Below are positions 1 to 64,000 of a DNA stretch of 64,000 nt, one piece after another. The first letter of the stretch is position 1; every line of letters starts with the position of its first letter. The DNA is from an uncultured Eubacteriales bacterium (lineage in GTDB: Bacteria > Bacillota > Clostridia > Oscillospirales > Acutalibacteraceae). Below the pieces are notes generated by a model that was not told the origin of the DNA, did not search any database, and was given only the letters and a program-made list of their open reading frames with translations. The DNA lies in NCBI GenBank assembly GCA_964516565.1, contig CAZEXA010000002.1, positions 1,556 to 65,555 on the forward strand, read 5' to 3'. The position numbers and the translations under genes are program-made.

Positions 1-1729
1 ACGCGTCAAGCGACACAATCTGGGTAAAGCTTGAAGCCCCGGCTTTTCGCGTCACCTTAAACGACGCCTGTGCCGGACCGACCTCAAGAAGGCTGACCTT
101 CGCGTTTTTCGCGTACTCTTTAGGCGGCACGCAAAGCTCCTTGTAGGTCAGCTCCCACGCCGGCCATGCCTTGCTGCCCTTATAGTCAAATACGGCAAGA
201 CGAATCGGGTCCTTGAGTATATTTTTCTGAAGCTTTTTATCAAAAATCTCACAAATATCTCCGGAGCTGTTGAGCAGCACGCGGACAAAGTCGTTTTCCA
301 GCGTAAACCCGCCGACCTTGAGCGGCGTCTCGACGACACGCGCGGACAGGGAGGGTCTCACATCGAACACGGCATAGCCGAGGGCGGGCACGGTGCCGAT
401 GAATTTGACGCGGGTTGTATCGTCGGTTTTCAGAAGCTGCGCGGGCAGCTCTTTCCCGTCCTTGTCATACACGGCGACATGCTTTGTACCCTCGGGCAGA
501 GCAATGTCCGCATCGACGACGGCAGTACGCGCAAATTGCAAAGTATTACTGACGACGACGGGCGTTCCCTTGGCAAACGAGGTGTCCAGCTTGTCGGCAA
601 CGGCTTTCACCGCGCCGGTATACTCATTGGCAAACTGCTTTTGGGACAGCATATAATCGTTCCAGTTGCGCAGGTAGCATTCCATAAAGGACGTGCCGGT
701 GATATCGTCGTGGAACTGGTGGGCGATAAAGCGTTTCCACGCGGTATCAAAGACGAATTCGGGATATTGATAATCGGTGAGGTACGCGGCAGCCGCGGCG
801 CTTCTCTCGGCACAATCTGCCAGACGCTCGCAGTTTTTGTTCCAGCGCGTACCGCACGAACGCGACGTATAGCTGCCCACGCCGTGGTTGGTCAGGAGCA
901 GCTCGTTGTTCCACGACGGCATTTGGGACTGTATCTCTTCGGGCAGAGCGGCAAGGTCCTCAAACAACTGCGTGGAGGACGCCGAAAGCACCTCAATATC
1001 ACTGCTGTCGTTGGTCTTGATTTCGTCACAGACGGCCTTGACCGAGCTTTCACTCGGCGCGCCGCCCCTGTCGCCCGTGCCGTAAAAGGTTGCGGTCAAC
1101 GGCAGACCGAACGGTTCGTTCTCCTTGAGCTTCGGATAGACGGCTTTGTCACCGCGAATCGTCTTGACGGTGCGCGAATAGGAGGAGGGCTTGATGTTGG
1201 CGTAGATATAGTTCCCGTCAACGCCATACCATTTGCCGATGTCGAACGGACGGCCGTAGGCACCGCCCCACGTCAGCTTGCCGGTCGAGAAGCCCTTTAA
1301 GCCCGCGTGTGCGGCAATCGAGGGCAGCGCATAACCGAAGCCGAAGCAGTCCGGCAGGAAAATATCGTTGGAAGGCGTGCCGAATTTTTCATCAAAATAA
1401 CGGCTGCCGTATAAAATATTGCGGAAAAGCGCCTCAGGCGAGGGCATATTGACATCGCCGTTCTCGTAGGAGCTGCCCGTAGGCACCCAGCGGCGCGCGG
1501 CAACGTATTCCTTGAGCTTTAAAAAAGCCTCGGGATAATACTCCTCCATCAGCTCGTAACGATAGGAGCCCTCCCACCCGAACGTATAGTCGGGGTATTT
1601 CTCAAACAGCCTGAAATTGCGAAAAAGCGTGTTGGGTATATACTCGTCAATCGAAGTCTCCAGCGTCCAGAGCCACGAGGTGTCAAGGTGTGAGGCGGCA
1701 ATTGAGTAAATCTTCTTTTTAGCCGGCAT
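1..1729 (-). CDS. GH38-type alpha-mannosidase, N-terminal ~576 codons; the 3' end lies beyond the window start
   Basis: Absent from the ORF track because no stop is reached inside the window. Manual minus-strand translation from ATG 1729..1727 (SD AGGAGTG upstream) reads MPAKKKIYSIAASHLDTSWLWTLETSIDEYIPNTLFRNF...FLPDCFGFGYALPSIAAHAGLKGF...AHQFHDDITGTSF...WPAWELTYKEL and stays open to position 1. The HxD..WLW, PDCFGF and QFHDxxxGTS motifs are GH38 signatures. Confidence 0.75.
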   Translation of the reverse strand, partial: MPAKKKIYSIAASHLDTSWLWTLETSIDEYIPNTLFRNFRLFEKYPDYTFGWEGSYRYELMEEYYPEAFLKLKEYVAARRWVPTGSSYENGDVNMPSPEALFRNILYGSRYFDEKFGTPSNDIFLPDCFGFGYALPSIAAHAGLKGFSTGKLTWGGAYGRPFDIGKWYGVDGNYIYANIKPSSYSRTVKTIRGDKAVYPKLKENEPFGLPLTATFYGTGDRGGAPSESSVKAVCDEIKTNDSSDIEVLSASSTQLFEDLAALPEEIQSQMPSWNNELLLTNHGVGSYTSRSCGTRWNKNCERLADCAERSAAAAAYLTDYQYPEFVFDTAWKRFIAHQFHDDITGTSFMECYLRNWNDYMLSQKQFANEYTGAVKAVADKLDTSFAKGTPVVVSNTLQFARTAVVDADIALPEGTKHVAVYDKDGKELPAQLLKTDDTTRVKFIGTVPALGYAVFDVRPSLSARVVETPLKVGGFTLENDFVRVLLNSSGDICEIFDKKLQKNILKDPIRLAVFDYKGSKAWPAWELTYKELCVPPKEYAKNAKVSLLEVGPAQASFKVTRKAGASSFTQIVSLDA

Positions 1730-1784
1730 ATTATATCACTCCTAAAAATTTCTAAAAAAACAACCGATTGGATGAACCGAAAAA

Positions 1785-1814
1785 AGTATAGCACAGACGG
1801 TGCGCTTAAGTCAA
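1785..1814 (-). promoter_or_regulatory. Candidate sigma-A promoter for the GH38 gene
   Basis: On the minus strand: TTGACT (1814..1809), an 18-nt spacer, then TATACT (1790..1785), about 55 nt upstream of the ATG. Confidence 0.35.
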
Positions 1815-1820
1815 TAAACG

Positions 1821-1849
1821 TTGACGGATAAAATGCAGAGTGCTATACT
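1821..1849 (+). promoter_or_regulatory. Candidate sigma-A promoter for the TIM-barrel gene
   Basis: TTGACG (1821..1826), a 17-nt spacer, then TATACT (1844..1849). SD AAGGGGTG precedes ATG 1895. Confidence 0.45.
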
Positions 1850-1894
1850 GGTTTTATTAACCAATGCAAACTATTTTTAAAAAGGGGTGTTCCC

Positions 1895-2803
1895 ATGCGT
1901 TTTGCCACACAAACAGATTTCGCCGTCAGCCGGTTCGGCGAGGAAAAGGGCATTCAGCTTTTAGCTGACGCCGGTTTTGAAAACCTTGATTACAGCATGT
2001 TCATCTATGAAAACAATGAAGCGCCTTTTACGCTTCCCGATGATGAGTTTACCGCGTTTTTTCAGAAAATCGCCGCATTGATTCACAGCAAGGGTATGAC
2101 CGTTGATCAAACGCATCCGCCGTTTCCAACCTACATCGGTGATTCTGAAGATGACGAGCAGCGTCTCGTGATTCAAAAAAAAGCCATTAAAGCCACCGCC
2201 CTGCTCGGTGCCCGGTACGCCATCGTTCATCCGGCTATGGTTGCTATGCGCCGGTATGACGCGTACAAAAGCGAGATGAAAGAGATCAATATGAAGCGGT
2301 ATATGGACCTTGCGCCGACGCTTGAGGAGTACGGGGTCGTCTGCTGTATCGAAAACATGTTCGCACGCGACAGCCATACAAAAATTATTTGCCCGACAAC
2401 CTGTACGACCGCCGAGGAGATGGCTGACTATATCGACACCCTCAACAATCTTTGCGGTGCTCCCCTCTTTGCGGCCTGCCTTGACACAGGCCACGCGAGC
2501 ATCATCCACTATGACGGTTACGAAACGGTTAATCCTGTTAGTATGATTCGTATTCTCGGGGACAGACTCAAGGCGCTGCACGTGCAGGACACCGACGGCA
2601 TCGGCGACGACCATATGCCGCCGGGACTCGGTAAAAATGACTGGGACAGCATCTGTAAAGCGCTTAAGGATGTCGGTTACGACGGCATATTCACCTTAGA
2701 GGCAGACCGCCTCTGCATCCGCTGCGGCAGTGACTGCGCCCTCGAAAGCGAGCGCCTGCTGTATGCCACGGCAAAGGCGGTCGTCGACCGGAACTGGCCG
2801 TAA
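1895..2803 (+). CDS. Sugar phosphate isomerase/epimerase (xylose isomerase-like TIM barrel, AP_endonuc_2 family)
   Basis: 302 aa. Motifs: AGFENLDYSM, ARYAIVHP, CIENMF, LDTGHA, LHVQDTDG..DDHMPPGLGKNDW, GYDGIFTLE. Confidence 0.8.
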   Translation: MRFATQTDFAVSRFGEEKGIQLLADAGFENLDYSMFIYENNEAPFTLPDDEFTAFFQKIAALIHSKGMTVDQTHPPFPTYIGDSEDDEQRLVIQKKAIKATALLGARYAIVHPAMVAMRRYDAYKSEMKEINMKRYMDLAPTLEEYGVVCCIENMFARDSHTKIICPTTCTTAEEMADYIDTLNNLCGAPLFAACLDTGHASIIHYDGYETVNPVSMIRILGDRLKALHVQDTDGIGDDHMPPGLGKNDWDSICKALKDVGYDGIFTLEADRLCIRCGSDCALESERLLYATAKAVVDRNWP

Positions 2804-2858
2804 AGCCGTATCACAAAAAACCACGCTTTTTTCAGCTAAAATATGCCCAAAATGAATG

Positions 2859-2898
2859 AATCCGAGGCTCACCGTTTCGATGACCCTCGGATTTTTTT
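2859..2898. terminator. Bidirectional rho-independent terminator at the left edge of the AT-rich island
   Basis: aatccgaggctca / tgaccctcggatt forms a 13-bp stem with one mismatch and a 9-nt loop. It is followed by T7 on the + strand and preceded by an A/T-rich run that serves the minus strand. Confidence 0.6.
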
Positions 2899-2986
2899 AA
2901 CTGTTTTTTATATCCCTTTTAATTCAGTTGTGCTTCTCCAGTTTTCGAAAGAGATATAATCTATTGATACTGCGCAGGACTTTCCC

Positions 2987-3568
2987 TTATTCATTTTGCA
3001 TTTTGAATCCATAAATAATATCACTAAATCCATTAAAATCCCACGTTGCTTCCGCACAATCAATCATATCTTCAATAGTACCTTCGTATTCGTTAAAAAG
3101 CATAATACCCTCTTTGGTTTCAAACTCGTGAGTTATGGTATAACTTCCATCATCGTTTTTTATATATTCAATCGTAGATTGTTCGGATATTTCATCATTA
3201 TCTATCATTAACCCGTAAGTCGGCTCTTTGAAAACAGACGGCCATATATATAACGATATATCAGGAGTACCTGATGGTATAATTTTGCCATCGGAATCCG
3301 TTTGTACGGTAAATGTCCCCCAGTTAAGTGATATAAATCCGTTATTATGTAAAAACCCCGGCGGATAAACTTTATATGTGAATTCATCTACCTTTTTTTC
3401 GTAATTCATTTTTAAAGAAGCTGAAAAATTCATTTCTGCCCCTTGGCTATATCCGTAATATGGCGTACGACAAAAAATATCCCACCACAAACAAATAAAA
3501 AACGCGCTAGTAATTACTATTATAGCTAAAATTGTAAGCTTTTTCTCAGCTTTTATTTCTTTTCTCAT
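2987..3568 (-). CDS. Hypothetical membrane-anchored protein, paralog 2 of a tandem pair
   Basis: 193 aa. The N-terminal K-rich segment plus one TM helix (KKLTILAIIVITSAFFICLWW) precedes a ~150-aa soluble domain. It shares motif blocks with the upstream paralog, and its start overlaps that gene's stop (ATGA). Confidence 0.7.
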   Translation of the reverse strand: MRKEIKAEKKLTILAIIVITSAFFICLWWDIFCRTPYYGYSQGAEMNFSASLKMNYEKKVDEFTYKVYPPGFLHNNGFISLNWGTFTVQTDSDGKIIPSGTPDISLYIWPSVFKEPTYGLMIDNDEISEQSTIEYIKNDDGSYTITHEFETKEGIMLFNEYEGTIEDMIDCAEATWDFNGFSDIIYGFKMQNE

Positions 3569-4161
3569 TTTGTTTTTACTTTCCAGCCATTAATGATGTC
3601 GTTCATTCCGTCAAAGTCCCATGTTTCTTCCGCGCATTTAAGCATTTCTTCTATAGTGCCCTCATATTCGTTAAAAACATCAATTGTATCTTGATTATCA
3701 AAGCTATGTTCGATAATATAACTACCATCCTTATTTTTTGTGAATGTTATTATTGATTGTTCGGATATCTCCCTTTTATCAAAATCTATCATTAATCCAT
3801 ATTTTGGGTTTTTAAAAACAGAAGGCCATATGAACAATGATAAATCGGGTTCATCAGGATATATAAATTTACCTTCAGAAGCTACAGTAACAGAAAATGT
3901 TCCTGAGCGAACCGCTATAAACCCGCCGCTGCTTAAAAAGGCAGGACTATGTACCTCGCAGTTGATTTTGCCAATATCCTTTTCATACTGTTTTGTTTCA
4001 AAGGCTGTTGTTACAAGTTCAAAGCCGTCGGAATATCCCGCGTAAGGAAGATAATAAAAAAGAATCCATCGTAAACAAACTGCTAAGGCAATTACAATTA
4101 TTAAAACAGCTAAAATCGTTAATTTTTTCCAAGCATTTAAGTTTTTCAGTTTCTTTATCAT
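3565..4161 (-). CDS. Hypothetical membrane-anchored protein, paralog 1 of a tandem pair
   Basis: 198 aa with a single N-terminal TM helix (KKLTILAVLIIVIALAVCL). Shared blocks are PYxGYSxG, GTFxV, PDxSLxIWPSVFKxPxYGLMID, EISEQS, DGSYxIxHxF and FNEYEGTIExMxxCAExTWDFxG. ATGA overlaps occur at both ends. Confidence 0.7.
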   Translation of the reverse strand: MIKKLKNLNAWKKLTILAVLIIVIALAVCLRWILFYYLPYAGYSDGFELVTTAFETKQYEKDIGKINCEVHSPAFLSSGGFIAVRSGTFSVTVASEGKFIYPDEPDLSLFIWPSVFKNPKYGLMIDFDKREISEQSIITFTKNKDGSYIIEHSFDNQDTIDVFNEYEGTIEEMLKCAEETWDFDGMNDIINGWKVKTK

Positions 4162-4766
4162 AACTTAATAACCCTCCCGTTTTTAGGTATAATGTTCATA
4201 TTATGTGTAACAAGAACTACGGTTTTACCTTTTTTACTCAACTCGAGGAGCATACTTAAAACAATATTGGCGTTTTCCATATCCAAGGACCCGGTGGGTT
4301 CATCCGCTAAAATAATACTACATCTTTTAAGCATCACTCTTGCTAAGGCAACCCGTTGCTGTTCGCCGCCTGAAAGCTTAAAAACCTTTGTGTCAATTTT
4401 GTCTTTTAAGTCTACATTTGTTAAAATCTCTTCTATGGTTATATCTTCCCGGCATTTTTTTGGTATGATTTTTAGATTTTCTCTTACTGTTTTACCCTCG
4501 ATAAGGGCAAAGTTTTGAAAAAGGAAGCACACGCCGTCACTGAAATATTTTTTTTGATTTTTCTTTTTATATATATTAATATTATTCACTGTAACAAAGC
4601 CCTTGTCGGGTTTTTCCAAGCCGCCTATTATATTTAATATCGTGCTTTTGCCGCACCCGCTTTTACCTGTAAAAACAATAAACTCACCATCATTTACGGT
4701 CAGACTGTAATTTTCAAATAAGACTTTGTCATCAAATGCTTTGGTTATTTCTTTGATCTCAATCAT
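4158..4766 (-). CDS. Small ABC transporter ATP-binding protein (bacteriocin/lactococcin-972-group-like)
   Basis: 202 aa. Walker A GKSGCGKST, signature LSGGEQQR, Walker B IILADEPT, H-loop VTHN. No TMD is present. The gene overlaps the permease stop. Confidence 0.85.
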   Translation of the reverse strand: MIEIKEITKAFDDKVLFENYSLTVNDGEFIVFTGKSGCGKSTILNIIGGLEKPDKGFVTVNNINIYKKKNQKKYFSDGVCFLFQNFALIEGKTVRENLKIIPKKCREDITIEEILTNVDLKDKIDTKVFKLSGGEQQRVALARVMLKRCSIILADEPTGSLDMENANIVLSMLLELSKKGKTVVLVTHNMNIIPKNGRVIKL

Positions 4767-6715
4767 AACGCCCCTCCTTTGATTATTTTGATAACATTTC
4801 TCTTTTCAAAACGACTTATAGCCCATGCCGTTATAACGGTTTCGAGTATTAAAACAATTCCGCCGCAACCTAAGGCAACAAGTTTTAAGGAAATTTGTAA
4901 AAGAAAGAAAATAATGATTGCTGTCATTATACCTATTAAAGCGGAATACACATTGAGGAAAATCAGAGATTTGTTTTTAGAAAATATTCCGTATCCCACT
5001 ATTTTTTTAACCGCTAATTCTATAGCGTTGGCATTGTATTCGATTTTTATCAATGCGGATATTAACAAAAAATCTATGAGAAGCTGCAAAATAATCAATA
5101 TCAGGCTTAAAGAAACAATTTTTGTAAGAACCGTTTTATTGTTATTAAAAACACTCTCGGCGGAAATTACTTCAAGATTTATTTCATTTTCCTCAAGAAA
5201 AGAATGACTGTTATTCAAAAACTCTGTTTCATACATAATTTCCAAACCGTTTGACGAACTTAACAATTCCTCATCGCAACTATCAAAGCTTATGTTTTCC
5301 GTGTTACAGTAAATAAAAACAGGATTATCCGCGACGGCATACCCTAATTTAGCGTTTACCGAATCGTCTAAATCAAAGTATAACGCACGGGAGGGTTTTG
5401 AAGCGTTAAGAATTTTAAAATCAATTTTTTCAGACTTTATTCCCATTACAAGTTTGATATAAAAAGAACATGTATCCAGCAGAAATTTTTCTGTTTCCTC
5501 CTCGTTGTTACAGTTATATGGCAAAATGATTATACTTTCGCCGTTATTCACATAATCTTTAACTCCTGATTTTATTAGAACGGATAAATCATTGGTTAAA
5601 ATAAAATCTCTTTTTCCGCCCGTAAAAGGATTGTTCATTGAAAACGTAGAGGAATTTGTTTTAATGCTATCTATTAGGAGCTTATTATAATAAGGCGATA
5701 AGTCATCGTTTTCAGTAGATTTATCCTGCGACAGATGTACAAAGCATAATGCTTCATATTTTTCCACTGATTTATAGTTTATTAAAGGTTTAATATTCAC
5801 GCTTATTAAACCGACATTCACAGAAAGCAGCGTAAGCGTTAAAACCATTGACGCAACCTTTATAAGATAACAGTTTGAAACCGTAGCCTCTCCGATGTTT
5901 CCGCCATATATAATCTTTTTGTAATTGATTCTGTAAAGAGATAAATAAATAACGAAATTAAGGATGATTATTAAAGCCAAAGTTAAAATCATTGCAAAAA
6001 GATTAAAATCAGTAAAAAAGTAAAGCTTAAAAACAGCTCTCATAACAACAGCCGTCAAAGATAAAACAAGAGCGTCGATAATCGCGTTTTCTAATATAAC
6101 CCTGCGTTTTGGCATACCCAGGGATATTTTTAAGAAAATCTCTTTTTTCCTGAATTGCAGGTCCAAAGCGGAAATATAAAGATAAAAAACGCCCAACAGA
6201 GCCCAAAGGCCTGCCGAAAAAAGGAATTCTCCTTTATTATCATCCTGATGAAAATATCCCGTTGAAAATCTTTGGTTTATTTTTTTATATATTTCAATAA
6301 GCTCATAGTTTTTGCCGCCGATATAAAGCTTAATTTTTTCCATTATCGGGGCGGCGGTATTAAGATCATGAAACGAAACACTTGTTGCACCGGATAATGC
6401 ACCCTTAAAAACCCCTTGTGTTAATTGACGTTTCTCGGTTAATTCAATATAGGCGTTTTCGGTACAATAAATATCCAGATGAGTTTCGCCAAGCATATCG
6501 CAGGTTTGGTTAATAAAAAAAAACGGTTTTTTTGTTGAACGGCTGAGCTCATGAATATATGTAAAAAAATTCTCGCGGTTTTCTTCTTGAAGTGTAACAT
6601 TAACATAAGAATACTCAGCTGTAAAACCCGTTAAATGGCTTTGATACAACTCGCTGTTTAATATAAAACAAAAAATTAACAGGATGATTGTAATAAGAAT
6701 CTTGATTTTTTTCAC
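4763..6715 (-). CDS. Large polytopic ABC-associated permease (DUF1430 / bacteriocin-associated integral membrane protein-like, FtsX-type)
   Basis: 650 aa with a GTG start and SD AGAAGGAA. Layout: an N-terminal TM helix, ~150-aa loop, a TM cluster (residues ~165-310), a second ~230-aa soluble region, then a C-terminal TM cluster. Size and pairing with a ~200-aa ATPase match the DUF1430 family as I recall it. Confidence 0.65.
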   Translation of the reverse strand: MKKIKILITIILLIFCFILNSELYQSHLTGFTAEYSYVNVTLQEENRENFFTYIHELSRSTKKPFFFINQTCDMLGETHLDIYCTENAYIELTEKRQLTQGVFKGALSGATSVSFHDLNTAAPIMEKIKLYIGGKNYELIEIYKKINQRFSTGYFHQDDNKGEFLFSAGLWALLGVFYLYISALDLQFRKKEIFLKISLGMPKRRVILENAIIDALVLSLTAVVMRAVFKLYFFTDFNLFAMILTLALIIILNFVIYLSLYRINYKKIIYGGNIGEATVSNCYLIKVASMVLTLTLLSVNVGLISVNIKPLINYKSVEKYEALCFVHLSQDKSTENDDLSPYYNKLLIDSIKTNSSTFSMNNPFTGGKRDFILTNDLSVLIKSGVKDYVNNGESIIILPYNCNNEEETEKFLLDTCSFYIKLVMGIKSEKIDFKILNASKPSRALYFDLDDSVNAKLGYAVADNPVFIYCNTENISFDSCDEELLSSSNGLEIMYETEFLNNSHSFLEENEINLEVISAESVFNNNKTVLTKIVSLSLILIILQLLIDFLLISALIKIEYNANAIELAVKKIVGYGIFSKNKSLIFLNVYSALIGIMTAIIIFFLLQISLKLVALGCGGIVLILETVITAWAISRFEKRNVIKIIKGGAL

Positions 6716-6731
6716 TTTTAATTCCTTCTGA

Positions 6732-6772
6732 GAGGAAGCGGCGTCCTCCGCCGCTTCCTCCGGCGGTTTTTT
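6732..6772. other. GC-rich dual-hairpin element embedded in the AT-rich leader
   Basis: Hairpin A is gaggaagcggcg (6732-6743) paired with cgccgcttcctc (6749-6760), a 12-bp stem. Alternative hairpin B is ccgccg (6748-6753) paired with cggcgg (6761-6766), followed by TTTTTT (6767-6772) on the + strand. Confidence 0.5.
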
Positions 6773-6775
6773 AGG

Positions 6776-7000
6776 ATGGATATTCTAATTGAATGTAATA
6801 GATTACACTATCAGGACTATGATTTTTACTGCAAGTTGACTACTTTTTCTATACGTATTTACATAAAAAGTTGTAATTTAAAAATAAAAGGAAACATTTG
6901 TTATAATTTACCGCAATTTATAATATGTGTCAAGCGGTATATTTATAGAAATTGCACTAATTTCAACAGAACAAGTCTTGAAAAAAGCAAAGACAAATGA
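6776..7000 (+). CDS. Possible small Cys-rich basic protein (74 aa); coding status uncertain
   Basis: An uninterrupted 74-codon ORF in ~25% G+C DNA, where stop codons should be frequent. It has six Cys residues. No convincing SD or promoter was found, and it overlaps the predicted minus-strand promoter. Confidence 0.2.
   Translation: MDILIECNRLHYQDYDFYCKLTTFSIRIYIKSCNLKIKGNICYNLPQFIICVKRYIYRNCTNFNRTSLEKSKDK
6905..6933 (-). promoter_or_regulatory. Candidate sigma-A promoter for the island operon
   Basis: On the minus strand: TTGACA (6933..6928), a 17-nt spacer, then TAAATT (6910..6905), about 190 nt upstream of GTG 6715. Confidence 0.3.
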
Positions 7001-7095
7001 CCGTTAAGCCATTTGCCTTTCAATTTACTCGTCTCTCACTTCTACGTCATCAAGCTCTTTTGTGCTTAAAAACGACATTATTAAGCTTATTTGCT

Positions 7096-9375
7096 TCAGC
7101 CGGTTACTTCGATGGCACCGTCCACAACGGTCAGCGTGATTTTTTCAACCGGCCTTTCGGTGCTCGCGATAATGATGCCGGCAATTTTGTCCTCAACGTC
7201 CTTACGCAGCGTCCGCCGCAGGTCGCGCGCGCCGCGGCTCCCGCCGTCGCTCTTTTCGGCGATCAGGCGCGTTACGCCCTCGCCCACGACAAGCGTAATG
7301 CCTTTCTCGCTGAGCGGTCCGCGCAGCTCATCAAGAAGCAGTCCCGCGATTTTTTCATAGTCGTCTACCGACAGCTCGTTGAACATGACGATTTCATCGA
7401 CCCTGCCCAAAAACTCCGGGCGCAAAAAGTCTCTGAGCGCCTTCATGGTCTTGTCCTTCGTAACGTCGGCCTTTGATTTGTTGAAGCCAAGCGCGCTCTC
7501 TTTCCGTTCGCTGCCGGCGTTGGAGGTCATGATAATCACGGTGTTCTCAAAGCTGACGGTACGCCCCTGGGCGTCGCTGGTTTTACCCTCGTCAAGAATT
7601 TGCAGCAGGATGTTGAGCACGTCGGGATGCGCCTTTTCGATTTCATCGAATAAAAGGACCGAATACGGCTTCCGACGCACCTTTTCGGTGAGTTGGCCGG
7701 CCTCGTCATAACCGACGTAACCGGGCGGTGAGCCGATGAGGCGCGATACGCTGTGCTTCTCCATAAATTCGGACATATCGAGCCGGATAAGCGTTTCGGG
7801 CGTATCGAACAGCTCGCCGGCAAGGCATTTGACAAGCTCGGTTTTGCCGACGCCCGTGGGACCGACAAAAATGAACGACGCCGGCCGGCGCTGCGGCGAA
7901 ATCTGGACGCGGCTGCGGCGGATGGCCATGGCGACAGCCTCAACGGCTTCGTCCTGTCCGATGATACGGCTTTTCAGTTTTGCCTCAAGGTCGCCCAAAC
8001 GGATGAGATCGCTCTCCATGACCTTTTGAGCGGGAATCCCCGTCCAGAGGTTGATGACCTTAGCAATGTCCTCCTCGGTGACGGCGTTGTCGGCGGCTTT
8101 GGTCTTAAGATCCTTCTGCGTTCCCTCGAGATTCATAATCTCGGCGCGAAGCTTGGCAAGTCCTTCGTAATCAATCTCGCCGTCACCGCCGATCATGTCC
8201 TCCTCGTCCTTTTTCAGCTCGTCGAGCTCGGTGAGAAGCTTTTCATAGTCGCTGATGGACTTGTTGCGCAGATTGGCGCAGGTACACGCCTCATCGAGCA
8301 AGTCAATAGCCTTGTCCGGCAGAAAACGGTCATTGATATACCGCTCGGACAGGACGACCGCCTTGTAGAGCAGCGCGTCCGAGATGGCCACCTTGTGGAA
8401 ATTCTCATAATAGCTCTTGATGCCGAGCAGCATATGATAACAGTCGGCTATTGACGGCTCCTCAACCTTAACAGGTTGGAAGCGCCTTTCCAAAGCGGCG
8501 TCCTTTTCGATGTGCTTTCTGTACTCGGTGAAGGTCGTCGCGCCGATGACCTGAATCTCGCCCCGGGACAGCGCGGGCTTTAATATATTCGCGGCGTTCA
8601 TCGAGCCCTCGGCGTCGCCGGTGCCGACGAGGTTGTGCACCTCGTCGATAAAGAGAATGATGTTGCCCTCGGCTTTAACCTCGTCAATCAGCCCCTTGAT
8701 ACGGCTCTCAAACTGACCGCGGAACTGCGTTCCGGCGACAAGCGCCGTCAAATCCAGCAGATGGATTTCCTTATCGGACAGACGCGCCGGCACTTCGCCG
8801 GAGGCAATCCTTTGCGCCAGTCCTTCGGCGATGGCGGTCTTGCCGACGCCCGGCTCGCCGATGAGGCAGGGATTGTTCTTGGAGCGCCTGCACAAAATCT
8901 GCGTGACGCGGTATATCTCCTTTTCCCTGCCGACGATGGTGTCCAGCTTGCCCTCCCTCGCCTTGCCGGTGAGGTCGGTGCAGTAAAGGTTCAGGAACTT
9001 TCTATCTTTATTTTTACGCTTGTCTTTTTTACGGCGGCCGCTGTTTTCCTCGGGGTTGCCCTCCTCGGTCTCCTCGGCTTCTTGCGAGAGCTTTGCCGGA
9101 TCGTTCATCTGCGCCTGTAAAAACGGCATGGTGCCGGCTCCCCCGGGTTGAAAGCCCTCCATCCCGTTGAACATGTCGGAAAACTGTTCGCTGACGGCAT
9201 CCACCTCATCCTCGGTGATGCCCATATTGGCCATCATCTGCTTGATGGGGCCGATGTTCAAATCGAGGGCGCATTTCATGCAATAGCCCTCTTGTGTTGT
9301 CTGATTGTTTTCGATTTTAGAAACAAAGATTACGGCGGGACGTTTTTTGCACTTACAGCAAATCACTCTGTTCAT
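7096..9375 (-). CDS. clpE: AAA+ Clp/Hsp100 ATPase with an N-terminal zinc finger (ClpE-like)
   Basis: 759 aa. The N-terminus is C6-x2-C9-x22-C32-x2-C35 (CCKCKK...CMKCA) rather than Clp_N repeats. Two NBDs are present (GEPGVGKTA, GPTGVGKTE), with an acidic/basic linker. Confidence 0.8.
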   Translation of the reverse strand: MNRVICCKCKKRPAVIFVSKIENNQTTQEGYCMKCALDLNIGPIKQMMANMGITEDEVDAVSEQFSDMFNGMEGFQPGGAGTMPFLQAQMNDPAKLSQEAEETEEGNPEENSGRRKKDKRKNKDRKFLNLYCTDLTGKAREGKLDTIVGREKEIYRVTQILCRRSKNNPCLIGEPGVGKTAIAEGLAQRIASGEVPARLSDKEIHLLDLTALVAGTQFRGQFESRIKGLIDEVKAEGNIILFIDEVHNLVGTGDAEGSMNAANILKPALSRGEIQVIGATTFTEYRKHIEKDAALERRFQPVKVEEPSIADCYHMLLGIKSYYENFHKVAISDALLYKAVVLSERYINDRFLPDKAIDLLDEACTCANLRNKSISDYEKLLTELDELKKDEEDMIGGDGEIDYEGLAKLRAEIMNLEGTQKDLKTKAADNAVTEEDIAKVINLWTGIPAQKVMESDLIRLGDLEAKLKSRIIGQDEAVEAVAMAIRRSRVQISPQRRPASFIFVGPTGVGKTELVKCLAGELFDTPETLIRLDMSEFMEKHSVSRLIGSPPGYVGYDEAGQLTEKVRRKPYSVLLFDEIEKAHPDVLNILLQILDEGKTSDAQGRTVSFENTVIIMTSNAGSERKESALGFNKSKADVTKDKTMKALRDFLRPEFLGRVDEIVMFNELSVDDYEKIAGLLLDELRGPLSEKGITLVVGEGVTRLIAEKSDGGSRGARDLRRTLRKDVEDKIAGIIIASTERPVEKITLTVVDGAIEVTG

Positions 9376-9387
9376 TCGTATCTCCTG

Positions 9388-10017
9388 TTATTTTTTCTTA
9401 GGCTTCGGTTCGGGGTTCTGCCTTGTGGCAAACTGCTTGATGGTGCCCGGCAAATACCCGAGGAACGCCACGAGCGTCAAAACGGCGGATATGGCGACAA
9501 GGACGACAAGAACCACATCGGGCAAGACAAAATACCGGCTGAACGCACCGAAATCCGGAGCAAACGCGATGAGAATCGTCATAATGGCATAAAAGACGAA
9601 GGTTGCCAGCTTTCCGTAGGATTCGGCGGGACTCGGGCGTAAATTCAAGACTAACAGCGCCGCGCCGCCGATGACCATGATGGCTTCCTTAATTAAGAAT
9701 ATCAGAAAAATCCACGCGAAAGCGACGAGGGTTTTATGAGTGCTGCCATGGAATTTGATGAAGAGCATCACCGCGAGCGTAATCTGCGTCAGCTTGTCCG
9801 CTACGGGGTCGAGAACCTTGCCGAGATCGCTGATCTGATTAAACCGGCGTGCAATTTTACCGTCAAAGGTATCGGTCAGTCCCGATACCAGCAGCACGGA
9901 GACAGCCCAGATATAGTAACCTTTATAAAACAGAACGGCAAAGACCGGCACCAGAGCGATGCGTATCACCGTTAAAAGGTTCGGGATTGTCCAGCAGTTT
10001 TTAAATAGACCCTTCAT
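9388..10017 (-). CDS. pgsA: CDP-alcohol phosphatidyltransferase (phosphatidylglycerophosphate synthase-like)
   Basis: Motif DTFDGKIARRFNQISDLGKVLDPVADK fits D-x2-DG-x2-AR-x8-G-x3-D-x3-D. The start was trimmed to ATG 10017 (MKGLFKN), which has SD AAAGGAAAG. The track ORF begins at GTG 10041. Confidence 0.7.
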   Translation of the reverse strand: MKGLFKNCWTIPNLLTVIRIALVPVFAVLFYKGYYIWAVSVLLVSGLTDTFDGKIARRFNQISDLGKVLDPVADKLTQITLAVMLFIKFHGSTHKTLVAFAWIFLIFLIKEAIMVIGGAALLVLNLRPSPAESYGKLATFVFYAIMTILIAFAPDFGAFSRYFVLPDVVLVVLVAISAVLTLVAFLGYLPGTIKQFATRQNPEPKPKKK

Positions 10018-10050
10018 ATTATCTTTCCTTTCTTCACGCACAAGATACCC

Positions 10051-10788
10051 TTATCCGTCAAATCTGCCGATGACGGGGTTAACATCGTTTACAAGGCTGA
10101 CAACCCGTGATTCTTTGATGGCGTCTTTAACCACGCCGTTTGTGATACCGCTCAGATAATAGAGAGCGGTACAAATTACCAGAATGAAAACGATTCCCTT
10201 AACAACGCCCAAGCACGCTCCGAGCGATTTGTTGGCGCCCTTTAAGACGGGAAGCTTAAACACCTTATTGATAAGCCTTGTCAAAAGCCCGAGCACAATG
10301 CTCGCGACAATAAAAATAATCAAACTGCAGACAGCCGCCATCATGACGATGGCAACGGGACGAATGACCGTTTCGGTAACACTGGACGCGATATTGCCCG
10401 CCGATAAATCGGCCTTCGTCAGTGAGTTTACCAATTTATCAATGCTGATGCCCATGCTCTTACTGAAAGCAATGAGCGTATCCGGCAGCCCGGAGACGAC
10501 CTCCTGTACCTGTTTTAAAGAGTTAGCTGCGGAGGACGCGGTCAGTTTGTCGGCGACGGACTTTTCAATCATTTTCCGCACAAATTTCTCATACAGAAAT
10601 TCCGCTGCCGGACGGCTGAAAAGATAAGCCGCCAAAAATGAAAGCACTGTCGCCGCAAGATCCAGCACAATCTTCCCAAAGCCCTTTTTGGCTGAACGGA
10701 CGACAATAAGTACAAATATCACCAACAGCGCTATGTCGATAACATACGGCACAAAGAATCGTTTCCTTTCATAAATATTTTTCGTCAA
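10051..10788 (-). CDS. cvpA: CvpA-family integral membrane protein
   Basis: 245 aa with several TM helices. The N-terminus IDIALLVIFVLIVVRSAKKGFGKIVLDL is typical of CvpA. Confidence 0.55.
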   Translation of the reverse strand: MTKNIYERKRFFVPYVIDIALLVIFVLIVVRSAKKGFGKIVLDLAATVLSFLAAYLFSRPAAEFLYEKFVRKMIEKSVADKLTASSAANSLKQVQEVVSGLPDTLIAFSKSMGISIDKLVNSLTKADLSAGNIASSVTETVIRPVAIVMMAAVCSLIIFIVASIVLGLLTRLINKVFKLPVLKGANKSLGACLGVVKGIVFILVICTALYYLSGITNGVVKDAIKESRVVSLVNDVNPVIGRFDG

Positions 10789-11942
10789 TCACTGACGGCA
10801 TACTCCCTATTAATTTGACCGAGGGAATACAGGTAGACGTATCGGCTGCTGCCGAAAACCTTTTCGGTTTTGACGGTGAGCGGCATTTGGCTGATACACG
10901 CTCCCTTTAGATTATAAACTAAAACACTGTCCTCGGCAAGTAGGAAAACATATTTTCCGTCAGTGAAAAGATCACTCACGCTCTGCTCTAACTGTACCGA
11001 ACAAAGCTCCTTTCCTTTTTGACCGGTGACAAACAGCTCGCAGAGGTTGCTTCCGCCGTATTTGGTCAGCGCCAGCGCCGTTACGCCGTTTTCCGCAGAT
11101 GACCGGTAACCGAGTTCGGACGAATAAAAGCTTTTGATTTGGGTCAGCTCTTTGAGCCCCTTAAGGGTATATATTCCGCTGTCCGTGAAAATATACAGAA
11201 GCTTGTTCGACAAATAGCGGACAGACAGTACGGTCACCCCGTCAAAGGTATGGGAATACAACTCGTCGCTGTAATCGACACCGAAAACATGAACCGTTGA
11301 TGTTACATCCCCATTTGACGCGCCGACGCTCGCTGCGGCGATATATTTCCCGCTGTCTGACAGCGAAACGGAGATGATGTGTTCGTAGGCGCAGTTGAAA
11401 ATAAAAATTTGCTCTCCCCGTTTGTCCGTGACATACAGGCGGCTTGTCGCCTCATCACAGCGCTCGGATACAGCCGTTTCGCCGTTGTTTCCTCTCTGCA
11501 TGGTCAGAATATTGCCGTCCTTGGCGTTATCCTCTGCGGTAACTTTATAATTTTTAACCGCCATATAGCCGGAGCCGCCTCTGTCAAACACAAGCAGGCA
11601 GCCGTCCCCCGCTGACACCGCGGGTAAGGCAAACGTATGCGTTTTTGTAAGCTTAAGTTCTCCCGCCTCATCGTACATCTTCAGGTCGTTATCCGAAAGG
11701 ACATAAAATCCGCCGCTGCAAGCACCGAGGCTCACAAGATTGTCTGAATCGACCGTCAGCGGAAATTCGCCGCCGTCGTCCCCGAGCACATAAGCGCGTA
11801 TACGCGCCGAAATACCCGTATAAGGCATGGCGCCGAACAACGCTCCGACAACATAGACGACCGCAAAGGCCGCCGCCAGTGCAGCGACAATAACGACAAT
11901 CCTTTTCAGCGTACTCTTCTTTTTTTTGCGCTTTTTACTCAA
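10785..11942 (-). CDS. Hypothetical membrane-anchored protein with a beta-rich (propeller-like) ectodomain
   Basis: 385 aa. The poly-K N-terminus and one TM helix (IVVIVAALAAAFAVVYVV) are followed by a repetitive beta-strand-like region. It overlaps cvpA by 4 nt. Confidence 0.6.
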   Translation of the reverse strand: MSKKRKKKKSTLKRIVVIVAALAAAFAVVYVVGALFGAMPYTGISARIRAYVLGDDGGEFPLTVDSDNLVSLGACSGGFYVLSDNDLKMYDEAGELKLTKTHTFALPAVSAGDGCLLVFDRGGSGYMAVKNYKVTAEDNAKDGNILTMQRGNNGETAVSERCDEATSRLYVTDKRGEQIFIFNCAYEHIISVSLSDSGKYIAAASVGASNGDVTSTVHVFGVDYSDELYSHTFDGVTVLSVRYLSNKLLYIFTDSGIYTLKGLKELTQIKSFYSSELGYRSSAENGVTALALTKYGGSNLCELFVTGQKGKELCSVQLEQSVSDLFTDGKYVFLLAEDSVLVYNLKGACISQMPLTVKTEKVFGSSRYVYLYSLGQINREYAVSD

Positions 11943-11955
11943 GAACGCTCACTTC

Positions 11956-12702
11956 CTACAGCTCAAACTCGTATGTTACCTTATTCAGATACAGCCCCTG
12001 CGGCGGGGCGGTGATTCCGGCGCGTTGGCGCTCTCGGCTCCCGATGATATCCGGTATATCCTGTACGCCGATTTTTCCGCGCGCAACATAGAGCAGCGTT
12101 CCTGCCATGATGCGCACCATGTTGTAAAGAAAGCCGTCGGCCTCCACATAAAACTCTACAAGCGCGCCCCGGCGGGAAACCTCGCTTCTGTAAACGGTGC
12201 GCACTTTTGATTTTACATCGCTTCCCGCGCCGCAGAACGCCGTAAAATCATGTATACCGACAAAATTCCGCGCCGCCCTGTTTAAAAGCTTCTCGTCGAT
12301 AGGGGCGCTTTCGTGAAAGGCACGATTTTGATAAAAAGGATTGCGAAACGGCGCGTTGTGTATCTGATAGATGTATTCCTTTTTAACACAGGAAAACCGA
12401 GCGTTGAAGTCCTCCGGCACTTCCATACAGCGTGTCGCAACAATATCAAAGGGCAGGTAAGTATTCAGCGCGTATACAAACCGGTTTGCGGGGACGCTCG
12501 AGGCGGTTTTCACCGAAAAACAGAACATTTTGGCGTGTACGCCCGCGTCGGTCCGGCTGCAGCCGCTAAGCACCGCACTCTCCCCCGTCACGCGCCAAAA
12601 GGCTTGTCTGACGGTGTCCTGAATGCTCAGGGCATTTTTCTGGCTCTGCCAGCCATGATAGCATGTCCCGTCAAAGGAGAGAACAAACAACAGATTTCTC
12701 AC
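11956..12702 (-). CDS. truA: tRNA pseudouridine(38-40) synthase
   Basis: 248 aa. Motifs FDGTCYHGWQSQKN and CSRTDAGVHA (catalytic Asp). It sits in the canonical position after ecfT. Confidence 0.9.
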   Translation of the reverse strand: MRNLLFVLSFDGTCYHGWQSQKNALSIQDTVRQAFWRVTGESAVLSGCSRTDAGVHAKMFCFSVKTASSVPANRFVYALNTYLPFDIVATRCMEVPEDFNARFSCVKKEYIYQIHNAPFRNPFYQNRAFHESAPIDEKLLNRAARNFVGIHDFTAFCGAGSDVKSKVRTVYRSEVSRRGALVEFYVEADGFLYNMVRIMAGTLLYVARGKIGVQDIPDIIGSRERQRAGITAPPQGLYLNKVTYEFEL

Positions 12703-12711
12703 GGTATCACC

Positions 12712-13527
12712 TCAGACAACATGCGTAAAATACGCATTTAAGGCGAAGATCCCTACAAGCAGCAGCACTGTGCAGGAAACGGCGGCCGCGTCTCTCAGCC
12801 CCATGTGCGGTTGCTTCATGCGCGTGCGCCCTTCGCCCCCCGCGTAGCAGCGGCAGGACATGGCATCGGCAAGCTCGATGGCACGTTTTATGGAGGACAC
12901 AAACAACGGGATAAAAATCGGGAACATCGCCTTAATCCTCTTAATAATTCCGCCCGTGTCGAAGCTCGCGCCCCTTGCCTTTTGAGCGTTCATAATGCGC
13001 TCGATTTCCTCGATAATCGTCGGTATGAACCGGAGGGCTATCGTCATCATCATAGCGAAGGTATGTACCTCTATTTTGAACAGCTTCAAAGGAGAAAGAA
13101 GGCTCTCAATGGCATCGGTCAGCACCGTCGGGGAGGTGGTATAGGTGAGCAGGGAGCTGACAAGAATCAGCGCGAGAATCCGGATGACGATAAACGTCAT
13201 CATAATCAGCCCGCCCGAGGTAATCTGAATGCCCCAGCGGTCAAAGAGCACGTCGCCCTTTTGGATATAGTAGAGCTGCAGCACCGAGGTGACGAGCAGA
13301 ATCGGAATCAGGGGCTTAAAGCTTTTGAGAATGAGCTTCATCGGCAGGCGCGTCAACAGAAACGACAGCAGTACAAACGCCGCAAACAAGCCGAGCGAAT
13401 AGAAATTCTTACAGAAGAAAACAAAGACGAGTACCGCTGTGACGAGTACCAGCTTAATACGCGCGTCGAGCCGGTGGACAAAGGACTCTCCGGGAAAATA
13501 CTGACCGATGGTAATGTCTTTTATCAT
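12712..13527 (-). CDS. ecfT: Energy-coupling factor transporter transmembrane subunit
   Basis: 271 aa, polytopic. It follows two ECF ATPase genes and carries the MNAQKARGA coupling-helix motif. Confidence 0.85.
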   Translation of the reverse strand: MIKDITIGQYFPGESFVHRLDARIKLVLVTAVLVFVFFCKNFYSLGLFAAFVLLSFLLTRLPMKLILKSFKPLIPILLVTSVLQLYYIQKGDVLFDRWGIQITSGGLIMMTFIVIRILALILVSSLLTYTTSPTVLTDAIESLLSPLKLFKIEVHTFAMMMTIALRFIPTIIEEIERIMNAQKARGASFDTGGIIKRIKAMFPIFIPLFVSSIKRAIELADAMSCRCYAGGEGRTRMKQPHMGLRDAAAVSCTVLLLVGIFALNAYFTHVV

Positions 13528-14384
13528 GCGCGCGCCCCCTTAAGTACACAAAGAAGCGCGTCTTTAGCGTCCTCGGCGACGAAAATATCCGTCGGGACAG
13601 GAATACCTTTCGCCTTTAGTTTAAGAAGCAGACGCGTGACCTCGGGGACGTCAAGCCCCATTTCAAGGAGCCGTTCACTCTGCTTAAATACCTCTTTTAC
13701 CGTGTCGTACAGGACGGTTTTTCCGCCGTTCATGACAAGGACACGATCGGCGATGGCGGCAACATCATCCATGTTATGAGAAACAAAGATGACCGTTCTT
13801 CCGGTTTGTTTGTTGTAACGCCGCACCAAATCCACAATTTCACGGCGACCTCTCGGATCAAGTCCGGCGGTCGGCTCGTCGAGAATCAGCACCTCGGGGC
13901 GCATTGCCATGACACCGGCAATCGCCGCACGCCGTTTTTCACCGCCGGATAAATCGAACGGTGATTTTTTCAAATGATGCGTCTGAACGCCTGCGAAAGC
14001 GGCGGCCTCCAGTACACGTTCCTCGATTTCAACCGCGGTCAGCCCCATATTCTTGGGACCGAAGGCGATATCCCGTTCAACAGTTGACTCAAACAGCTGG
14101 TGCTCAGGGTACTGGAAGCAGTAACCCACGCGAAAGCGCGCCGCACGCACGCTCGCTTTATTTCGCCAAATGCTTTCGCCCTCAAGCAGCACATCTCCGG
14201 CGGTGGGTTTTAGTAGACCGTTGAGATGCATGAGCAGCGTACTCTTTCCCGACCCGGTATGCCCGATAACCGACACGAGCTCGCCCTTTTCGAATACAAC
14301 GCTTATGTCGCCCAGCGCCTCGGTTTGAAACGGGGTACCCGCGCCATAGACATATGTTAGATTTTTTACCTCAAGAATGGCCAT
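13524..14384 (-). CDS. ecfA2: ECF transporter ATPase subunit A2
   Basis: Start trimmed to MAILEVKNLTYVYG (ATG 14384). Walker A GHTGSGKST, signature LSGGEKRR, Walker B LILDEPTAGLD. Confidence 0.85.
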   Translation of the reverse strand: MAILEVKNLTYVYGAGTPFQTEALGDISVVFEKGELVSVIGHTGSGKSTLLMHLNGLLKPTAGDVLLEGESIWRNKASVRAARFRVGYCFQYPEHQLFESTVERDIAFGPKNMGLTAVEIEERVLEAAAFAGVQTHHLKKSPFDLSGGEKRRAAIAGVMAMRPEVLILDEPTAGLDPRGRREIVDLVRRYNKQTGRTVIFVSHNMDDVAAIADRVLVMNGGKTVLYDTVKEVFKQSERLLEMGLDVPEVTRLLLKLKAKGIPVPTDIFVAEDAKDALLCVLKGARA

Positions 14385-15231
14385 GCTGTTTCTCCAAAAC
14401 CGCCGCGAACGCCTCGGCAAATTCATCTTCAGTCAAAACGGACATACCGAGCGGTGCGCCGCTCTCACTCAGCATCTGCGAAAGCTCAAGGGGCTTTGGC
14501 AGCTCCAGCCCGATTTCCTTTAAGATATCTCCGTTAGAAAACACCTCGCGCGGCGTGCCGTCTAAACGGATTTCCCCCTCGTCCATAACGAGTACGCGGT
14601 CAGCGTAGACCGCCTCTTTCATATAATGGGTGATGAGGATGACCGTCACGCCGAACGCATCGTTCAAATGGCGGATAGCCGCATAGACCTCGGCGCGCCC
14701 CTTGGGGTCGAGCATAGCAGTGGGCTCGTCAAATACTACGCATTCGGTGCGCATGGCTAAGACTCCGGCTATGGCAACGCGCTGTTTCTGTCCTCCGGAC
14801 AGCTTGTGCGCCTCGTGAGTACGGTATTCGTACATACCGACGGCTTTCAGCGCCTCATCGACACGCTGCCGAATCTCCTGCGGCGGTACGCCGAGATTCT
14901 CCGGCCCGAAGGCGACGTCGTCCTCAACGACGGTTGAAACAATCTGGTTGTCGGGGTTCTGAAACACCATGCCGACGGTCTTGCGGATGGCAATCTCCTG
15001 TAACTCGTCGCTTGTCCTCATTGAGCGCACGGTTACAGCGCCTTTTGTGGGCAAGAGCAGCGCGTTGGTCAGCTTGGCGAGCGTCGATTTCCCCGAGCCG
15101 TTGTGACCGAGAACAACGGTGAATTCTCCCTTGTACAGCGACAGATTGATATCACTTACCGCCGGAGCTTCCCCCTCATCATAGGCATACGACACGTCAT
15201 CAAATTGAATAAGTACTTCTCTGTTTTCCAT
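14371..15231 (-). CDS. ecfA1: ECF transporter ATPase subunit A1
   Basis: Start trimmed to MENREVLIQFDDVSY (ATG 15231), which forms a TGATG junction with the upstream stop. Walker A GHNGSGKST, signature LSGGQKQR, Walker B VVFDEPTAMLD. Confidence 0.85.
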   Translation of the reverse strand: MENREVLIQFDDVSYAYDEGEAPAVSDINLSLYKGEFTVVLGHNGSGKSTLAKLTNALLLPTKGAVTVRSMRTSDELQEIAIRKTVGMVFQNPDNQIVSTVVEDDVAFGPENLGVPPQEIRQRVDEALKAVGMYEYRTHEAHKLSGGQKQRVAIAGVLAMRTECVVFDEPTAMLDPKGRAEVYAAIRHLNDAFGVTVILITHYMKEAVYADRVLVMDEGEIRLDGTPREVFSNGDILKEIGLELPKPLELSQMLSESGAPLGMSVLTEDEFAEAFAAVLEKQHGHS

Positions 15232-16097
15232 CAACTGTTTCTCCAGACCGCGGTTGAACCGCACGGTAACGTCAGCCCCGTCGCCTCGGCTTTCAGACCG
15301 AGCTCGTCGGCAGTAGCCGTTGAACCGAACCGTTCGCCGATGACCGCGTCGAGTATGGCGCTCATCACGCAGGGCGACAGCCCCGCCGTATAGGAACTGA
15401 TAACAAACGCCAAGGGCTTGTCCGACAGTACGTCGGCGCACAGCTTGACAAGCCCGAAAAGCTCGTCCTCAAGCTTCCATATCTCGCCTGAGGGACCGCG
15501 CCCATAGGACGGCGGATCCATCAGAATAATGTCGTATCTGTTGCCGCGGCGGCTTTCGCGGGCAACGAATTTCTGGCAATCGTCGACAATCCAGCGCACC
15601 TTTTTGTCGGCGACGCCGGAAAGCGCGGCGTTTTCCCGCGCCCACGCGACCATGCCCTTGGCGGCGTCAACGTGAACAACCTCGGCACCCGCTTTCAGTG
15701 CGCATACGGTGGCGGCTCCCGTATAGGCAAAGAGATTGAGCACTCTTACGGGGCGTCCGGCGGTTTCAATCATGCTTTTGACCATATCCCAGTTGACTGC
15801 CTGCTCGGGGAAAATCCCGGTGTGCTTGAATCCCATAGGCTTTACCCGAAAGGTTAAATCCCGATACGCAATTTCCCACGCCTCGGGCACCTTTTTATAA
15901 TACTCCCAGCTCCCTCCGCCGGACGACGAACGCACATACCGCGCGTGGGCACTCTTCCAGAGCGGGCTGCGTTTGCCCGTGTCCCAGATGACCTGAGGGT
16001 CGGGACGGATAAGCACAATGTCCCCCCACCTCTCAAGGCGTTCCCCGGAGGTGCAGTCAATCAGCGAGTAATCCTTCCAGTTGTCCGCAGCGCGCAT
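15231..16097 (-). CDS. Class I SAM-dependent (RlmI/YwbD-like) RNA methyltransferase
   Basis: 288 aa. SAM-binding motif VLNLFAYTGAATV and catalytic-region motif IILMDPPSYG. Confidence 0.65.
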   Translation of the reverse strand: MRAADNWKDYSLIDCTSGERLERWGDIVLIRPDPQVIWDTGKRSPLWKSAHARYVRSSSGGGSWEYYKKVPEAWEIAYRDLTFRVKPMGFKHTGIFPEQAVNWDMVKSMIETAGRPVRVLNLFAYTGAATVCALKAGAEVVHVDAAKGMVAWARENAALSGVADKKVRWIVDDCQKFVARESRRGNRYDIILMDPPSYGRGPSGEIWKLEDELFGLVKLCADVLSDKPLAFVISSYTAGLSPCVMSAILDAVIGERFGSTATADELGLKAEATGLTLPCGSTAVWRNS

Positions 16098-17446
16098 TAC
16101 AGGAGCCTTTCCTTGACGACCTCGACAAGTTCTTCGGCGAGATTGTTGATTTTATCGACATCCCTGCCTTCAAGCATAACGCGCACCAGCGGTTCGGTTC
16201 CCGAAACGCGGACCAGCACGCGCCCGTCCTCACCCAGCTCCGCCTCGGCGGCGGCAATCGCCCTCTGAATCTCAGGGTCACGCGGGAAGCGCGCCTTGCC
16301 GAAATCCGACACGCGGACATTGAGCATCGTCTGCGGGAATATTCTCATCCTGTCCCCGAGTACGGAAAGCTTTTCCTTTGTCGCAGCCATGACCTGCAGC
16401 AGCTTTATGGCGGAGAGCTGACCGTCGCCGGTTGTCGCGTAGTCGAGGAAAATGATGTGTCCGGACTGCTCACCGCCGAGATTGTAGCCGTTTTGCAGCA
16501 TGTTCTCAAGGACGTATCTGTCTCCGACCTTTGTTTTTTCACAGAGAATGTCATTTTCCTTGCAGAACTCGAAAAAGCCCATATTACTCATGACCGTCAC
16601 GACGGCGGTATCCTTTTTGAGCAATCCCCTTTTCTTCATATATTCGGCGCAGATAGCGATGATTTTATCGCCGTTTATGACCTCGCCGTTCTCGTCTACC
16701 GCCAAAAGCCTGTCGGCGTCACCGTCAAAGGCGAGACCGGCGTCACAGCCGTTTCTAACGACGAAATCACACAGCCGCGGGAGATGGGTCGAACCGCAGT
16801 TGTCGTTGATGTTGACGCCGTTGGGGTGGGCGCTGATAAACAGGCAGTCTATCCCTAAGGACATGAACAGCTCCGGAGCGATGACGCTGGCGCTGCCGTT
16901 GGCACAGTCAAAGGCGATTTTCAAACCGTCCAAGGGGCTTGTCGCACAGCTTTTCAGATATTCGATATAATCGACACGCGCCGTCTTTGAATTCTTGATA
17001 CGTCCGACCTCTCCGCCGATTTTTATGGGCGGCACGGCGCTCTTGTCGAGGATAATCGACTCGATTTCCTCCTCAAGCTCATCGGGAAGCTTGTAGCCGC
17101 TCCCCTGAAAAATCTTGATGCCGTTGTACTCACACGGGTTGTGCGACGCCGAGATCATAATTCCCGCATCGTAGCCGTATTTTTTGACGAGGTAGGCGAC
17201 AGCCGGGGTCGGGACGATATTGAGAAGAAGAACATCCGCCCCGACCGAGCAGAGTCCCGCGCTGATGGACGCTTCGAGCATCTGCGAGGAGGCTCTGGTG
17301 TCCATGCCGATGAGTACACGCGGCTTTTTTGATGTGTGTCTTGTGAGAACCATGGCGGCGGCTCTGCCGATACTGACGGCCAGTTCGCAGGTCAGCTCGC
17401 TGTTGGCGATACCTCGAGCGCCGTCCGTTCCGAATAATCGACCCAT
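16097..17446 (-). CDS. glmM: Phosphoglucosamine mutase
   Basis: 449 aa. Starts MGRLFGTDGARG, with active-site loop GIMISASHNP and metal site FDGDADR. SD GGAAGGGG. Confidence 0.92.
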   Translation of the reverse strand: MGRLFGTDGARGIANSELTCELAVSIGRAAAMVLTRHTSKKPRVLIGMDTRASSQMLEASISAGLCSVGADVLLLNIVPTPAVAYLVKKYGYDAGIMISASHNPCEYNGIKIFQGSGYKLPDELEEEIESIILDKSAVPPIKIGGEVGRIKNSKTARVDYIEYLKSCATSPLDGLKIAFDCANGSASVIAPELFMSLGIDCLFISAHPNGVNINDNCGSTHLPRLCDFVVRNGCDAGLAFDGDADRLLAVDENGEVINGDKIIAICAEYMKKRGLLKKDTAVVTVMSNMGFFEFCKENDILCEKTKVGDRYVLENMLQNGYNLGGEQSGHIIFLDYATTGDGQLSAIKLLQVMAATKEKLSVLGDRMRIFPQTMLNVRVSDFGKARFPRDPEIQRAIAAAEAELGEDGRVLVRVSGTEPLVRVMLEGRDVDKINNLAEELVEVVKERLL

Positions 17447-17463
17447 GAAATACCCCTTCCAAT

Positions 17464-17533
17464 TCAGACATCAGATTTCAGATGTCAGATGTCAGATGTT
17501 AGATGTTAGATGTTAGATGTTAGACGTTAGATT
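17464..17533. repeat. Ten tandem copies of a 7-bp unit (T[C/T]AGAnn) directly upstream of the glmM SD
   Basis: Units in order: tcagaca, tcagatt, tcagatg x3, ttagatg x3, ttagacg, ttagatt. The array is non-coding and ends 17 nt from the glmM ATG. Confidence 0.95.
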
Positions 17534-17549
17534 TAAAGGAACCTGCGCA

Positions 17550-17593
17550 AAGAACTGCAAGCAGTTCTTTTGGAACCGCAAGCGGTTCTTTTT
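17550..17593. terminator. Two tandem, near-identical stem-loops with T-runs (ruvB/glmM intergenic)
   Basis: agaactgcaagcagttctttt is followed by gaaccgcaagcggttcttttt. The two ~22-nt units differ by a compensatory T:A to C:G stem change. The T-runs are canonical on the + strand and weaker on the minus strand. Confidence 0.55.
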
Positions 17594-17644
17594 AAAACGC
17601 TAAAGCATTTTCGTGCAATTTAAAACTCTAATAGACATTGTTGG

Positions 17645-18703
17645 TTAATCTTCAAGAGAGATGGCGATTTGATCGTCGCCGGGCGATGAGGGGGCTGATA
17701 GCCCCAAATGCCGGTATCCTGCCGGCGTCACCTTGCGCCCGCGCGGCGTGCGCGAAAGAAATCCGAGCTGCATCAGATACGGCTCATAGACATCCTCGAT
17801 GGTGACAGCCTCTTCACCGATGGCTGCCGCGATGGTTTCAAGGCCTACCGGTCCCCCGTCATAATTTTCAATCATTGCGCGCAGAAGCAGCCTGTCAACA
17901 AGGTCAAGCCCCAGCTCGTCAATCTCCATACGGTCAAGCGCTTTATTTGCCAGCTTGTCGGTAATGGCGTCCTCCCCGGCAACCTGCGCGAAATCACGCG
18001 CACGTTTTAACAGGCGGTTGGCTATACGCGGCGTTCCCCTTGAACGCGAAGCCAACTCAAGGCTTCCGGCGTCGGTGATGTTTATTCCGAGTATCCCCGC
18101 GCTGCGTTTCGCTATGCGCGACAGCTCTTCGGGAGAATACAGCTCAAGACGCAGAATCACACCGAAACGGTCACGCAGGGGCGCCGAGAGCTGACCGGCG
18201 CGCGTCGTCGCTCCGACGAGTGTAAAGCGCGGCAAATCCAGCCGGATTGAGCGCGCCGACGGTCCCTTGCCGATAATAATGTCGATGGCGTAGTCCTCAA
18301 GCGCCGGATAGAGCACTTCCTCCACACTGCGCGAGAGTCTGTGTACCTCGTCAATAAAGAGGACATCGCCCTCGTTCAGGTTCGTCAGCAGCGCCGCCAA
18401 ATCCCCCGGCCGTTCGATGGCAGGTCCCGAGGTCACGCGGATACGCACGTTCATCTCGTTGGCAATGATACCGGCAAGCGTGGTCTTTCCCAGCCCCGGA
18501 GGACCGTAGAGCAGTACATGGTCAAGTGTTTCGCCGCGCCCGCGGGCGGCGTCGATATACACCTTGAGATTATCTTTAACCTTCTCCTGTCCGACATACT
18601 CCGTGAGGAGCTTGGGGCGCAGGGTCGTTTCGATTTCCGCGTCCGCGCCCGTCTGTTCGGGAGCTACTGTACGTTCAAAATCGGCAACGTAAAAATCGTC
18701 CAT
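17645..18703 (-). CDS. ruvB: Holliday junction branch-migration helicase
   Basis: 352 aa. Motifs [21 protein letters not shown], and [18 protein letters not shown]. Confidence 0.93.
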
Positions 18704-18772
18704 TTGGTTTCCCTTCTCCGCTATATTGCCGCTTAAGCGACAAATCCAAGACCGATTTGGTTCTGAATGTCA

Positions 18773-19369
18773 TCATCCCATGCCGCGAAGCGCCGCCTTG
18801 ATCAGCTGCTCGACGCTCAACGACGGGTCAAGTTTGCTTAAGGCTACGGCCGCTTCGCTCTGCGAATACCCCAGCTCCGTCAGCGCCGCGACGGCGCTCT
18901 GGGTATTCGTCATCTCACCGACCGCACCCACGGCGGCAACCGAAATACCGCTGTCCCGCCCTCCGGAATAGCCGAGCTTATCTTTCAGCTCAAGTACGAC
19001 CCGCTGGGCAAGCTTAGGCCCTACCCCCTGCGCTCTTGTAATAGACTTGCTGTCTCCCGAGGCGACGGCGATACTCAGCCTGTCGGGTGTAAATTCCGAT
19101 AAAATCGCCAGCGCCGCTTTGGGACCGACGCCCGAAACGCCAATCAGGAGTTTAAAGGCGTCAAGCTCGCCGGGATCGTAAAAACCGTAAAGCTCCAGCG
19201 CGTCCTCGCGCACGTTGAGGTGGGTGAACAGCGTGACCGTGCCGCCCTTCTCCCCGAGCTGCCGCAAGGTGTTGTACGTGGTAAAGCAGCGAAACGCCAC
19301 GCCGCCGCACTCAACGGCTACCGAAGTTTCATCCCGGTAGACGATATTTCCGCAGATACTGTAAAACAT
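18773..19369 (-). CDS. ruvA: Holliday junction DNA-binding protein
   Basis: 198 aa. It has an N-terminal OB-like region and HhH motifs (LIGVSGVGPKAALAIL, ITRAQGVGPKLAQRV). Confidence 0.9.
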   Translation of the reverse strand: MFYSICGNIVYRDETSVAVECGGVAFRCFTTYNTLRQLGEKGGTVTLFTHLNVREDALELYGFYDPGELDAFKLLIGVSGVGPKAALAILSEFTPDRLSIAVASGDSKSITRAQGVGPKLAQRVVLELKDKLGYSGGRDSGISVAAVGAVGEMTNTQSAVAALTELGYSQSEAAVALSKLDPSLSVEQLIKAALRGMG

Positions 19370-19405
19370 AAGTAATCTCTCCGTTATTACAGGGTATAAG
19401 GCTTC

Positions 19406-19900
19406 CTACCGGGCAAGGCGGTTCATCAGCGAGCCGCTCGAATGGGCGTGACATATAGCCAGCGCCAGGGCGTCGGCGGCGTCGTCCGGCTTCGGAATCG
19501 CGGACAGGTTCAGCAGAATGCGCACCATTTCCTGCACCTGCTGCTTTTCGGCGCGGCCATAGCCGACAACGCTTTGCTTGACCTGCAAGGGGGTATACTC
19601 ATAAACCGGGACATGCTGTTTCTGTGCTGCCAAAACGCAGACGCCGCGCGCCTGGCAGACGTCAATAGCCGTCTTCTGATTGCTGTTGAAAAAGAGTTTT
19701 TCGATGCTGACCGCGTCGGGCTTAAAACGGACAAGCAGTTCACTTACATCGTCGTAAATCTTTTCAAGGCGCAGGTGAAAGGGCGTACCGGCTTCGGTGG
19801 AAACCGCGCCGTAACCGCATAGCTTGAAGTTGGTTCTGACATATTCCACCACGCCGCAGCCGACGAGGGCATAGCCCGGATCGATGCCGAGAATCACCAA
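19406..19900 (-). CDS. ruvC: Crossover junction endodeoxyribonuclease
   Basis: 164 aa. ILGIDPG at the N-terminus, DAADALALAICH near the C-terminus, and a TTG/GTG start. Confidence 0.9.
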   Translation of the reverse strand: MVILGIDPGYALVGCGVVEYVRTNFKLCGYGAVSTEAGTPFHLRLEKIYDDVSELLVRFKPDAVSIEKLFFNSNQKTAIDVCQARGVCVLAAQKQHVPVYEYTPLQVKQSVVGYGRAEKQQVQEMVRILLNLSAIPKPDDAADALALAICHAHSSGSLMNRLAR

Positions 19901-20079
19901 GACGACCGTCCCTTTCGTACTTTCAACTATATTCGGAATATTATACCATATGGCCGCCTGTTCGGCAAGGTTTTTTTACTCGTAAAAATATTTCTAAGAA
20001 ATTTTCCTTTCCTCGGCTGCTTTTGCGTCCCTTTGCCAAAAAGGGTCGTAAAGCCCCTTAAAACGCCTGTTTCCTTTTA

Positions 20080-20108
20080 TTGACAGAATAAAAATGTTGT
20101 GTTAGTAT
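20080..20108 (+). promoter_or_regulatory. Near-consensus sigma-A promoter placed to give a leaderless GNAT mRNA
   Basis: TTGACA (20080-20085), a 17-nt spacer, then TAGTAT (20103-20108). Only 6 nt (ggcgat) separate the -10 box from ATG 20115, and there is no SD. Confidence 0.5.
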
Positions 20109-20114
20109 GGCGAT

Positions 20115-21308
20115 ATGAAAGAGAAGGGAACGGTACAAAAATTGATAAGTGACACCATTTACAAAGGCAGAGGCACATCGGAGGAAAACGAAAAACTGGT
20201 ACAAATGATCAACGCGGTGTTTTCACCTGAGCGCGACAGCGGCTTTGATTTTTACGAACTGCTGCCGAAACTGTACAAGCATGACTACTATCCCGCGCAG
20301 CACAACTTCATCGTGCGCGAGGGGGAGGAGATCAAGGGCGCCGTCGGGCTGTATTACGGTACGCTTACTGCCGGAGAAGGACAGCTTTTCTGCGGAGGTA
20401 TCGGCAACGTCGCCGTCACGCGCGACTGCCGCTCAAAGGGCTACATGAAGGACTGTATGAGCTTAGCGCTGCGGGACATGGTCGAGAAGGGCGCGGACAT
20501 CGGCTTTTTGGGCGGACAGCGTCAGCGCTATGCCTATTTCTCCTACGAGCAGGGCGGACAAGCCTATCATTTTACATACTCGATGAGAAATATGCAGCAT
20601 GTGTTCGGAATGAAAGCCGAAAGCGCTTTTGAAATTGTCCCGGTCAAAAAGGACGACAGCCGCCTGCTCGACGACATCCACGCGCTCCATGGGAAAAAAA
20701 CGTACCGTTTTGCCCGCAAACGCGAAGACCTGTATGATATTTTGACCTCATGGGAAAACACCCCGGTCGCCTTCACACGAAACGGTGAATTCAAGGGCTA
20801 CTGTATCCTGAGCGACAACGGCTCCTACGCCGACGATCTGACGCTCTTAGACCCCGCGGACAGTAAGGACGCGGCGCTGGCGCTGCTGGAGAACAATCCC
20901 GGTGCAAACATTTCCTTAAACCTGCCGCCCTGCGAAACGGCGCTTATCCGCTTTTTCTCGGATTTCGCCGAACACTGCTCGATACATACCGCCGAAAACA
21001 TGACGGTTCTCAACTACCAAAACGCCCTACAGGTTCTGTTGAGCTACAAGGCACGCTACAGTCCCCTGTGTGACACCGACACGAAACTTCTGATTCACGG
21101 CTTTGCCGGCGATGAGAATATCCGGATTACGGTCAGGAACAATCATGTGTCCGTCACGCCGTGCGAGGGCGCAGATTTAGAGCTTGACCACCTGACAGCT
21201 GTCAGAACACTGTTCGGCATCTGTCCTCCAAACCATGAAAAGCTGCCTGTCACTTTCAAGGCTATCCTTCCCGTGCCGTTTTTTGTGGCGGGAGCAGATA
21301 ACGTTTAA
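20115..21308 (+). CDS. GNAT-family N-acetyltransferase, Eis-like (~400 aa, with a C-terminal sterol-carrier-like region)
   Basis: 397 aa. The acetyl-CoA loop is GIGNVAVTRDCRSKGYMKD. The length and two-lobed architecture resemble Eis-type enzymes. Confidence 0.6.
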   Translation: MKEKGTVQKLISDTIYKGRGTSEENEKLVQMINAVFSPERDSGFDFYELLPKLYKHDYYPAQHNFIVREGEEIKGAVGLYYGTLTAGEGQLFCGGIGNVAVTRDCRSKGYMKDCMSLALRDMVEKGADIGFLGGQRQRYAYFSYEQGGQAYHFTYSMRNMQHVFGMKAESAFEIVPVKKDDSRLLDDIHALHGKKTYRFARKREDLYDILTSWENTPVAFTRNGEFKGYCILSDNGSYADDLTLLDPADSKDAALALLENNPGANISLNLPPCETALIRFFSDFAEHCSIHTAENMTVLNYQNALQVLLSYKARYSPLCDTDTKLLIHGFAGDENIRITVRNNHVSVTPCEGADLELDHLTAVRTLFGICPPNHEKLPVTFKAILPVPFFVAGADNV

Positions 21309-21326
21309 GAAGAAAGGAAGTACAAC

Positions 21327-21836
21327 ATGAAATCAAGGATTCTCGCGCTCAGTCTTGCCGTCGTGCTCATCGGTGCCGTCTTCGCCGGTTGCGGCATTAA
21401 CACGGGTACATCGAGCACCACAACAAGCACCACTGCCGCCCAGACCGGCGTCTATACACTGCCTGCCGGGGACGGTACCTACGCTTCTACAACCTCGACA
21501 AACACCGCCTCATCCTCAGCGACGGTCGCCGCCTCCGTGAGCGCCTCGACGAGTGCTACCGACACAAACACCGGCGTCAGCATCTCGGCGAGTACGACCT
21601 TCCAATCGGGCGGCACAGCGGGACAATACGCGACGGGAACGTATACCGTCAATACGCAGACAAGTCCCTTAAGTATGCGTTTGGCTCCGACGGACTCCGA
21701 CAAAACCGTCACCATCCGCACCATCCCGAAGGGCACCAAAATCACTGTTTGGGCTGTTCATGACGGCTGGGGCTACGTTGTCTATGAGAACTCCGGCGGC
21801 TGGGTCGCCATGAAATACCTTAAGGCAGCCTCGTAA
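21327..21836 (+). CDS. Secreted lipoprotein with an S/T-rich linker and a C-terminal SH3b-like domain
   Basis: 169 aa. Lipobox LIGAVFAGC, a ~80-aa S/T/A low-complexity linker, and the SH3-like C-terminus GTKITVWAVHDGWGYVVYENSGGWVAMKYL. Confidence 0.65.
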   Translation: MKSRILALSLAVVLIGAVFAGCGINTGTSSTTTSTTAAQTGVYTLPAGDGTYASTTSTNTASSSATVAASVSASTSATDTNTGVSISASTTFQSGGTAGQYATGTYTVNTQTSPLSMRLAPTDSDKTVTIRTIPKGTKITVWAVHDGWGYVVYENSGGWVAMKYLKAAS

Positions 21837-22717
21837 TGAGCGTTTGCCGTCTGTGTCCGCGGCACTGTAATGCAGACAGAGAAGCCTCCGGCAACGCCGG
21901 AGGCTTTTGCGGTATGCCCTCCCTCCCCGTGCTTGCCCGCGCCGGCGTCCATCTCTGGGAGGAACCGTGTATCAGCGGAAAAAACGGATCGGGCACCGTC
22001 TTTTTTTCGGGATGCAATCTGAAATGCATCTACTGCCAGAATGAGAAAATCAGCCTTGAGGGGTTCGGGAAGCCCGTAACCGCCGGGCGGCTGTCTGAAA
22101 TATTTGCCGCGCTTGAGCAAAAGGGCGTCCACAACTTAAACCTCGTCACCCCCTCGCATTACGCAGAGGCTGTCGCCGAGGCGCTGACGCTCTATACACC
22201 CCATATCCCCGTCATATGGAACTCCGGCGGATACGACAGCCTTCGTGAGCTACGCCTGCTTGAAGGGCAAATTGACGTTTTTCTGCCCGACTTTAAGTAC
22301 AGCGACAACGCTCTTGCCGCAGAGTATTCCGGTGCGCCGGACTATTTTGAAACCGCCTCGGCCGCCATTCGGGAGATGTACCGGCAAACCGGGGATTGTG
22401 TTTACAGCGAAGACGGTATGTTGCAAAAGGGCGTGTTGATCCGTCACCTCGTCCTGCCGGGACAACTCGACAACTCCAAGGGCGTAATCGACTTTTTAAG
22501 CGCCTTTATCCGGGACAAAAGCGTCCTGTTCAGCCTGATGAGCCAATTCACCCCGACGGACAACTGTCCGAAAGAGCTTTCCCGCCGTCTGACGAAAGAG
22601 GAATACGATACTGTTTGTGATTATCTGTTTGATTCGGGTATTACAGACGGCTTCATGCAGGAGCTGTCAAGTGCCGAAAAAGAATATATCCCCGACTTCG
22701 ACCTGTCGGGGATATGA
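21836..22717 (+). CDS. Radical SAM protein, PflX-like (homolog of pyruvate formate-lyase activase, COG1313)
   Basis: 293 aa. N-terminal CRLCPRHCNADR...FCG and the radical SAM triad CNLKCIYCQN. It forms a TAATG overlap with the upstream gene. Confidence 0.7.
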   Translation: MSVCRLCPRHCNADREASGNAGGFCGMPSLPVLARAGVHLWEEPCISGKNGSGTVFFSGCNLKCIYCQNEKISLEGFGKPVTAGRLSEIFAALEQKGVHNLNLVTPSHYAEAVAEALTLYTPHIPVIWNSGGYDSLRELRLLEGQIDVFLPDFKYSDNALAAEYSGAPDYFETASAAIREMYRQTGDCVYSEDGMLQKGVLIRHLVLPGQLDNSKGVIDFLSAFIRDKSVLFSLMSQFTPTDNCPKELSRRLTKEEYDTVCDYLFDSGITDGFMQELSSAEKEYIPDFDLSGI

Positions 22718-22732
22718 TTAAAACCTTTTTGT

Positions 22733-23626
22733 TTAGAACCCTTTCATTTTGGCAAGGTCCCTGTAATTGATGAGCTGAATGCCGCAGTCCTTGATGTGCT
22801 GCTGGAATGCGGGGTCGCCGAATAGCCTGTGCTCCCAGACGCGGCGGTGCCACGCGCCGCTAATCGCTTTCAGCTCGTCACACTCGAGAGCCGGGTGGAT
22901 ATAGGTTTCGGTAACGCCGTCGGGGAATGTCTTATACAGTTCGTATATGTATTCCCGATAGTTTTCATAGCTGTCGTTCTGCGGACCGTTCCACTCTCCG
23001 GGTATCAGATAGTCGGGGACGGCAACGCCCTTGTCGCTCGCGTATTGTACAAACCGGTCAAACAGCGACTGTATGAGCGATTGATCAATTTTGACTTCGA
23101 GTGTGTCGTTATCAAGCTGCCCCTCCAAAAATTTTCCGGGGAAACGGAAGGGAAGCTTGTACTCCGAACATATATCAAAGGTTAGGTTGAGCAGTTCAAA
23201 ACGACCGGTTTCAATGCCGTAAAGCGAACCCATGTGGTTGTCGAGATGCGACGGGTTGAGCCCGTAGCGTTTGCAGTTCTCGACCTGGCAGCGAATTTCC
23301 CCCTCGACCTCGTCGAGGTCGGCTTTTTCCTCAAATTCATCGGATTCATGATACATGAAGCCCTCCGCATCACGCAATGAATCGGTGTTCTGCCTGTTCA
23401 TCGGAGCCCAGCGGTAAGAGCCCCACTCGCTTGTGAACGTCAAGTGAACGCCGATGGCGTGTGCGGGATGTTGTCCCGCCCATTTGGCGGCTTCCTTTGC
23501 CCAGGAACAGGGAGTCATTATTGTTGAAGAAGTGATGCAGCCCCGCTCAAGCAAATCGAATACAGCCAGATTGGCGGCGTGGCACATTCCGAAATCGTCA
23601 GCATTGATAATCAAATATTTTTCCAT
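22733..23626 (-). CDS. ChbG/YdjC-family carbohydrate deacetylase
   Basis: 297 aa. The N-terminus YLIINADDFGMCHAANLAVFDLLERGCITSSTIM is the YdjC signature. Confidence 0.75.
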   Translation of the reverse strand: MEKYLIINADDFGMCHAANLAVFDLLERGCITSSTIMTPCSWAKEAAKWAGQHPAHAIGVHLTFTSEWGSYRWAPMNRQNTDSLRDAEGFMYHESDEFEEKADLDEVEGEIRCQVENCKRYGLNPSHLDNHMGSLYGIETGRFELLNLTFDICSEYKLPFRFPGKFLEGQLDNDTLEVKIDQSLIQSLFDRFVQYASDKGVAVPDYLIPGEWNGPQNDSYENYREYIYELYKTFPDGVTETYIHPALECDELKAISGAWHRRVWEHRLFGDPAFQQHIKDCGIQLINYRDLAKMKGF

Positions 23627-23681
23627 AAACCAAACCCCTTACCGTTTTCCTTACATAATTCGCCAAGATTTACACTCGCTG

Positions 23682-23710
23682 ATTATACCAGTTTCCCGCG
23701 CCGGGCGCAA
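23682..23710 (-). promoter_or_regulatory. Candidate promoter for the ChbG-like gene
   Basis: On the minus strand: TTGCGC (23710..23705), a 17-nt spacer, then TATAAT (23687..23682). Confidence 0.35.
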
Positions 23711-23711
23711 C

Positions 23712-23747
23712 AAAAAAACGGAGAAGTCAATGACTTCTCCGTTTTTC
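23712..23747. terminator. Rho-independent terminator after the E2-like gene (bidirectional A-run/T-run)
   Basis: cggagaagt (23719-23727), loop caatg, then acttctccg (23733-23741). It is flanked by A7 upstream and T5 downstream, so on the minus strand the stem is followed by T7. Confidence 0.7.
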
Positions 23748-23779
23748 ATACTTTTTTCAGAAATATTTGTGCAAAATCA

Positions 23780-24694
23780 CTACAGCTTGAGCAACTCGTC
23801 GGGATTTTCAAAAATCTCCTTAAGCCTGTCAAGAAAGGGCTTTACCTCCCCGAAATCGAGTGCACGGTGGTCAAAACAAACGCACAGCGGCAATATCTGC
23901 GCGATTTTTATCTCGTCCTCTCCTGCGGCGTTCGTTTCGATGACAGGGGCTTTCCGCATCGCGCCGATGCCGATGACGCTCACCTGCGGCGGAATAATCA
24001 TCAATATTCCGATAGTCCCCGGATGATCACGCGTAATGGAGCCGACATTCGATATCGTGATGGTTCCCTGCTTCAAATCGTCACGGGTCAGCCTGTCGCC
24101 GACAGGGATGCTTTCGTATTCTTTCTTCTCCTTGCCAGAGAGGGTCTTTACCCTGTGTTTCCCCGTTTTTGAGCCGAGCAGACGCAGACACACCTTGATG
24201 ACATGTCCGTGCTTCAGATGTTCCAGCGTATCATGCAAAGACACAGAATACATGGCTTCGTCAAGGTTGGTGTTCTTGATTTTTCGTCCGGTATCCGTTA
24301 TGTACTCATGCAGATTTAAAAGCGAGCGATTCCCGACATCCTTAAGATTGAAGGTCATCATATGACCGGAGGGAAGAATCCACGGGGTAGACACGTCAAT
24401 GTTGTCATACTGCGTTATTTTTCCGCGGACAAGACTCCTGTTAAACTCAAGATGCGCGTTCATCTGCGGGGCGGCTTTGATTGCCTCGGTAATCGCTTTG
24501 AGAATGACCGTATTGATTGTGATCTTCTTGCCCTCGGGCAGGGCGGCGTTAAATGCCTTGTATTTCTCATAAAACAACGTCACGTCCGGTTCATAGATAT
24601 AGCTGACGTGCGGAATTTCGTTCCAACTCTGGGTCGTCATATTGGCAATGATTTTGCGCTGGATGCCGAATCTGGAAACATTTTTAATGTTCAT
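23780..24694 (-). CDS. Stand-alone 2-oxoacid dehydrogenase E2-type acyltransferase catalytic domain (no lipoyl or E3-binding domain)
   Basis: 304 aa. The catalytic motif is CFDHRALDFGE (DHRxxDG-like), with ISNVGS upstream. An internal ~60-aa basic insertion is present, and the protein starts directly at the catalytic domain. Confidence 0.65.
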   Translation of the reverse strand: MNIKNVSRFGIQRKIIANMTTQSWNEIPHVSYIYEPDVTLFYEKYKAFNAALPEGKKITINTVILKAITEAIKAAPQMNAHLEFNRSLVRGKITQYDNIDVSTPWILPSGHMMTFNLKDVGNRSLLNLHEYITDTGRKIKNTNLDEAMYSVSLHDTLEHLKHGHVIKVCLRLLGSKTGKHRVKTLSGKEKKEYESIPVGDRLTRDDLKQGTITISNVGSITRDHPGTIGILMIIPPQVSVIGIGAMRKAPVIETNAAGEDEIKIAQILPLCVCFDHRALDFGEVKPFLDRLKEIFENPDELLKL

Positions 24695-24708
24695 AGTGTA
24701 CCCTCCGT

Positions 24709-25611
24709 TTAGGATTGGTTATACTCCTCAAAATACCCGACGGCCTGAAGCTCCCGGTGAATTTCCGCCTTTTCGGTGTCGGTGAGGAGCGCTCCGGGAA
24801 ATGCCGAAACACCCGCGTCGATGCCCGCGTAGGACAGCATATGCTTTACGGTACGGATGACGCCGTGTCTGATGATGATCTCAATGACCCTGTTGACTTT
24901 AAACTGCTGTTGTCTTGCTGTTTCATAGTCACCCTTAATAAACGCGTCGTAAAGGCGGCAGTATTCGCGGCACATGACGTTGTAGGTCGAACCGATACCG
25001 GCGTCTGCGCCCATAGTAAGGCCGCATACGAGCATTTCGTCGGGTCCGTTAATGACGTTGATGTCCCCGCCGTTCAGGAGCTTGATGCGGTGCATGTCAT
25101 AGAAGTTTGTCAGTGTAAACTTGATTCCAATGATATTTTCAATCTCAATGAGGTTTTCCATAAGACCGACCACGTCTGTTCCCGCCATCATGCCCTGCGC
25201 GTAGGCGAGAACAGGAAGCCCTGCTTCAGAAAGGCGCTTGTAATACTCGATGACCTCGGCCTGCCCGTACTGAAAATAAAAGTTCGGCAGCACCGACGAC
25301 ACGGCATTGCAGCCGACCTCACGCGCGTGATTCGCCAGACGCATAGCCTCCTCGGGTGAGGCAGCGCCCACATGGTTGATGACGACGCCGCGTCCGTTGT
25401 TATATTCCATAACAAGCTCGGCGGTTTCTCGGCGCTGAGTCTCAGTGAGCACCGGCCCCTCACCGGTCGTCCCGCAAATATAGAAGCCTGCGGCGCCCTC
25501 CCGGTAATCGTAGTCGAGAATCTGACGAATGGCGTCTTTATTCACTTTGCCCTGTATGGTCAGAGGGGTGACAAGTGCCGGCATGATGCCTTTGAATTTA
25601 ACGTTTGACAT
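24709..25611 (-). CDS. DapA/NanA-family class I aldolase (N-acetylneuraminate lyase / DHDPS-like)
   Basis: 300 aa. Motifs GIMPALVTPL, ICGTTGEGPVLT, and the Schiff-base region IIGIKFT. Confidence 0.7.
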   Translation of the reverse strand: MSNVKFKGIMPALVTPLTIQGKVNKDAIRQILDYDYREGAAGFYICGTTGEGPVLTETQRRETAELVMEYNNGRGVVINHVGAASPEEAMRLANHAREVGCNAVSSVLPNFYFQYGQAEVIEYYKRLSEAGLPVLAYAQGMMAGTDVVGLMENLIEIENIIGIKFTLTNFYDMHRIKLLNGGDINVINGPDEMLVCGLTMGADAGIGSTYNVMCREYCRLYDAFIKGDYETARQQQFKVNRVIEIIIRHGVIRTVKHMLSYAGIDAGVSAFPGALLTDTEKAEIHRELQAVGYFEEYNQS

Positions 25612-25639
25612 GACTTACTACACGCTCCTGTTGTTTGTT

Positions 25640-25673
25640 ATAGTATCGTATTTTACGGTGAATGTCAATTCAC
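25640..25673 (-). promoter_or_regulatory. Candidate promoter for the aldolase operon, with a palindrome over the -35 box
   Basis: On the minus strand: TTGACA (25668..25663), a 17-nt spacer, then TACTAT (25645..25640). The palindrome GTGAAT-gtca-ATTCAC spans 25658..25673 and covers the -35 box. Confidence 0.45.
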
Positions 25674-25748
25674 TTTTTGAGAAATTTTAAAAAAATGCAT
25701 ATATTCTTAAAAATCCGCTCTTTTCCACGCGTTCTAAACAAGTTTCCC

Positions 25749-25777
25749 TTGACCTCGGTTAAAAAACATGATACATT
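25749..25777 (+). promoter_or_regulatory. Candidate sigma-A promoter for the ABC-DUF1854-ABC operon
   Basis: TTGACC (25749-25754), a 17-nt spacer ending in TGa, then TACATT (25772-25777). Confidence 0.45.
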
Positions 25778-25851
25778 AGATAGCGTTCTCCTTAAATGGT
25801 AAATTGGTAATCAGTATATACCATCCCCTTATGCTTGTAAAGAATATAATT

Positions 25852-28242
25852 ATGAACATTTTGTCAAGGCTTCTCGTAAAATTGCATATCAGGCGGACTC
25901 CGCAAAATCCCGGCGGAGAGTTCGCGTCTATACTCCCCTCTGACGTTAGCGAACGGCTTTTGTCGGAGGGGCTTTCGACCTCTGACCTGATTTGCGGCAA
26001 AAAAAGCGATAGAAACGCCGGCGGGGAATATTGTGAAAACTACGTTTTCTTTGACGATAAAGGGCTATATATCGCCGCGTTCTCCGAAAAAGTCAAACCG
26101 AAAAGAGGCCATAAAAAGCTTGCGGCAAAGGCGGAGCTGTTGAGCCTGCATACGATTCCGCTCTCCGAAATCGACACGCTGAAAACCGAACGGTTTTTGG
26201 CCACCGGTCTGTTAATCTATACATATCAAGGCACGGACTATGCGGTCACGCTTTTCTCGCTGGGGCTTATCGGCCCCTTTGACGAGTTGGCTAAAGTATT
26301 CAACGCCTATAAAGAAGGGCGCGACTATCAGTCCTTGATCGAGCACCCTGAGGAAAAAAAGTGTCCTGTCTGCGGCAAACCGGCACCGCCCGGCAAAACC
26401 TTCTGTAAAAAGTGTTCGGGGCGCTCCTCGACCGCCAAACGGCTGCTCGTCTTCTTTGCTCCTCACAAATGGAAGATGGCCTTTATCGTTGCCGCCATGC
26501 TCATAAGTACCGGACTGTCGCTGTACACCCCTCAGATCGGCACCAAGAAGCTGTTCAATGACGTGCTGTCCGGTGCCGGTCAATCCGACTACAAGACACT
26601 GCTGGCGGGGCTTGGCTCGATTGTTTTATCGGTTGTCGCCATCAGAATCTTCAACCAGCTTTTCACCATTGTCTATCAGTATATTCTCGCCGGTATGCTG
26701 CCGTGGGTCATTTACGACATCAAGGTCAAGATTTTCTCGGCGATGCAGCGCCTGTCGGTCGGCTTTTTCACCCATAAACAGACAGGCTCTCTGATGGAGC
26801 GCGTCACGAGGGACGCCACCAATGTCTACTGGTTCTTCATCGACGGCTTGCCGTATCTGGTCATCAGCTCCGTGACGGTCGTCGGCGTGCTCATCATCAT
26901 GTTTGTCACCAGTTCGCGTTTGACCGTCGCGGTGCTCGCGGTTGCCGTCATCGTCGGCGTGCTGTACCCCGTATTTTCCAAAGCGTTTTTGCGCCTCCAC
27001 CACCGCGTTTGGGTCAAAAACGCTTCGCTCAGCTCCAAGGTCAGCGATAATATTAATGGTCACCGCATCATCAAGGCCTTCTCTAAGGAGGAGGATGAGC
27101 TTGAAGATTTTTCCGGTTACAGCAAGCGCCTCATGGATGCCGAAATCCGCTATTCCAACGCCGAGGCGACCGTCTTTCCGCTCTTGACAGTAACGGTTTT
27201 TCTGCTCGGGGCGCTCGTGCTCGGTTACGGCGGCATCCTTGTCAGCAGCGGAAGTATGAAGCTTGGTGACCTACTCGCCTTCGTTGTCTATATGCAGATG
27301 CTCCAGAGTCCCCTTGAGTTTCTCTCGTGGGTGCTCAACTGGTGGGCGCGCTGCTCGGATTCGGCGCAGCGTATGTTCGAGATCATCGACACAACGCCCG
27401 ATGTCCTTGAACGCGAAAACCCCGTCATACTGCCTGAGATTAAAGGCGATATTGATATAAACGAGCTGCGCTTCGAATATGAGCCGGCGCGGCCGATTAT
27501 AAAGAATCTGAACCTCAAGGTCCGCGCCGGAGAAATGCTCGGACTTGTCGGCAAGACCGGCGCGGGCAAAACGACGCTCGCAAACTTGATTGCGCGGCTC
27601 TATGACGTCAAGGAGGGCACGATTACCATTGACGGTGTCGATGTCAAGGATTTACCCTTAAAACAACTGCGCCGGAGCATCGGCATCGTATCGCAGGACA
27701 TATTTTTGTTCATCGGCACCGTTGCCGACAATATACGATACGCCAACCCCGACGCCTCCTATGACGATATCATCGCCGCCGCCAAGGCGGCGTCGGCGCA
27801 TGACTTCATCATGAAGCTCCCCGACGGATATGAAACAAGGGTCGGCTCCGGCGGACAGGACCTCTCCGGCGGCGAACGGCAGCGCATATCCATTGCGCGC
27901 GCCATTATCCAGAATCCGCGGATTCTGATTCTTGATGAGGCGACCGCCGCCATGGACACCGAAACCGAGCAGAAAATTCAAAACTCACTGAGCGCGCTCA
28001 AAACCGGGCGCACCACGATTGCCATCGCCCATCGGCTCAGCACGCTGCGCGACGCCGATTTTCTTGCCGTCATCGACGACGGCAAAGTCGCCGAGTATGG
28101 CACATACCGTGAGCTTATGGCGAAAAAGGGCGAATACTACAAGCTGTATAAGATGCAATCCGAAGCCCTGAAATTCATCGGTATCGCCTTAAGTCCCGAC
28201 GATGGAGAAATGCTCAAAGAGGAGGAAAACAACAATGAGTGA
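25852..28242 (+). CDS. ABC exporter half-transporter (TMD-NBD) with a ~200-aa N-terminal cytoplasmic extension ending in a zinc ribbon
   Basis: The extension has a beta-rich segment (YVFFDDKGLYIAAF...LLIYTYQGTDYAVTLFS) and CPVCG-x11-CKKC. Six TM helices follow, then Walker A GKTGAGKTT, signature LSGGERQR and Walker B LILDEATAAMD. The start is uncertain: ATG 25852, ATG 25831 and TTG 25804 are all candidates and none has a clear SD. Confidence 0.8.
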   Translation: MNILSRLLVKLHIRRTPQNPGGEFASILPSDVSERLLSEGLSTSDLICGKKSDRNAGGEYCENYVFFDDKGLYIAAFSEKVKPKRGHKKLAAKAELLSLHTIPLSEIDTLKTERFLATGLLIYTYQGTDYAVTLFSLGLIGPFDELAKVFNAYKEGRDYQSLIEHPEEKKCPVCGKPAPPGKTFCKKCSGRSSTAKRLLVFFAPHKWKMAFIVAAMLISTGLSLYTPQIGTKKLFNDVLSGAGQSDYKTLLAGLGSIVLSVVAIRIFNQLFTIVYQYILAGMLPWVIYDIKVKIFSAMQRLSVGFFTHKQTGSLMERVTRDATNVYWFFIDGLPYLVISSVTVVGVLIIMFVTSSRLTVAVLAVAVIVGVLYPVFSKAFLRLHHRVWVKNASLSSKVSDNINGHRIIKAFSKEEDELEDFSGYSKRLMDAEIRYSNAEATVFPLLTVTVFLLGALVLGYGGILVSSGSMKLGDLLAFVVYMQMLQSPLEFLSWVLNWWARCSDSAQRMFEIIDTTPDVLERENPVILPEIKGDIDINELRFEYEPARPIIKNLNLKVRAGEMLGLVGKTGAGKTTLANLIARLYDVKEGTITIDGVDVKDLPLKQLRRSIGIVSQDIFLFIGTVADNIRYANPDASYDDIIAAAKAASAHDFIMKLPDGYETRVGSGGQDLSGGERQRISIARAIIQNPRILILDEATAAMDTETEQKIQNSLSALKTGRTTIAIAHRLSTLRDADFLAVIDDGKVAEYGTYRELMAKKGEYYKLYKMQSEALKFIGIALSPDDGEMLKEEENNNE

Positions 28243-28738
28243 TGACACCTTACTGTTGACCTGCTTAGACCCTGCTGCGGTGCGCCTGTCGCGCAACGAA
28301 AACGGGTTTGTCGTCCTGTTCCTGAACGGCGAAAGCAAGGGACGCGTCAAACTGACGCGTGCCTATCCGTATGGGCTGCCCTACGCCTATATCGGCGTCA
28401 CCGACATTGAGGACAATGAACTGGGCATCATCAAATCGCTCGACGAGCTCGACGAACCTTCTGCGGCAACCGCGAGGGACGAGCTTGACAAACGCTACTA
28501 TTGCCCGGAAATCACTGAAATTACGTCCATCAAGGAGAAAATGGGCAGCTTTTACTTTGAAACGAAGATAGACGGCAGAAATAAAAGTTTTGCCGTCAAG
28601 GATATCAGCCGCAACATCCGCATGATCTCCGAAAGTCAAATTTTAATTTTTGATGTTGACGGCAACCGTTTTTCGATTCCGCACTACGACAAGATCAAAA
28701 AGAAGACGCGAAAACTGCTTGAGCCTTATCTGTATTAA
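28235..28738 (+). CDS. DUF1854-like ABC-transporter-associated protein
   Basis: Start trimmed to MSDDTLLL (ATG 28235, SD GGAGGAA), overlapping the upstream stop by 8 nt. It is 167 aa, soluble, and sits between two ABC exporter genes. I recall that arrangement as typical of DUF1854. Confidence 0.6.
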   Translation: MSDDTLLLTCLDPAAVRLSRNENGFVVLFLNGESKGRVKLTRAYPYGLPYAYIGVTDIEDNELGIIKSLDELDEPSAATARDELDKRYYCPEITEITSIKEKMGSFYFETKIDGRNKSFAVKDISRNIRMISESQILIFDVDGNRFSIPHYDKIKKKTRKLLEPYLY

Positions 28739-28741
28739 CAT

Positions 28742-30904
28742 ATGAAAACAATATCGGTACAATTTGACTTGCGCGGGGACAACACCCTGTGCGACGGCGC
28801 ACTGACGTTCGGCGGCGGATATTTTACCGCGGCCTGTGACGGCGGCGAACCTCGCTGTGTCCCGGCAGAGGGAATTGCCGAGGCGCGGCAGTTCACCGAC
28901 GTCGGCTGCGGGCGGCTTGAGCTTGTCCCCGTCGGCGCGCCTGCCGACGGCAGTCAGAATATCACGCTCTGCCGTTTCTCTATGTCCTGTGTCGTTTCCG
29001 TGGGCGAATTTTGTAAGGTAGTCAACCATTATATCAAGACCGGCGAGCTACTCTCTATAGCCGTGACCGAGCAGAGCATCTGCCCGACCTGCGGACGGCA
29101 CTTAATCGAGGGACTCGACGTCTGCCTGTTCTGCGTTAAAAAAGGGTATGTCTTTTCACGCGCCATGACCTTTTTCAAGAAGTATCTGCCGCTCGTCCTC
29201 TTTTCGGGTACGCTGATGATTATCGCCAACCTGCTCTCGACAATTGTACCGATATTCAACCAAAAGCTCATTGACGACTATATCTCCCCCACTGCCGGCG
29301 CCACGCCGTATTTTGATTCTCCCACAAAGGGCATCGCGGTCTTAGCGCTTTTAATGTGCGGCACATTCGCCGTCGGTAAGGTTTTTTCGATGTTCAGTGC
29401 CCGTATCTCAAACAGGGTCGGTTCCCGCTTCTCCAACGACCTGCGCCTGATGGTTTACGACAAAATCCAGTGCCTGTCGCTCTCCTCCATTTCCAAAAAG
29501 ACGAGCGGCAACCTCATAAAACGCGTGACGAGGGATACCGAAGTCGTTAAGGAGTTCTTTAACCAGCAGGGCAGCTACCTGCTGTCCCAGACGGTTATTT
29601 TCGCCGTATCGCTCTTTATGCTGTTCAAAACAAACGGGCTGTTAGCGTTTCTGGTCATCGTTCCCGTTCCCGTCGGAATATTTGCCATCAACCGTTTCTG
29701 GCGCGTCGTCCATGTGCGTTACGAAAAACAGTGGCGCGCCGAAGCAAAGGGCACCTCCATCCTGCACGACATCATCAAGGGTATCCGCGTGGTCAAGGCT
29801 TTCGGCAATGAGGAGCGGGAAATCGGCAAGTTTTCCGAGGTTTCAAAATCTCTGGCGAAAGTCTCCTCTTCAAACGAAAAATTCTGGTCGCTCACCTTCC
29901 CCTTGGTCGGCAATTTCATGGCGCTCGGCGAATTTCTGGTGTTTTGGTTCGGCGGCAAAATGGTGCTTCAGGGAACGCTGTCGCTCGGGGAGCTTGTCAT
30001 GTTCAATACCTATCTCGGCTTTTTATACACGCCGCTGCGCTGGATGTCAACGCTGCCGCGGCGTATCGCCGAAGCCTCAACGAGCCTGATTAAGCTCTAT
30101 GAAATCCTCGATGAAGAATCCGTTATCAAAGAAGCCGTCGAACCGAAGCCCCTGAATGCCGGCGGTACGGTGGAGTTTCACGACGTCCAGTTCGGTTACA
30201 AATCCTACGAACCGGTGCTGAGGGATATTTCCCTAAAAATCAAGCCGGGTGAAATGATTGGGCTTGTCGGTCACTCGGGTGCGGGTAAATCGACGCTCAT
30301 CAATCTCTGTATGCGCCTGTACGACCCCTCTCTCGGCACGATTACCATTGACGGCACCGACCTTAAGGACATCTCCCCCTATGAATTGCGCCAGAATATC
30401 GGCGTAGTATTCCAAGAAACCTATCTGTTTTCGGGCAGCGTCGGAGAAAATATCGCCTATGCCCGCCCCGACGCCTCGACCGGGGAAATCATCGCCGCAG
30501 CGAAGGCAGCCAACGCGCATGAGTTCATCATGAAGCTTCCCGACGGCTACAACACAACCGTCGGTGAAAACGGACATTCGCTGTCCGGCGGCGAGCGTCA
30601 GCGCGTCGCTATCGCCCGCGCCATTCTCAAAAATCCCCGTATTCTGATTCTCGACGAGGCGACAAGCTCGCTTGACCCGGAAACTGAGGGTAAGATTCAG
30701 GAAGCCATCGGTCGGCTCACCGAAAACCGTACCACCATCGCCATCGCCCACCGGCTCTCCACTCTTAGGAACGCCAACCGGCTCATCGTCATCGAAAAGG
30801 GGCGTATCGCCGAAACCGGCACCCATAAGGAGCTGATGGAACGGCGCGGCATCTATTACGGTCTGGTTATGGCGCAGAGGCAGACGGCAAAACTCAAGAA
30901 CTGA
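28742..30904 (+). CDS. ABC exporter half-transporter (TMD-NBD) with a ~130-aa N-terminal extension ending in a zinc ribbon
   Basis: 720 aa. The extension ends in CPTCG-x10-CLFC, followed by six TM helices, Walker A GHSGAGKST, signature LSGGERQR and Walker B LILDEATSSLD. Confidence 0.85.
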   Translation: MKTISVQFDLRGDNTLCDGALTFGGGYFTAACDGGEPRCVPAEGIAEARQFTDVGCGRLELVPVGAPADGSQNITLCRFSMSCVVSVGEFCKVVNHYIKTGELLSIAVTEQSICPTCGRHLIEGLDVCLFCVKKGYVFSRAMTFFKKYLPLVLFSGTLMIIANLLSTIVPIFNQKLIDDYISPTAGATPYFDSPTKGIAVLALLMCGTFAVGKVFSMFSARISNRVGSRFSNDLRLMVYDKIQCLSLSSISKKTSGNLIKRVTRDTEVVKEFFNQQGSYLLSQTVIFAVSLFMLFKTNGLLAFLVIVPVPVGIFAINRFWRVVHVRYEKQWRAEAKGTSILHDIIKGIRVVKAFGNEEREIGKFSEVSKSLAKVSSSNEKFWSLTFPLVGNFMALGEFLVFWFGGKMVLQGTLSLGELVMFNTYLGFLYTPLRWMSTLPRRIAEASTSLIKLYEILDEESVIKEAVEPKPLNAGGTVEFHDVQFGYKSYEPVLRDISLKIKPGEMIGLVGHSGAGKSTLINLCMRLYDPSLGTITIDGTDLKDISPYELRQNIGVVFQETYLFSGSVGENIAYARPDASTGEIIAAAKAANAHEFIMKLPDGYNTTVGENGHSLSGGERQRVAIARAILKNPRILILDEATSSLDPETEGKIQEAIGRLTENRTTIAIAHRLSTLRNANRLIVIEKGRIAETGTHKELMERRGIYYGLVMAQRQTAKLKN

Positions 30905-30949
30905 GCCTTAAGCGCGGTTCTTGAAGAGTGACAATCCGGATAATAAAAC

Positions 30950-30972
30950 ACGGGAGGGTTTTACCCTCCCGT
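30950..30972. terminator. Stem-loop between the convergent ABC and hydrogenase operons
   Basis: ACGGGAGGG-tttta-CCCTCCCGT forms a 9-bp GC-rich stem. T-rich sequence follows on the minus strand (TGTTTTATTAT), while the tail on the + strand is weaker. Confidence 0.6.
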
Positions 30973-30978
30973 AATTGA

Positions 30979-31449
30979 TTATTTAGTGGTTTTGAACAGC
31001 CGGTATAAGTTTTCCACGGCGGCGGCGACCGCCGCACAGACCGGTTCGCCGAATGCCGTGCTCTGCGGTTGAATTCCGATACAGACAACCTCACAGCCGA
31101 TTTCGGCCTTCAGGTACGAAAGCATCAACGACAGCGGGAGCATATGCGTGGAAAAGGAGATCCCGGCAATGTCATCGGTATCAATGATGCGTATGTCCCC
31201 CGGAGCCAGCCCCATTTCGGCGGCGTCCGCGATAAACAGCGTGTCCGGAGAGAACGCCTTGATGACCCCTGTGAAGTTTTCGGGAGCTGTCGACCCGGCG
31301 GTGACGAGCATTCCGTCCGGAGCGCTTTTTTTAAGCTTTTCCGCCAAAATCATCCCGGCGGCATCGTCGGCCTTTAAGACCGAGCCGACGCCGAGAACGG
31401 CAGGATGCTTACTGACGGCAAGTTTATTTCGCAGGACGTCCTCGATCAT
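30979..31449 (-). CDS. hycI: Hydrogenase maturation endopeptidase, HycI-type
   Basis: 156 aa. Motif VLGVGSVLKADDAAGMILAEKL. It is the last gene of the hydrogenase operon and its start forms an ATGA overlap. Confidence 0.8.
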   Translation of the reverse strand: MIEDVLRNKLAVSKHPAVLGVGSVLKADDAAGMILAEKLKKSAPDGMLVTAGSTAPENFTGVIKAFSPDTLFIADAAEMGLAPGDIRIIDTDDIAGISFSTHMLPLSLMLSYLKAEIGCEVVCIGIQPQSTAFGEPVCAAVAAAVENLYRLFKTTK

Positions 31450-31817
31450 AATTCAATAGACAGGTCTTTTTTTTCGAGGCTCGCCAAATCAACGCTCGGG
31501 GAGTTGGATAAACAATTTTTCGGGCAGGAATCGACGCACTGGCAACAGAAGATACACAAGCCCACGTCGAGAAACGCCCGCATTTTTTTGTCCTCTTTGG
31601 TACCCTCGTTGACAACCTTGATGGCACCTGTCGGGCAGTCACGCATACACATGGAGCAATTGATGCAATTGGTGCGGTCATAGACGATACGCCCGCGGTA
31701 ATTTTTTTCAACCTGAGGCGCGCCCTTTCCGGCATAGGAAATGGTAGCCGGTTTCTCAAACAGATTTTTGATCGCCTGCAGAGCGATTCTGCCGGGCGTC
31801 GCTTTTTTATTGCTCAT
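31446..31817 (-). CDS. NuoI/HycF-like 2x[4Fe-4S] ferredoxin subunit of the hydrogenase
   Basis: Start trimmed to MSNKKATPG (ATG 31817, ATGA overlap with the upstream stop). Cluster motifs CINCSMCMRDCP and CIFCCQCVDSCP. Confidence 0.8.
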   Translation of the reverse strand: MSNKKATPGRIALQAIKNLFEKPATISYAGKGAPQVEKNYRGRIVYDRTNCINCSMCMRDCPTGAIKVVNEGTKEDKKMRAFLDVGLCIFCCQCVDSCPKNCLSNSPSVDLASLEKKDLSIEL

Positions 31818-32764
31818 AGCACACCTCGAATCAGCAAATTGACAATAACCTGCGCCAGCGCGACAGGAGCTAAGTACTTCCAGCAAAAGCTGATGACGTT
31901 GTTGATACGCAGACGCGCCATGGAAACACGCAAGAGCGTCAATAGAAACAGCGTCAGCAGCGTTTTTACAAAATACAACAGGATATCTATCCATAGGATG
32001 CCCGTCAGAAACGGCAGGAATATGGCAGCAAAAAGTGAAATGACGAAGACCAGTTCACAGTCCTGCATCATGCGAATCAGTGCGAGCAGCCGCCCGCCGT
32101 ATTCGACGAGCGCGCCGGAAACGACCTCGGTTTCAGCCTCCGGCGAATCAAACGGCGCGCGCTCGAGCTTGCACTGAAACGAGATGAGCGCAACAATCGC
32201 CGCCGGGATATTGATCAGCGCGTAGAGCGGATGCGCCGCGTAATACGCGGTGATTCCCGAGAGCGACCACGTGTCGGAAAGAAGCGCCGGAGCGAGCAAC
32301 GAAACGAAAAGAGGCACCTCATAGGCGAAGAGCTGCGTCAGAATACGGGTTGCCCCGATGGTGGCGTAAGCGTCGCGCGAGTACCAGCCGGCAAGAAACA
32401 GCGCGAGCGGCGGGATGGTCAGAAAATAGAGGATGATAATCAGGTCGCCCTCAAACGAAAATGACGCCTGCGCCGAAAACAGCGGAACGTATACAAACCC
32501 GGCCGCCACCGCTGCTAAGGCGACAAGCGGCATCATGGCGAACATACGGGGATTGGCGTCCTTGGGAATCAGGGCACTCTTGCCGACAAGCTTTAAAAAG
32601 TCGGCAAGCGGTTGATACCACGGGGGACCCACGCGGCTCTGCATACGCGCGTACATCTTGCGGTCGAGAAACTCGAGGGCGAAGCTGTAGAGCGACAGAA
32701 ATAAAAAGCCGGGAAAAACAAACGTTTTTAAGAGCATTTCCAAAATTCTCATAGTAACCCTCAA
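31814..32764 (-). CDS. NuoH/HycD-like membrane subunit
   Basis: 316 aa, polytopic. It has the MQSRVGPPWYQPLADFLK (NADHdh family) signature. Confidence 0.8.
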   Translation of the reverse strand: MRVTMRILEMLLKTFVFPGFLFLSLYSFALEFLDRKMYARMQSRVGPPWYQPLADFLKLVGKSALIPKDANPRMFAMMPLVALAAVAAGFVYVPLFSAQASFSFEGDLIIILYFLTIPPLALFLAGWYSRDAYATIGATRILTQLFAYEVPLFVSLLAPALLSDTWSLSGITAYYAAHPLYALINIPAAIVALISFQCKLERAPFDSPEAETEVVSGALVEYGGRLLALIRMMQDCELVFVISLFAAIFLPFLTGILWIDILLYFVKTLLTLFLLTLLRVSMARLRINNVISFCWKYLAPVALAQVIVNLLIRGVL

Positions 32765-33963
32765 AATTTCAATGTCGTCAGGTCGGCGCCGCGGCTCTTA
32801 TACCAGTCGATGCCGTACTGTCTGAGAGCCGCCCAGTCGGTGACGCGCGTGTTTTCTTTTGAGAACAGCGTAATGGCGCGGTCGGTACACGAATAACACG
32901 GGTCTATAGCGGCAATCGTAATCGGGACGTCGGCAAGGTAACCGCCCTCAAGCATATGCTTCATACCGTGCCAATTGGCCTCGGTGGGAGCGCGCACGCG
33001 CACTCTCTCCGGAATCTCCGTACCGTTTGAGCGAATGAAGTGGACGTCCTCTCCGCGAGGCGCCTCGACGCGCACGATGACCTCACCGGCCGGGATACGA
33101 CGCGGCATTTTGACAGTCAAGGGAGTGTCGGGTATATTGTCAAGGCAAACCCTGATGGTGTTCAGACTCTCCACCATTTCAAAAATACGGACAGCCGTTC
33201 TGCCGTAGACATCGGCGTTATTATCGGTGACGGCCTTGACTTTTATCTCCTTATACGCACCGTATGGCTCGACCACGCGCACGTCGTTGACGACGCCTGC
33301 CGCTCTGGCAACCGGTCCGACCGCGCCAAAGCTTCTGACTTCCTCGGCGGTAAGCTTGCCGACGCCCTTCAGGCGGGAAATCAGCGTTGACTCGGTCAGG
33401 GCGAGGTCTAAATAGTGCTTGAGCTCCTCTTCAAGCTCAGCGACGGTTTTAAGAATATCCGCCTTGTCGTCGGGGGTAATGTCACGCCGCACGCCGCCGA
33501 GGGTATTGATTCCGTAGTTGACGCGGTTGCCGCCGAGCGTCGCCAGTAAATCAAGCACCTTCTCGCGGTCGCGCCACGCATACATAAACACCGTGTCGAA
33601 ACCGATTTCATGACACGCGATGCCCAGCCACAGAAGATGGCTGTGCAAACGCTCAAGCTCGGCGACGACGACGCGGATATACTCGGCGCGTGCCGGTATA
33701 GAAACACCGGCAAGCTCCTCCACGCCCATACAGAACAGACTGCCGTGTGCGTGTGAGCAGATACCGCAAACGCGTTCGATAATATAAAGCGCCTGTGTAT
33801 AGCTTCTGTTTTCGCAGGTTTTTTCAAGGCCGCGGTGGTTATAGCCGACACCAATGACGGCGTTGATGACCTTTTCGCCCTCAAGCGTGATATCAAAGCT
33901 GCCCGGCTCCTCGAGCGACGGATGCTGCGGACCTATTGGTATGGTTATCCTGTTGTCACTCAT
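32761..33963 (-). CDS. [NiFe] group-4 hydrogenase large subunit (NuoD-like)
   Basis: 400 aa. The N-terminal Ni-binding motif is RVCGICSHAH and the C-terminal motif is DPCYSCTDR. The latter is followed by a 38-aa extension. Confidence 0.9.
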   Translation of the reverse strand: MSDNRITIPIGPQHPSLEEPGSFDITLEGEKVINAVIGVGYNHRGLEKTCENRSYTQALYIIERVCGICSHAHGSLFCMGVEELAGVSIPARAEYIRVVVAELERLHSHLLWLGIACHEIGFDTVFMYAWRDREKVLDLLATLGGNRVNYGINTLGGVRRDITPDDKADILKTVAELEEELKHYLDLALTESTLISRLKGVGKLTAEEVRSFGAVGPVARAAGVVNDVRVVEPYGAYKEIKVKAVTDNNADVYGRTAVRIFEMVESLNTIRVCLDNIPDTPLTVKMPRRIPAGEVIVRVEAPRGEDVHFIRSNGTEIPERVRVRAPTEANWHGMKHMLEGGYLADVPITIAAIDPCYSCTDRAITLFSKENTRVTDWAALRQYGIDWYKSRGADLTTLKF

Positions 33964-34468
33964 TTTGTTCCGCCTCCTCGCTTACGGGCTTATCATACGT
34001 CAGCGTATTCTTGTTGAACAGCGCCGGATTCCAGTCCTTGCGTAGCGGAAAGTTCCCGTCCGGCCAACCGTCGGGCAGCGGATAGCGCGGACCCTCCGGC
34101 ATATCCGAAAGCTCGATGCCGAACAGATCAATGAGCTCACGCTCATGCAGGACGATGGAAGGATACAACGCGGCGATGCTTTTTGCCTGGGGTTTATCAC
34201 GCGGTACACTCTCGCGTAAAGAGAGCAGATTGCTGTCCTCGTCAGCAAAAATATATAACAGACCGAAGGTGTCGCCGTCGTCGGTACCGACGACATGACT
34301 GGCGCGGGTATAGCCCAGTTCGCTGTTTACAAAGGGGATGACCTTCTCAAACTCTTCTCTCGTAAGAGACGCGCTGACGATGCGTTTCTCTTTGGGACTT
34401 GTCAGTTTTTCGGCTAAAAACGGATATTTCTTTTCCAGCCGTTTAATGACGTCTTCCTCACGACTCAT
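33956..34468 (-). CDS. NuoC-like (30 kDa) hydrogenase subunit
   Basis: Start trimmed to MSREEDVIKRLEK (ATG 34468) with SD AAGGAGG 8 nt upstream. It is 170 aa and includes LHERELIDLFGI. Confidence 0.75.
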   Translation of the reverse strand: MSREEDVIKRLEKKYPFLAEKLTSPKEKRIVSASLTREEFEKVIPFVNSELGYTRASHVVGTDDGDTFGLLYIFADEDSNLLSLRESVPRDKPQAKSIAALYPSIVLHERELIDLFGIELSDMPEGPRYPLPDGWPDGNFPLRKDWNPALFNKNTLTYDKPVSEEAEQNE

Positions 34469-34943
34469 CGCTCCCGCCTCCTTTGTCATTCTTTTTACTC
34501 TTGTCTTCCTCAAGACTCGAAAGCAGTTTGTCAACCGCGTTGAGGATGGTTTCGGGACGCACCGCGCAGCCCGGTACATAGACATCTACGGGAATGACGG
34601 TGTCGATGCCTCCGGTCACACAGTAGCAATCCTTAAAGATGCCGCCTGTACACGCGCAAGTGCCTACGGCGATGACAAATTTCGGGTCTGACATCTGCTG
34701 ATAAATCTGAATAAGGCGCTCACGCGTCTGGAGCGTCACGGCACCCGTACAGACGAGGACGTCGGCATGACGCGGACTGCCCTGCTTGAGAATCCCGACG
34801 CGCTCAAGGTCGTACCGCGGGGTCAACGCGTCGATAACCTCAATGTCGCAGCCGTTGCAGGCTCCGGCGTTGAAATGGATGACCCACGGGGACTTTAAAG
34901 TCCCCTTAAGAATCGCTTTTTTTACAGCTCCCACTAAAATCAC
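34458..34943 (-). CDS. [NiFe] hydrogenase small subunit (NuoB-like)
   Basis: 161 aa. Cluster ligands are CNGCDIE, GTCACTGG and PGCAVRPE, giving a hydrogenase-type CxxC rather than the complex I CC. Confidence 0.85.
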   Translation of the reverse strand: MILVGAVKKAILKGTLKSPWVIHFNAGACNGCDIEVIDALTPRYDLERVGILKQGSPRHADVLVCTGAVTLQTRERLIQIYQQMSDPKFVIAVGTCACTGGIFKDCYCVTGGIDTVIPVDVYVPGCAVRPETILNAVDKLLSSLEEDKSKKNDKGGGSDES

Positions 34944-35260
34944 CTCTTGAGCGCGATCAGAATCGCGAGTATTCCGGAAACGACGTAAATGGCCGGCATT
35001 ACTTGAATATTTTTCGGAGACGTCGCCACGACCAATATCAGAATATGAATGACCGAAAAGATAAACGCAAACGAAAAATACTGACTGTAATCGGGGTTGA
35101 CGTAGTTTTCAACGCTGCGCTGACCGCAGGCGTAGGATTCAAGGGTATGTTCGCCGGCATGTCCTTTTGCACCGAGCTTTTCTAGGGTTTTGGAGAATAA
35201 GATCAGCGAGAAAAGCATCAAACCGAAAAGAATGGGCGGAGAATACAGTACACTATCCAT
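34940..35260 (-). CDS. Small membrane subunit, NuoA/ND3-like
   Basis: 106 aa. A first TM helix is followed by a loop carrying ESYACGQ (compare the YECG of NuoA) and then two more hydrophobic helices (YFSFAFIFSVIHILILVVA). Confidence 0.5.
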   Translation of the reverse strand: MDSVLYSPPILFGLMLFSLILFSKTLEKLGAKGHAGEHTLESYACGQRSVENYVNPDYSQYFSFAFIFSVIHILILVVATSPKNIQVMPAIYVVSGILAILIALKR

Positions 35261-35264
35261 ATCG

Positions 35265-35579
35265 TTATCCTTTCAGCTGGGTCAGGTTGCGGATGTCCAT
35301 ATTCCCGTATTTTTTATACAGCCCGACCGTCACTCCCGCGAAGATGACCGCCGCGACGACCTCAATAACGATGACCGTCACCACATACGCCTGCGCCAGC
35401 CCTAGGTGGCCGTTCATATAACCGGCGAGGATGATGAACATCGTGGCGGCCTTGATGGCGATCTCGATGCCGATGATAATTTTCAGCAGATGGTAGGTGC
35501 GAATCATACACCAACAACCCGCGGCTATCATCAGCACGCCCACAAAAAGCATAACCGTTTCCATATTAAAAAATTCCAT
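35265..35579 (-). CDS. NuoK/ND4L- (MnhC-) like membrane subunit
   Basis: 104 aa with three TM helices. GIEIAIKAA and VIVIEVV supply the two conserved membrane glutamates. Confidence 0.7.
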   Translation of the reverse strand: MEFFNMETVMLFVGVLMIAAGCWCMIRTYHLLKIIIGIEIAIKAATMFIILAGYMNGHLGLAQAYVVTVIVIEVVAAVIFAGVTVGLYKKYGNMDIRNLTQLKG

Positions 35580-35591
35580 ATGCTTTCCTCC

Positions 35592-36107
35592 TTACCCCTG
35601 ATGATGACTGTCAATCGGCTTTGTCTCCTCGTCCCGAAAGAGGACGAAGATAGAGATGCCGCCGATGAGAATGGTGATGACCTGTCCGAAAATATCGGCT
35701 TGCCTTGTATTCCAAAAGATTTCACGGAAGTCCTCGGCGACTTTAACGGCCTCGCTTTTAATGGTAAAGTCGTTGACCAGCGCCAGCACGACAAGACCCA
35801 GCCCCAGAACAATCAACGCCAGAGGCAGCAGCCGCATCCGCTTGTGATCATCATACATCTTATGAACCTCATTGCGCTTCATGTTCGACAGGCTGATGGC
35901 GCTGATGAAGATGATGGTGACGAGTCCCGAGCAGGCAGACACCTCAATGACCGCCGCCCAAACTGCCCCCAGCGCGTACATGATTACCCCGAGCACGGCG
36001 CTGGCAAACGCCAGCCAAATGGCAGACCTGAGCAGGCTGCGCGACATGACCGCCGCCACGCAGGACGCCATTAAAAACGCCAGACTGATATACACTATGA
36101 TTTCCAT
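35592..36107 (-). CDS. NuoJ/ND6- (MnhB/MbhD-) like membrane subunit
   Basis: 171 aa. By eye, MEIIVYISLAFLMAS...LRSAIWLAF...LGAVWAAVIEV parallels E. coli NuoJ MEFAFYICGL...VHALLYLII...LGAYFAGALEI. Confidence 0.5.
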   Translation of the reverse strand: MEIIVYISLAFLMASCVAAVMSRSLLRSAIWLAFASAVLGVIMYALGAVWAAVIEVSACSGLVTIIFISAISLSNMKRNEVHKMYDDHKRMRLLPLALIVLGLGLVVLALVNDFTIKSEAVKVAEDFREIFWNTRQADIFGQVITILIGGISIFVLFRDEETKPIDSHHQG

Positions 36108-36128
36108 ACGCTCACCTCATTACTCACT

Positions 36129-37592
36129 TTACAGATAACCCTTGTGCTGAAGGTACACAAGCGCGAGCGGGAAAAGTATCCCGGCGGCGCTCGTGACAAT
36201 CGTTAAAAGAACCTCCACGGTGCAGACGCTGCCCTTGATTTCCTTAACGGTCTGTAACCCTTCTGGCGTCTTTCCGAAAAAGACCTTCTTCTGAAGCCTC
36301 AACAGATACGCCCCCGTAAAAATGCTCGCGCACAGGGCGCAGCCCGCCAAAACGGGATACCCCGCAAGCCAGAGCGCCAAAATAATCATCAGCTTGCTCC
36401 AAAAGCCGATAAACGGCGGGATACCGGCTGTCGATAAGAAGGCGATGATTGAGGAAAACGCGGTGACCGGCATCCGGCTCTGTAGCCCTCCGAGCTCGTC
36501 GATTTGAAGCGTACCGGTCTGCTCGTGGACGGCGGCGGCGTTCGTAAACAGCGTCGATTTGAAAACGGCGTGGCTGAACACATGGACGACTGCACCGATA
36601 AGCCCGAGCGTCGTACCCGTAGAGAGTCCGAGCAGGATATAGCCCATCTGGCTGACGCTCGAATAGGCGACGATTCTTTTAAAATGGTCCTGCCGAAGAG
36701 CGAGCAGCGCCCCGACGACAATCGAGAGCAGTCCGATGACCATCAGCGAAACCTGTACGACCAAGGCATTGGGAAACAGCCGTGTCAAGACAACCAGTCC
36801 GTAAATACCCGCAGTCTTGATGACAATTCCGGACAGCAGCACCGAGATGGCCGTATCGGCGCTCTGGTGGGCGTCGGGCAGCCAGCTGTGAAACGGCACA
36901 ACACCGGCTTTGACGGAGAATCCGGCAATCATCAGCACCAGCGCCGCGTAGACCATTATCTTCTGCGGGTCAACCGCCCCTTTAAGCAGGGCACCGCCGA
37001 TCTGGTCATAGGAAAGACTGCCGGTCTTAAAAAATATGAAAGCAAGACCCGTCAAAATAAACACGGTAGCCAGCTCCGAAATAATCAAATATTTGATAGA
37101 GCCTTCGAGCGCCTTACGGGAACGGAACATCGCAATCATGACAAAACTTGAAATGCCGATGACGTCAAGAAAGACATACAGCGAAAACAAATCCTTGACG
37201 AGCACCATACCGTTCATGCCGATGATTAAGGTCATCAGCAGATTGACGTAGGTGCTTTTTTTCATATCAATCGTTTTCTTGGCAATCATAACCGACACAA
37301 ATGAAACCATGCCGATACAGAACAGGAACAAAAGCGAAACCGGCGTCAGGCGGAACAGTGCTTTCCCGGTGCTCCCCAGCGTGAGAAACAGACTAAAATC
37401 GTAACGGGTTATGTTTTGTGCGTCGAAAACAAAGAACGCGAGAACCGCCGCCAGCATCTGCAAAACGGCCACTACGCCGCTGAGCAGCCAAAAATACCGC
37501 TCCATTAGCTTTTTGGGGAAGATATTATTGACAAACAGGGCGGCAAAGGGCACGAGAACGAAAATCCCGGAGCAAAAATCTAAATAGTTCAT
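36129..37592 (-). CDS. Antiporter-like subunit (NuoM/N / MrpD / HyfD family)
   Basis: 487 aa, ~14 TM helices. Proton_antipo_M core motif FHSWLPDAHQSADTAISVLLSGIVIKTAGIYG. Confidence 0.8.
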   Translation of the reverse strand: MNYLDFCSGIFVLVPFAALFVNNIFPKKLMERYFWLLSGVVAVLQMLAAVLAFFVFDAQNITRYDFSLFLTLGSTGKALFRLTPVSLLFLFCIGMVSFVSVMIAKKTIDMKKSTYVNLLMTLIIGMNGMVLVKDLFSLYVFLDVIGISSFVMIAMFRSRKALEGSIKYLIISELATVFILTGLAFIFFKTGSLSYDQIGGALLKGAVDPQKIMVYAALVLMIAGFSVKAGVVPFHSWLPDAHQSADTAISVLLSGIVIKTAGIYGLVVLTRLFPNALVVQVSLMVIGLLSIVVGALLALRQDHFKRIVAYSSVSQMGYILLGLSTGTTLGLIGAVVHVFSHAVFKSTLFTNAAAVHEQTGTLQIDELGGLQSRMPVTAFSSIIAFLSTAGIPPFIGFWSKLMIILALWLAGYPVLAGCALCASIFTGAYLLRLQKKVFFGKTPEGLQTVKEIKGSVCTVEVLLTIVTSAAGILFPLALVYLQHKGYL

Positions 37593-37615
37593 ATCGTTAC
37601 CTCAAATCAGCATTC

Positions 37616-39490
37616 TTACATCTTGGCAAGGACGATTAAAAAGACCGCGAAGATCAGCGCCACACCTCCGACCACCAGCCAAAGATACCTTGACAAGCGG
37701 CCGTTGTCAAAGCGGTGCAGCACCGTCCCGACGCCGCCGACGGCTCCGGGTATTGCGATGTCATAGACCCACGACACCCCGTGCTCCAGTGCGGTACAGC
37801 CCTTAGAAAAGATGTCGGTGATATTCAGAAGCCAGTTATAGGGGTCAAGAAGCCCCTTCTTTGCGGTGCTCATGAGCTGTTTTAGTCCGGGCAGCCCCGT
37901 GATGTGATCAACCGCGCAAAGTGCGCTGCCGGATTTCTTATAACCGAACGCATGGTCGGCGTAGGCGGCAAGCAGAACGACAACCGAAATGATGACGAGC
38001 ATTGCCGATTTCGGAAGTCCTGAAAAGGACTCGCTCACGCCGAGCGCCGGTCCGACCATTTTATCAAGCGGTAAAAAGTTCCCCAGTCCAAAGAGTACAC
38101 AGACGACAGCAAAAACGCCGGCGGGTGCGAGCAACCCCATTTTTTCACGCTCGGAGAGTTTTTCGCCCTGCGGCTCTCTATGCTCGCCGTAAAACAGTGA
38201 GCGTCCCGTTCTGAAAAACGACAGCGCCGTCAAAAACGAGCCGAGCGCCGCGATAACATAAAATACCGGTGCGCTTTCAAGAGCGGCATCAAAAATCAGC
38301 TCCTTGGAGAAAAAGCCGTTCAAGCCGGGAAAACCAATGTAGGACAGTGCGAAAATGAGGAAACAAAGAGCCGCGCCGGGCATCGTCTTTTTTAATCCCG
38401 AAAGTTTCCTGAGATCGGTTGTGCCTGTCTGTTTTTCAATGGAACCGGTCACCATAAACAACCCCGTCTTATAGGTAACATGGTTCATCATATGGAACAC
38501 AGCGCCCACAAGCCCGACGGTCAACCCCGTGCCGACGCCAAGCACCATATAACCGAGTTGGCTGATGGTGTGATAGACAAGGATGCGTTTCATATCCGTC
38601 TGGACGAGCGCCATCATGGCCCCGACGAGAATGGTCAGCGCCCCGAGCGACATCAGCGCGATACTCATTGCGCTCCCCGGCTCGAGACGGTAAATTTCAA
38701 ATACGGCGCGCGCGGCTAAAAACATACCGATAATTTTTTCAAAGGCACTCGGAAAAGCAACCATAAATACAGTCGGCGCGTCGTCAGCAGCATTCGGGAG
38801 CCAGCTGTGAAACGGCAGGACGCCGCTCTTGCCGAACGCGCCGAGGATCAACAGAATAAAGCCCGCAGCACCGATTCCCGTAATTGACTGTGTGCTCATC
38901 TCGCTGACGTTAAACGTCCCCGCCTGATGACCTGTGACAATGATGCCGAGCATAAGCAGCAAATCAGCAATACCGGACACCGTCAAGGCTTTGATTGCCG
39001 TCTTTGGTTTATTGGTATGCCCAATCAGCAGAATGCCCAGCAGGGTACAAAGCAACCCCTCCCAGAAAAAGAGCATAAAGCCGAGGTTGTCCGAGAGCAG
39101 CGCGCCGTTGAGCAGCCCGACGCTGATGAATAAATACAACAGATACAGCCCGCCGTACGACGCTTTTTTGAGCCAGACGAGGGTATAGATGACGATAAGC
39201 ACCGTCACGCACGCAGCGAACAGGACAAAAAACGAGGAATAGTCACTGACGTTAAACGAAAGCGAAAAGCCCGCCGGCGCAAAGGGCAGCTTAACATAAA
39301 ACTCCGCGTGGGTAAAAAGACCCCCGGCAAACAGCAGATTGAGCACCGCATACAGAAGCGCGATGACCGCACACACAGTCCTGTTTTTTCTTTCAAGCCA
39401 GAGTAAGCCGCCTATGAATACGGGCAACACGACCATACAGGTCAGCAGGTTCGCGCCGCCGCTGAGAAAATTACCGAAACCGTTAAGCAT
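37616..39490 (-). CDS. Antiporter-like subunit, NuoL/MrpA-like, with a C-terminal lateral-helix-like segment and terminal TM anchor
   Basis: 624 aa. The core motif is FHSWLPNAADDAPT. The C-terminus has a ~90-aa largely amphipathic stretch followed by a final TM helix (YLWLVVGGVALIFAVFLIVLA). Confidence 0.7.
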   Translation of the reverse strand: MLNGFGNFLSGGANLLTCMVVLPVFIGGLLWLERKNRTVCAVIALLYAVLNLLFAGGLFTHAEFYVKLPFAPAGFSLSFNVSDYSSFFVLFAACVTVLIVIYTLVWLKKASYGGLYLLYLFISVGLLNGALLSDNLGFMLFFWEGLLCTLLGILLIGHTNKPKTAIKALTVSGIADLLLMLGIIVTGHQAGTFNVSEMSTQSITGIGAAGFILLILGAFGKSGVLPFHSWLPNAADDAPTVFMVAFPSAFEKIIGMFLAARAVFEIYRLEPGSAMSIALMSLGALTILVGAMMALVQTDMKRILVYHTISQLGYMVLGVGTGLTVGLVGAVFHMMNHVTYKTGLFMVTGSIEKQTGTTDLRKLSGLKKTMPGAALCFLIFALSYIGFPGLNGFFSKELIFDAALESAPVFYVIAALGSFLTALSFFRTGRSLFYGEHREPQGEKLSEREKMGLLAPAGVFAVVCVLFGLGNFLPLDKMVGPALGVSESFSGLPKSAMLVIISVVVLLAAYADHAFGYKKSGSALCAVDHITGLPGLKQLMSTAKKGLLDPYNWLLNITDIFSKGCTALEHGVSWVYDIAIPGAVGGVGTVLHRFDNGRLSRYLWLVVGGVALIFAVFLIVLAKM

Positions 39491-39496
39491 ATTTCC

Positions 39497-40909
39497 TCAA
39501 CCTCCTATCATCGACGCGAGCTGCGACGGAATAAAACTTAAAAAGCCGAACAGTAAAGAGGCGACTCCGAGAATGACGACTGAGGCGACCATGATTTTTG
39601 TGCCCTCCCTGTGACCGTGTGCGGCGGCTTCGCCCTGCTCCCCGAGGAAAATTTTTACAAAGAGCCGCGTCAGATACAAAAGCGTCATAACGGCACTGAG
39701 GATAAACGCGGCGGCAATCCAGATGTTTCCCGCCTCGACAATGCCCTCAATGACCAGGAATTTTGTAAAGAATCCGAAGAACGGCGGAATCCCCATGATT
39801 GAGAGGGCACAGAGAATAAACGCAACGGCGGTAAGCGGCATAGTCTTTATCAGCCCGCCCATCTTGGATAAATCCTTGGTGTGCAAAGCGTGCTCGACGA
39901 TACCGGCACATAAAAACAGTCCGCCTTTGGCGAGGCTGTGCGCTAAAATATACATCATCCCGCCGACGACGCCGATTTTGGCCCCGCACGACAAACCGAG
40001 CAGGATAAAAGCGAGCTGGCTGATGGTCGAATAAGCGAGCACGCGCTTCATATCGTTCTGGCGCAGCGCGACTCCCGCAGTGAAAAGCGCGCTGACGGCC
40101 GCTATGAGAGGCACAACGGTTTTGAACATGTCGGGGACGCTGAAAGTCAGCACGAACAGACGGGCGTAGGCGTAGACGCCGATCTTGACAAGCACGGCGG
40201 CGTGAAGCAGCGACGTGACAGGCGACGGCGCGATGCCCGCGTCGGGCAGCCAGCTGTGGAGCGGGAATGTCGCCGACTTCGAAAGGATGCCGCACAGAAT
40301 ACAGACAACACTCCATGACGGAACCGTGACACCCTTCATGGCGGACAGCTCAAACGTGCCGGTCTGCCCGTAAATGCCGATAAATCCTATCAGCATAAAG
40401 AGCGCGCCGAGGACGGTCACGATAAAGGTCTTGTTTGCCTTTGTGATTGTAATCTCCACACGGTAAAAGCCGATCAGCCGCCAGCAGCAGAGCGTTGACA
40501 GCTCCCAGAAAGTGTATATGGCGATGAGGTTCGTTGAATAGACAATACCCATCATTGCCCCGATAAACAGGCATACCATCATATAATACTCGTTCTGATT
40601 CGGATAATCCTTAATATATCCATAGGAGTACAGAACGATAACCATGCTGACAAGCGTCGCCGTCATCGCCATAAAAACCGCGAGCGGATCTCCGAGCACA
40701 CCGAAACTTAAGCCCAGAGGCAGCGCAAAGCGTGCCGTAACCGGATTGCCGCTCAAGGCGCCCGGCAGCGCCGCCGCCGCGCAGACAAACGCCGCCGCGA
40801 CGAGTACAAACGCCGTTCTGTCGCGCAGCTTGGCGCTCACCTTCCCGAGAAAGGGAAGCAGCAGCGACCCGACGAGCGGAATCAATATTCCCGCAATTAA
40901 CACATTCAT
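39497..40909 (-). CDS. Antiporter-like subunit (NuoN/M / MrpD family)
   Basis: 470 aa. Motifs LHSWLPDAGIAPSPVTSLLHAAVLVKIGVYA and AYSTISQLAFILLG. Confidence 0.8.
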   Translation of the reverse strand: MNVLIAGILIPLVGSLLLPFLGKVSAKLRDRTAFVLVAAAFVCAAAALPGALSGNPVTARFALPLGLSFGVLGDPLAVFMAMTATLVSMVIVLYSYGYIKDYPNQNEYYMMVCLFIGAMMGIVYSTNLIAIYTFWELSTLCCWRLIGFYRVEITITKANKTFIVTVLGALFMLIGFIGIYGQTGTFELSAMKGVTVPSWSVVCILCGILSKSATFPLHSWLPDAGIAPSPVTSLLHAAVLVKIGVYAYARLFVLTFSVPDMFKTVVPLIAAVSALFTAGVALRQNDMKRVLAYSTISQLAFILLGLSCGAKIGVVGGMMYILAHSLAKGGLFLCAGIVEHALHTKDLSKMGGLIKTMPLTAVAFILCALSIMGIPPFFGFFTKFLVIEGIVEAGNIWIAAAFILSAVMTLLYLTRLFVKIFLGEQGEAAAHGHREGTKIMVASVVILGVASLLFGFLSFIPSQLASMIGG

Positions 40910-40922
40910 TCCTCTATCACCT

Positions 40923-40939
40923 TATTATCGTTGATAATA
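40923..40939. promoter_or_regulatory. Perfect 7-3-7 palindrome between hypE and the hydrogenase structural genes
   Basis: TATTATC-gtt-GATAATA lies in the 40-nt hypE / antiporter-like gene gap. Its arms are GATAAT/ATTATC hexamers like those of Fur-type boxes, but in an atypical arrangement. Confidence 0.3.
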
Positions 40940-40949
40940 GTACGTGTAT

Positions 40950-41954
40950 TCAGCAGATTCTCGGCAACAGTTCGCCGCGCGGCATGTTGATCGCCCTGAG
41001 CGAACCGACCTCCGTCTCCTCGAGGACGGCTCCCCGCCCCTGTCTGACCTCTCCGGCAATAACAGCGTTTTTACCCTGAGGCGTATCATGCAGCCGTGAC
41101 AGCACCCTATCGGCGCAGCCGGACGGCACACAAAACACAATCACGCCCTCGTTGGCAATATACAGCGGGTCAAGACCGAGAAGCGCACAGGCGGCCGACA
41201 CATCCTTGCGCACAGGCACCGCCCCGTTGTACAAAACGATATCGCATCCGTGAACCATCCACTCACACAACACCGCCGCCAGTCCGCCGCGCGTCGGGTC
41301 GCGCATGGCGTGAACCGTACATTCCGTATCCGCCAAAACGTTCTGCACCATTCCGGCAAGCGGCATGGCGTCGCTTTCAATCGGCGGAGAGAAGCCGAGG
41401 CGGTTTCTCTCATTCATGATTGCCATGCCGTGCGAAGCAATACAACCGCTGACGATGATTTTGTCGCCTGCCGCTATCCTCTGTGACGGTATTTCCCAAT
41501 CAGGAGGAAACACGCCGACGCCGGCGGTGTTGACGGTTATCCCATCAGGCAGTCCCCGATTTTCGATGACCTTGGTGTCGCCCGTGACGATGCGCACCCC
41601 GGCGCTTTCTGCCGTATGCGCCATTGACTCGGCTATCCTGTGCAGCGTGCTAACCGAAAAACCCGCCTCAATGACCATTCCGACCGACAAATACCGCGGC
41701 GACGCGCCGCTGACGGCAAGATCATTGACCGTTCCGCTGACCGCTAAAGAACCGATATCCCCGCCGGGGAAAAACAGCGGTCTGACAACAAAGCTGTCTG
41801 TCGTCATCGCGATTTTTTCCGCCCCGGGCAGGATGGCGGCATCGCCAAGCGGGTCTATATATTCATTTTTAAACGCGGGCAGAAACACCTCGGCGACAAG
41901 CTCCCGATACTTTTCCCCGCCGGCTCCGTGAGCCAAAGAAATTACATCGTCCAT
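40950..41954 (-). CDS. hypE: Hydrogenase maturation protein HypE
   Basis: 334 aa. It has an AIR-synthase-like fold signature, an N-terminal LAHGAGG and the C-terminal PRIC motif. Confidence 0.9.
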   Translation of the reverse strand: MDDVISLAHGAGGEKYRELVAEVFLPAFKNEYIDPLGDAAILPGAEKIAMTTDSFVVRPLFFPGGDIGSLAVSGTVNDLAVSGASPRYLSVGMVIEAGFSVSTLHRIAESMAHTAESAGVRIVTGDTKVIENRGLPDGITVNTAGVGVFPPDWEIPSQRIAAGDKIIVSGCIASHGMAIMNERNRLGFSPPIESDAMPLAGMVQNVLADTECTVHAMRDPTRGGLAAVLCEWMVHGCDIVLYNGAVPVRKDVSAACALLGLDPLYIANEGVIVFCVPSGCADRVLSRLHDTPQGKNAVIAGEVRQGRGAVLEETEVGSLRAINMPRGELLPRIC

Positions 41955-43018
41955 AAACGCTCTCCATATTGGTAGGCGGCAAAGCAGCTGCCTTCGGAGG
42001 ACACCATGCAGGGTCCCGCGGGACTATCCGGCGTACAGGTCTTTTTGAACCGCCGGCACTGTTCGGGTGATGCCTCACCCCTTAAAATTGCCGCACACAG
42101 GCAGCCTTCCGGCTCGACCTCTTCCGTTTTGGGTACGTAAAACCGCTTCATTGCGTCAAAATCCTCATACCGCCGGGCGATGCTCAGTCCGCTTCCCATG
42201 ATTTCCCCGAGCCCTCGCCACAAAGCCGTATCCGGCTCAAAAACGCAGTTCATCAGTTCCTGCGCATACCGATTCCCCAGCTCGGTCACCGCACGGGGAT
42301 ACATGTTAACGCACGCGATTTCGCCGCTTTTGACCATTCCGACGAGCTTTGCCGTCGCGCCGAGGATGTCAAGCGTAGTAAATCCCGCGACAGCCGCCGG
42401 TAAGGCAAGTTCCTCCGCGACAAACCGGAACGCCTTTGCGCCGGTAATCGCGGCGACATGACCCGGACACAACAGCGCGTGGATGCGGGTCTGCCCCTTC
42501 AGAAGTGTACGGAGCGCCTCGGGCATGGTCTTGTGGGCGCACAGCACGCTCAGATTCCTGACGCCTTGCCGCTCTGCCGCTTCAATGAGCGCGGCGGTGT
42601 GCGGCGCGGTCGTTTCAAAACCGATTCCGAACCAGACGACTTGCCTGTCCGGGTTTTCGAGGGCTATCGTGAGCGCATCCATCGGCGAAACGAGCACGCG
42701 GATATCCCGTCCCCGCTCAAGAAGCGTGCTGAGGCTGGTTTTTTTGCAGGGTACGCGCAGCATATCGCCGAAGCTTGTGAAAATAACGCCGTCCCGGTCG
42801 GCAATCGACAGCGCGGCCTTGATTGTCGAAGCGGGTGTCACGCAGACCGGACAGCCCGGCCCGGAAACAAGCCGGATATTCTCAGGCAGCGCCGCGGGAA
42901 TGCCGAAACGCCGGATATGGTTCGTATGCGTACCGCATACCTCCATAATACGGATGGTGCCGAGCGGCGCGGCGAGTTCCCGTATACCCTTAAGAATAGA
43001 TTGCGTATCGGTGTTCAT
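41942..43018 (-). CDS. hypD: Hydrogenase maturation protein HypD
   Basis: 358 aa. Motifs include MEVCGTHT, GPGCPVCV and FETTAP. Confidence 0.9.
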   Translation of the reverse strand: MNTDTQSILKGIRELAAPLGTIRIMEVCGTHTNHIRRFGIPAALPENIRLVSGPGCPVCVTPASTIKAALSIADRDGVIFTSFGDMLRVPCKKTSLSTLLERGRDIRVLVSPMDALTIALENPDRQVVWFGIGFETTAPHTAALIEAAERQGVRNLSVLCAHKTMPEALRTLLKGQTRIHALLCPGHVAAITGAKAFRFVAEELALPAAVAGFTTLDILGATAKLVGMVKSGEIACVNMYPRAVTELGNRYAQELMNCVFEPDTALWRGLGEIMGSGLSIARRYEDFDAMKRFYVPKTEEVEPEGCLCAAILRGEASPEQCRRFKKTCTPDSPAGPCMVSSEGSCFAAYQYGERLWTM

Positions 43019-43239
43019 ACAGCCGTTTCCCGCAAGGTTTCCTCAATAAGCTTTTGGAGCTCCGCCCCGTCGTCATCACTGAGCTTTTGGATGATAAAGC
43101 CCGCGTGAACAAGCACCGTGTCGCCGACTCCGGCTTCGGGAAACAGACGAAGACCGGCGCTTCTCAAAACGCCGCCGTAATCGACGAGCGCTTGATCGCC
43201 CTGAATCTCTTTAATCACGCCCGGAATAGCCAAACACAT
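43015..43239 (-). CDS. hypC: Hydrogenase assembly chaperone HypC/HupF family
   Basis: Start trimmed to MCLAIPGVIKEI (ATG 43239, SD GAGGTG). It is 74 aa with the invariant N-terminal Cys2. The track ORF's 47-codon extension overlaps hypF. Confidence 0.85.
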   Translation of the reverse strand: MCLAIPGVIKEIQGDQALVDYGGVLRSAGLRLFPEAGVGDTVLVHAGFIIQKLSDDDGAELQKLIEETLRETAV

Positions 43240-43243
43240 ACTG

Positions 43244-45508
43244 TCACCTCGTTCTGTATGACGCCGCGGCGGCCTGACCGAAGGAAATACCGCCGTCGTT
43301 GCAGGGGACTTTCTCATTTGTATATACGGTAAACCCGTGACCCGAGAGGCTTTTAAAAGCCTCGCCGAGAAGGATTTCATTTTGAAAGACGCCGCCGGAT
43401 AGGGTGACCGTTTTACAGCCGGTACTATTTTCGAAACGAAGCGCCGCCTCGGTTATCAAAGAAACAACCGCGCTGTGAAATCGACGGGAGATAACACCCG
43501 CGCCGATACCCGCTTGTCTGTCCATAAACGCCTCGGCGATAACCGGCCGCCAGTCGAACAGCGTCTGCCCGTCCTGCTCCGAAATTCCGAAATGGTAGGA
43601 ACCTTTCTCCGCAAAATCAAGCTGCCGCATAAGCTCGACAGCCGCCTGACCCTCGTAGCGCGCTTTCGTGCAAACCCCGGCAATTGCCGACACCGCGTCA
43701 AACAGCCGTCCCATTGAGGAGGTCATCGGGGCGTTCAGCCCCGTTTCCCCCGCCTTGAGCAGAATCGGTGCCCAGTCGCCCTCAAACAGCGACAGCGCGG
43801 CGTCTTTTCCCAGCGCGGCGTTAACCGTCGCCAGAGCACAGCGTTTCGGTTCTCTGACGGCTCCGTCGCCGCCTAAGAGCGGGAAATACAGGTTGTGCCC
43901 AAGCCTTTGGCTTTTCTCTACGCCGCCGAACAGCGCTTCGCCGCCCCAGATACAAGTATCTTCACCATAACCCGCACCGTCAAACGAAAACCCGATAGCC
44001 TGAGCTTTAAGCCTATGCTCGGCAAGCACAGAGGCAAAGTGCGCGTGGTGGTGCTGAATTCTTTGCAACGGCCGCCCCTCGCTCATACGCTCCATGATTC
44101 CCGCGGAAACGTAATCGGGGTGCAAATCGCAGACGAAAGTGTCGGGAACCGCGTCAAACAAACCCAGAAACGCCTTGAGCTCGCTCTCGTAACTTTGTAC
44201 CGTGTCCTCGTCGTCAAGGTCGCCGATATGACCGCTTAAAAAAGCGTTCTCACCCTTTGTCAGACAAAACGTGTTTTTCTGCTGTGCGCCGCCTGCTAAA
44301 ATCACTTGGCGGCAGCCCGAAAGGAACAGCGGTTCGGGGGCGTACCCGCGCGCGCGGCGAAGCAGCCGCATTCTACCTTGAGAGACAATCCCCACGCTGT
44401 CATCGACACGCCGTACAATGCGCCTGTCATGCGTCAGCATAGCATCGGCAACACGGGAAAGCTTTTTTATAGCCTCCTCGTCTTTATAGACCATCGGATT
44501 GTCAGACAGATTGCCGCTCGTCATCACAAGACTGACTGAGTCTTTTGCCCCGCGCCCGTCAAATGCGCTGAGCAGTAAAGCGTGCAGCGGCGTGTACGGA
44601 AGCATAACGCCGAGCCGGGAATCCCCTGCCGTTACCGAATAGGCAATGCCGCTGTCCTCTCTTTTTTTCAAAAGAATAATCGGCTTCTGAGGCGACAGAA
44701 GCGCTTCCTCCTCGTCCGAATTGACCATGCAATGCCGTTTCACTTCGTTAAGATTACGCATCATAACCGCCAGCGGCTTTTCGTAACGCAGCTTTTTTTC
44801 GCGCAGTCTCTGTACAGCCGCTTCATTTTCGGCGTCGCAAGCCAAATGATAGCCTCCGAGCCCCTTGACCGCCACAATCCGCCCTTTGAGGATTTCCTCC
44901 GTAAACAGCTGCAGCGGATCGCCGGGGACTGATTGCCCGTCCCGGATAAAGGAGAGCCTCGGTCCGCAAGCAGGACAGGCATCCGGTTGGGCGTGAAAAC
45001 GCCGGTTCTTGGGATCGCCGTATTCTTCGCGGCAGTCCGCACACATGGCGAACGCGTTCATCGAGGTATTGGCTCGGTCATACGGTACCGACTCGATGAT
45101 AGAAAAACGCGGACCGCAGTTGGTACAGTTGGTAAACGCGTATCCGAAACGGCGGTCTGCTTTATCGGCGATTTCCGAAAGGCAGTCATCGCAGATGCCG
45201 ATGTCCGGAGAAATAAAGGTTTCGCAGAAGCCCTCTCCGCTCGGCAAAATCAAAAAGCCGCCGAACCCGGTCGGGGCTAAGTCCGAACAGCTAATATCCG
45301 TGATTCGCGCCATCGGCGGCGCCTCTGCTTTCAGCCTGTCGCAAAAGAGAGCGCAGCGCTCGGCGCTGCCCTCAATTTCAATCCATACGCCCTCGGGCGT
45401 ATTTCTGACAAATCCGCTGAGCGACAGAGAATCCGCCAGCCGATAAACAAACGGCCTGAAACCGACGCCCTGCACCGTTCCTCTGACCTTTATCCGCCAT
45501 CTGCGCAT
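43244..45508 (-). CDS. hypF: Carbamoyltransferase HypF
   Basis: 754 aa. It has an acylphosphatase-like N-terminus (VRGTVQGVGFRPFVYRLA), zinc fingers (CDDCLSE...CTNCGPRFSII; CADC...CPACGP), and YrdC-like and Kae1-like domains. Confidence 0.92.
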   Translation of the reverse strand: MRRWRIKVRGTVQGVGFRPFVYRLADSLSLSGFVRNTPEGVWIEIEGSAERCALFCDRLKAEAPPMARITDISCSDLAPTGFGGFLILPSGEGFCETFISPDIGICDDCLSEIADKADRRFGYAFTNCTNCGPRFSIIESVPYDRANTSMNAFAMCADCREEYGDPKNRRFHAQPDACPACGPRLSFIRDGQSVPGDPLQLFTEEILKGRIVAVKGLGGYHLACDAENEAAVQRLREKKLRYEKPLAVMMRNLNEVKRHCMVNSDEEEALLSPQKPIILLKKREDSGIAYSVTAGDSRLGVMLPYTPLHALLLSAFDGRGAKDSVSLVMTSGNLSDNPMVYKDEEAIKKLSRVADAMLTHDRRIVRRVDDSVGIVSQGRMRLLRRARGYAPEPLFLSGCRQVILAGGAQQKNTFCLTKGENAFLSGHIGDLDDEDTVQSYESELKAFLGLFDAVPDTFVCDLHPDYVSAGIMERMSEGRPLQRIQHHHAHFASVLAEHRLKAQAIGFSFDGAGYGEDTCIWGGEALFGGVEKSQRLGHNLYFPLLGGDGAVREPKRCALATVNAALGKDAALSLFEGDWAPILLKAGETGLNAPMTSSMGRLFDAVSAIAGVCTKARYEGQAAVELMRQLDFAEKGSYHFGISEQDGQTLFDWRPVIAEAFMDRQAGIGAGVISRRFHSAVVSLITEAALRFENSTGCKTVTLSGGVFQNEILLGEAFKSLSGHGFTVYTNEKVPCNDGGISFGQAAAASYRTR

Positions 45509-45529
45509 TGTATTCCCACCGCCGAATGA

Positions 45530-45558
45530 ATAGTAGTCTTTTATCTATAAAAAGTCAA
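45530..45558 (-). promoter_or_regulatory. Candidate sigma-A promoter for hypF and the hydrogenase operon
   Basis: On the minus strand: TTGACT (45558..45553), a 17-nt spacer, then TACTAT (45535..45530). SD GGTGGG precedes ATG 45508. Confidence 0.5.
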
Positions 45559-45596
45559 GTTGAATTTCGACAAAATCTAAAAATTTTATCAATTTT

Positions 45597-45633
45597 ATTT
45601 TCCGTTTTCATTTGCATGATTTTTCCGTTTTCA
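45597..45633. promoter_or_regulatory. Direct repeat ATTTT(T)CCGTTTTCA x2 in the divergent intergenic region
   Basis: The copies sit at 45597-45610 and 45619-45633, with starts 22 nt apart (about two helical turns). They lie between the hypF promoter and the DUF2229-like gene start. Confidence 0.4.
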
Positions 45634-45671
45634 GTCAAAAATAACCGTATCCTTTGACGGAGAGTGAGACC

Positions 45672-46562
45672 ATGAAAATCGGAATCGCGTGCGCGCTGTA
45701 CTACTACGAATACGGCGACCTGTGGCAGCACTTTTTTGAGACGCTCGGGCACGAGTGTATATTGTCGGAGGGCACCTTTACCGGCGCTTCGCGCTGCGGC
45801 GACGAAGCGTGTCTGCCGATCAAGGCCTACCACGCCTGCGCCGAAGAGCTGCTCGGAAAGGACATTGACTGCCTGTTTGCGCCGAAGATTATCAAATGCG
45901 TCCGCGACGGCTTCACCTGTCCGAAGGTCATCGGTGTCAATGCTATGCTCCGATCATCCCTAAAACCGTCAATAAAACTGATCTCCCCCGAATTTGACCG
46001 CGATTTCAATGCGTTTTTCGCCAAGACCGGACGACTTCTCGGAGACAGCCCCGAAAAGGTGTTGCGGGCAATAAACGAAACGCTGCGGTTTAAGAACTCA
46101 AAATTCGTCCGGTACGGTCTGCCGCCAAAGGAAAAAACGCTGTCGGTCTGTCTTCTCGGCCACAAATATCTGACCTGTGACAGCGGGCTCAACGCAGACA
46201 TCCGAAAGCGCTTCGATAAGCTCGGCATTCACACGATAACCGCCGAAAGCTTTGAGAATGAGCTGCTCTCACACTTTACCGACAAGACACAGCGGTTCGC
46301 ACCGTTCTGGATTACCGGCAGGCAGGCTGTGGGGCTTGCCGCTATGGCAGCCCTTGACCATGCGGTTGACGGTTATGTCTATCTGACCGCGTTCGGCTGC
46401 GGACCGGACTCCTTTATTGTGCCTTTGACAAAAAAATATATACGGGAAACGGATAATAAGCCGTTTTTGGTAATCACGCTGGACGGCCACACCGCCTCGG
46501 CGGGGCTTGATACCCGCCTTGAGGCGTTTGCCGATATGCTGGACCAGAAGGTACGCGTATGA
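45672..46562 (+). CDS. Acyl-CoA dehydratase activase-related protein (DUF2229-like), first of a pair
   Basis: Start trimmed to MKIGIACALYYYEYGDLWQHFFETLGHECILSE (ATG 45672, SD GGAGAGTGAG). Cys motifs are CGDEACLPIK, FTCPKV and FGCGPDSF. Confidence 0.65.
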   Translation: MKIGIACALYYYEYGDLWQHFFETLGHECILSEGTFTGASRCGDEACLPIKAYHACAEELLGKDIDCLFAPKIIKCVRDGFTCPKVIGVNAMLRSSLKPSIKLISPEFDRDFNAFFAKTGRLLGDSPEKVLRAINETLRFKNSKFVRYGLPPKEKTLSVCLLGHKYLTCDSGLNADIRKRFDKLGIHTITAESFENELLSHFTDKTQRFAPFWITGRQAVGLAAMAALDHAVDGYVYLTAFGCGPDSFIVPLTKKYIRETDNKPFLVITLDGHTASAGLDTRLEAFADMLDQKVRV

Positions 46563-47638
46563 TATTGACCTTCCCAAACCTTGGAAACATGTCCATCCTG
46601 CTCGCGGTGCTGCTGCGCGAGTGGGGTGTTCCGTTCATAAAGCCGCCCAAAACAACCGAAAAGACGATGATGCTCGGCAGCAAGTATGCTCCGGCGGATG
46701 TCTGTCTGCCTTTGAAACTGATTCTCGGCAGCTTTTTGGAGGCGCGCGAATACGGAGCGGATACGGCGGTATTCTTAGGCGGACACGGTCCCTGCCTGTT
46801 CGGCTGCTTCTCCGAAATGATTGACCTCGCCCTTTTAGAAGCAGGCATCAAAATGGATGTGCTGCGGATTGAAAAAAGTGCCGAGGGCGCGCGCGCGGCG
46901 CTTTCGTTCATAGAACGGCTCACCGGGAAAGCGGTAAAAGCGCTGCTCTCGCCGCTGCCCGCCGGGTACCGCGCCTGTATTTTGCTGGACAGTCTTGAGA
47001 ACAGGCTGACACTCGTGCGCGCGACAATTGACGATGAAAAAGCGCGCGAAGCGTTCAACCGGTTTGAAAACGGCGTCTATTACCTTTTAAATAACGCGCA
47101 AAGCTTTTATGAACTGTCGGCGCTGCTCGAAGCCGCCCTGAAAAAAGCGGAGGAATTCTACGGAAGCAGAATAGCGGTCTATTCGGTAGGAATTGTCGGG
47201 GACATCTATACAACCATAGACTCTAGCTCCAATTTTGGTTTGCAGAGGCAGCTGGCGGACAGAGGGGTATACAGCGAGCGATCCATGAGTTTAAGCCGGT
47301 ACTTCAGAAACAGAATACCACTCGTGGGCACAGACTGGAAATGGTATGCCCGTCCGTACATTCCGAAAGCAATTGGGGGTTTTGCACGGGAAACGGTGGG
47401 CTACGCGGCGATGTGGGCACGCTCTGCCGACGGAATCGTACAGATTCATCCGCTGAATTGCATGCCCGAAATCGTCGCCAAGAGTGTTCTGAACGATATC
47501 AGCGCCAAAAACAGCGTGCCGCTGCTGTCACTCGTACTCGACGAGCTGACCGGAAGCACCGGTTACACAACCCGATTAGAGGCATTCTGTGATGTACTGG
47601 AGGCGAAGCGCGGTGAAAAAATTCTACTTAGGTGCTGA
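46559..47638 (+). CDS. Acyl-CoA dehydratase activase-related protein (DUF2229-like), second of a pair
   Basis: 359 aa with an ATGA overlap. Motifs are APADVCLPLKLILGSF, GGHGPCLFGCF and IHPLNCMPE. Confidence 0.65.
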   Translation: MILTFPNLGNMSILLAVLLREWGVPFIKPPKTTEKTMMLGSKYAPADVCLPLKLILGSFLEAREYGADTAVFLGGHGPCLFGCFSEMIDLALLEAGIKMDVLRIEKSAEGARAALSFIERLTGKAVKALLSPLPAGYRACILLDSLENRLTLVRATIDDEKAREAFNRFENGVYYLLNNAQSFYELSALLEAALKKAEEFYGSRIAVYSVGIVGDIYTTIDSSSNFGLQRQLADRGVYSERSMSLSRYFRNRIPLVGTDWKWYARPYIPKAIGGFARETVGYAAMWARSADGIVQIHPLNCMPEIVAKSVLNDISAKNSVPLLSLVLDELTGSTGYTTRLEAFCDVLEAKRGEKILLRC

Positions 47639-48551
47639 TGTCGGCTCGGTGAGTACCAAGCTTGTTTTAATGGATGATGAGGACAACATTTTTAATAAGG
47701 TTTATCTGAAAACCGAAGGCTCTCCGATGAAAAGCCTGCAAAAAGGGTATGATTTGCTGCTCGGGGACGCCGGAGCTGTTACCATCAGCGGCGCGGGCGC
47801 GACCGGCAGCGGGCGGCATATTGCCGCCGCGATGCTTTCTGCCGACACTGTCAAGAATGAAATCACGGCGCACGGAACCGCGGCGCTGCGGACGGACAAT
47901 ACCGTGCGTACCGTTCTTGAAATCGGAGGGCAGGACTCCAAACTCATTTTTTTAAGGGACGGGATTATTTCCGATTTTAATATGAATACGGTCTGCGCCG
48001 CCGGAACGGGCTCCTTTCTCGACAGGCAGGCCAACCGTTTGGGTATCCCCGTTTCACAAATCGGCAGTCTTGCCGCCAAAGCCGAAAATCCCGTCCGTAT
48101 CGCCGGAAAATGTGCGGTATTCGCCGAGTCGGACATGATCCACCGCCAGCAGGAGGGATGTAAGACCGAGGATATTCTCGCCGGACTCTGCGACGCGCTG
48201 GTGCGCGGGTACCTCAATAACCTTGCCGGCGGCAAAAGGATAGAGGAACCCATTCTGTTTCAGGGCGGCGTAGCTGCCAATACCGGTATTCAAAGCGCCT
48301 TCGAGCGCGCGCTGGGCGTTCCCGTCACGGTACCCGAGTATTTTGACGTCATGGGAGCCTGGGGTGCTGCCATCCTTGCTAAGCGCACCGTGGAGCGCAG
48401 CGGCAAAACGATTTTCCGCGGTCTTGACGCCACCCGCGACTGCTGGGAGATGACCAGTGCTCCCTGTATGGGGTGCGCCAACTGTTGCACCATCGTTTCG
48501 ATGAGAAACAACGGACAGCTCACCGCCAAATGGGGCGGACGATGTTCGTAG
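47613..48551 (+). CDS. BcrAD/BadFG-family ATPase (CoA-substrate-specific enzyme activase, HgdC-like)
   Basis: Motifs YLGADVGSVSTK, EITAHG, EIGGQDSK, NTVCAAGTGSFLD, CAVFAESD, and FQGGVAAN. The preferred start is GTG 47613, with SD GGAGG 9 nt upstream. Alternatives are GTG 47589 and ATG 47592. Confidence 0.8.
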   Translation: MKKFYLGADVGSVSTKLVLMDDEDNIFNKVYLKTEGSPMKSLQKGYDLLLGDAGAVTISGAGATGSGRHIAAAMLSADTVKNEITAHGTAALRTDNTVRTVLEIGGQDSKLIFLRDGIISDFNMNTVCAAGTGSFLDRQANRLGIPVSQIGSLAAKAENPVRIAGKCAVFAESDMIHRQQEGCKTEDILAGLCDALVRGYLNNLAGGKRIEEPILFQGGVAANTGIQSAFERALGVPVTVPEYFDVMGAWGAAILAKRTVERSGKTIFRGLDATRDCWEMTSAPCMGCANCCTIVSMRNNGQLTAKWGGRCS

Positions 48552-48590
48552 CCCGTCCATAAAAAAATAAAAATTTCAAGAAAATTTGTA

Positions 48591-48619
48591 TTGACTTGTC
48601 CGCTTGTTTATGATAAAGT
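48591..48619 (+). promoter_or_regulatory. Candidate sigma-A promoter for the pyr operon
   Basis: TTGACT (48591-48596), a 17-nt spacer ending in TGa, then TAAAGT (48614-48619). The track ORF's TTG start is this -35 box. Confidence 0.5.
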
Positions 48620-48647
48620 ACCCCTTAAGGGTAAGGGGGTTGTCGGA

Positions 48648-49928
48648 GTGAAATATGTGTTAAAGAACGCATCTGTTTTGCTGGATCAGTCTTTTTCACA
48701 ATCCGATTTGCTCATTGAGGGAGGCGTCCTCGCCGATATTTCTCCCAACATTCCCGAAAGCAGTGCCGATGCCGTTTTTAATTTGAATAATTGTTTTATT
48801 TTTCCCGGTCTTTCAGACGTTCACGTTCATCTGAGAGAGCCGGGATTTTCTTATAAAGAAACGATTGAAACCGGAACGCTCGCCGCCGCACGCGGCGGGT
48901 TTACGACCGTCTGTGCCATGCCGAACCTCTCTCCCGTTCCCGACTGTATGGGGAATCTGAAGGTCGAGCTTGAACGCATTGAAAAAACCGCGCATATCAG
49001 GGTCATGCCCTACGGCGCCATCACCGTCGGTCAGAACGGACAAGCTCTCGCGGCTATGGAGGAGCTGTTCCCCTATGTCGCCGGGTTTTCCGACGACGGG
49101 CACGGCGTCGCCGACGAGGCGCTCATGATAAAAGCCATGAAAACCGCCGCACGGCTGTGCACGGCGATTGTGTCGCACTGCGAGGACATTTCGCTGGTAA
49201 ACGGAGGCTATATCCATGACGGCATCTATGCGCACGCGCACGGACATGCGGGTATTTCGTCCGAAAGCGAGTGGCGTGCCATAAAGCGGGACTTGACGCT
49301 GCTGAAAAAGGCGGACTGCGTCTATCATATCTGCCACGTTTCAACGAAAGAGAGCGTCGCGTTGATTCGGCAGGCGAAACGAGAGGGCTTAAACGTCACC
49401 GCCGAAACAGCGCCGCACTATCTGCTGCTTGATGAGAACGACTTACAGGAGGACGGCCGCTTCAAAATGAATCCGCCCCTGCGTGCGGCGGCAGACCGCG
49501 AGGCGCTCCTTGAAGGCATAAAGGACGGCACCATCGACATGATCGCCACCGACCACGCCCCGCACGCCGCCGACGAAAAATTACGGGGACTGAAAGACAG
49601 CATCATGGGCGTCGTAGGACTGGAAACCTCGTTTGCCCTCTGCTATACGGGTCTTGTCAAAACAGGAATACTGACGCTTTTAGAGCTCATCAGGCTGATG
49701 CATGACAACCCCAACAAACGGTTCGGCATCGGCTCTGAACTGAAAATCGGCGGCCGCGCCGACCTGTGCGTGTTTGATCTCGGCGAGGAATATATCATAA
49801 ACAGCGCCGACTTTCTCTCGATGGGCAAAAGTACGCCGTTTCTCGGAAAAAAGGTGTACGGCCGCTGTAAAATGACGATGTATGACGGAAAACCGGTCTG
49901 GACGGAAATAAGGGAAAGGGGACGGTAA
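48648..49928 (+). CDS. pyrC: Dihydroorotase
   Basis: Start trimmed to GTG 48648 (VKYVLKNASVLL, SD AAGGGGG). Motifs PGLSDVHVHLREPG and ATDHAPH. Confidence 0.88.
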   Translation: MKYVLKNASVLLDQSFSQSDLLIEGGVLADISPNIPESSADAVFNLNNCFIFPGLSDVHVHLREPGFSYKETIETGTLAAARGGFTTVCAMPNLSPVPDCMGNLKVELERIEKTAHIRVMPYGAITVGQNGQALAAMEELFPYVAGFSDDGHGVADEALMIKAMKTAARLCTAIVSHCEDISLVNGGYIHDGIYAHAHGHAGISSESEWRAIKRDLTLLKKADCVYHICHVSTKESVALIRQAKREGLNVTAETAPHYLLLDENDLQEDGRFKMNPPLRAAADREALLEGIKDGTIDMIATDHAPHAADEKLRGLKDSIMGVVGLETSFALCYTGLVKTGILTLLELIRLMHDNPNKRFGIGSELKIGGRADLCVFDLGEEYIINSADFLSMGKSTPFLGKKVYGRCKMTMYDGKPVWTEIRERGR

Positions 49929-49932
49929 AACG

Positions 49933-50667
49933 ATGACCAAAGGGATTTACAACATCCTTTACAACAAAAAAATTGCCCGCGATATTTATGAAATGCGCTT
50001 GCTCGGCGACACACACGCGCTGACGCGCCCGGGGCAATTCGTTAATATTGAGGTGCGCGGCTTGTATTTGAGGCGGCCGATTTCGGTCTGCGACTATGAC
50101 CTAAACGGCGTCAACATTATCTACAAGGTCGTCGGCAAGGGCACCGAGTACTTAGCCTCCCTGCGCCCGCATGAAAAGCTCGACGTTCTTGTCGGGTTGG
50201 GCAACGGTTATGATACCGCCCACAGCGGAGACTCTCCGCTGCTCATCGGCGGAGGCGTCGGCGTACCGCCGCTTTACGGACTTGTCAAAAAGCTTGTCGG
50301 CGAGGGAAAAACCGTCAAGGCTATCCTCGGCTTCGGCTGCGCCGCCGAAATATTCTATGAAGAGGAATTCGCCGCTCTCGGCGTGAAGGTGGCGCTGACG
50401 ACCGCCGACGGCTCGAAAGGAATAAAGGGCTACGTCACCGACGCACTCGGCAAAATCGGTACATACAGCTATTTTTATACCTGCGGTCCCGAACAGATGC
50501 TGAAGGCCGTCGCGGCGGCATGTCCGACAGAGGGACAGCTCAGCTTCGAGGGGCGCATGGGCTGCGGCTTCGGTGCCTGCATGGGCTGCAGCTGTGAAAC
50601 AAAATACGGCAGCAAGCGGATATGCCGCGACGGTCCCGTCCTGACCAAGGAGGAGATTATATGGTAA
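49933..50667 (+). CDS. pyrK: Dihydroorotate dehydrogenase B electron-transfer subunit
   Basis: 244 aa. An FAD/NAD-binding fold is followed by the C-terminal 2Fe-2S motif CGFGACMGCSC...C. Confidence 0.88.
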   Translation: MTKGIYNILYNKKIARDIYEMRLLGDTHALTRPGQFVNIEVRGLYLRRPISVCDYDLNGVNIIYKVVGKGTEYLASLRPHEKLDVLVGLGNGYDTAHSGDSPLLIGGGVGVPPLYGLVKKLVGEGKTVKAILGFGCAAEIFYEEEFAALGVKVALTTADGSKGIKGYVTDALGKIGTYSYFYTCGPEQMLKAVAAACPTEGQLSFEGRMGCGFGACMGCSCETKYGSKRICRDGPVLTKEEIIW

Positions 50668-51578
50668 ACACAACGGTCACGTTATGCGGTCTGAAAATGG
50701 ACAATCCCGTCGTCCCCGCCAGCGGTACGTTCGGCTTCGGTTATGAGTTTTCCGAGCTATATGATATCAACATCCTCGGCTCCATTACCTTAAAGGGCAC
50801 CACCCGAAAAGCGCGCTTCGGCAACCCGACACCTCGAATCGCCGAATGCACCGAGGGAATCATCAATTCCGTCGGCCTGCAGAATCCCGGTATCGACAAG
50901 GTGATTTCCGAGGAACTTCCGAAGCTCGCCGCCTGTTACAAAAAGCCGGTTATCGCCAACATCAGCGGCTTTTCGCTTGAGGAATACGTCTATTGCTGCG
51001 AGCGCATTGGCAAGGAGGAGCAGGTAGGCATTATCGAGGTCAACATCAGCTGTCCGAATATCCACGGCGGCGGCATGAGCTTCGGCGTCAGTGAGGCGAG
51101 TGCCTTTGAAATCACAAACGCCGTCAAAAAGGTTACGACAAAGCCGGTCGTCATCAAGCTCAGCCCGAACGTCACCGATATTGCCGCCATCGCTAAGGCC
51201 TGCGAAGCCGGCGGAGCGGACGGTATCAGCCTGATTAACACGCTGCTGGGCATGAAAATCGACTTAAAGTCTAAAAGACCCGTTATCGCCAACAAGATGG
51301 GCGGTTTTTCCGGCCCGGCCATTCTGCCGGTCGCGGTACGCATGGTTTATCAGGTATACGAGGCGGTCAAAATCCCGATCATCGGGATGGGCGGCGTCAA
51401 AAACGCCGAAAACGTGATTGAAATGATGCTGGCGGGAGCGACGGCGGTCAGCGTCGGGGCGCAGAATCTTGTTGATCCTTTCGCCTCTAAGGAGATTGTT
51501 GAAACATTGCCCGCCGTCATGGAGAAATACGGCATAGAAAAATTAACCGACATAATAGGAGGAGCACATTGTGGGTAA
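50661..51578 (+). CDS. pyrD: Dihydroorotate dehydrogenase B catalytic subunit
   Basis: Start trimmed to [27 protein letters not shown] (ATG 50661, SD GGAGGAG). Motifs NSVGLQNPG and GGFSGPAI. Confidence 0.9.
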
Positions 51579-52269
51579 GGACGTTATCATCGCCTGCGAT
51601 TTCAGCGGCAAAGAAGAGGTTATGCGCTTTTTGGAGCTGTTCACCGACAGAAAACCGTTTGTAAAAATCGGAATGGAGTTGTTCTATGCCGAGGGACCCC
51701 AAATTGTCCGCGATCTCAAATCGCGCGGACACAAGGTATTCCTCGATTTAAAGCTCCACGATATTCCGAACACCGTCAAAAAGACAATGACCGTCCTTTC
51801 GGGACTTGGAGCAGATATGCTCAACCTACACGCCGCCGGAACGAGAGCGATGATGGAGGCTGCTCTTGAGGGGCTTACGCGTCCCGACGGCACGCGGCCG
51901 CTGCTCATCGCCGTCACCCAGCTGACCTCGACGAGCGAGGAGCGCATGAGGAAAGAACTGCTGATAGAGCGGCAGATTGACCAGGTGGTTTTACACTACG
52001 CGGACAACGCCGCACAGGCGGGACTTGACGGCGTGGTCTGCTCGCCCCTTGAAGCCGACGGAGTCAAAAGCTTCTGCGGAAATTCGTTTTTGACCGTGAC
52101 GCCGGGCATTCGCTTCGCCGACGGGAACACAGGCGATCAGGTGCGGATTATGACCCCCGCCGATGCCAAAAAAACCGGCTCGGACTACATTGTTGTCGGC
52201 AGGCCCGTCACGGCGGCTGATGACCCGGTTGCCGCCTACGATAGATGCGTGAAAGAATTCATTGACTGA
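51571..52269 (+). CDS. pyrF: Orotidine 5'-phosphate decarboxylase
   Basis: 232 aa with a GTG start. Motifs [24 protein letters not shown]. Confidence 0.9.
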
Positions 52270-52284
52270 GAGGAAAGAGAAAAA

Positions 52285-52923
52285 ATGAAGGAGCTAATCG
52301 CCAAGGATTTACTGAAAATCGGCGCGGTATTTTTCCGTCCGTGGGAACCGTTCACTTGGGCAAGCGGCATCAAAAGCCCCGTCTACTGCGACAATCGGCT
52401 GACGCTGTCCGATCACGCGGTCAGAACGGATGTGGAAAACGGTCTGGCGCAACTAATCCGGGAGCAGTATCCCGACTGTGAGGTGCTGATGGGCACGAGC
52501 ACGGCCGGTATTGCCCACGCGGCAATCACGGCACATCTTCTCGGTCTGCCGATGGGCTATGTCCGTTCGAGCTCGAAGGACCACGGACGCGAAAACCGCA
52601 TTGAGGGACGCCTCGACAAAGGACAGAAAGCCGTCGTCATCGAGGATCTGATTTCAACAGGCGGCAGCGTCATCGAGGTCGTCGAGGCGCTGCGCGAGGC
52701 AGGTGCCGAAGTGCTGGGTATCGCCTCGATTTTCACTTACAATATGAAAAAAGGACTGGAGAAACTTGCCGCAGCAGGTGTAAAGAACATTAGCCTTACA
52801 ACCTTCGATATCGTCGCCGAAGTAGCCGCTAAGGAGGGATACATCTCCCCGGAAAATATCCGTCAGCTCCTGGCGTTCCGGGACAACCCGTCGGATGAGT
52901 CATGGATTAAAAAGGAGGGCTGA
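52285..52923 (+). CDS. pyrE: Orotate phosphoribosyltransferase
   Basis: 212 aa. PRPP-binding motif [12 protein letters not shown], with [12 protein letters not shown] near the N-terminus. Confidence 0.9.
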
Positions 52924-52924
52924 A

Positions 52925-53839
52925 ATGTGCAGTTTAATTGACATTGCCGATCTGAGCGTTGCGGAAATCGCCGCATTGATTACGAAGGCGGAAGACATTA
53001 TCGACCGCCCCGCAGATTATACCAATAAATGTAAAGGCAAAAAGCTTGGCACGCTGTTTTTCGAGCCGTCAACCCGCACACGTCTGAGCTTTGAGGCCGC
53101 CATGTACGAATTGGGCGGAAACTGCCTCGGTTTTTCGGAGGCCAACAGCAGTTCCGCCTCAAAGGGTGAAAGCGTGGCTGACACGGCGCGCACTGTCGGC
53201 TGTTATGCCGACATCATCGCCATGCGCCACCCCAAGGAAGGCGCGCCCTTAGTCGCGGCAAACGCGGCGGGCATACCGGTCATCAACGCCGGCGACGGCG
53301 GGCATAACCATCCGACCCAGACGCTTGCGGATTTACTGACAATCCATCGGGAGAAGGGACATTTTGAAGGTCTGACCGTGGGTCTTTGCGGCGACTTAAA
53401 ATTCGGACGAACGGTACACTCACTGATTATCGCCCTCTCGCGCTATAAAAACGTGCGCTTTGTTCTGATCTCCCCCGAGGAACTGAAGCTTCCCGAATAC
53501 ATGAAGCAAAACGTCCTTGATAAGCTCGGCGTCCCCTACAAGGAAACCGTTTCGCTTGACGATGTCATCAATTCTCTGGATATTCTCTATATGACGCGCG
53601 TCCAGCGCGAGCGCTTCTTCAACGAGGCTGACTACATCCGCTTAAAGGACAGCTACATCCTGACTCCGCAGAAACTCCAACACGCTAAAAAGGACTTGTG
53701 CATCATGCACCCCCTGCCGCGTGTCAACGAAATCGCCGTCAGCGTGGATGCCGACCCGCGTGCCTGCTACTTCAAACAGGTCCTTTACGGCAAATACATC
53801 CGCATGGCTTTGATACTTAAACTGCTGGAGGTGGACTGA
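52925..53839 (+). CDS. pyrB: Aspartate carbamoyltransferase catalytic subunit
   Basis: Start trimmed to [10 protein letters not shown] (ATG 52925, SD AAGGAGGG). Motifs STRTR, HPTQ, HPLPR. Confidence 0.92.
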
Positions 53840-53840
53840 C

Positions 53841-54260
53841 ATGGTTATCGACTCGATTCAGAACGGCATCGTCATCGATCACATCAACGCCGGAAAGGGC
53901 ATGGACATCTATCGTATTTTGAACCTTGAGGCGCTCGACTGCCAGGTGGCCATCATCAAGAACGCCGCAAGCAAGAAGCGCGGGCGCAAGGACGTTATCA
54001 AAATTGATTCCCTGATTGATTTGAATCTTGACGTTCTCGGTTATATCGATCCGGAGCTCACGGTAAACTATATTCAAAACGGCGTGATGATTGACAAAAA
54101 GCATCTCGAACTACCCGAGCGTGTGACAAACGTCATCGTTTGCAACAATCCGCGCTGCATCACCTCGACCGAGCGTGAGCTGCCCCATATTTTTAAGCTG
54201 ACTGACCGGGAGAAGCGCATCTACCGCTGCCTCTACTGCGAATCGAAAGCAAAGACCTAA
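53841..54260 (+). CDS. pyrI: Aspartate carbamoyltransferase regulatory subunit
   Basis: 139 aa. It starts IQNGIVIDHI and has the C-terminal Zn site CNNPRCIT...CLYCES. Confidence 0.88.
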   Translation: MVIDSIQNGIVIDHINAGKGMDIYRILNLEALDCQVAIIKNAASKKRGRKDVIKIDSLIDLNLDVLGYIDPELTVNYIQNGVMIDKKHLELPERVTNVIVCNNPRCITSTERELPHIFKLTDREKRIYRCLYCESKAKT

Positions 54261-54283
54261 GAGAGAAAAAATCTTATCAAAAT

Positions 54284-54329
54284 GCTCCGGCGGTTTTTAC
54301 AGGAAAATCGTCGGAGCCCTTGTTTTTTT
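54284..54329 (+). terminator. Probable pyr operon terminator
   Basis: gctccggcg (54284-54292) pairs with cgtcggagc (54309-54317), giving a 9-bp stem with one G-U pair and a 16-nt loop. A T7 run lies 5 nt downstream. Confidence 0.45.
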
Positions 54330-54376
54330 AAATGGAATTTGTTATCATTGTATAATGAAAACAGGAGGTGTACGCT

Positions 54377-55501
54377 ATGCTGTCAAAAAAGCCGCCCATG
54401 GGCTTTAATACTTGGAATACCTTTGGTGAAAACATTAACGAAAGCGTCATTAAGGAAACCGCCGACGCCATGATTGCCACCGGGTTGCTTACAACCGGTT
54501 ACGAATATCTTGTCATCGACGACTGCTGGAGTGAGCGCGAGCGCGACCTTAAGACCGGCAAAATCGTGCCCGATAAAATCAAGTTCCCGAACGGCATGAA
54601 GGCCGTCAGCGACTATGTTCACAGTAAGGGGCTGAAATTCGGTATGTATTCGTGCGCCGGCACGCGCACCTGCGCGGATTATCCGGCAAGCTTCGACCAC
54701 GAGTTTTTGGACGCAAAGACCTTTGCCGAGTACGGTGCGGACTTTTTGAAATACGATTACTGCTATAAGCCCTCAAATGCCGACGGTCCCACGCTCTACC
54801 GCCGGATGGGACTGGCTCTTAAAGCATCAGGACGTGAAATTCTCTATTCCGCCTGTAACTGGGGCAGCGACGAGGTCAATCGCTGGATTCGCTCGGCGGG
54901 AGCGCATATGTACCGCTCGACCGGCGACATCAATGACAACTTCCACTCATTCAAGGAAATTGCTTTAAGCCAGATTGACAACCTCGCCTATTCCGCTCCG
55001 GGCTGTTTTAACGACATTGATATGCTGACCGTCGGCATGTTCGGCAAAGGCAACGTCGGCTCCACCGGCTGCGATGAAATCGATTATAAGACACAGTTTG
55101 CCCTGTGGTGCATGTTCAGCGCGCCGCTGATGCTCGGTTGCGACGTGCGGAATATCCGACCGGATATGCTCGCGCTTGTCAAAAACAAAACACTCCTGCG
55201 AATTAATCAGGACGAGGAAGCGCGTCCGGCGTTCGTCGTCACGAAAAAGAACGAAAAGGCCCTTACCTTTGCCAAGCTCCTTACTAACAATGAGCTGGCG
55301 GTCATGTTTGTGAATTTCTATGATTGTGACACTAACGCGGCGTTATACTTCGATAACTTAGGGCTGACCGCCGCGTCCGGACTCGGTTTAAAAATGACCG
55401 ACGCCTTCACCGGCGAATGTATCGGCGTCAAAAAAGAGTTCATGCAGATACCGCTCGAGGGGCATGACTGCGCCGTGTATCTCTGCACGATTGCGGGATA
55501 A
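54377..55501 (+). CDS. GH27-family alpha-galactosidase
   Basis: Start trimmed to MLSKKPPMGFNTWN (ATG 54377, SD AGGAGG). Motifs LVIDDCW, KFGMYSCAGTRTCA, DFLKYDYC. Confidence 0.82.
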   Translation: MLSKKPPMGFNTWNTFGENINESVIKETADAMIATGLLTTGYEYLVIDDCWSERERDLKTGKIVPDKIKFPNGMKAVSDYVHSKGLKFGMYSCAGTRTCADYPASFDHEFLDAKTFAEYGADFLKYDYCYKPSNADGPTLYRRMGLALKASGREILYSACNWGSDEVNRWIRSAGAHMYRSTGDINDNFHSFKEIALSQIDNLAYSAPGCFNDIDMLTVGMFGKGNVGSTGCDEIDYKTQFALWCMFSAPLMLGCDVRNIRPDMLALVKNKTLLRINQDEEARPAFVVTKKNEKALTFAKLLTNNELAVMFVNFYDCDTNAALYFDNLGLTAASGLGLKMTDAFTGECIGVKKEFMQIPLEGHDCAVYLCTIAG

Positions 55502-55505
55502 ATCT

Positions 55506-55697
55506 ATGGGCGTATGCATGGAGTGCCAAGCGGAGTTAACCCCCGACGACATCGGATTCTATAAAAAAATGATCAACCGGGGTGCCGAGGAATTTTTATG
55601 CATTTCTTGTCTTAGCGCTCGTTACGGGATGACAACAGAGCGAGCCCGGGAACTTATTGAGCAATTCAGGAAAAGCGGTTGCACGCTGTTTGTATAG
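55506..55697 (+). CDS. Small hypothetical protein with two CxxC pairs
   Basis: 63 aa: MGVCMECQAELTPDD...FLCISCLSARYGMTTERARELIEQFRKSGCTLFV. It is compact and sits between GH27 and corA. The SD is weak. Confidence 0.45.
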   Translation: MGVCMECQAELTPDDIGFYKKMINRGAEEFLCISCLSARYGMTTERARELIEQFRKSGCTLFV

Positions 55698-55709
55698 GAA
55701 GGTTACTTT

Positions 55710-56540
55710 ATGCAAAAGGTTTTACTGTTAAATCAACTCGGCGAGGTCGCCGACTGTATGGACAAAGCGGTCATCGATTATATCAACGAGGGGCAAATTA
55801 AAACCTTTGAGAGCTTTGAAAAGTTTAATATCATTGCTTTTGATTGGCTTGACACCGGCAGCGCCGAAAATATCACATCGCAGATATTGATTTATATCGA
55901 TGGTAATGATATTTTCTTTTTCTGTGAAAACTACACTTCGCTGGAAAAGGTCAATGCCGCCTTCAAACCCGCCGAGACAAACGAACGGGTGCTTTACAAT
56001 TTTTTTATCCGGCTTCTTAAAGACGATACGGAAATGTTTGAAGCACTGGAAACGCGCATCAGCGACACCGAAGACGCCATCATCATGGGAAGGCGCGAAA
56101 ACTTTATCAAGCGCATTATTGATTATCGTAAGACGCTCTTAGAACTCAAGCTCTATTATCAGCAACTCAGTACAATTTTTGAGTATCTCATTGAAAACGA
56201 CAACAACCTTTTATCAAAGGAAAGTCTGCGGTTTTTCGTCATTCTCAGCAACCGCGTCAACCGCTTTTTAGCGGCGTTGGTCAACTTAAAGGACGCCATC
56301 GGCCACACACAGGAGGCATATCAGGCACAGATCGATATCGAGCAGAACAAGCTGATGAAGATTTTCACTGTCGTCACCTCAATCTTTATGCCGCTGACGC
56401 TGCTTGTCGGTTGGTATGGCATGAACTTCGACATGCCTGAATTTCACTGGCGGTACGGCTACCTGTCTGTCTGTATTTTAAGCGTGATCATCTGCATCGT
56501 TCTTACGATCTTTTTCCGCAAGAAAAGATGGCTTAAATAA
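55710..56540 (+). CDS. corA: CorA-family divalent metal ion transporter
   Basis: 276 aa. A cytoplasmic domain is followed by two C-terminal TM helices carrying the WYGMNF signature (VGWYGMNFDMPE). Confidence 0.8.
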   Translation: MQKVLLLNQLGEVADCMDKAVIDYINEGQIKTFESFEKFNIIAFDWLDTGSAENITSQILIYIDGNDIFFFCENYTSLEKVNAAFKPAETNERVLYNFFIRLLKDDTEMFEALETRISDTEDAIIMGRRENFIKRIIDYRKTLLELKLYYQQLSTIFEYLIENDNNLLSKESLRFFVILSNRVNRFLAALVNLKDAIGHTQEAYQAQIDIEQNKLMKIFTVVTSIFMPLTLLVGWYGMNFDMPEFHWRYGYLSVCILSVIICIVLTIFFRKKRWLK

Positions 56541-56574
56541 TAAATAACACCGAAAGGTGATTGGAGGAAGCAAT

Positions 56575-57609
56575 ATGGTAAAGAAAATCGGATACGCAGT
56601 CGTCGGACTCGGCGTCGGCAGGTCCCATGTCAAGGCGGCAGCCGCCTCTGAACACGCAGACCTTATCGCGGTCTGCGACCTCATCCCGGAAAAACTCGAA
56701 AAGTGCAAGGCGGATTATCCGTACATTCTCACGTATACGGATTTTGCCGAAATGCTGAAAAATCCGGATATTGATATTGTCAGCATCGCGGTGCCCAGCG
56801 GCGACCACGCCAAGCTCGCCATTGAGGCCATGGAGGCAGGCAAGAATGTACTGATTGAGAAACCCATTGATATCACCGTCGCCGCGGCGCTCTCCATTGA
56901 GGAGGCTCGTAAACGCACCGGTATGACCGCGGGCGTTGTCCACCAAAACCGCAACAACGCCAACATGAAGCCGATGATGGAGGCCCTTGCCAGAGGCGAT
57001 TTCGGCAACATTTTTTACGGAGATTTCGAGGTCAAATGGTATCGTACCCAGAAATATTACGACGACGGCGGCTGGAGAGGCACCTGGGAGATGGACGGCG
57101 GCGGTTCGCTGATGAATCAGGCGGTACATACTGTTGATCTGATGCAGTGGATAATGGGGGACGTCGAGAGCGTCACCTCGCAGATTGGCATTTACGCACA
57201 CAAAATCGACACCGAGGACTTTACCGCTTCTCTTATCAAATTCAAGTCCGGTGCCGTCGCGACCTTTGTCAGTACGACCAACGCCTATGAAGTCGGCGTA
57301 ACCGCCATCAAGGTCTACGGCACAAAAGGATCCATCGAGTGCAACGGCGACACCGTCCAGCTGTGGAGGCGCGAAGGCGCGCCCGAGGACGAAGAAGAAT
57401 ATATGCTGAAGAACTATTCCGGCAACAGCGCCGCAGCCGCGCTCGACCCGACACTGTGTACAGGTCATACCTCGATGGTTGAGGACATCATCGCCGCGGT
57501 CAGGGATAAACGCGACCCTCAGATTGTGCCGCTTGAAGCCGTTAAGAGCGTGCGTATCGTCAACGCCGTCTATGAATCAGCCAAGACCGGTAAAACCATT
57601 ACTTTTTAA
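56575..57609 (+). CDS. Gfo/Idh/MocA-family NAD(P)-dependent oxidoreductase
   Basis: Start trimmed to MVKKIGYAVVGLGVGRSH (ATG 56575, SD GGAGGAAG). It has a Rossmann N-terminus and the EKP motif (VLIEKPI). Confidence 0.8.
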   Translation: MVKKIGYAVVGLGVGRSHVKAAAASEHADLIAVCDLIPEKLEKCKADYPYILTYTDFAEMLKNPDIDIVSIAVPSGDHAKLAIEAMEAGKNVLIEKPIDITVAAALSIEEARKRTGMTAGVVHQNRNNANMKPMMEALARGDFGNIFYGDFEVKWYRTQKYYDDGGWRGTWEMDGGGSLMNQAVHTVDLMQWIMGDVESVTSQIGIYAHKIDTEDFTASLIKFKSGAVATFVSTTNAYEVGVTAIKVYGTKGSIECNGDTVQLWRREGAPEDEEEYMLKNYSGNSAAAALDPTLCTGHTSMVEDIIAAVRDKRDPQIVPLEAVKSVRIVNAVYESAKTGKTITF

Positions 57610-57612
57610 CCG

Positions 57613-58266
57613 ATGACCAAAAAACAAAAAGCCGCGTGGTTTATTGAAGAGCTGAAAAAAGGTTACCCGGACGCTCTCTGTTCTCTTGAGGCAAAAACGC
57701 CATTTGAGCTACTGGTGGCAACGCGCCTTTCAGCGCAGTGTACCGATAAGCGTGTAAACGAAGTCACTCCGGCGCTCTTTCTCAAATATAAATCGCCGGA
57801 CGACTTCGCACGCGCTGATCCTTTGGAGCTTGAGCGCCTCGTACACTCCTGCGGCTTTTATCACGCCAAGGCAAAAGACATCATTGCCATGGCTACCATG
57901 GTACGCGATGTCTACAACGGGAATCTTCCCGATACCATTGAGGAACTGATAAAGCTCCCGGGCGTCGGCAGAAAGACCGCCAATTTGATTGTCGGCGATG
58001 TTTTCAAAAAGCCGGCAGTCGTCTGCGACACCCATCTTATCCGCATCGCCAACCGCTTGGGGCTGACCGATACGACTAACCCCGAGAAAGTGGAGCTTCA
58101 GCTGAAAAAGCTCCTGCCTCCAGAGGAGAGTAACGACTTTTGCCACCGTATCGTCCTCTTTGGGAGAGATACCTGTACGGCGCGCAAGGCGCACTGCGAA
58201 CGCTGCCCGCTTTTTTTACATTGTTCCTACGGAAAGGACGCTTTTATTTTCGATGAAAATCATTGA
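57613..58266 (+). CDS. nth: Endonuclease III
   Basis: 217 aa. HhH-GPD motif LPGVGRKTANLIV, catalytic D in VCDTH, and the C-terminal [4Fe-4S] motif C-x6-C-x2-C-x5-C. Confidence 0.9.
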   Translation: MTKKQKAAWFIEELKKGYPDALCSLEAKTPFELLVATRLSAQCTDKRVNEVTPALFLKYKSPDDFARADPLELERLVHSCGFYHAKAKDIIAMATMVRDVYNGNLPDTIEELIKLPGVGRKTANLIVGDVFKKPAVVCDTHLIRIANRLGLTDTTNPEKVELQLKKLLPPEESNDFCHRIVLFGRDTCTARKAHCERCPLFLHCSYGKDAFIFDENH

Positions 58267-59056
58267 CGCGCATACTCATGTTTATCCGGACAAAATCGCA
58301 ATCCGCGCCTCCCAAGGCGTCGCCGATTTCTATGACCTCAAGGTACGCTGGGACGGCACAGTTGACACACTTCTACACCTGCAGGAACAGGCCGGCATCA
58401 CCGAAAGCGTCATCCACTCGGTGGCGACGTCCCCGGCGCAGGTCGAGTCCATCAATCGCTTTATCGCCGATACCGTTAAAAGTTACCCCGGCCGCTTCTA
58501 CGGCTTTGCTACACTCCACCCGCTTGCCGACGATATTCCAGACCAAATCGAATCGGCAATTAAAGCGGGGCTTTGCGGTGTAAAGCTCCACCCGGATTTT
58601 CAGGAGTTTTTAGCCGACGGCAAAGAGTGTATGGCTATCCTTGAAATTCTCGATAACCGTCTGCCGATACAAATCCACGCCGGAGATTTTCGCAAGCCCT
58701 ACTCAAAGCCCGCGCGGATTTTAAACCTATGCAAGGCGTTCCCGAAGCAGACGGTTATCGCGGCGCATTTCGGCGGTTGGTCGGAGTGGGGCGACTGCGC
58801 AAAGGAACTTTCCGAGTGCGGCGTCTATGCGGACACCTCGAGCAGTCAGGGGTTTCTCTCTCCGACGCGCGTCCGTGAGCTCATCGACATTTTCACACCC
58901 GAACGCATTGTATTCGGCTCCGATTATCCGATGTGGACGCCCGCCGAAGAAATGACAATGCTTGACCGTCTTTTAAGAGACCAAACCGAAGCCGATAAGA
59001 TTTACTATAAAAATTTCGAACGCCTTATGAAGAAATTTAGTTTAGTGAAAGTATGA
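58253..59056 (+). CDS. Metal-dependent amidohydrolase-family protein (amidohydrolase_2-like)
   Basis: Start trimmed to MKIIDAHTHVYPDKIA (ATG 58253). It also carries GVKLHPDFQ and FGSDYPMW. Confidence 0.7.
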   Translation: MKIIDAHTHVYPDKIAIRASQGVADFYDLKVRWDGTVDTLLHLQEQAGITESVIHSVATSPAQVESINRFIADTVKSYPGRFYGFATLHPLADDIPDQIESAIKAGLCGVKLHPDFQEFLADGKECMAILEILDNRLPIQIHAGDFRKPYSKPARILNLCKAFPKQTVIAAHFGGWSEWGDCAKELSECGVYADTSSSQGFLSPTRVRELIDIFTPERIVFGSDYPMWTPAEEMTMLDRLLRDQTEADKIYYKNFERLMKKFSLVKV

Positions 59057-59062
59057 ATTCGT

Positions 59063-60556
59063 ATGAAAAAACTCAACACATTTCTGAATTCAAAAATTAT
59101 CAAGAACGATGTCGGCGAGGAAACCGTACTGACGTGGAAGGAAACCCTGTCCTATGCCTTAGGGCGCGGCGCGCAGGGCATGAGCACCGCCACGATGAAT
59201 GCGGGTACCGTCAACTACTTTCTGACAAATCTCTTGAGCCTCAACAAAAGCGCCGTTGCCAACGTCCGGCTGTGGTGCGGACTTTGGGATGCTTTCAATG
59301 ACCCCATCATGGGCGTGCTTGTCGATAAGACACACACCAAAGACGGTAAAATGCGCCCCTATATTAAAATCGCTCCGTATATCTGCGCCTTCTTTACCGC
59401 CGCTCTGTTTTTTAACCAAAGCGCCTATCCCTACGGGCTGCGGATGCTCTTTGCCGTTATCGCGCTTGTGGGTTGGGATATGTCCTATACGGCGTTTGAC
59501 ATACCGATGGGCGCTCTGGCGTTCTCGATTACCTCGAACGGCGTGGAGCGCACCAAACTCTTCGGCATCAGTTCTATCGTGCGCGCCGTGTCCGGTGCAA
59601 TCCCCGGCGCGATTATTCCGATTGCTTTAATAATTCCCTATTTTAAAGAACACACAAAAGGCGCGTATGTGATGACGGCCGTCATCGCCTTTTTCGGCAT
59701 CATCCTCTTTTCAAGGCCGACATATCACAACACGCGGGAACGCGCGTTTCACAGCGAGGAAGAACCAACCGTCGGGCAGTGCTTCCGTCTATTGATGAAA
59801 AACAGGCCGCTGTTCATGCTGTTTCTGGCAAACATGGCGTTTCTGCTCGTCACTGTACAGAGCGCCGCGAGCATGTATTTTGCCATTGATCTTGTCGGAA
59901 ACGCCAAATTCTACACCATCCTGCAAATTGCCGTCATGCCCGCGCCCTTTATCGCCGGAATCTTTGTGCCGTGGCTTGTACATAAGCTCGGCGAAAAAGC
60001 CGACTTTAAAAAAATGTACATCGTCTGCTGCCTGATTGCCGCAGTGATGCACCTGCTTTTCTTCGTATTCTGTAAAACCCCGCTGATGGCGCTCGGCACG
60101 GGCGAATCCCCGTCCCTGCCGGTCCTTATGATGTGTATGCTCTTTATCTTTCTCGGAACCATCCCCTTAGAGATTAAAAATCTTTTCGGCAAAGAAATGG
60201 AGGCGGAAACCGTTGACTACGTCGAGTGGAAGACAGGCGAACGCTCCGAGGGAATCATGCTGTCGCTCATGTCCTTTACCGGCAAGCTGACAAACTCCGT
60301 TTCCTCGACTATTGCTTTGGCCGTTCTCGAATTTGCCGCCTACGCCACGCACGAGGACGCCATTCCTGTCCCTCAGACGCATAACGCCAAACTGGCGCTG
60401 CTGTCACTGGAAACCCTGGTGCCGATGGCCGGCTATCTTTTGATGCTCGTTCCGATTATCTTCTACAACATTACGGGAAAGGGTCACAAGGAAATGATGG
60501 CGGAAATAAAAGCAAGACGGGAGAACACAAAAAGACCAGAAATGCCTGCCGAATAA
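59063..60556 (+). CDS. Glycoside-pentoside-hexuronide (GPH):cation symporter-family MFS transporter
   Basis: 497 aa, ~12 TM helices. GPH-like N-terminal motif LWDAFNDPIMGVLVDKT...GKMRPYI. Confidence 0.75.
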   Translation: MKKLNTFLNSKIIKNDVGEETVLTWKETLSYALGRGAQGMSTATMNAGTVNYFLTNLLSLNKSAVANVRLWCGLWDAFNDPIMGVLVDKTHTKDGKMRPYIKIAPYICAFFTAALFFNQSAYPYGLRMLFAVIALVGWDMSYTAFDIPMGALAFSITSNGVERTKLFGISSIVRAVSGAIPGAIIPIALIIPYFKEHTKGAYVMTAVIAFFGIILFSRPTYHNTRERAFHSEEEPTVGQCFRLLMKNRPLFMLFLANMAFLLVTVQSAASMYFAIDLVGNAKFYTILQIAVMPAPFIAGIFVPWLVHKLGEKADFKKMYIVCCLIAAVMHLLFFVFCKTPLMALGTGESPSLPVLMMCMLFIFLGTIPLEIKNLFGKEMEAETVDYVEWKTGERSEGIMLSLMSFTGKLTNSVSSTIALAVLEFAAYATHEDAIPVPQTHNAKLALLSLETLVPMAGYLLMLVPIIFYNITGKGHKEMMAEIKARRENTKRPEMPAE

Positions 60557-60589
60557 GCCGCTCCGTCAACTATTATTCCTCGCCACCGA

Positions 60590-61699
60590 TTACAGCGCCA
60601 AATCCCGCAGTACGAGATAGGCGTCCTTTTCGTTGAACCCGCCCGGCGAGTTGATGAAATTTTTATTCTTTCCGTCCCAACGCTTACAGTACTCAGCGCA
60701 TTTTTCTTCCGGAATGGAAACCCGGACATTTGTCAGCACCGATACCATTTCTATAAACTCGTCCTCATCGGTACCCATGGCGTAGTACATATCCCACAGC
60801 CGGTCGCGGCAATAAACATTGGCGCGTCGTATGAGTGCCGGCAGAAACGCCGTACAAGCTCTGCCGTGCGGAATACCGTAATCCTCGGTCAGTACATAGC
60901 CGAGCGTATGCGGAAACGCCGCGCCCGTCAGGTTGAGCGAAAGCCCCGCGTAAATCGACGCTTCGTACAGCTCGTCGCGCTGGCTCTTCCCCGGAAGCTT
61001 ATCATAGCGGTAAATCTCAAACAAAGCGTTGAACAGCCTTTGCAGTGCGAGGGAGCCGTAAGCACGGGACAGTTCGGTGCTCCGCGGGGCAAGCCATCCC
61101 TCCGCCGCGTGGGCGAGCGCGTCAAGCCCTGTGGACACGGTCACACTCATCGGCATGGAGTCGGTAAAACGCGGATTGAGAAAGGCCGTATGGGCATAGC
61201 AGTCGGGGCCGGATATGCTCCGCTTCATTCTGACCGAATCATCGGTAAGCACCGATACCCCCGTAACCTCGCTCCCCGTTCCGGCGGTGGTCCCGATTAA
61301 AACGACGGGCAGTCTCTTTGCGGGAATCGTCCGGTGATAGATGTCAAGCGCTCCATAGTCCGGATTAGCGGCAAATATGGCGACCGCCTTAGCCGCGTCG
61401 AGCGGCGAACCTCCGCCGATGCCGACGATGAATTCAGCCCTCTGCTCGAACGCCTTATCGCCGCCCTTTTTGCAGGAGGATACACTCGGATTTTCGGTAA
61501 TTTCCGAAAAAACCGCGTACCGGATGCCCTCCTTCTCAAGAACCTCCGTAACCTGCTTAAGCGCGCCGCTCTGCTCCGCCGAGTGCCCGCCCGTCACAAT
61601 CAGGCAGCTCTTACCCAGCGCCTTAAAAACCGCGCCGCCCGTTTTCACACAGTTTTCACCGCTTATCAACCGAACAGGCATATACATATCGATACCCAT
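60590..61699 (-). CDS. Iron-containing (group III) alcohol dehydrogenase
   Basis: 369 aa. Motifs include GIGGGSPLDAAKAVA, TTAGTGSEVT and LDALAHAAE. Confidence 0.82.
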   Translation of the reverse strand: MGIDMYMPVRLISGENCVKTGGAVFKALGKSCLIVTGGHSAEQSGALKQVTEVLEKEGIRYAVFSEITENPSVSSCKKGGDKAFEQRAEFIVGIGGGSPLDAAKAVAIFAANPDYGALDIYHRTIPAKRLPVVLIGTTAGTGSEVTGVSVLTDDSVRMKRSISGPDCYAHTAFLNPRFTDSMPMSVTVSTGLDALAHAAEGWLAPRSTELSRAYGSLALQRLFNALFEIYRYDKLPGKSQRDELYEASIYAGLSLNLTGAAFPHTLGYVLTEDYGIPHGRACTAFLPALIRRANVYCRDRLWDMYYAMGTDEDEFIEMVSVLTNVRVSIPEEKCAEYCKRWDGKNKNFINSPGGFNEKDAYLVLRDLAL

Positions 61700-61818
61700 G
61701 TTCTCACCACCCGATAACTATTTTCTACTTGTATTGTATATCAAATGCCGGGAAAATACAACTCCCCTCTTTGAATTTGTAGTGTAAAGGAAATTCACTT
61801 TGCGAAAGGAAATGCCGT

Positions 61819-62931
61819 TTGAGAATCTTACGAAAAATTTGCTGCTGTATACTGTGCACGACACTATTGCTGCCGCTGGGACAGGTGTTTGCCCACGCCG
61901 AACAAGCCATCATCCTGCTCGGCGATGTGGATTTGGACGGTAAGGTGACAGAGCCTGACGCACGGCAGATCCTGCGGTTTTCCGCCGATCTTGATGAGAT
62001 CAATGACGATTTGCTTTTCTTTGCCTGCGATTTTAACGGCGATGGACATGTAACTGCGTATGACGCGCGCGTGGCACTGCGTATAGCCGCCGGTATCGAG
62101 AAACCCCGGTATATTTTCTACGGCACGTTTGTCTTCACCACCTATGGCTGGGGTCACGGCGTCGGTTTAAGTCAGGAGGGCGCCGAATATTACGCTAAAA
62201 ATATGGGCTGGGACTATGCGCATATTCTCACACATTACTACACCGGCGCCGTGCTGAAAACCGACAGCGCCGTTTCGTCGCAAACTCTCAGTATCGACGG
62301 CACCGTCTATTCCATGAAGCAGGGCATCGCGCGGATTCTTGACCAGGAAATGAATACATACTATAACAGCGAAGCACGCAAGGCACAGGCCGTCGCTATT
62401 TATTCTTATCTTAAATATAAATACAAGGATAAAAACACCAATAGCTGGACAGCCTCCGGGGTTGCTTGGATTTCAAACAGTAAAACGCCCTCTTCTAAAA
62501 CCGTGACGCTTGTGGGCGAAATCCTCGGTAAATACATGGCATATAACGGTACCGTCATAAACGCCGTCTTTTCAGCCGCCAGCGCCGGAACGACCGCCTC
62601 CTCAAAAATCATTTGGGGCGGCGACCTCCCCTATCTACAGCCGGTTGATAGCATCGGGGATGTTTATACCGAATATTTCGGCTATCAAAAAACAAAAACT
62701 TCAACCGAAGTCTACACCGCTCTGACAAAGGCGTATGGCGATAAAATCGCGCTCTCCGATAACCCCGAGGAATGGATAAAAATCCTGTCACATGACAGTG
62801 CGGTCGATGAAAATATTGGCTATGTGATTTCGGTAAACGTCGGCGGATATACGATGAAAGGTGAAAAGCTCCGCTCCGCCTTAAAATTAAAATCACCGTG
62901 TTTTACTTTCGAGTTCTACCCCGACGGCTGA
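61819..62931 (+). CDS. Secreted dockerin-SpoIID/LytB-domain protein
   Basis: 370 aa, with a TTG start and SD AAAGGAAA. After the signal peptide come two dockerin Ca-binding repeats (GDVDLDGKVTEPDARQILRFSA; CDFNGDGHVTAYDARVALRIAA). The SpoIID core follows, with YGWGHGVGLSQEGAEYYA and a later NAVFSAASAGTTASS segment. Confidence 0.75.
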   Translation: MRILRKICCCILCTTLLLPLGQVFAHAEQAIILLGDVDLDGKVTEPDARQILRFSADLDEINDDLLFFACDFNGDGHVTAYDARVALRIAAGIEKPRYIFYGTFVFTTYGWGHGVGLSQEGAEYYAKNMGWDYAHILTHYYTGAVLKTDSAVSSQTLSIDGTVYSMKQGIARILDQEMNTYYNSEARKAQAVAIYSYLKYKYKDKNTNSWTASGVAWISNSKTPSSKTVTLVGEILGKYMAYNGTVINAVFSAASAGTTASSKIIWGGDLPYLQPVDSIGDVYTEYFGYQKTKTSTEVYTALTKAYGDKIALSDNPEEWIKILSHDSAVDENIGYVISVNVGGYTMKGEKLRSALKLKSPCFTFEFYPDG

Positions 62932-62971
62932 TTCTTTTATTCGTGACCGAGAGCTAAAATGCTCTTTAGTA

Positions 62972-63002
62972 TTTACAGGGGCGGCTTTGCCGCCCCTGTA
63001 AA
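62972..63002. terminator. Bidirectional rho-independent terminator between convergent genes
   Basis: tttacaggggcggc-ttt-gccgcccctgtaaa forms a 14-bp perfect stem whose A/T-rich ends supply U-tracts on both strands. Confidence 0.75.
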
Positions 63003-63016
63003 TATTGAATAATTGA

Positions 63017-64000
63017 TTATTTGCCTACAGCCATATTCAGAATTTCGGAGAAAGCCTCAATGGTTACTACTCCGCCCGCAGCCGTTGCGGGATCCGCAAG
63101 GGCTGCTTTAAGAAATGCGCCTTCAAGATCGCTATGGGTGTTAAGAGCAAGGTTACACAGCATGGCGTCAGCAGAGTCTATAACGGCATCGCCTGAAATA
63201 TCGCCCTTGACAACGACCGTATAAGAAGCTACGGGAACGGATACAACACTCAAACCGGCTGTCTTGTCGCCATAGTAGGTGATAACCGTGCCCGTTCCGG
63301 CATGAGTGCCATTCCCCGTGACAAGTACTGGCTGAATGTTGGTAACGTCGGCGGGAGGATTAATGAGCGACAGGTAGGAATGAAGCGTATCAATCTCAAG
63401 ATTGTTGGGAATATAGGCAAAGTACGCGTTGTTACCCGTGCCCTGAAGCTCTGCAGACGCTTCGGGTTTGGCATTCGTAAGCGTTGTGTCAGCGCATCTC
63501 AAGTTTGAAAGAGCAAGTCTAAGAGCCGATTCCGCATCGTCTATTATTTCCTGATCCTCAAAACCATACGGTGTTTTTACAACATTGAGCGCTGCATCCG
63601 GGAACAAATCGACGCCTTTAGCCGTGTAGCCGAGTGCCGCTATCACTTTACCGATACTCTTCACATCATTCATATAGAGGCCAATATTGTCCAGAGCCGC
63701 CTGAGCGGAAGCGACAGCGTTCTCAAGGCCCCTATAATCGGCACCGTCGGCTATCGGAATAAGCCCGTTGACTGCTGTCACCAAGCAATCCTTAGCACAG
63801 ATGATTTCTTCATTCTCCGTACTGCTTGCGGCTTGTGTCTGTGCGTCTGCAAGAACACTGAGATATCTGTTCCAGCTCTTCTCTGTGTAAACAGCGCTTG
63901 TTGCCTCGTTTCCGTACATCTCAAGAGCGGAAGCGATTTCTGAGTTCAGGTACATCCTGACATAACCATAATCCAGAGCATCGCCGCCCTCACGGGGAAG
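63017..64000 (-). CDS. C-terminal part of a secreted protein with FIVAR-like helical repeats and a degenerate dockerin-like tail; the 5' end lies beyond the window
   Basis: The frame stays open for the 15 codons upstream of the track's Met (63955) out to position 64000. Helical repeats are YTEKSWNRYLSVLADAQ and YRGLENAVASAQAAL. The C-terminus has GDISGDAVIDSADAMLCNLAL followed by a second loop that lacks the canonical residues. Confidence 0.6.
   Translation of the reverse strand, partial: LPREGGDALDYGYVRMYLNSEIASALEMYGNEATSAVYTEKSWNRYLSVLADAQTQAASSTENEEIICAKDCLVTAVNGLIPIADGADYRGLENAVASAQAALDNIGLYMNDVKSIGKVIAALGYTAKGVDLFPDAALNVVKTPYGFEDQEIIDDAESALRLALSNLRCADTTLTNAKPEASAELQGTGNNAYFAYIPNNLEIDTLHSYLSLINPPADVTNIQPVLVTGNGTHAGTGTVITYYGDKTAGLSVVSVPVASYTVVVKGDISGDAVIDSADAMLCNLALNTHSDLEGAFLKAALADPATAAGGVVTIEAFSEILNMAVGK

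Follow-up and report, generated by a model that had tools for sequence, protein, structure and literature searches.

A low-GC island beside clpE carries a putative toxin-less immunity module related to mediterrocin-type bacteriocin clusters

The low-GC island and its operon

The window analysed here is a stretch of 64,000 nucleotides from an uncultured Eubacteriales bacterium. It contains only one low-GC block, at about 2899-6980. The neighbouring genes encode a GH38 mannosidase, a xylose-isomerase-like TIM-barrel protein and ClpE. In 400-nt windows, the GC content is 0.30-0.36 across 2801-7000, versus 0.54-0.60 on either side, and all other 1-kb bins of the window have a GC content of at least 0.46. 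The third codon positions agree, with GC3 values of 0.28-0.36 for the four island genes versus 0.56-0.73 for six flanking genes. The GC drop that a first-pass annotation had reported from spot counts is thus borne out.

That annotation placed the block exactly between a terminator at 2859-2898 and the clpE stop codon. The left edge stands. It is formed by an inverted repeat on the plus strand (2859-2898), the intrinsic terminator of the host xylose-isomerase-like gene (1895-2803), whose hairpin (-20.2 kcal/mol, z -4.8) is followed by a U7 tail. Because the hairpin folds on the minus strand too (-23.9 kcal/mol), it may also terminate the island operon. An AT-rich non-coding spacer (2899-2986; GC 0.28-0.38 in 50-nt windows) separates this terminator from the last island gene, and the foreign DNA begins somewhere within it. 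The DNA match to locus L098, the closest relative, stops exactly at the stop codon of that last gene (2987). The right edge has to be moved. A terminator-like hairpin with a T-run lies downstream of clpE on the minus strand (6989-7020) and likely marks the right limit of host DNA. Because of this hairpin, host DNA probably runs to about 6983, and the foreign block probably covers about 2899-6980 rather than ending at 7095.

The island is a single minus-strand operon of four ORFs. As annotated, all four are present and are joined by exact ATGA stop/start overlaps at 3565-3568, 4158-4161 and 4763-4766. They encode, in order of transcription, a 650-residue permease with a GTG start (4763-6715), a 202-residue ABC ATPase (4158-4766) and two bitopic membrane proteins of 198 and 193 residues, named sp198 (3565-4161) and sp193 (2987-3568). 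A GC-rich stem-loop with a 13-bp stem is located immediately 5' of the permease ribosome-binding site (6732-6764, minus strand; -29.8 kcal/mol for a 101-nt context, z -4.05). It is unique in the window. Further upstream, a sigma-70-like site (TTGACA, 17 nt, TAAATT; 6905-6933, minus strand) has 10 of 12 consensus matches. It is only a candidate promoter because sigma-70-like sites are no more frequent in the region than expected from shuffled sequence. Rfam searches of the island and of the full 64 kb gave no match. In agreement with the first-pass annotation, no integrase or transposase gene was found in the island flanks and no direct repeats that could be att sites flank the island; there is no tRNA gene in the 64 kb.

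The four island proteins

The permease is, as described earlier, a polytopic protein with large extracytoplasmic regions. Hydropathy analysis gives seven strongly hydrophobic segments, in keeping with the nominally seven-helix TIGR01654/DUF1430 proteins and their large extracytoplasmic regions. The AlphaFold2 model (pLDDT 75) has eight helices arranged as twice one transmembrane helix, an extracytoplasmic domain and three transmembrane helices, with the extracytoplasmic domains at about residues 35-160 and 323-518. This one-domain-three arrangement is that of type VII ABC transporters, and the protein is predicted to be a fused double FtsX/MacB-type permease. An E(I/L)xxxKxxxG motif, which we take to be FtsX-like, is present in both halves; apart from it, neither BLAST nor hhalign detected an internal duplication.

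Its assignment to DUF1430/TIGR01654, the latter a model of bacteriocin-associated integral membrane proteins, holds in part. These two families are the only matches of the permease in Pfam and NCBIfam, and the FtsX/MacB-type model places it in the same neighbourhood, but both scores are below the curated cut-offs: 25.3 bits for DUF1430 (PF07242; cut-off 28.2; residues 542-647) and 21.2 bits for TIGR01654 (cut-off 189.35; the C-terminal 124 residues only). The C-terminal module is nevertheless likely to be homologous to DUF1430, since 12 of 12 relatives of the permease match PF07242 at E ≤ 0.01 (best 1.4e-8). Search of the PDB with the model using Foldseek revealed YbbAP (1.8e-10) and BceAB (2e-5), then LolCDE, MacB, YtrEF, HrtBA and FtsEX, all FtsX/MacB-type transporters. 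The probability of these matches is 1.00 while their TM-scores are low (0.2-0.39), because the domain arrangements differ and the permease model is of moderate confidence. The homology to DUF1430 and FtsX-type proteins expected by the first-pass annotation is thus made likely by the relatives and by the model.

The ATPase consists of a nucleotide-binding domain only (PF00005, E 4.8e-34), as annotated. Its translation shows intact Walker A (GKSGCGKST), signature (LSGGEQQR), Walker B (ILADEPT) and H-loop (VTHN) motifs, as in the ATPase partners of type VII ABC transporters. TIGR03608, the lactococcin-972-group ATPase family proposed for it, is its best NCBIfam match by a wide margin (227.3 bits; next FtsE, 161.6 bits), but the score remains under the curated cut-off of 254.85. 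By these thresholds, the permease and the ATPase are divergent relatives of the two proposed families and not members of them.

sp198 and sp193 are 52% identical (dS 1.76) and have one hydrophobic segment apiece near the N-terminus, residues 11-29 in sp193, so that their description as paralogous single-pass proteins is correct. In sp193 this segment anchors the protein, and about 150 residues make up its extracytoplasmic domain. Neither protein has a match in Pfam or NCBIfam. The AlphaFold2 model of sp198 (pLDDT 82.7) shows a helix (residues 10-43), an eight-strand sheet and three C-terminal helices; its fold has no match in the PDB (best E 0.22). Weak matches of the bitopic protein to lipocalin, JHBP and START-like folds were not significant and were rejected (E 0.2-0.5, probability ≤ 0.14). 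At E ≤ 1e-3, a search of 1.84 billion proteins yields 144 representatives of the family. Orthologues of sp193 adjoin the permease and ATPase genes in L005, L091, L092 and L098, and the copy number of the bitopic genes differs from locus to locus.

With their N-terminal hydrophobic leaders, these proteins of about 195 residues could be seen as exported effectors or toxins, the ABC pair being their exporter or processing machine and the island a producer locus. Genes that are duplicated, diverged and variable in copy number, as toxin and immunity genes often are, and products without a known fold would fit such a role. We nonetheless regard it as very improbable. The hydrophobic segment extends into an invariant juxtamembrane motif (W32, F35, P39, Y40, Y43), the whole being modelled as one 34-residue helix, and the bitopic proteins have no conserved signal-peptidase site. 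Their N-terminus is lysine-rich, as expected if it stays in the cytoplasm and the segment is a stable anchor. Moreover, they also occur in loci that encode a Sec-type bacteriocin in addition, and we know of no type VII ABC transporter that exports folded proteins across the membrane.

Related cassettes, the missing bacteriocin gene and foreign origin

Nine locus types were compared: the window, L001/2, L003/4, L005/6, L089/90, L091, L092-96, L097 and L098. All nine combine a permease and an ATPase with one or more bitopic proteins. The bitopic proteins, for which Pfam and NCBIfam have no model, are thus a conserved third component of the module and not an incidental one. A secreted protein of 115-154 residues is encoded next to the module in five locus types (L003, L005/6, L091, L092-96 and L097). 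Against NF052268, the model named "mediterrocin family bacteriocin", which has a cut-off of 40, the proteins of L003, L005 and L091 reach 54-71 bits; the L092-96 candidate is 70% identical to that of L005, and the L097 protein bears the NCBI name mediterrocin family bacteriocin. Among the seven locus types with a readable upstream region, five have a mediterrocin-family gene directly beside the module, and in homologous cassettes the secreted bacteriocin gene is directly upstream of the permease gene. An ECF sigma factor is also present in two locus types.

The non-toxin genes of the island are homologous to those that accompany the NF052268-positive genes of L003, L005 and L091 and the bacteriocin gene of L092. 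Identity to these homologues is 43-52% for the permease, 66-71% for the ATPase and 27-54% for the bitopic proteins. As to the nature of the partner bacteriocin, Lcn972 proper was considered and rejected: a profile search of the PDB missed 2LGN and Pfam gave no match. NCBIfam alone placed the protein, above the cut-off for NF052268 and with E 0.025 for TIGR01653. The partner in the related loci therefore belongs to the mediterrocin family, which is Lcn972-like, and is not Lcn972 itself. A profile search with the candidate bacteriocins missed mediterrocin itself and retrieved only a Gracilibacillus member (E 3.8e-3).

No such gene is found in the window. Neither the family HMM (E ≤ 10) nor tblastn detected a mediterrocin-family ORF among the six-frame ORFs of the 64 kb. 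The absence of an Lcn972-like precursor upstream of the operon, stated in the first-pass annotation, thus extends to the whole window and to any frame. In the region upstream of the permease (6716-7095), there is no fitting ORF of at least 20 residues, and tblastn and HMM searches for a bacteriocin remnant were negative. Low-stringency blastn of the non-coding island flanks against the related cassettes gave no matches. Within the 64-kb window the module is therefore an orphan, as had been proposed: homologous cassettes have an upstream bacteriocin gene and the window has none. L001 and L003 occupy the same chromosomal site, and L001 represents a naturally occurring orphan version of L003.

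One trace of a longer cassette seems to be retained. Among 122 fetched loci, the pattern AGGAAGC-N10-24-GCTTCCT occurs only at the intergenic site between the bacteriocin and permease genes of L005/6 and L092-96. The 6732-6764 hairpin corresponds to this intergenic hairpin of the complete cassettes and shows compensatory stem changes. Its retention counts for derivation of the island from a full cassette.

These data bear on a different function for the module, that of a general detoxification pump against antimicrobial peptides or envelope stress, of the BceAB, YknWXYZ or MacAB-like kind, for which the association with bacteriocin genes would be secondary. The best PDB matches of the permease model (YbbAP, BceAB and the S. 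pneumoniae MacAB-like 5XU1), the fact that the module is unaccompanied by a bacteriocin gene in both the window and L001, and its position next to clpE, a stress gene, all point this way. We consider this function unlikely, in view of the mediterrocin-family genes directly beside the module in most of the readable locus types; in two of them, only a conserved hairpin separates this gene from the permease gene. In addition, the island encodes no BceRS-type two-component sensor, and relatives do not share its clpE-adjacent position.

The island also lacks the ECF sigma and anti-sigma-like genes that a full cassette has, as would a decaying, non-functional remnant left silent by the loss of toxin and regulator. 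The lack of a convincing promoter would agree with such a state, as would the lack of expression of pneumococcal D39-type scbBC loci in the conditions that were used (PMC11796350). Decay is, however, hard to reconcile with four intact ORFs, coupled ATGA overlaps and intact ATPase motifs. L098 contains the same genes at 81% DNA identity within unrelated flanks, so that the same four-gene end of the cassette is conserved there; relative to it, dN/dS of the island genes is 0.10-0.29 (ATPase 0.10, sp198 0.12, sp193 0.29). A dead remnant is therefore a quite unlikely description of the island. Because the regulatory genes of the cassette are missing, a functional operon would need a local sigma-70-type promoter or read-through from clpE.

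The foreign origin of the island rests on its composition and on this second genomic context. The AT-rich foreign island of the first-pass annotation is thereby upheld, by the GC3 contrast, the 81%-identical copy elsewhere, the mobile-element neighbours of its relatives and its absence after clpE in 80 related genomes. Tyrosine integrases surround L091, and ICE-like genes are found around L089 and L092. None of 80 clpE loci from related Oscillospirales contains the island, although the upstream truA-DUF5711-cvpA-pgsA-clpE synteny is kept. An empty site was found neither in a ClpE scan of GTDB species genomes, where relatives are at most 77% identical with non-syntenic DNA downstream, nor in a JGI metagenome scan with the tim302 protein (identity at most 48%). 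The permease had no tblastn match in PLSDB (72,556 plasmid records), where only short DNA matches to the ATPase gene were seen, and IMG/VR contained no relative. Exact-sequence look-ups of the permease and ClpE proteins gave no record.

A putative orphan immunity module

Taken together, we think it likely that the block was acquired horizontally and that it is the "immunity half", devoid of the toxin, of a bacteriocin cluster of the mediterrocin (lactococcin-972-like) type, a role in immunity that we infer from its relatives. Since the island has the self-protection half and no toxin gene, its host probably resists the toxin of a neighbour without making one.

Mediterrocin-type bacteriocins were first described in 2025 (PMC12345188). 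Mediterrocin is an experimentally confirmed Sec-secreted bacteriocin of Mediterraneibacter gnavus (Mingolelli et al., mBio 2025, PMC12345188). Its cluster includes the bacteriocin gene mdcF, mdcH for a DUF1430 protein (putative immunity), mdcI for an ABC protein, and mdcE and mdcG for unassigned membrane and secreted proteins. The cluster has a low GC content relative to its hosts, is located among mobile elements and has spread horizontally in gut Clostridia (PMC12345188). The island shares with it a DUF1430-type polytopic protein, an ABC ATPase and low GC relative to the host. Unlike it, the island has no bacteriocin gene, regulator or mobile-element genes, and the bacteriocins of the island-related cassettes are distant from mediterrocin itself.

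Mechanotransmission is the mode of action of type VII (MacB/FtsX-fold) ABC transporters, whose substrates are located outside the membrane. YknWXYZ and MacAB-like pumps work together with an extracytoplasmic partner that crosses the membrane once. The permease fold, with its order of helix, extracytoplasmic domain and three helices and a separate nucleotide-binding domain, is that of BceAB and YknWXYZ of B. subtilis and of Spr0693-0695 of S. pneumoniae. There are also differences. The island proteins show no sequence-level membership in these families, no BceRS-type sensor is present in the window, and BceB has ten helices versus eight modelled in the island permease. The bitopic proteins do not resemble membrane-fusion proteins, and no solved fold matches theirs. 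Another type of partnership is that of LanFEG and LanI, in which an ABC transporter and a membrane-anchored extracytoplasmic protein jointly protect against a lipid-II-binding bacteriocin. LanFEG is of the ABC-2 type, a class unrelated to that of the island, LanI proteins are lipoproteins and not bitopic, and neither has sequence or fold similarity to the island proteins.

The four proteins could form one envelope complex of one permease, two ATPase subunits and two anchored proteins, the latter docked on or near the outer domains of the permease. ATP hydrolysis inside the cell would drive mechanical work outside. The complex may keep an incoming bacteriocin away from its target, by stripping it off or by shielding, in the way that BceAB deals with bacitracin; with Lcn972 as a guide, this target would be lipid II. 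The bitopic proteins may capture the bacteriocin or confer specificity on the pump, as LanI does with LanFEG. The net effect would be resistance to a bacteriocin from neighbouring gut Clostridia while the cost of production is avoided.

A more specific proposal, which we put forward as possible though doubtful, is that sp198 and sp193 represent a new, structurally unprecedented immunity component. Anchored in the membrane, they would be partners of type VII ABC transporters on its outer face, where they would recognise toxins of the Lcn972/mediterrocin type and set the specificity of the pump. If so, duplication, divergence, tandem fusion and shuffling of bitopic genes would decide which gut Clostridia are immune to which others, and toxin-less four-gene islands would be a common route of cross-resistance to a bacteriocin that about 80% of human gut metagenomes are reported to contain. 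Travel of the module without its toxin would blunt bacteriocin-based competition or therapeutic use. The island also offers a compact four-gene construct for the study of MacB/BceAB-like mechanotransmission in protection against a protein toxin.

The same organisation is known from lactococcin 972 and streptococcin loci. As in the relatives of the island, a Sec-secreted bacteriocin is accompanied there by a DUF1430/TIGR01654 membrane protein and a TIGR03608-type ATPase. In the lactococcin 972 operon of pBL1 (lcn972, orf2, orf3), orf2 and orf3 are treated as immunity genes (PMC4055356). The DUF1430 protein is called only a "probable" immunity protein (PMC12345188, PMC11796350), and the functions of the B and C genes have not been verified in any Lcn972 locus (streptococcin B paper, PMC11796350). 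These loci have two immunity components versus four in the window, and their hosts are low-GC Bacilli, unlike the island host, an Oscillospirales member with 52-57% GC. The island module would thus be a divergent four-component variant of a known immunity-transporter type. In this branch the protective module would have four parts and not two, with one protein family that databases do not model, and it would spread without its toxin to distant hosts, here a high-GC Oscillospirales member. This extends current views and overturns none. In pneumococci, scbBC occurs without scbA in 27.5% of genomes (PMC11796350), the same orphan state as in the window.

Composition and borders of the AT-rich operon

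G+C content is 0.30-0.36 over positions 2801-7000 and 0.54-0.60 on both sides (400-nt windows), so that the drop noticed in the first-pass annotation is real and sharp. When 1-kb bins are used, the island is the only part of the 64-kb window below 0.46. GC3 is 0.28-0.36 in the four island genes versus 0.56-0.73 in six flanking genes. Because GC3 differs too, the compositional break is not an amino-acid effect. Two weaker dips (0.43-0.46), far milder than the island, were observed at 1601-2200, which extends from the GH38/TIM-barrel intergenic region into the 5' part of the TIM-barrel gene, and at 10001-11000, which covers a cvpA-like gene.

The island contains four minus-strand ORFs, as first described. 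They encode a permease, an ATPase and two paralogous proteins, named here sp198 and sp193 according to their lengths. The three reported ATGA stop/start overlaps are exact, and the genes are translationally coupled. The left edge had been placed correctly at a strong terminator hairpin (2859-2898; -20.2 kcal/mol, z -4.8, U7 tail). The right edge had been placed at 7095. However, a terminator-like hairpin followed by a T-run is located 3' of clpE on the minus strand (7020-6989), 75-107 nt past the clpE stop codon. Therefore, the right limit of the foreign DNA was set near 6980. The neighboring genes encode a GH38 alpha-mannosidase, a xylose-isomerase-like TIM-barrel protein and ClpE. As previously stated, neither mobile-element genes nor att-type repeats were seen in the island flanks, and no direct repeat brackets the island. 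The window contains no tRNA and no Rfam family.

The permease, the ATPase and the bitopic proteins

The permease and bitopic families are rare. Only 12 relatives of the permease and 6 of sp198 were found among 5.8 billion protein clusters. The ATPase (202 aa) corresponds to a full ABC nucleotide-binding domain (PF00005, E 4.8e-34). Its top NCBIfam match is TIGR03608, the lactococcin-972-group ATPase, with 227 bits for a curated cut-off of 254.85; the runner-up family, FtsE, scores well below (162 bits). The sole matches of the permease (650 aa), which cover its last 100-125 residues, are DUF1430 (25.3 bits for a cut-off of 28.2) and TIGR01654 (21.2 bits for a cut-off of 189). DUF1430 was matched at E <= 0.01 by 12/12 permease relatives. 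Thus, the families named in the first-pass annotation are indeed the best or only ones, but all scores are under the curated cut-offs. By these thresholds, the module lies outside TIGR01654, TIGR03608 and PF07242, yet is clearly their relative.

An AlphaFold2 model of the permease was built from the 12 relative sequences (pLDDT 75, pTM 0.60). It shows eight membrane helices arranged as two modules, each made of one TM helix, an extracytoplasmic domain and three TM helices. Search of the PDB using Foldseek returned exclusively type VII ABC transporters as top matches, with YbbAP first (1.8e-10), BceAB (2e-5), and a MacAB-like pump of S. pneumoniae, LolCDE, MacB, YtrEF, HrtBA and FtsEX. Hence DUF1430/FtsX-type homology of the permease, whose absence would have spoken against the first-pass assignment, is supported. 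Each half of the protein also carries an E(I/L)xxxKxxxG motif, which we take to be FtsX-like.

sp198 and sp193 share 52% identity. Both start with a lysine-rich N-terminus and contain a single hydrophobic segment, in agreement with their description as paralogous single-pass proteins. We interpret both as type II bitopic proteins whose extracytoplasmic domain comprises about 150 residues. No Pfam or NCBIfam model matches either protein. The predicted structure of sp198 is confident (pLDDT 82.7) and is composed of a 34-residue helix, an eight-stranded sheet and three C-terminal helices; no PDB structure resembles it significantly (best E-value 0.22). When 1.84 billion representatives were scanned in full with HMMER and the bitopic profile, 144 proteins were retrieved at E <= 1e-3, and none of the 51 scanned further matched a curated family. 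Some members (P0044, P0047-P0051, P0107, P0158) are 340-367 aa long with two matched stretches, and are thus tandem fusions of two copies. Their existence fits the idea of the two paralogues of the window working as a pair. The bitopic HMM also weakly matches a conserved host DUF5711 protein (10785-11942, minus strand; E 4.7e-4 among 1182 window ORFs). Translations read by eye show a PYxG motif after the N-terminal anchor in this protein (FGAMPYTGIS) and in sp198 (YYLPYAGYS). The likeness probably reflects a common feature of the anchors rather than homology.

Related loci and the missing bacteriocin gene

Gene contexts were retrieved for nine locus types (L numbers denote loci from other genomes or metagenomes), the window counted in. 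In 9/9, the permease and ATPase genes adjoin one or two bitopic-family members. These are downstream in the window, L005/6, L089/90, L091, L092-96, L097 and L098, and upstream in the other two, L001/2 and L003/4. Five locus types encode a secreted protein of 115-154 aa directly beside the module. The L003, L005 and L091 proteins match NF052268, the "mediterrocin family bacteriocin" of NCBIfam, with 54-71 bits (cut-off 40), and for one of them TIGR01653 (lactococcin 972) is an additional, weak match (E 0.025). The NF052268 scan covered these three proteins; the L092-96 protein shares 70% identity with that of L005. The L097 protein comes from Gracilibacillus boraciitolerans, and its NCBI name is mediterrocin-family bacteriocin. 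Homologous loci are therefore associated with bacteriocin genes, and we consider it unlikely that the module is a generic antimicrobial-peptide pump, despite the range of type VII transporters matched by its permease.

Mediterrocin is an 89-residue, Sec-secreted bacteriocin of Mediterraneibacter gnavus with an Lcn972-like fold, confirmed by gene disruption (PMC12345188). In its cluster, mdcH encodes a DUF1430 protein of "probable immunity" and mdcI an ABC protein, besides unassigned membrane and secreted proteins; the cluster is low-GC, has integrases nearby and is spread among Clostridia (PMC12345188). For Lcn972, the immunity genes are taken to be orf2-orf3 (PMC4055356). In pneumococci, scbBC occur without the bacteriocin gene scbA in 27.5% of genomes, so toxin-less modules of this kind are already known; the same study points out that no Lcn972 locus has had its B and C gene functions verified (PMC11796350). 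The module of the window has four components, against two in the Lcn972 systems described.

L005/6 and L091 contain an eight-gene cassette encoding, in order, an ECF sigma factor, a 247-259-aa single-pass protein, a 165-aa secreted protein, the bacteriocin, the permease, the ATPase and two bitopic proteins. The first three genes occupy 7462-9389 in L005 and 5043-6969 in L091. The sigma factor is ECF-type (TIGR02937, 92 bits). The single-pass protein is a possible anti-sigma factor, as guessed from its location by the sigma gene and a weak DUF4179 match (E 0.035). The conserved secreted protein belongs to no family. This organization suggests sigma/anti-sigma control of bacteriocin production in these cassettes.

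All three of these genes, the ECF sigma gene included, are missing from the island and the window. All frames of the 64 kb were devoid of mediterrocin-family ORFs in an HMM search (E <= 10), and three family members used as tblastn queries produced chance matches only, which bears out the earlier remark that no Lcn972-like precursor lies upstream. We regard it as very improbable that the island is itself a producer locus with the bitopic proteins as exported effectors. A perfect 13-bp GC-rich stem-loop (6732-6764; z -4.05) is found directly 5' of the permease ribosome-binding site, within 380 nt upstream of the permease start, and occurs once in the window. In L005/6 and L092-96, the stretch that separates the bacteriocin stop codon from the permease start codon contains a hairpin in the equivalent position. 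Both hairpins share AGGAAGC...GCTTCCT and their inner stems differ by paired changes (AATA/TATT versus GGCG/CGCC). In the 122 fetched loci (an estimated 1.8 Mb), AGGAAGC-N10-24-GCTTCCT was found at the bacteriocin-to-permease site only. From these sequences, the stem-loop is taken as a retained intercistronic element, which might act as an attenuator, a processing site or a stabilizer. Its retention suggests a complete cassette as the ancestor of the island, with the cut immediately 5' of the hairpin, the module being a putative truncated cassette.

L001 (9187-9944; GCA_020025775.1) and L003 (7992-9938; GCA_003704445.1) occupy one chromosomal site, which is bordered by malic enzyme and, at the opposite end, by permease, ATPase, GntR and an ABC-2 system. 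L003 has a mediterrocin-family gene and two bitopic genes, L001 one bitopic gene without the bacteriocin gene. One and the same locus is naturally polymorphic here, with a complete and an orphan form. L091 is flanked by three tyrosine-recombinase genes and hipA, and L089 and L092 lie among ICE-like genes (DNA methylases, YodL, Tad-pilus genes). Further candidate antimicrobial genes (6974-9837 and 15987-20372) surround the L092 cassette (JGI metagenome 3300031555), encoding a secreted Peptidase_C39_2-like protein, radical SAM/SPASM enzymes, a PmbA/TldD-like protein and M23 peptidases. The whole resembles an island with several bacteriocins carried by an ICE-like element.

Probable foreign origin, selection and proposed function

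Besides composition, three observations count for a foreign origin. First, L098 (Logan run ERR13731180) carries the permease gene end, the ATPase gene and both bitopic genes with 81% DNA identity to the island. The similarity runs precisely to the last stop codon, and L098 is flanked by unrelated genes (NAGidase, SIS and BadF-type). Second, the host belongs to the Acutalibacteraceae/Oscillospirales lineage, and the truA-DUF5711-cvpA-pgsA-clpE synteny is kept in 80 related genomes, 0/80 of which have the island. No empty site was found, because the collections searched hold no close host relative: the best ClpE identities, to MAGs of this family, are 69-77%. Third, in the Logan assembly of SRR8925805, where the island copy shows 2 mismatches in 3762 nt, host and island DNA are split into two contigs (L087/L088). 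These share a 30-nt overlap (2796-2825) at the left junction, just past the TIM-barrel stop codon. We read this break as a probable assembly-graph branch, which could reflect island-free strains in the sample and is no more than a hint.

dN/dS values relative to L098 are 0.10 (ATPase), 0.12 (sp198), 0.29 (sp193) and 0.18 (permease C-terminus). Judged from these ratios, the island genes are under purifying selection. A silent remnant, although compatible with truncation, thus appears improbable. We favor an orphan immunity-type module, probably acquired horizontally. The four products would form one complex, in which the pump would free the target from the bacteriocin by mechanotransmission at the outer face. 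By analogy with Lcn972, this target would probably be lipid II. The bitopic proteins would bind the toxin or tune specificity, a role that we propose tentatively. The main value of the system lies in this unannotated partner family and in what would be a clean example of toxin-less spread of mediterrocin-type immunity to a distant gut lineage.

Expression would start from a candidate sigma-70-like site (6933-6905), whose match is not above chance, or result from clpE read-through. Opposite this candidate promoter, the AT-rich upstream region contains a 74-aa ATG ORF on the plus strand (6776-7000). Its high content of I, K, N and Y is what AT-rich non-coding DNA would give, and the ORF is probably spurious.

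Follow-up and report, generated by a model that had tools for sequence, protein, structure and literature searches.

A conserved Bacillota operon predicted to encode a group-4 [NiFe] hydrogenase with the subunit set of the complex I core

Results

The window (the whole 64,000-nt stretch of DNA that was analysed) carries, at positions 30979-40909, 12 minus-strand ORFs for structural proteins and a protease, arranged as three antiporter-like genes, then J-K, then A-B-C-D-H-I, and finally hycI (Table 1). Neighbouring ORFs overlap or abut, with gaps of only 0-23 nt, and there is therefore no room for additional genes within the block. Immediately upstream, this strand also carries hypF, hypC, hypD, and hypE (40950-45508), with 40 nt between hypE and the first structural gene. 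The predicted transcription unit comprises 16 genes, namely hypFCDE, 11 structural genes, and hycI, and is followed, 6 nt past the hycI stop codon, by a terminator-like hairpin rated strong. The original prediction had described an operon of 12 co-directional, abutting or overlapping genes with the A-B-C-D-H-I block in nuo order; all of its ORFs and the block order are borne out, but the unit extends further than it had proposed. HypF is the carbamoyltransferase for the CN ligands of the NiFe site. The start codon of the NuoC-like gene is uncertain (34468 or 34489).

Table 1. Features of the 16-gene unit and its borders, in the direction of transcription.
Feature	Coordinates	Strand	Basis
Promoter-like sites upstream of hypF	45611-45530		Predicted from sequence
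hypF, first gene of the unit	43244..45508	-	TIGR00143, 755 bits (cutoff 466)
hypC chaperone	43015..43239	-	TIGR00074, 58.9 bits (cutoff 48)
hypD	41942..43018	-	TIGR00075, 400.8 bits
hypE	40950..41954	-	TIGR02124, 403 bits
Antiporter-like subunit, 470 aa	39497..40909	-	Proton_antipo_M and Proton_antipo_N
NuoL-type antiporter-like subunit, 624 aa	37616..39490	-	Full-length NuoL model NF005141
NuoM/N-type antiporter-like subunit, 487 aa	36129..37592	-	Proton_antipo_M
NuoJ/ND6-like subunit, 171 aa, 5 TM	35592..36107	-	Oxidored_q3
NuoK/ND4L-like subunit, 104 aa	35265..35579	-	Oxidored_q2
NuoA/ND3-like subunit, 106 aa	34940..35260	-	Oxidored_q4, sub-threshold
Hydrogenase small subunit (NuoB-like), 161 aa	34458..34943	-	Oxidored_q6
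NuoC-like subunit, ~170 aa	33956..34468	-	Complex1_30kDa, 1.3e-18
[NiFe] hydrogenase large subunit (NuoD-like), 400 aa	32761..33963	-	L1 and L2 motifs
NuoH/ND1-like membrane anchor, 316 aa	31814..32764	-	NADHdh, 6.7e-69
NuoI-like 2x[4Fe-4S] subunit, 123 aa	31446..31817	-	Fer4 families; TIGR01971 NuoI, 78 bits
HycI-type maturation endopeptidase	30979..31449	-	TIGR00142 hycI, 129.8 bits (equivalog cutoff 119.1)
Intrinsic terminator-like hairpin, end of unit	30949..30973	-	11-bp stem, 7 GC pairs, then TTTTATTATC

The operon is predicted to encode a genuine group-4 [NiFe] hydrogenase rather than complex I. The large subunit carries the L1 (RVCGICSHAH) and L2 (DPCYSCTDR) motifs, both conserved in every orthologue, with all four NiFe cysteine ligands kept across the family, and ends in a 38-aa HycE-like C-terminal extension, into which its alignment with HycE reaches. 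Among PDB sequences it matches MbhL (310 bits), HycE (301 bits), and Nqo4 (206 bits). It shares 38% identity with HycE and HyfG and 29% with NuoCD, from which it lies far away in a crude tree, and every NuoD model scores it under the respective curated cutoff. The NuoB-like small subunit (Oxidored_q6, 2e-31; 44% identity to HycG, 34% to NuoB) displays the cysteine pattern CNGC...GTCACTGG...PGC, in which CNGC (C29 and C32), present in 18 of 18 sequences, is the hydrogenase-type CxxC as opposed to the CC of NuoB. The NuoI-like subunit, whose translation contains two CxxCxxCxxxCP motifs, is the presumed ferredoxin entry point. The homologues of NuoB, C, D, H, and I are all solid family matches, and HycI, above its equivalog cutoff, shares 42% identity with E. 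coli HycI. Collectively, the NiFe motifs, the CxxC pattern, the hyp genes, and HycI uphold the view that the locus had been correctly read as a hydrogenase.

The three antiporter-like proteins (470, 624, and 487 aa) match Proton_antipo_M with E-values of 1e-53 to 1e-70, and each has a complete and conserved Glu/Lys/Lys set of pump residues. The 470-aa subunit, limited to the 14-TM core, is closest to HyfD and the N-terminal part of NuoL (Proton_antipo_M, 1.8e-70; 33% identity to HyfD, 32% to NuoL), and 15 of 15 sequences keep its residues E136, K211, K242, and K383. The 624-aa subunit is clearly NuoL-type: it spans the NuoL model NF005141 from end to end (positions 28-612 of 615) and has the NuoL-specific D176 (=L-D178), E397 (=L-D400), H333, and K341, together with E144, K221, and K396. 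The NuoL-like lateral helix and terminal TM helix foreseen for this protein are present in its AlphaFold model (pLDDT 87.8), which displays TM15, a lateral helix of ~60 residues, and TM16 (helices 534-544 and 550-594; TM16 599-623); in structure comparisons, NdhF, MrpA, and NuoL came out best, at TM 0.72-0.78. The 487-aa subunit is assigned to the NuoM/N type (Proton_antipo_M, 7e-67; NDH_I_M model 251 bits, NDH_I_N 230 bits), with D/E143, K228, K259, and K400 conserved.

For the 104-aa protein, the predicted NuoK identity is solid, with an Oxidored_q2 score of 54.8 bits against a curated cutoff of 26.1 and both NuoK glutamates (E39 and E73) in 18 of 18 sequences. The 171-aa protein, with five TM segments by hydropathy, is a good candidate for NuoJ: its Oxidored_q3 score (30.4 bits) lies just below the cutoff of 33.2, the same model is matched by 17 of 17 orthologues (best E 5e-10), and the invariant E55 aligns with E55 of NuoJ. 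The profile of this family matches MbsD, MbhD, and E. coli NuoJ over residues 1-109, a comparison by which the D subunits of Mbh and Mbs are homologues of NuoJ TM1-3. The 106-aa protein is consistent with NuoA, the similarity being sub-threshold (Oxidored_q4, NuoA/ND3, 17.6 bits against a cutoff of 23.3). Oxidored_q4 is matched at E<=0.01 by 31 of the 48 members of its family, for which the profile search found no rival family to NuoA/ND3; compared with the PDB, the family profile matched ND3 chains only, plus one unrelated chance match (E 0.08-0.5). The protein is laid out as TM1, a loop with the YACGQ motif, TM2, and TM3, with Y43, C45, and G46 invariant in 18 of 18 sequences. In the alignment with ND3, YACG stands opposite FECG and H72 opposite the conserved TM2 Asp, and the corresponding loop motifs are WVCGY in HycC and WACGY in HyfB. 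Some homologues are named NuoA in IMG. A profile search returned no MrpE/F/G or MbhA-C-type match for any subunit of the operon. The proposed inventory of A-D, H-K, L, M, and N therefore holds at the level of families, the three small proteins being of ND3, ND4L, and ND6 type; the layout of the 106-aa protein was correctly described, but its family call is sub-threshold, and a one-to-one assignment of L, M, and N fails, as the 470-aa subunit is closest to HyfD/NuoL.

Many uncultured Bacillota carry the cassette in strictly conserved form. All 16 family loci that cover the entire structural block have the identical gene order, shorter family contigs have the same order over the portion covered, and the loci, whose neighbouring genes vary, belong to distinct Bacillota lineages. 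At 50% identity, the entire family falls into a cluster of its own; its hosts come from anaerobic digesters, judging by database record titles. In some members, the NuoC-like and large subunits are fused, and in sister loci with the same gene order, the NiFe ligands have been lost. Homologues are often labelled as NADH-quinone oxidoreductase subunits in the source annotation. As the original prediction had stated, no Fdh, CODH, NuoEFG, or ferredoxin gene lies nearby; the flanks within the 64,000-nt window are also free of HycB, and a donor module (Fdh, CODH, NuoEFG) never adjoins the cassette in the family loci examined. Genes for a HycB/HyfA-type polyferredoxin, FdhF, HycH/HyfJ, or FocA were found neither in the window nor in the related loci examined, and no genes of the Wood-Ljungdahl or another ferredoxin-consuming pathway adjoin the operon within the window.

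Discussion

The gene content suggests that a Bacillota (Firmicutes) bacterium has a conserved cassette for an H2-producing membrane enzyme made of the same eleven parts as the complex I core. We consider it fairly probable (roughly 0.68) that the operon specifies a self-contained, ferredoxin-dependent, ion-translocating group-4 [NiFe] hydrogenase that copies the 11-subunit core of complex I. Since the cassette never adjoins Fdh, CODH, or NuoEFG, the electron donor is most likely ferredoxin, which we infer only from the absent partner gene; ferredoxin is the established donor of MBH and Ech, relatives that are without a donor module (PMC7886697 among the sources).

In such an enzyme, electrons from reduced ferredoxin would enter through the NuoI-like 2x[4Fe-4S] subunit and, by way of the one cluster in the NuoB-like small subunit, reach the NiFe site of the NuoD-like large subunit, where protons would be reduced to H2. 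Maturation of the large subunit presumably involves HypC-F and HycI cleavage after DPCYSCTDR, as the genes and motifs suggest. By homology, the redox step would be transmitted through an 'E-channel' module of NuoH/A/J/K-like subunits, in which Cys45 of the loop and H72 of the A subunit, E55 of J, and E39 and E73 of K are conserved. The signal would then reach the three antiporter-like subunits, each with its complete Glu/Lys/Lys set, which the lateral helix of the NuoL-type subunit may clamp together.

The reaction is probably reversible, and its physiological direction is most likely H2 evolution with generation of a proton-motive force (pmf) at low H2 partial pressure. Standard potentials yield an estimate of ~20-45 kJ per H2, even at low pH2, for electrons passing from ferredoxin at ~-450 to -500 mV to H+/H2, which is too little for four channels translocating 1 H+ each against a normal pmf. 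This estimate points either to a stoichiometry below that of complex I or to another role for some of the channels. Operation of the same complex in the opposite physiological direction is credible, if rather unlikely. Loh et al. proposed such a role for the 11-subunit Hfo (PMC7886697), it is established for Ech in methanogens, and group-4e enzymes are physiologically reversible according to the HydDB table; a high H+/2e- ratio would ease ferredoxin reduction even at low pmf, and the anaerobic digesters inhabited by the hosts are a habitat of acetogens and syntrophs. However, the operon is not adjoined in the window by a ferredoxin-consuming pathway such as Wood-Ljungdahl, its HycE-like large subunit and HycI maturation resemble those of H2-evolving enzymes, and it would be wasteful to import several H+ for each H2.

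Pyrococcus furiosus MBH (group 4d; PDB 6CFW) provides the best PDB sequence match of the large subunit (310 bits). It is likewise ferredoxin-dependent with no extra donor module, and the first three TMs of the 171-aa protein have their homologue in MbhD. The NuoJ equivalent of MBH is split between MbhD and MbhE, and the MBH structure paper reportedly treats MbhG as the NuoK counterpart and MbhI as the NuoA counterpart. The only antiporter-like subunit of MBH has a short lateral helix, whereas the bacterial operon encodes three such subunits and a lateral helix of ~60 residues; in addition, MbhL is without a C-terminal extension. A sodium-translocating enzyme, or a mixed H+/Na+ one of the kind that Mbh is, instead of a pure proton pump, would agree with the antiporter-like subunits scoring about equally against MrpA/MrpD and NuoL/M/N models and with MrpA being among the top structural matches of the 624-aa model. 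We regard this as quite unlikely, given the NuoL-type charged set of the 624-aa subunit and the absence from the operon of the Mrp small subunits, the MrpE/F/G- or MbhA-C-like companions of the Na+ module in Mbh and Mrp; in MBH, this module consists of MbhA-C and MbhF (PMC7886697).

E. coli Hyf (hydrogenase 4/FHL-2) and Hyc (hydrogenase 3/FHL-1), both of HydDB group 4a, share with the bacterial operon a 38% identical large subunit, the DPCYSCTDR cleavage motif, a homologous cleaved C-terminal extension with its HycI protease, and an ND3-like loop motif, W(A/V)CGY as against YACGQ. Hyf also has three antiporter-like subunits, of which HyfD is the closest match of the 470-aa protein, and a NuoK-like domain (HyfE), and the NuoC-NuoD fusion of some family members recalls HycE and HyfG. 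That the operon specifies a Hyf-type (FHL-2) formate hydrogenlyase, with formate dehydrogenase and a HycB/HyfA-like connector encoded elsewhere in the genome, is nevertheless improbable, as FdhF, the HycB/HyfA donor branch, HycH/HyfJ, and FocA are absent from the window and from the related loci examined, the family is not grouped with E. coli HycE and HyfG in the crude tree, and the family is a separate cluster at 50% identity. In the window, moreover, NuoC and NuoD are separate genes, the NuoJ-like protein is a separate 5-TM one, the lateral helix is long where that of HycC is short (PMC9474812), and the ND3-like module is encoded as a 3-TM protein of its own, where in HycC/HyfB it is the C-terminus. 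The fused ND3-like module of HycC has the same conserved loop cysteine (PMC9474812), and, with the D subunits of Mbh and Mbs being NuoJ TM1-3 homologues, the contrasts originally drawn with the textbook enzymes were overstated.

With an 11-subunit complex I (Nuo/Ndh/Fpo-like, without the N-module), the operon shares all eleven subunit families and the nuo order of A-B-C-D-H-I. Further common features are a NuoL-type subunit that has D178- and D400-equivalents together with an HL helix and TM16, the glutamates of NuoK, E55 of NuoJ, and the loop cysteine of ND3. The D subunit would bind NiFe here and quinone in complex I, the B subunit has CxxC, the A subunit has His in place of the conserved TM2 Asp of ND3, dedicated hyp and hycI genes are present, and the large subunit shares just 29% identity with NuoCD, from which it is distant in the tree. 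That a quinone reductase or Fpo-like complex I was misread as a hydrogenase is effectively refuted by the NiFe ligands, the CxxC, hypFCDE and hycI in the same operon, the cleavable C-terminal extension, and NuoD scores all below curated cutoffs, even though the best named matches are the NCBIfam NuoD, NuoB, NuoH, and NuoI models and homologues often bear complex I annotations.

The eleven-part complex I-core design is known in archaea and hence not unprecedented, and the novelty initially claimed for it was overstated in view of Hfo (2021, PMC7886697), the Asgard enzymes (2024), and Saganbacteria RX6A (PMC6349859). In the literature, we found no analysis of this design for bacteria. Hfo is an 11-subunit Fpo/Nuo-like [NiFe] hydrogenase of Bathyarchaeia (HydDB subgroup 4g; Loh et al. 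2021, PMC7886697), with similar clusters in Ca. Methanomethylicus and Pyrodictium delaneyi, and has never been characterised biochemically (PMC7886697). Compared by its published description, it has the same eleven complex I-core homologues, keeps the NiFe L1 and L2 motifs in the D subunit, and is without a NuoEFG/FpoF module or Mrp Na+ module, ferredoxin coupling being presumed for both. Unlike archaeal Hfo, with its fpo/nuo gene order, the bacterial operon places the antiporter-like genes first, followed by J-K and A-B-C-D-H-I, and combines a HycE-like extension with co-encoded HycI and hypFCDE. Asgard archaea have complex I-like group-4 hydrogenases with a full HL helix (Valentin-Alvarado 2024, PMC11291895; Appler 2024, bioRxiv 2024.07.04.601786), and other Asgard lineages have Hdr domains on the complexes or co-encode Hdr and ATP synthase genes (PMC11291895; bioRxiv 2024.07.04.601786). 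[quoted passage not shown] Like the bacterial operon, the Asgard and RX6A systems belong to group 4, are without an oxidoreductase module, and feature a full HL helix or several subunits of the NuoL/M/N or Mrp type.

Operon organization and subunit inventory

The 12 open reading frames (ORFs) of the hydrogenase operon abut or overlap on the minus strand, never more than 23 nt apart, and are arranged in the order ant470-ant624-ant487-J-K-A-B-C-D-H-I, followed by hycI (the antiporter-like subunits being named by their length and the remaining ones by their Nuo homologues). The co-directional layout, the nuo order of the A-B-C-D-H-I block and the HycI protease, which scores above the equivalog cutoff, are all as given in the original prediction. 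Directly upstream, on the same strand, profile searches found hypF, hypC, hypD and hypE, each above its curated cutoff. Given these genes, the promoter-like sites ahead of hypF and a terminator with an 11-bp stem located 6 nt past hycI, a single transcription unit likely extends from hypF through hycI; with hypFCDE included, it is larger than originally delimited.

Homologues of A, B, C, D, H, I, J, K, L, M and N are all found in the operon, a likeness to the 11-subunit core of complex I that had been claimed from the outset. The L counterpart is clear, but the A subunit remains below threshold and the other two antiporter-like proteins do not correspond one-to-one to M and N. No Pfam or NCBIfam match to MrpE/F/G-like, MbhA-C or MbhF proteins was obtained among the 12 operon proteins, and there is no spare ORF space in the operon.

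Features of the window and coordinates of related loci, with the profile matches on which assignments rest
Feature	Location	Strand	Assignment and support
Likely transcription unit	45508-30949	-	hypFCDE, structural genes, hycI
Structural genes and hycI	30979-40909	-	12 ORFs
470-, 624- and 487-aa proteins		-	Antiporter-like; Proton_antipo_M, E 1e-53 to 1e-70
171-aa protein		-	NuoJ/ND6; Oxidored_q3, 30.4 bits (cutoff 33.2)
104-aa protein		-	NuoK; Oxidored_q2, 54.8 bits (above cutoff)
106-aa protein	34940-35260	-	Putative NuoA/ND3; Oxidored_q4, 17.6 bits (cutoff 23.3)
161-aa protein	34458-34943	-	NuoB-like small subunit; solid profile support
~170-aa protein		-	NuoC-like; solid profile support
400-aa protein	32761-33963	-	NuoD-like large subunit; solid profile support
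316-aa protein		-	NuoH-like anchor; Pfam NADHdh, 6.7e-69
123-aa protein		-	NuoI-like 2x[4Fe-4S] subunit; Fer4 matches, solid
156-aa protein		-	HycI protease; equivalog-level match (above cutoff)
Low-G+C stretch	2001-8000, chiefly 4001-6000		G+C down to 0.33 (~0.53 elsewhere)
ORFs in low-G+C stretch	2987-6715	-	Include a 650-aa protein weakly matching DUF1430
ABC-transporter-like proteins	25804-30904	+	812 and 720 aa, either side of a 178-aa ORF
Dehydratase/activase genes	45654-48551	+	2-Hydroxyacyl-CoA dehydratase-like (DUF2229/HGD-D) and BcrAD/BadFG activase domains
Pyrimidine biosynthesis cluster	48591-53839	+	Dihydroorotase, PyrK-like and PyrD (dihydroorotate dehydrogenase B), OMP decarboxylase, phosphoribosyltransferase
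L036, NiFe-less sister locus	3035-12455		All eleven structural genes
L035, NiFe-less sister locus	433-9777		Follows a hypE fragment
L033, NiFe-less sister locus	102-3919
L019, Anaerolineae locus	2659-12477		Related hydrogenase, different gene order
L023, Nanohaloarchaea MAG locus	5211-10290		Hydrogenase-related complex

A group 4 [NiFe] hydrogenase

Judged by its sequence signatures, the window complex is a genuine group 4 [NiFe] hydrogenase. The large subunit carries both Ni-binding motifs, L1 (RVCGICSHAH) and L2 (DPCYSCTDR), which are kept in every orthologue examined (18 of 18 family loci, the family comprising the window operon and its Bacillota relatives). The small subunit, 44% identical to HycG vs 34% to NuoB, displays the cysteine pattern CNGC...GTCACTGG...PGC, of the type that binds one proximal [4Fe-4S] cluster, with C29 and C32 of the CxxC present in 18/18 sequences. 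Past the L2 motif, the large subunit continues for 38 residues that align with the extension cleaved by HycI from E. coli HycE, and among solved structures it scores highest against MbhL (310 bits) and HycE (301 bits), whereas the NuoD chains of complex I score ~200 bits. The same operon also holds the partners by which group 4 is recognized: the NuoH-like anchor, the NuoI-like subunit and three Proton_antipo_M proteins. Collectively, the NiFe motifs, the hydrogenase-type small-subunit ligands, the C-terminal extension and the scores against solved structures uphold the original view of a group 4 hydrogenase as opposed to complex I.

A complex I with its quinone site on NuoD is excluded by the presence of all four NiFe cysteines and of hypFCDE and hycI within the operon.

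The membrane arm

The 624-aa subunit aligns with NuoL models over its full length and has the residues that distinguish NuoL from NuoM and NuoN, namely D176 (equivalent to NuoL D178), E397 (NuoL D400), H333 and K341, together with the general set E144, K221 and K396, but lacks the TM8 lysine; most of these charged residues are conserved in the family. In its AlphaFold model (pLDDT 87.8, alignment of 38 homologues), TM15 (496-520) is followed by helices 534-544 and 550-594 and a terminal TM (599-623), so that the protein is modelled with the NuoL-like lateral helix, of ~60 residues, and terminal TM that had been proposed from sequence. The best PDB fold matches of the model are NdhF, MrpA and NuoL (TM 0.72-0.78 over the whole length), with neither HycC nor MbhH among the best 50 structures. 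The 470- and 487-aa subunits each consist of a 14-TM core in which the Glu(Asp)/Lys/Lys/Lys set is invariant.

The J and K assignments hold as well. The NuoK-like subunit scores above the Oxidored_q2 cutoff and retains both membrane glutamates in 18/18 sequences. The 171-aa subunit has five hydrophobic segments, as does NuoJ, and Oxidored_q3 is matched by 17/17 of its orthologues, MbhD by only 7 and more weakly. Over residues 1-109, the family profile of this subunit aligns with MbsD, MbhD and E. coli NuoJ, the invariant E55 falling on NuoJ E55.

The putative NuoA/ND3 assignment of the 106-aa subunit is the weakest of the subunit calls. Oxidored_q4 is matched by 31 of 48 family members, the window copy falling below threshold, and the profile search of these 48 members found no rival family. 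Besides one unrelated chance match, the family profile aligns in the PDB with ND3 chains only (E 0.08-0.5), with the invariant YACG opposite FECG of the ND3 loop; the YACGQ-type loop is also similar to WVCGY and WACGY in the ND3-like tails of HycC and HyfB, respectively, and IMG names some homologues NuoA. In two independent alignments, the invariant H72 in TM2 coincides with the conserved ND3/NuoA aspartate (E. coli NuoA D79), such that this position would stay protonatable but with altered chemistry (His for Asp). The AlphaFold model has a pLDDT of 73 and a pTM of 0.42, and its PDB fold matches reach only E=2, which says little for a membrane protein of this size; hhalign of the family against the single E. 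coli NuoA sequence returns a probability of 0.5% and is likewise uninformative. The NuoA-like call of the original prediction is sub-threshold for the window copy but consistent with the YACGQ loop and the ND3 alignments.

Distribution of the family

Of 26 related loci fetched, 16 span the whole structural block (L003-L012, L014, L015 and L024-L026, plus L032), and in the survey of gene order that had been called for, all 16 share the order of the window operon, in which the three antiporter-like genes come ahead of J-K, A-B-C-D-H-I and hycI; shorter family contigs have the same order across the part covered. The hypCDE genes are found in all family loci that reach far enough upstream except L009, L010 and L012, in which no hyp match was found. 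By contrast with the separate NuoC and NuoD of the window (170 and 400 aa), the two are fused in the family members P0110, P0112, P0117 and P0120; loci L030, L031 and L032, encoding P0110 and P0120, have a 566-602-aa fusion (67-68% identity) in an unchanged cassette.

The family is abundant: its large subunit is represented by at least 120 clusters (90% identity) at ≥67% identity, and the A-subunit profile matches 2841 clusters. In the 50%-identity library, the whole family constitutes one cluster, the next being at most 52% identical. According to record titles, the hosts are uncultured Eubacteriales, Clostridiales, Peptococcaceae, Oscillospiraceae and other Bacillota, many of them from anaerobic digesters; every named homologue looked up is a MAG, and no cultured host was found among them. 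The genes flanking the cassette vary between genomes, and no Fdh, HycB, CODH or NuoEFG gene lies beside it, either in the window flanks, where the lack of FdhH, CODH and NuoEFG had been noted, or in any related locus examined.

Phylogeny and relatives without the NiFe site

In a crude neighbor-joining tree of 135 sequences (library representatives with few references, E. coli HycE, HyfG and NuoCD and P. furiosus MbhL), the family is nested among NiFe-containing group 4 clusters, beside neither HycE/HyfG nor MbhL, at distances of 0.56 from MbhL, 0.60-0.61 from HyfG/HycE and 0.75 from NuoCD. Too crude and sparsely referenced to be decisive, the tree does not support the view that, among hydrogenases, this family stands nearest to complex I.

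In the sister clusters nearest to the family (P0391, P0397 and P0418; 44-45% identical), most or all of the NiFe cysteines are lost, yet their loci L033, L035 and L036, each a single metagenomic contig, keep the 11-gene order, which tentatively suggests a hydrogenase-to-non-hydrogenase transition within this bacterial lineage. L036 has neither hyp genes nor hycI, its large subunit has no C-terminal extension and the YACGQ loop is missing from its A subunit; the L035 cassette still comes after a hypE fragment. These sisters look like an Ehr-like, "de-hydrogenased" derivative of a window-type complex.

According to a prediction by Moparthi and Hagerhall (2011), complex I and the membrane hydrogenases descend from an enzyme of eleven subunits whose NuoD carried a NiFe site; they reported the C-terminal cysteine pair to be absent in all extant 11-subunit complexes. 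That the family and its NiFe-less sisters are a living bacterial example of this postulated ancestor, recording a second, independent transition and running a full four-channel pump on the ferredoxin-to-H2 span with variable or sub-integer H+/2e- gearing, strikes us as improbable, at roughly one chance in eight.

Two more distant groups were also encountered. Anaerolineae loci (L016-L021) encode a related hydrogenase (large subunit 45-47% identical) in a different order: a short MbhD/NuoJ-N-like gene, a 180-aa NuoK-containing one, three antiporter-like genes (~485-490 aa, lacking a NuoL-type tail), a 112-aa A-like gene and then B-C-D-H-I; the large subunit terminates at DLCIACADR and hycI is absent. 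In the Nanohaloarchaea MAG locus (large subunit 37% identical; order antiporter-H-B-C-D-I), both NiFe motifs are missing, and the complex is hydrogenase-related rather than a hydrogenase.

Comparison with known systems

A close precedent is Hfo, the archaeal Fpo-like [NiFe] hydrogenase described by Loh et al. 2021 (PMC7886697) and assigned to HydDB subgroup 4g. Hfo is defined by a set of eleven Fpo/Nuo core subunits whose D member bears the NiFe motifs, and the window operon encodes such a set. The gene order of Hfo is that of fpo/nuo; the window operon has in common with it the J-K pair and the A-B-C-D-H-I block alone, and differs also by HycI/HycE-type maturation and by hyp genes within the operon. 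Group 4 enzymes that possess a full HL helix were described from Asgard archaea in 2024 (PMC11291895; bioRxiv 2024.07.04.601786). In a supplementary note, Carnevali et al. 2019 list a hydrogenase of Saganbacteria that combines homologues of NuoK and NuoL with three Mrp antiporter subunits and is most closely related to enzymes of Pelobacter propionicus and Clostridia (PMC6349859); the cultured relatives named in that study are P. propionicus, Anaeromusa acidaminophila and Desulfofarcimen acetoxidans. Since Hfo, the Asgard enzymes, the Saganbacteria hydrogenase and the prediction of Moparthi and Hagerhall all precede it, the window operon is a bacterial instance of a recognized but biochemically uncharacterized kind, and the unprecedented design implied by the original prediction does not stand. 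The concept was already established by the archaeal Hfo and Asgard complexes; what is new is an abundant bacterial lineage, for which our search of open-access text found no dedicated paper, and not the principle.

Formate hydrogenlyases (Hyc/Hyf, group 4a) resemble the window system in the HycI-processed type of 38-aa extension and in the HycI match, but neither the window flanks nor any of the related loci encode the FdhF partner or the HycB/HyfA polyferredoxin connector, and the window's NuoC and NuoD are separate instead of fused into one large subunit. The contrast drawn earlier, that Hyc/Hyf have no NuoA-like gene, needs correcting: HycC of FHL-1 carries a fused ND3-like module with a conserved loop cysteine (PMC9474812).

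Mbh (group 4d) differs in its Na+ module of MrpE/F/G-like (MbhA-C) and MbhF subunits, which the window operon lacks. The earlier contrast with Mbh needs qualifying, the D subunits of MBH and MBS being homologues of NuoJ TM1-3, as judged from the 171-aa family profile against MbsD, MbhD and NuoJ. In the MBH structure, MbhG and MbhI are reportedly the counterparts of NuoK and NuoA, respectively. Ech (group 4e) comprises six subunits with one antiporter-like protein, compared with eleven structural subunits and three antiporter-like proteins in the window. Group 4f was rejected for the window operon, its cluster being of the Ech type, coupled to formate and made up of six genes (ehfA-F).

Proposed mechanism and energetics

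Cofactor-binding motifs, the maturation set, pump residues and a NuoL-type clamp can be read from the sequence. By homology with MBH, Ech, FHL and complex I, ferredoxin would donate electrons to the NuoI-like subunit, the small-subunit cluster would pass them to the NiFe site, and proton reduction there would drive the H/A/J/K module and the three antiporter-like channels; H2 turnover by the window complex is thus predicted to be coupled to ion translocation. From standard potentials, we estimate that ferredoxin-driven H2 formation yields ~20-45 kJ per H2, less than is needed to move four protons against a normal pmf. The complex would therefore have to be geared lower than complex I, operate only at very low H2 pressure or run in reverse. 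Hyf, which likewise has three antiporter-like subunits, poses the same energetic puzzle.

If the prediction is true, common uncultured fermenters and syntrophs of digesters use a complex I-grade pump to conserve the energy of H2 formation from reduced ferredoxin, which bears on H2 and ATP yields in anaerobic digester communities. A bacterial system in which NiFe replaces the quinone site on a complete NuoH/A/J/K and three-antiporter arm could test how redox chemistry at the NiFe site drives remote proton channels and which H+/2e- ratio is attainable on a small energy span, and, together with the NiFe-less sister loci, it could show in nature the states before and after the kind of change by which complex I arose.

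Genomic context in the window

BcrAD/BadFG-type activases use reduced ferredoxin or flavodoxin. Three genes with dehydratase-like and activase domains are divergent from hypF; this neighborhood is not common to the relatives of the operon. The pyrimidine biosynthesis cluster represents ordinary housekeeping context. The low-G+C stretch may have been horizontally acquired. Immediately downstream of the hydrogenase unit, the translations of the two ABC-transporter-like proteins display Walker A-type ATP-binding motifs and extra cysteine-rich N-terminal regions.
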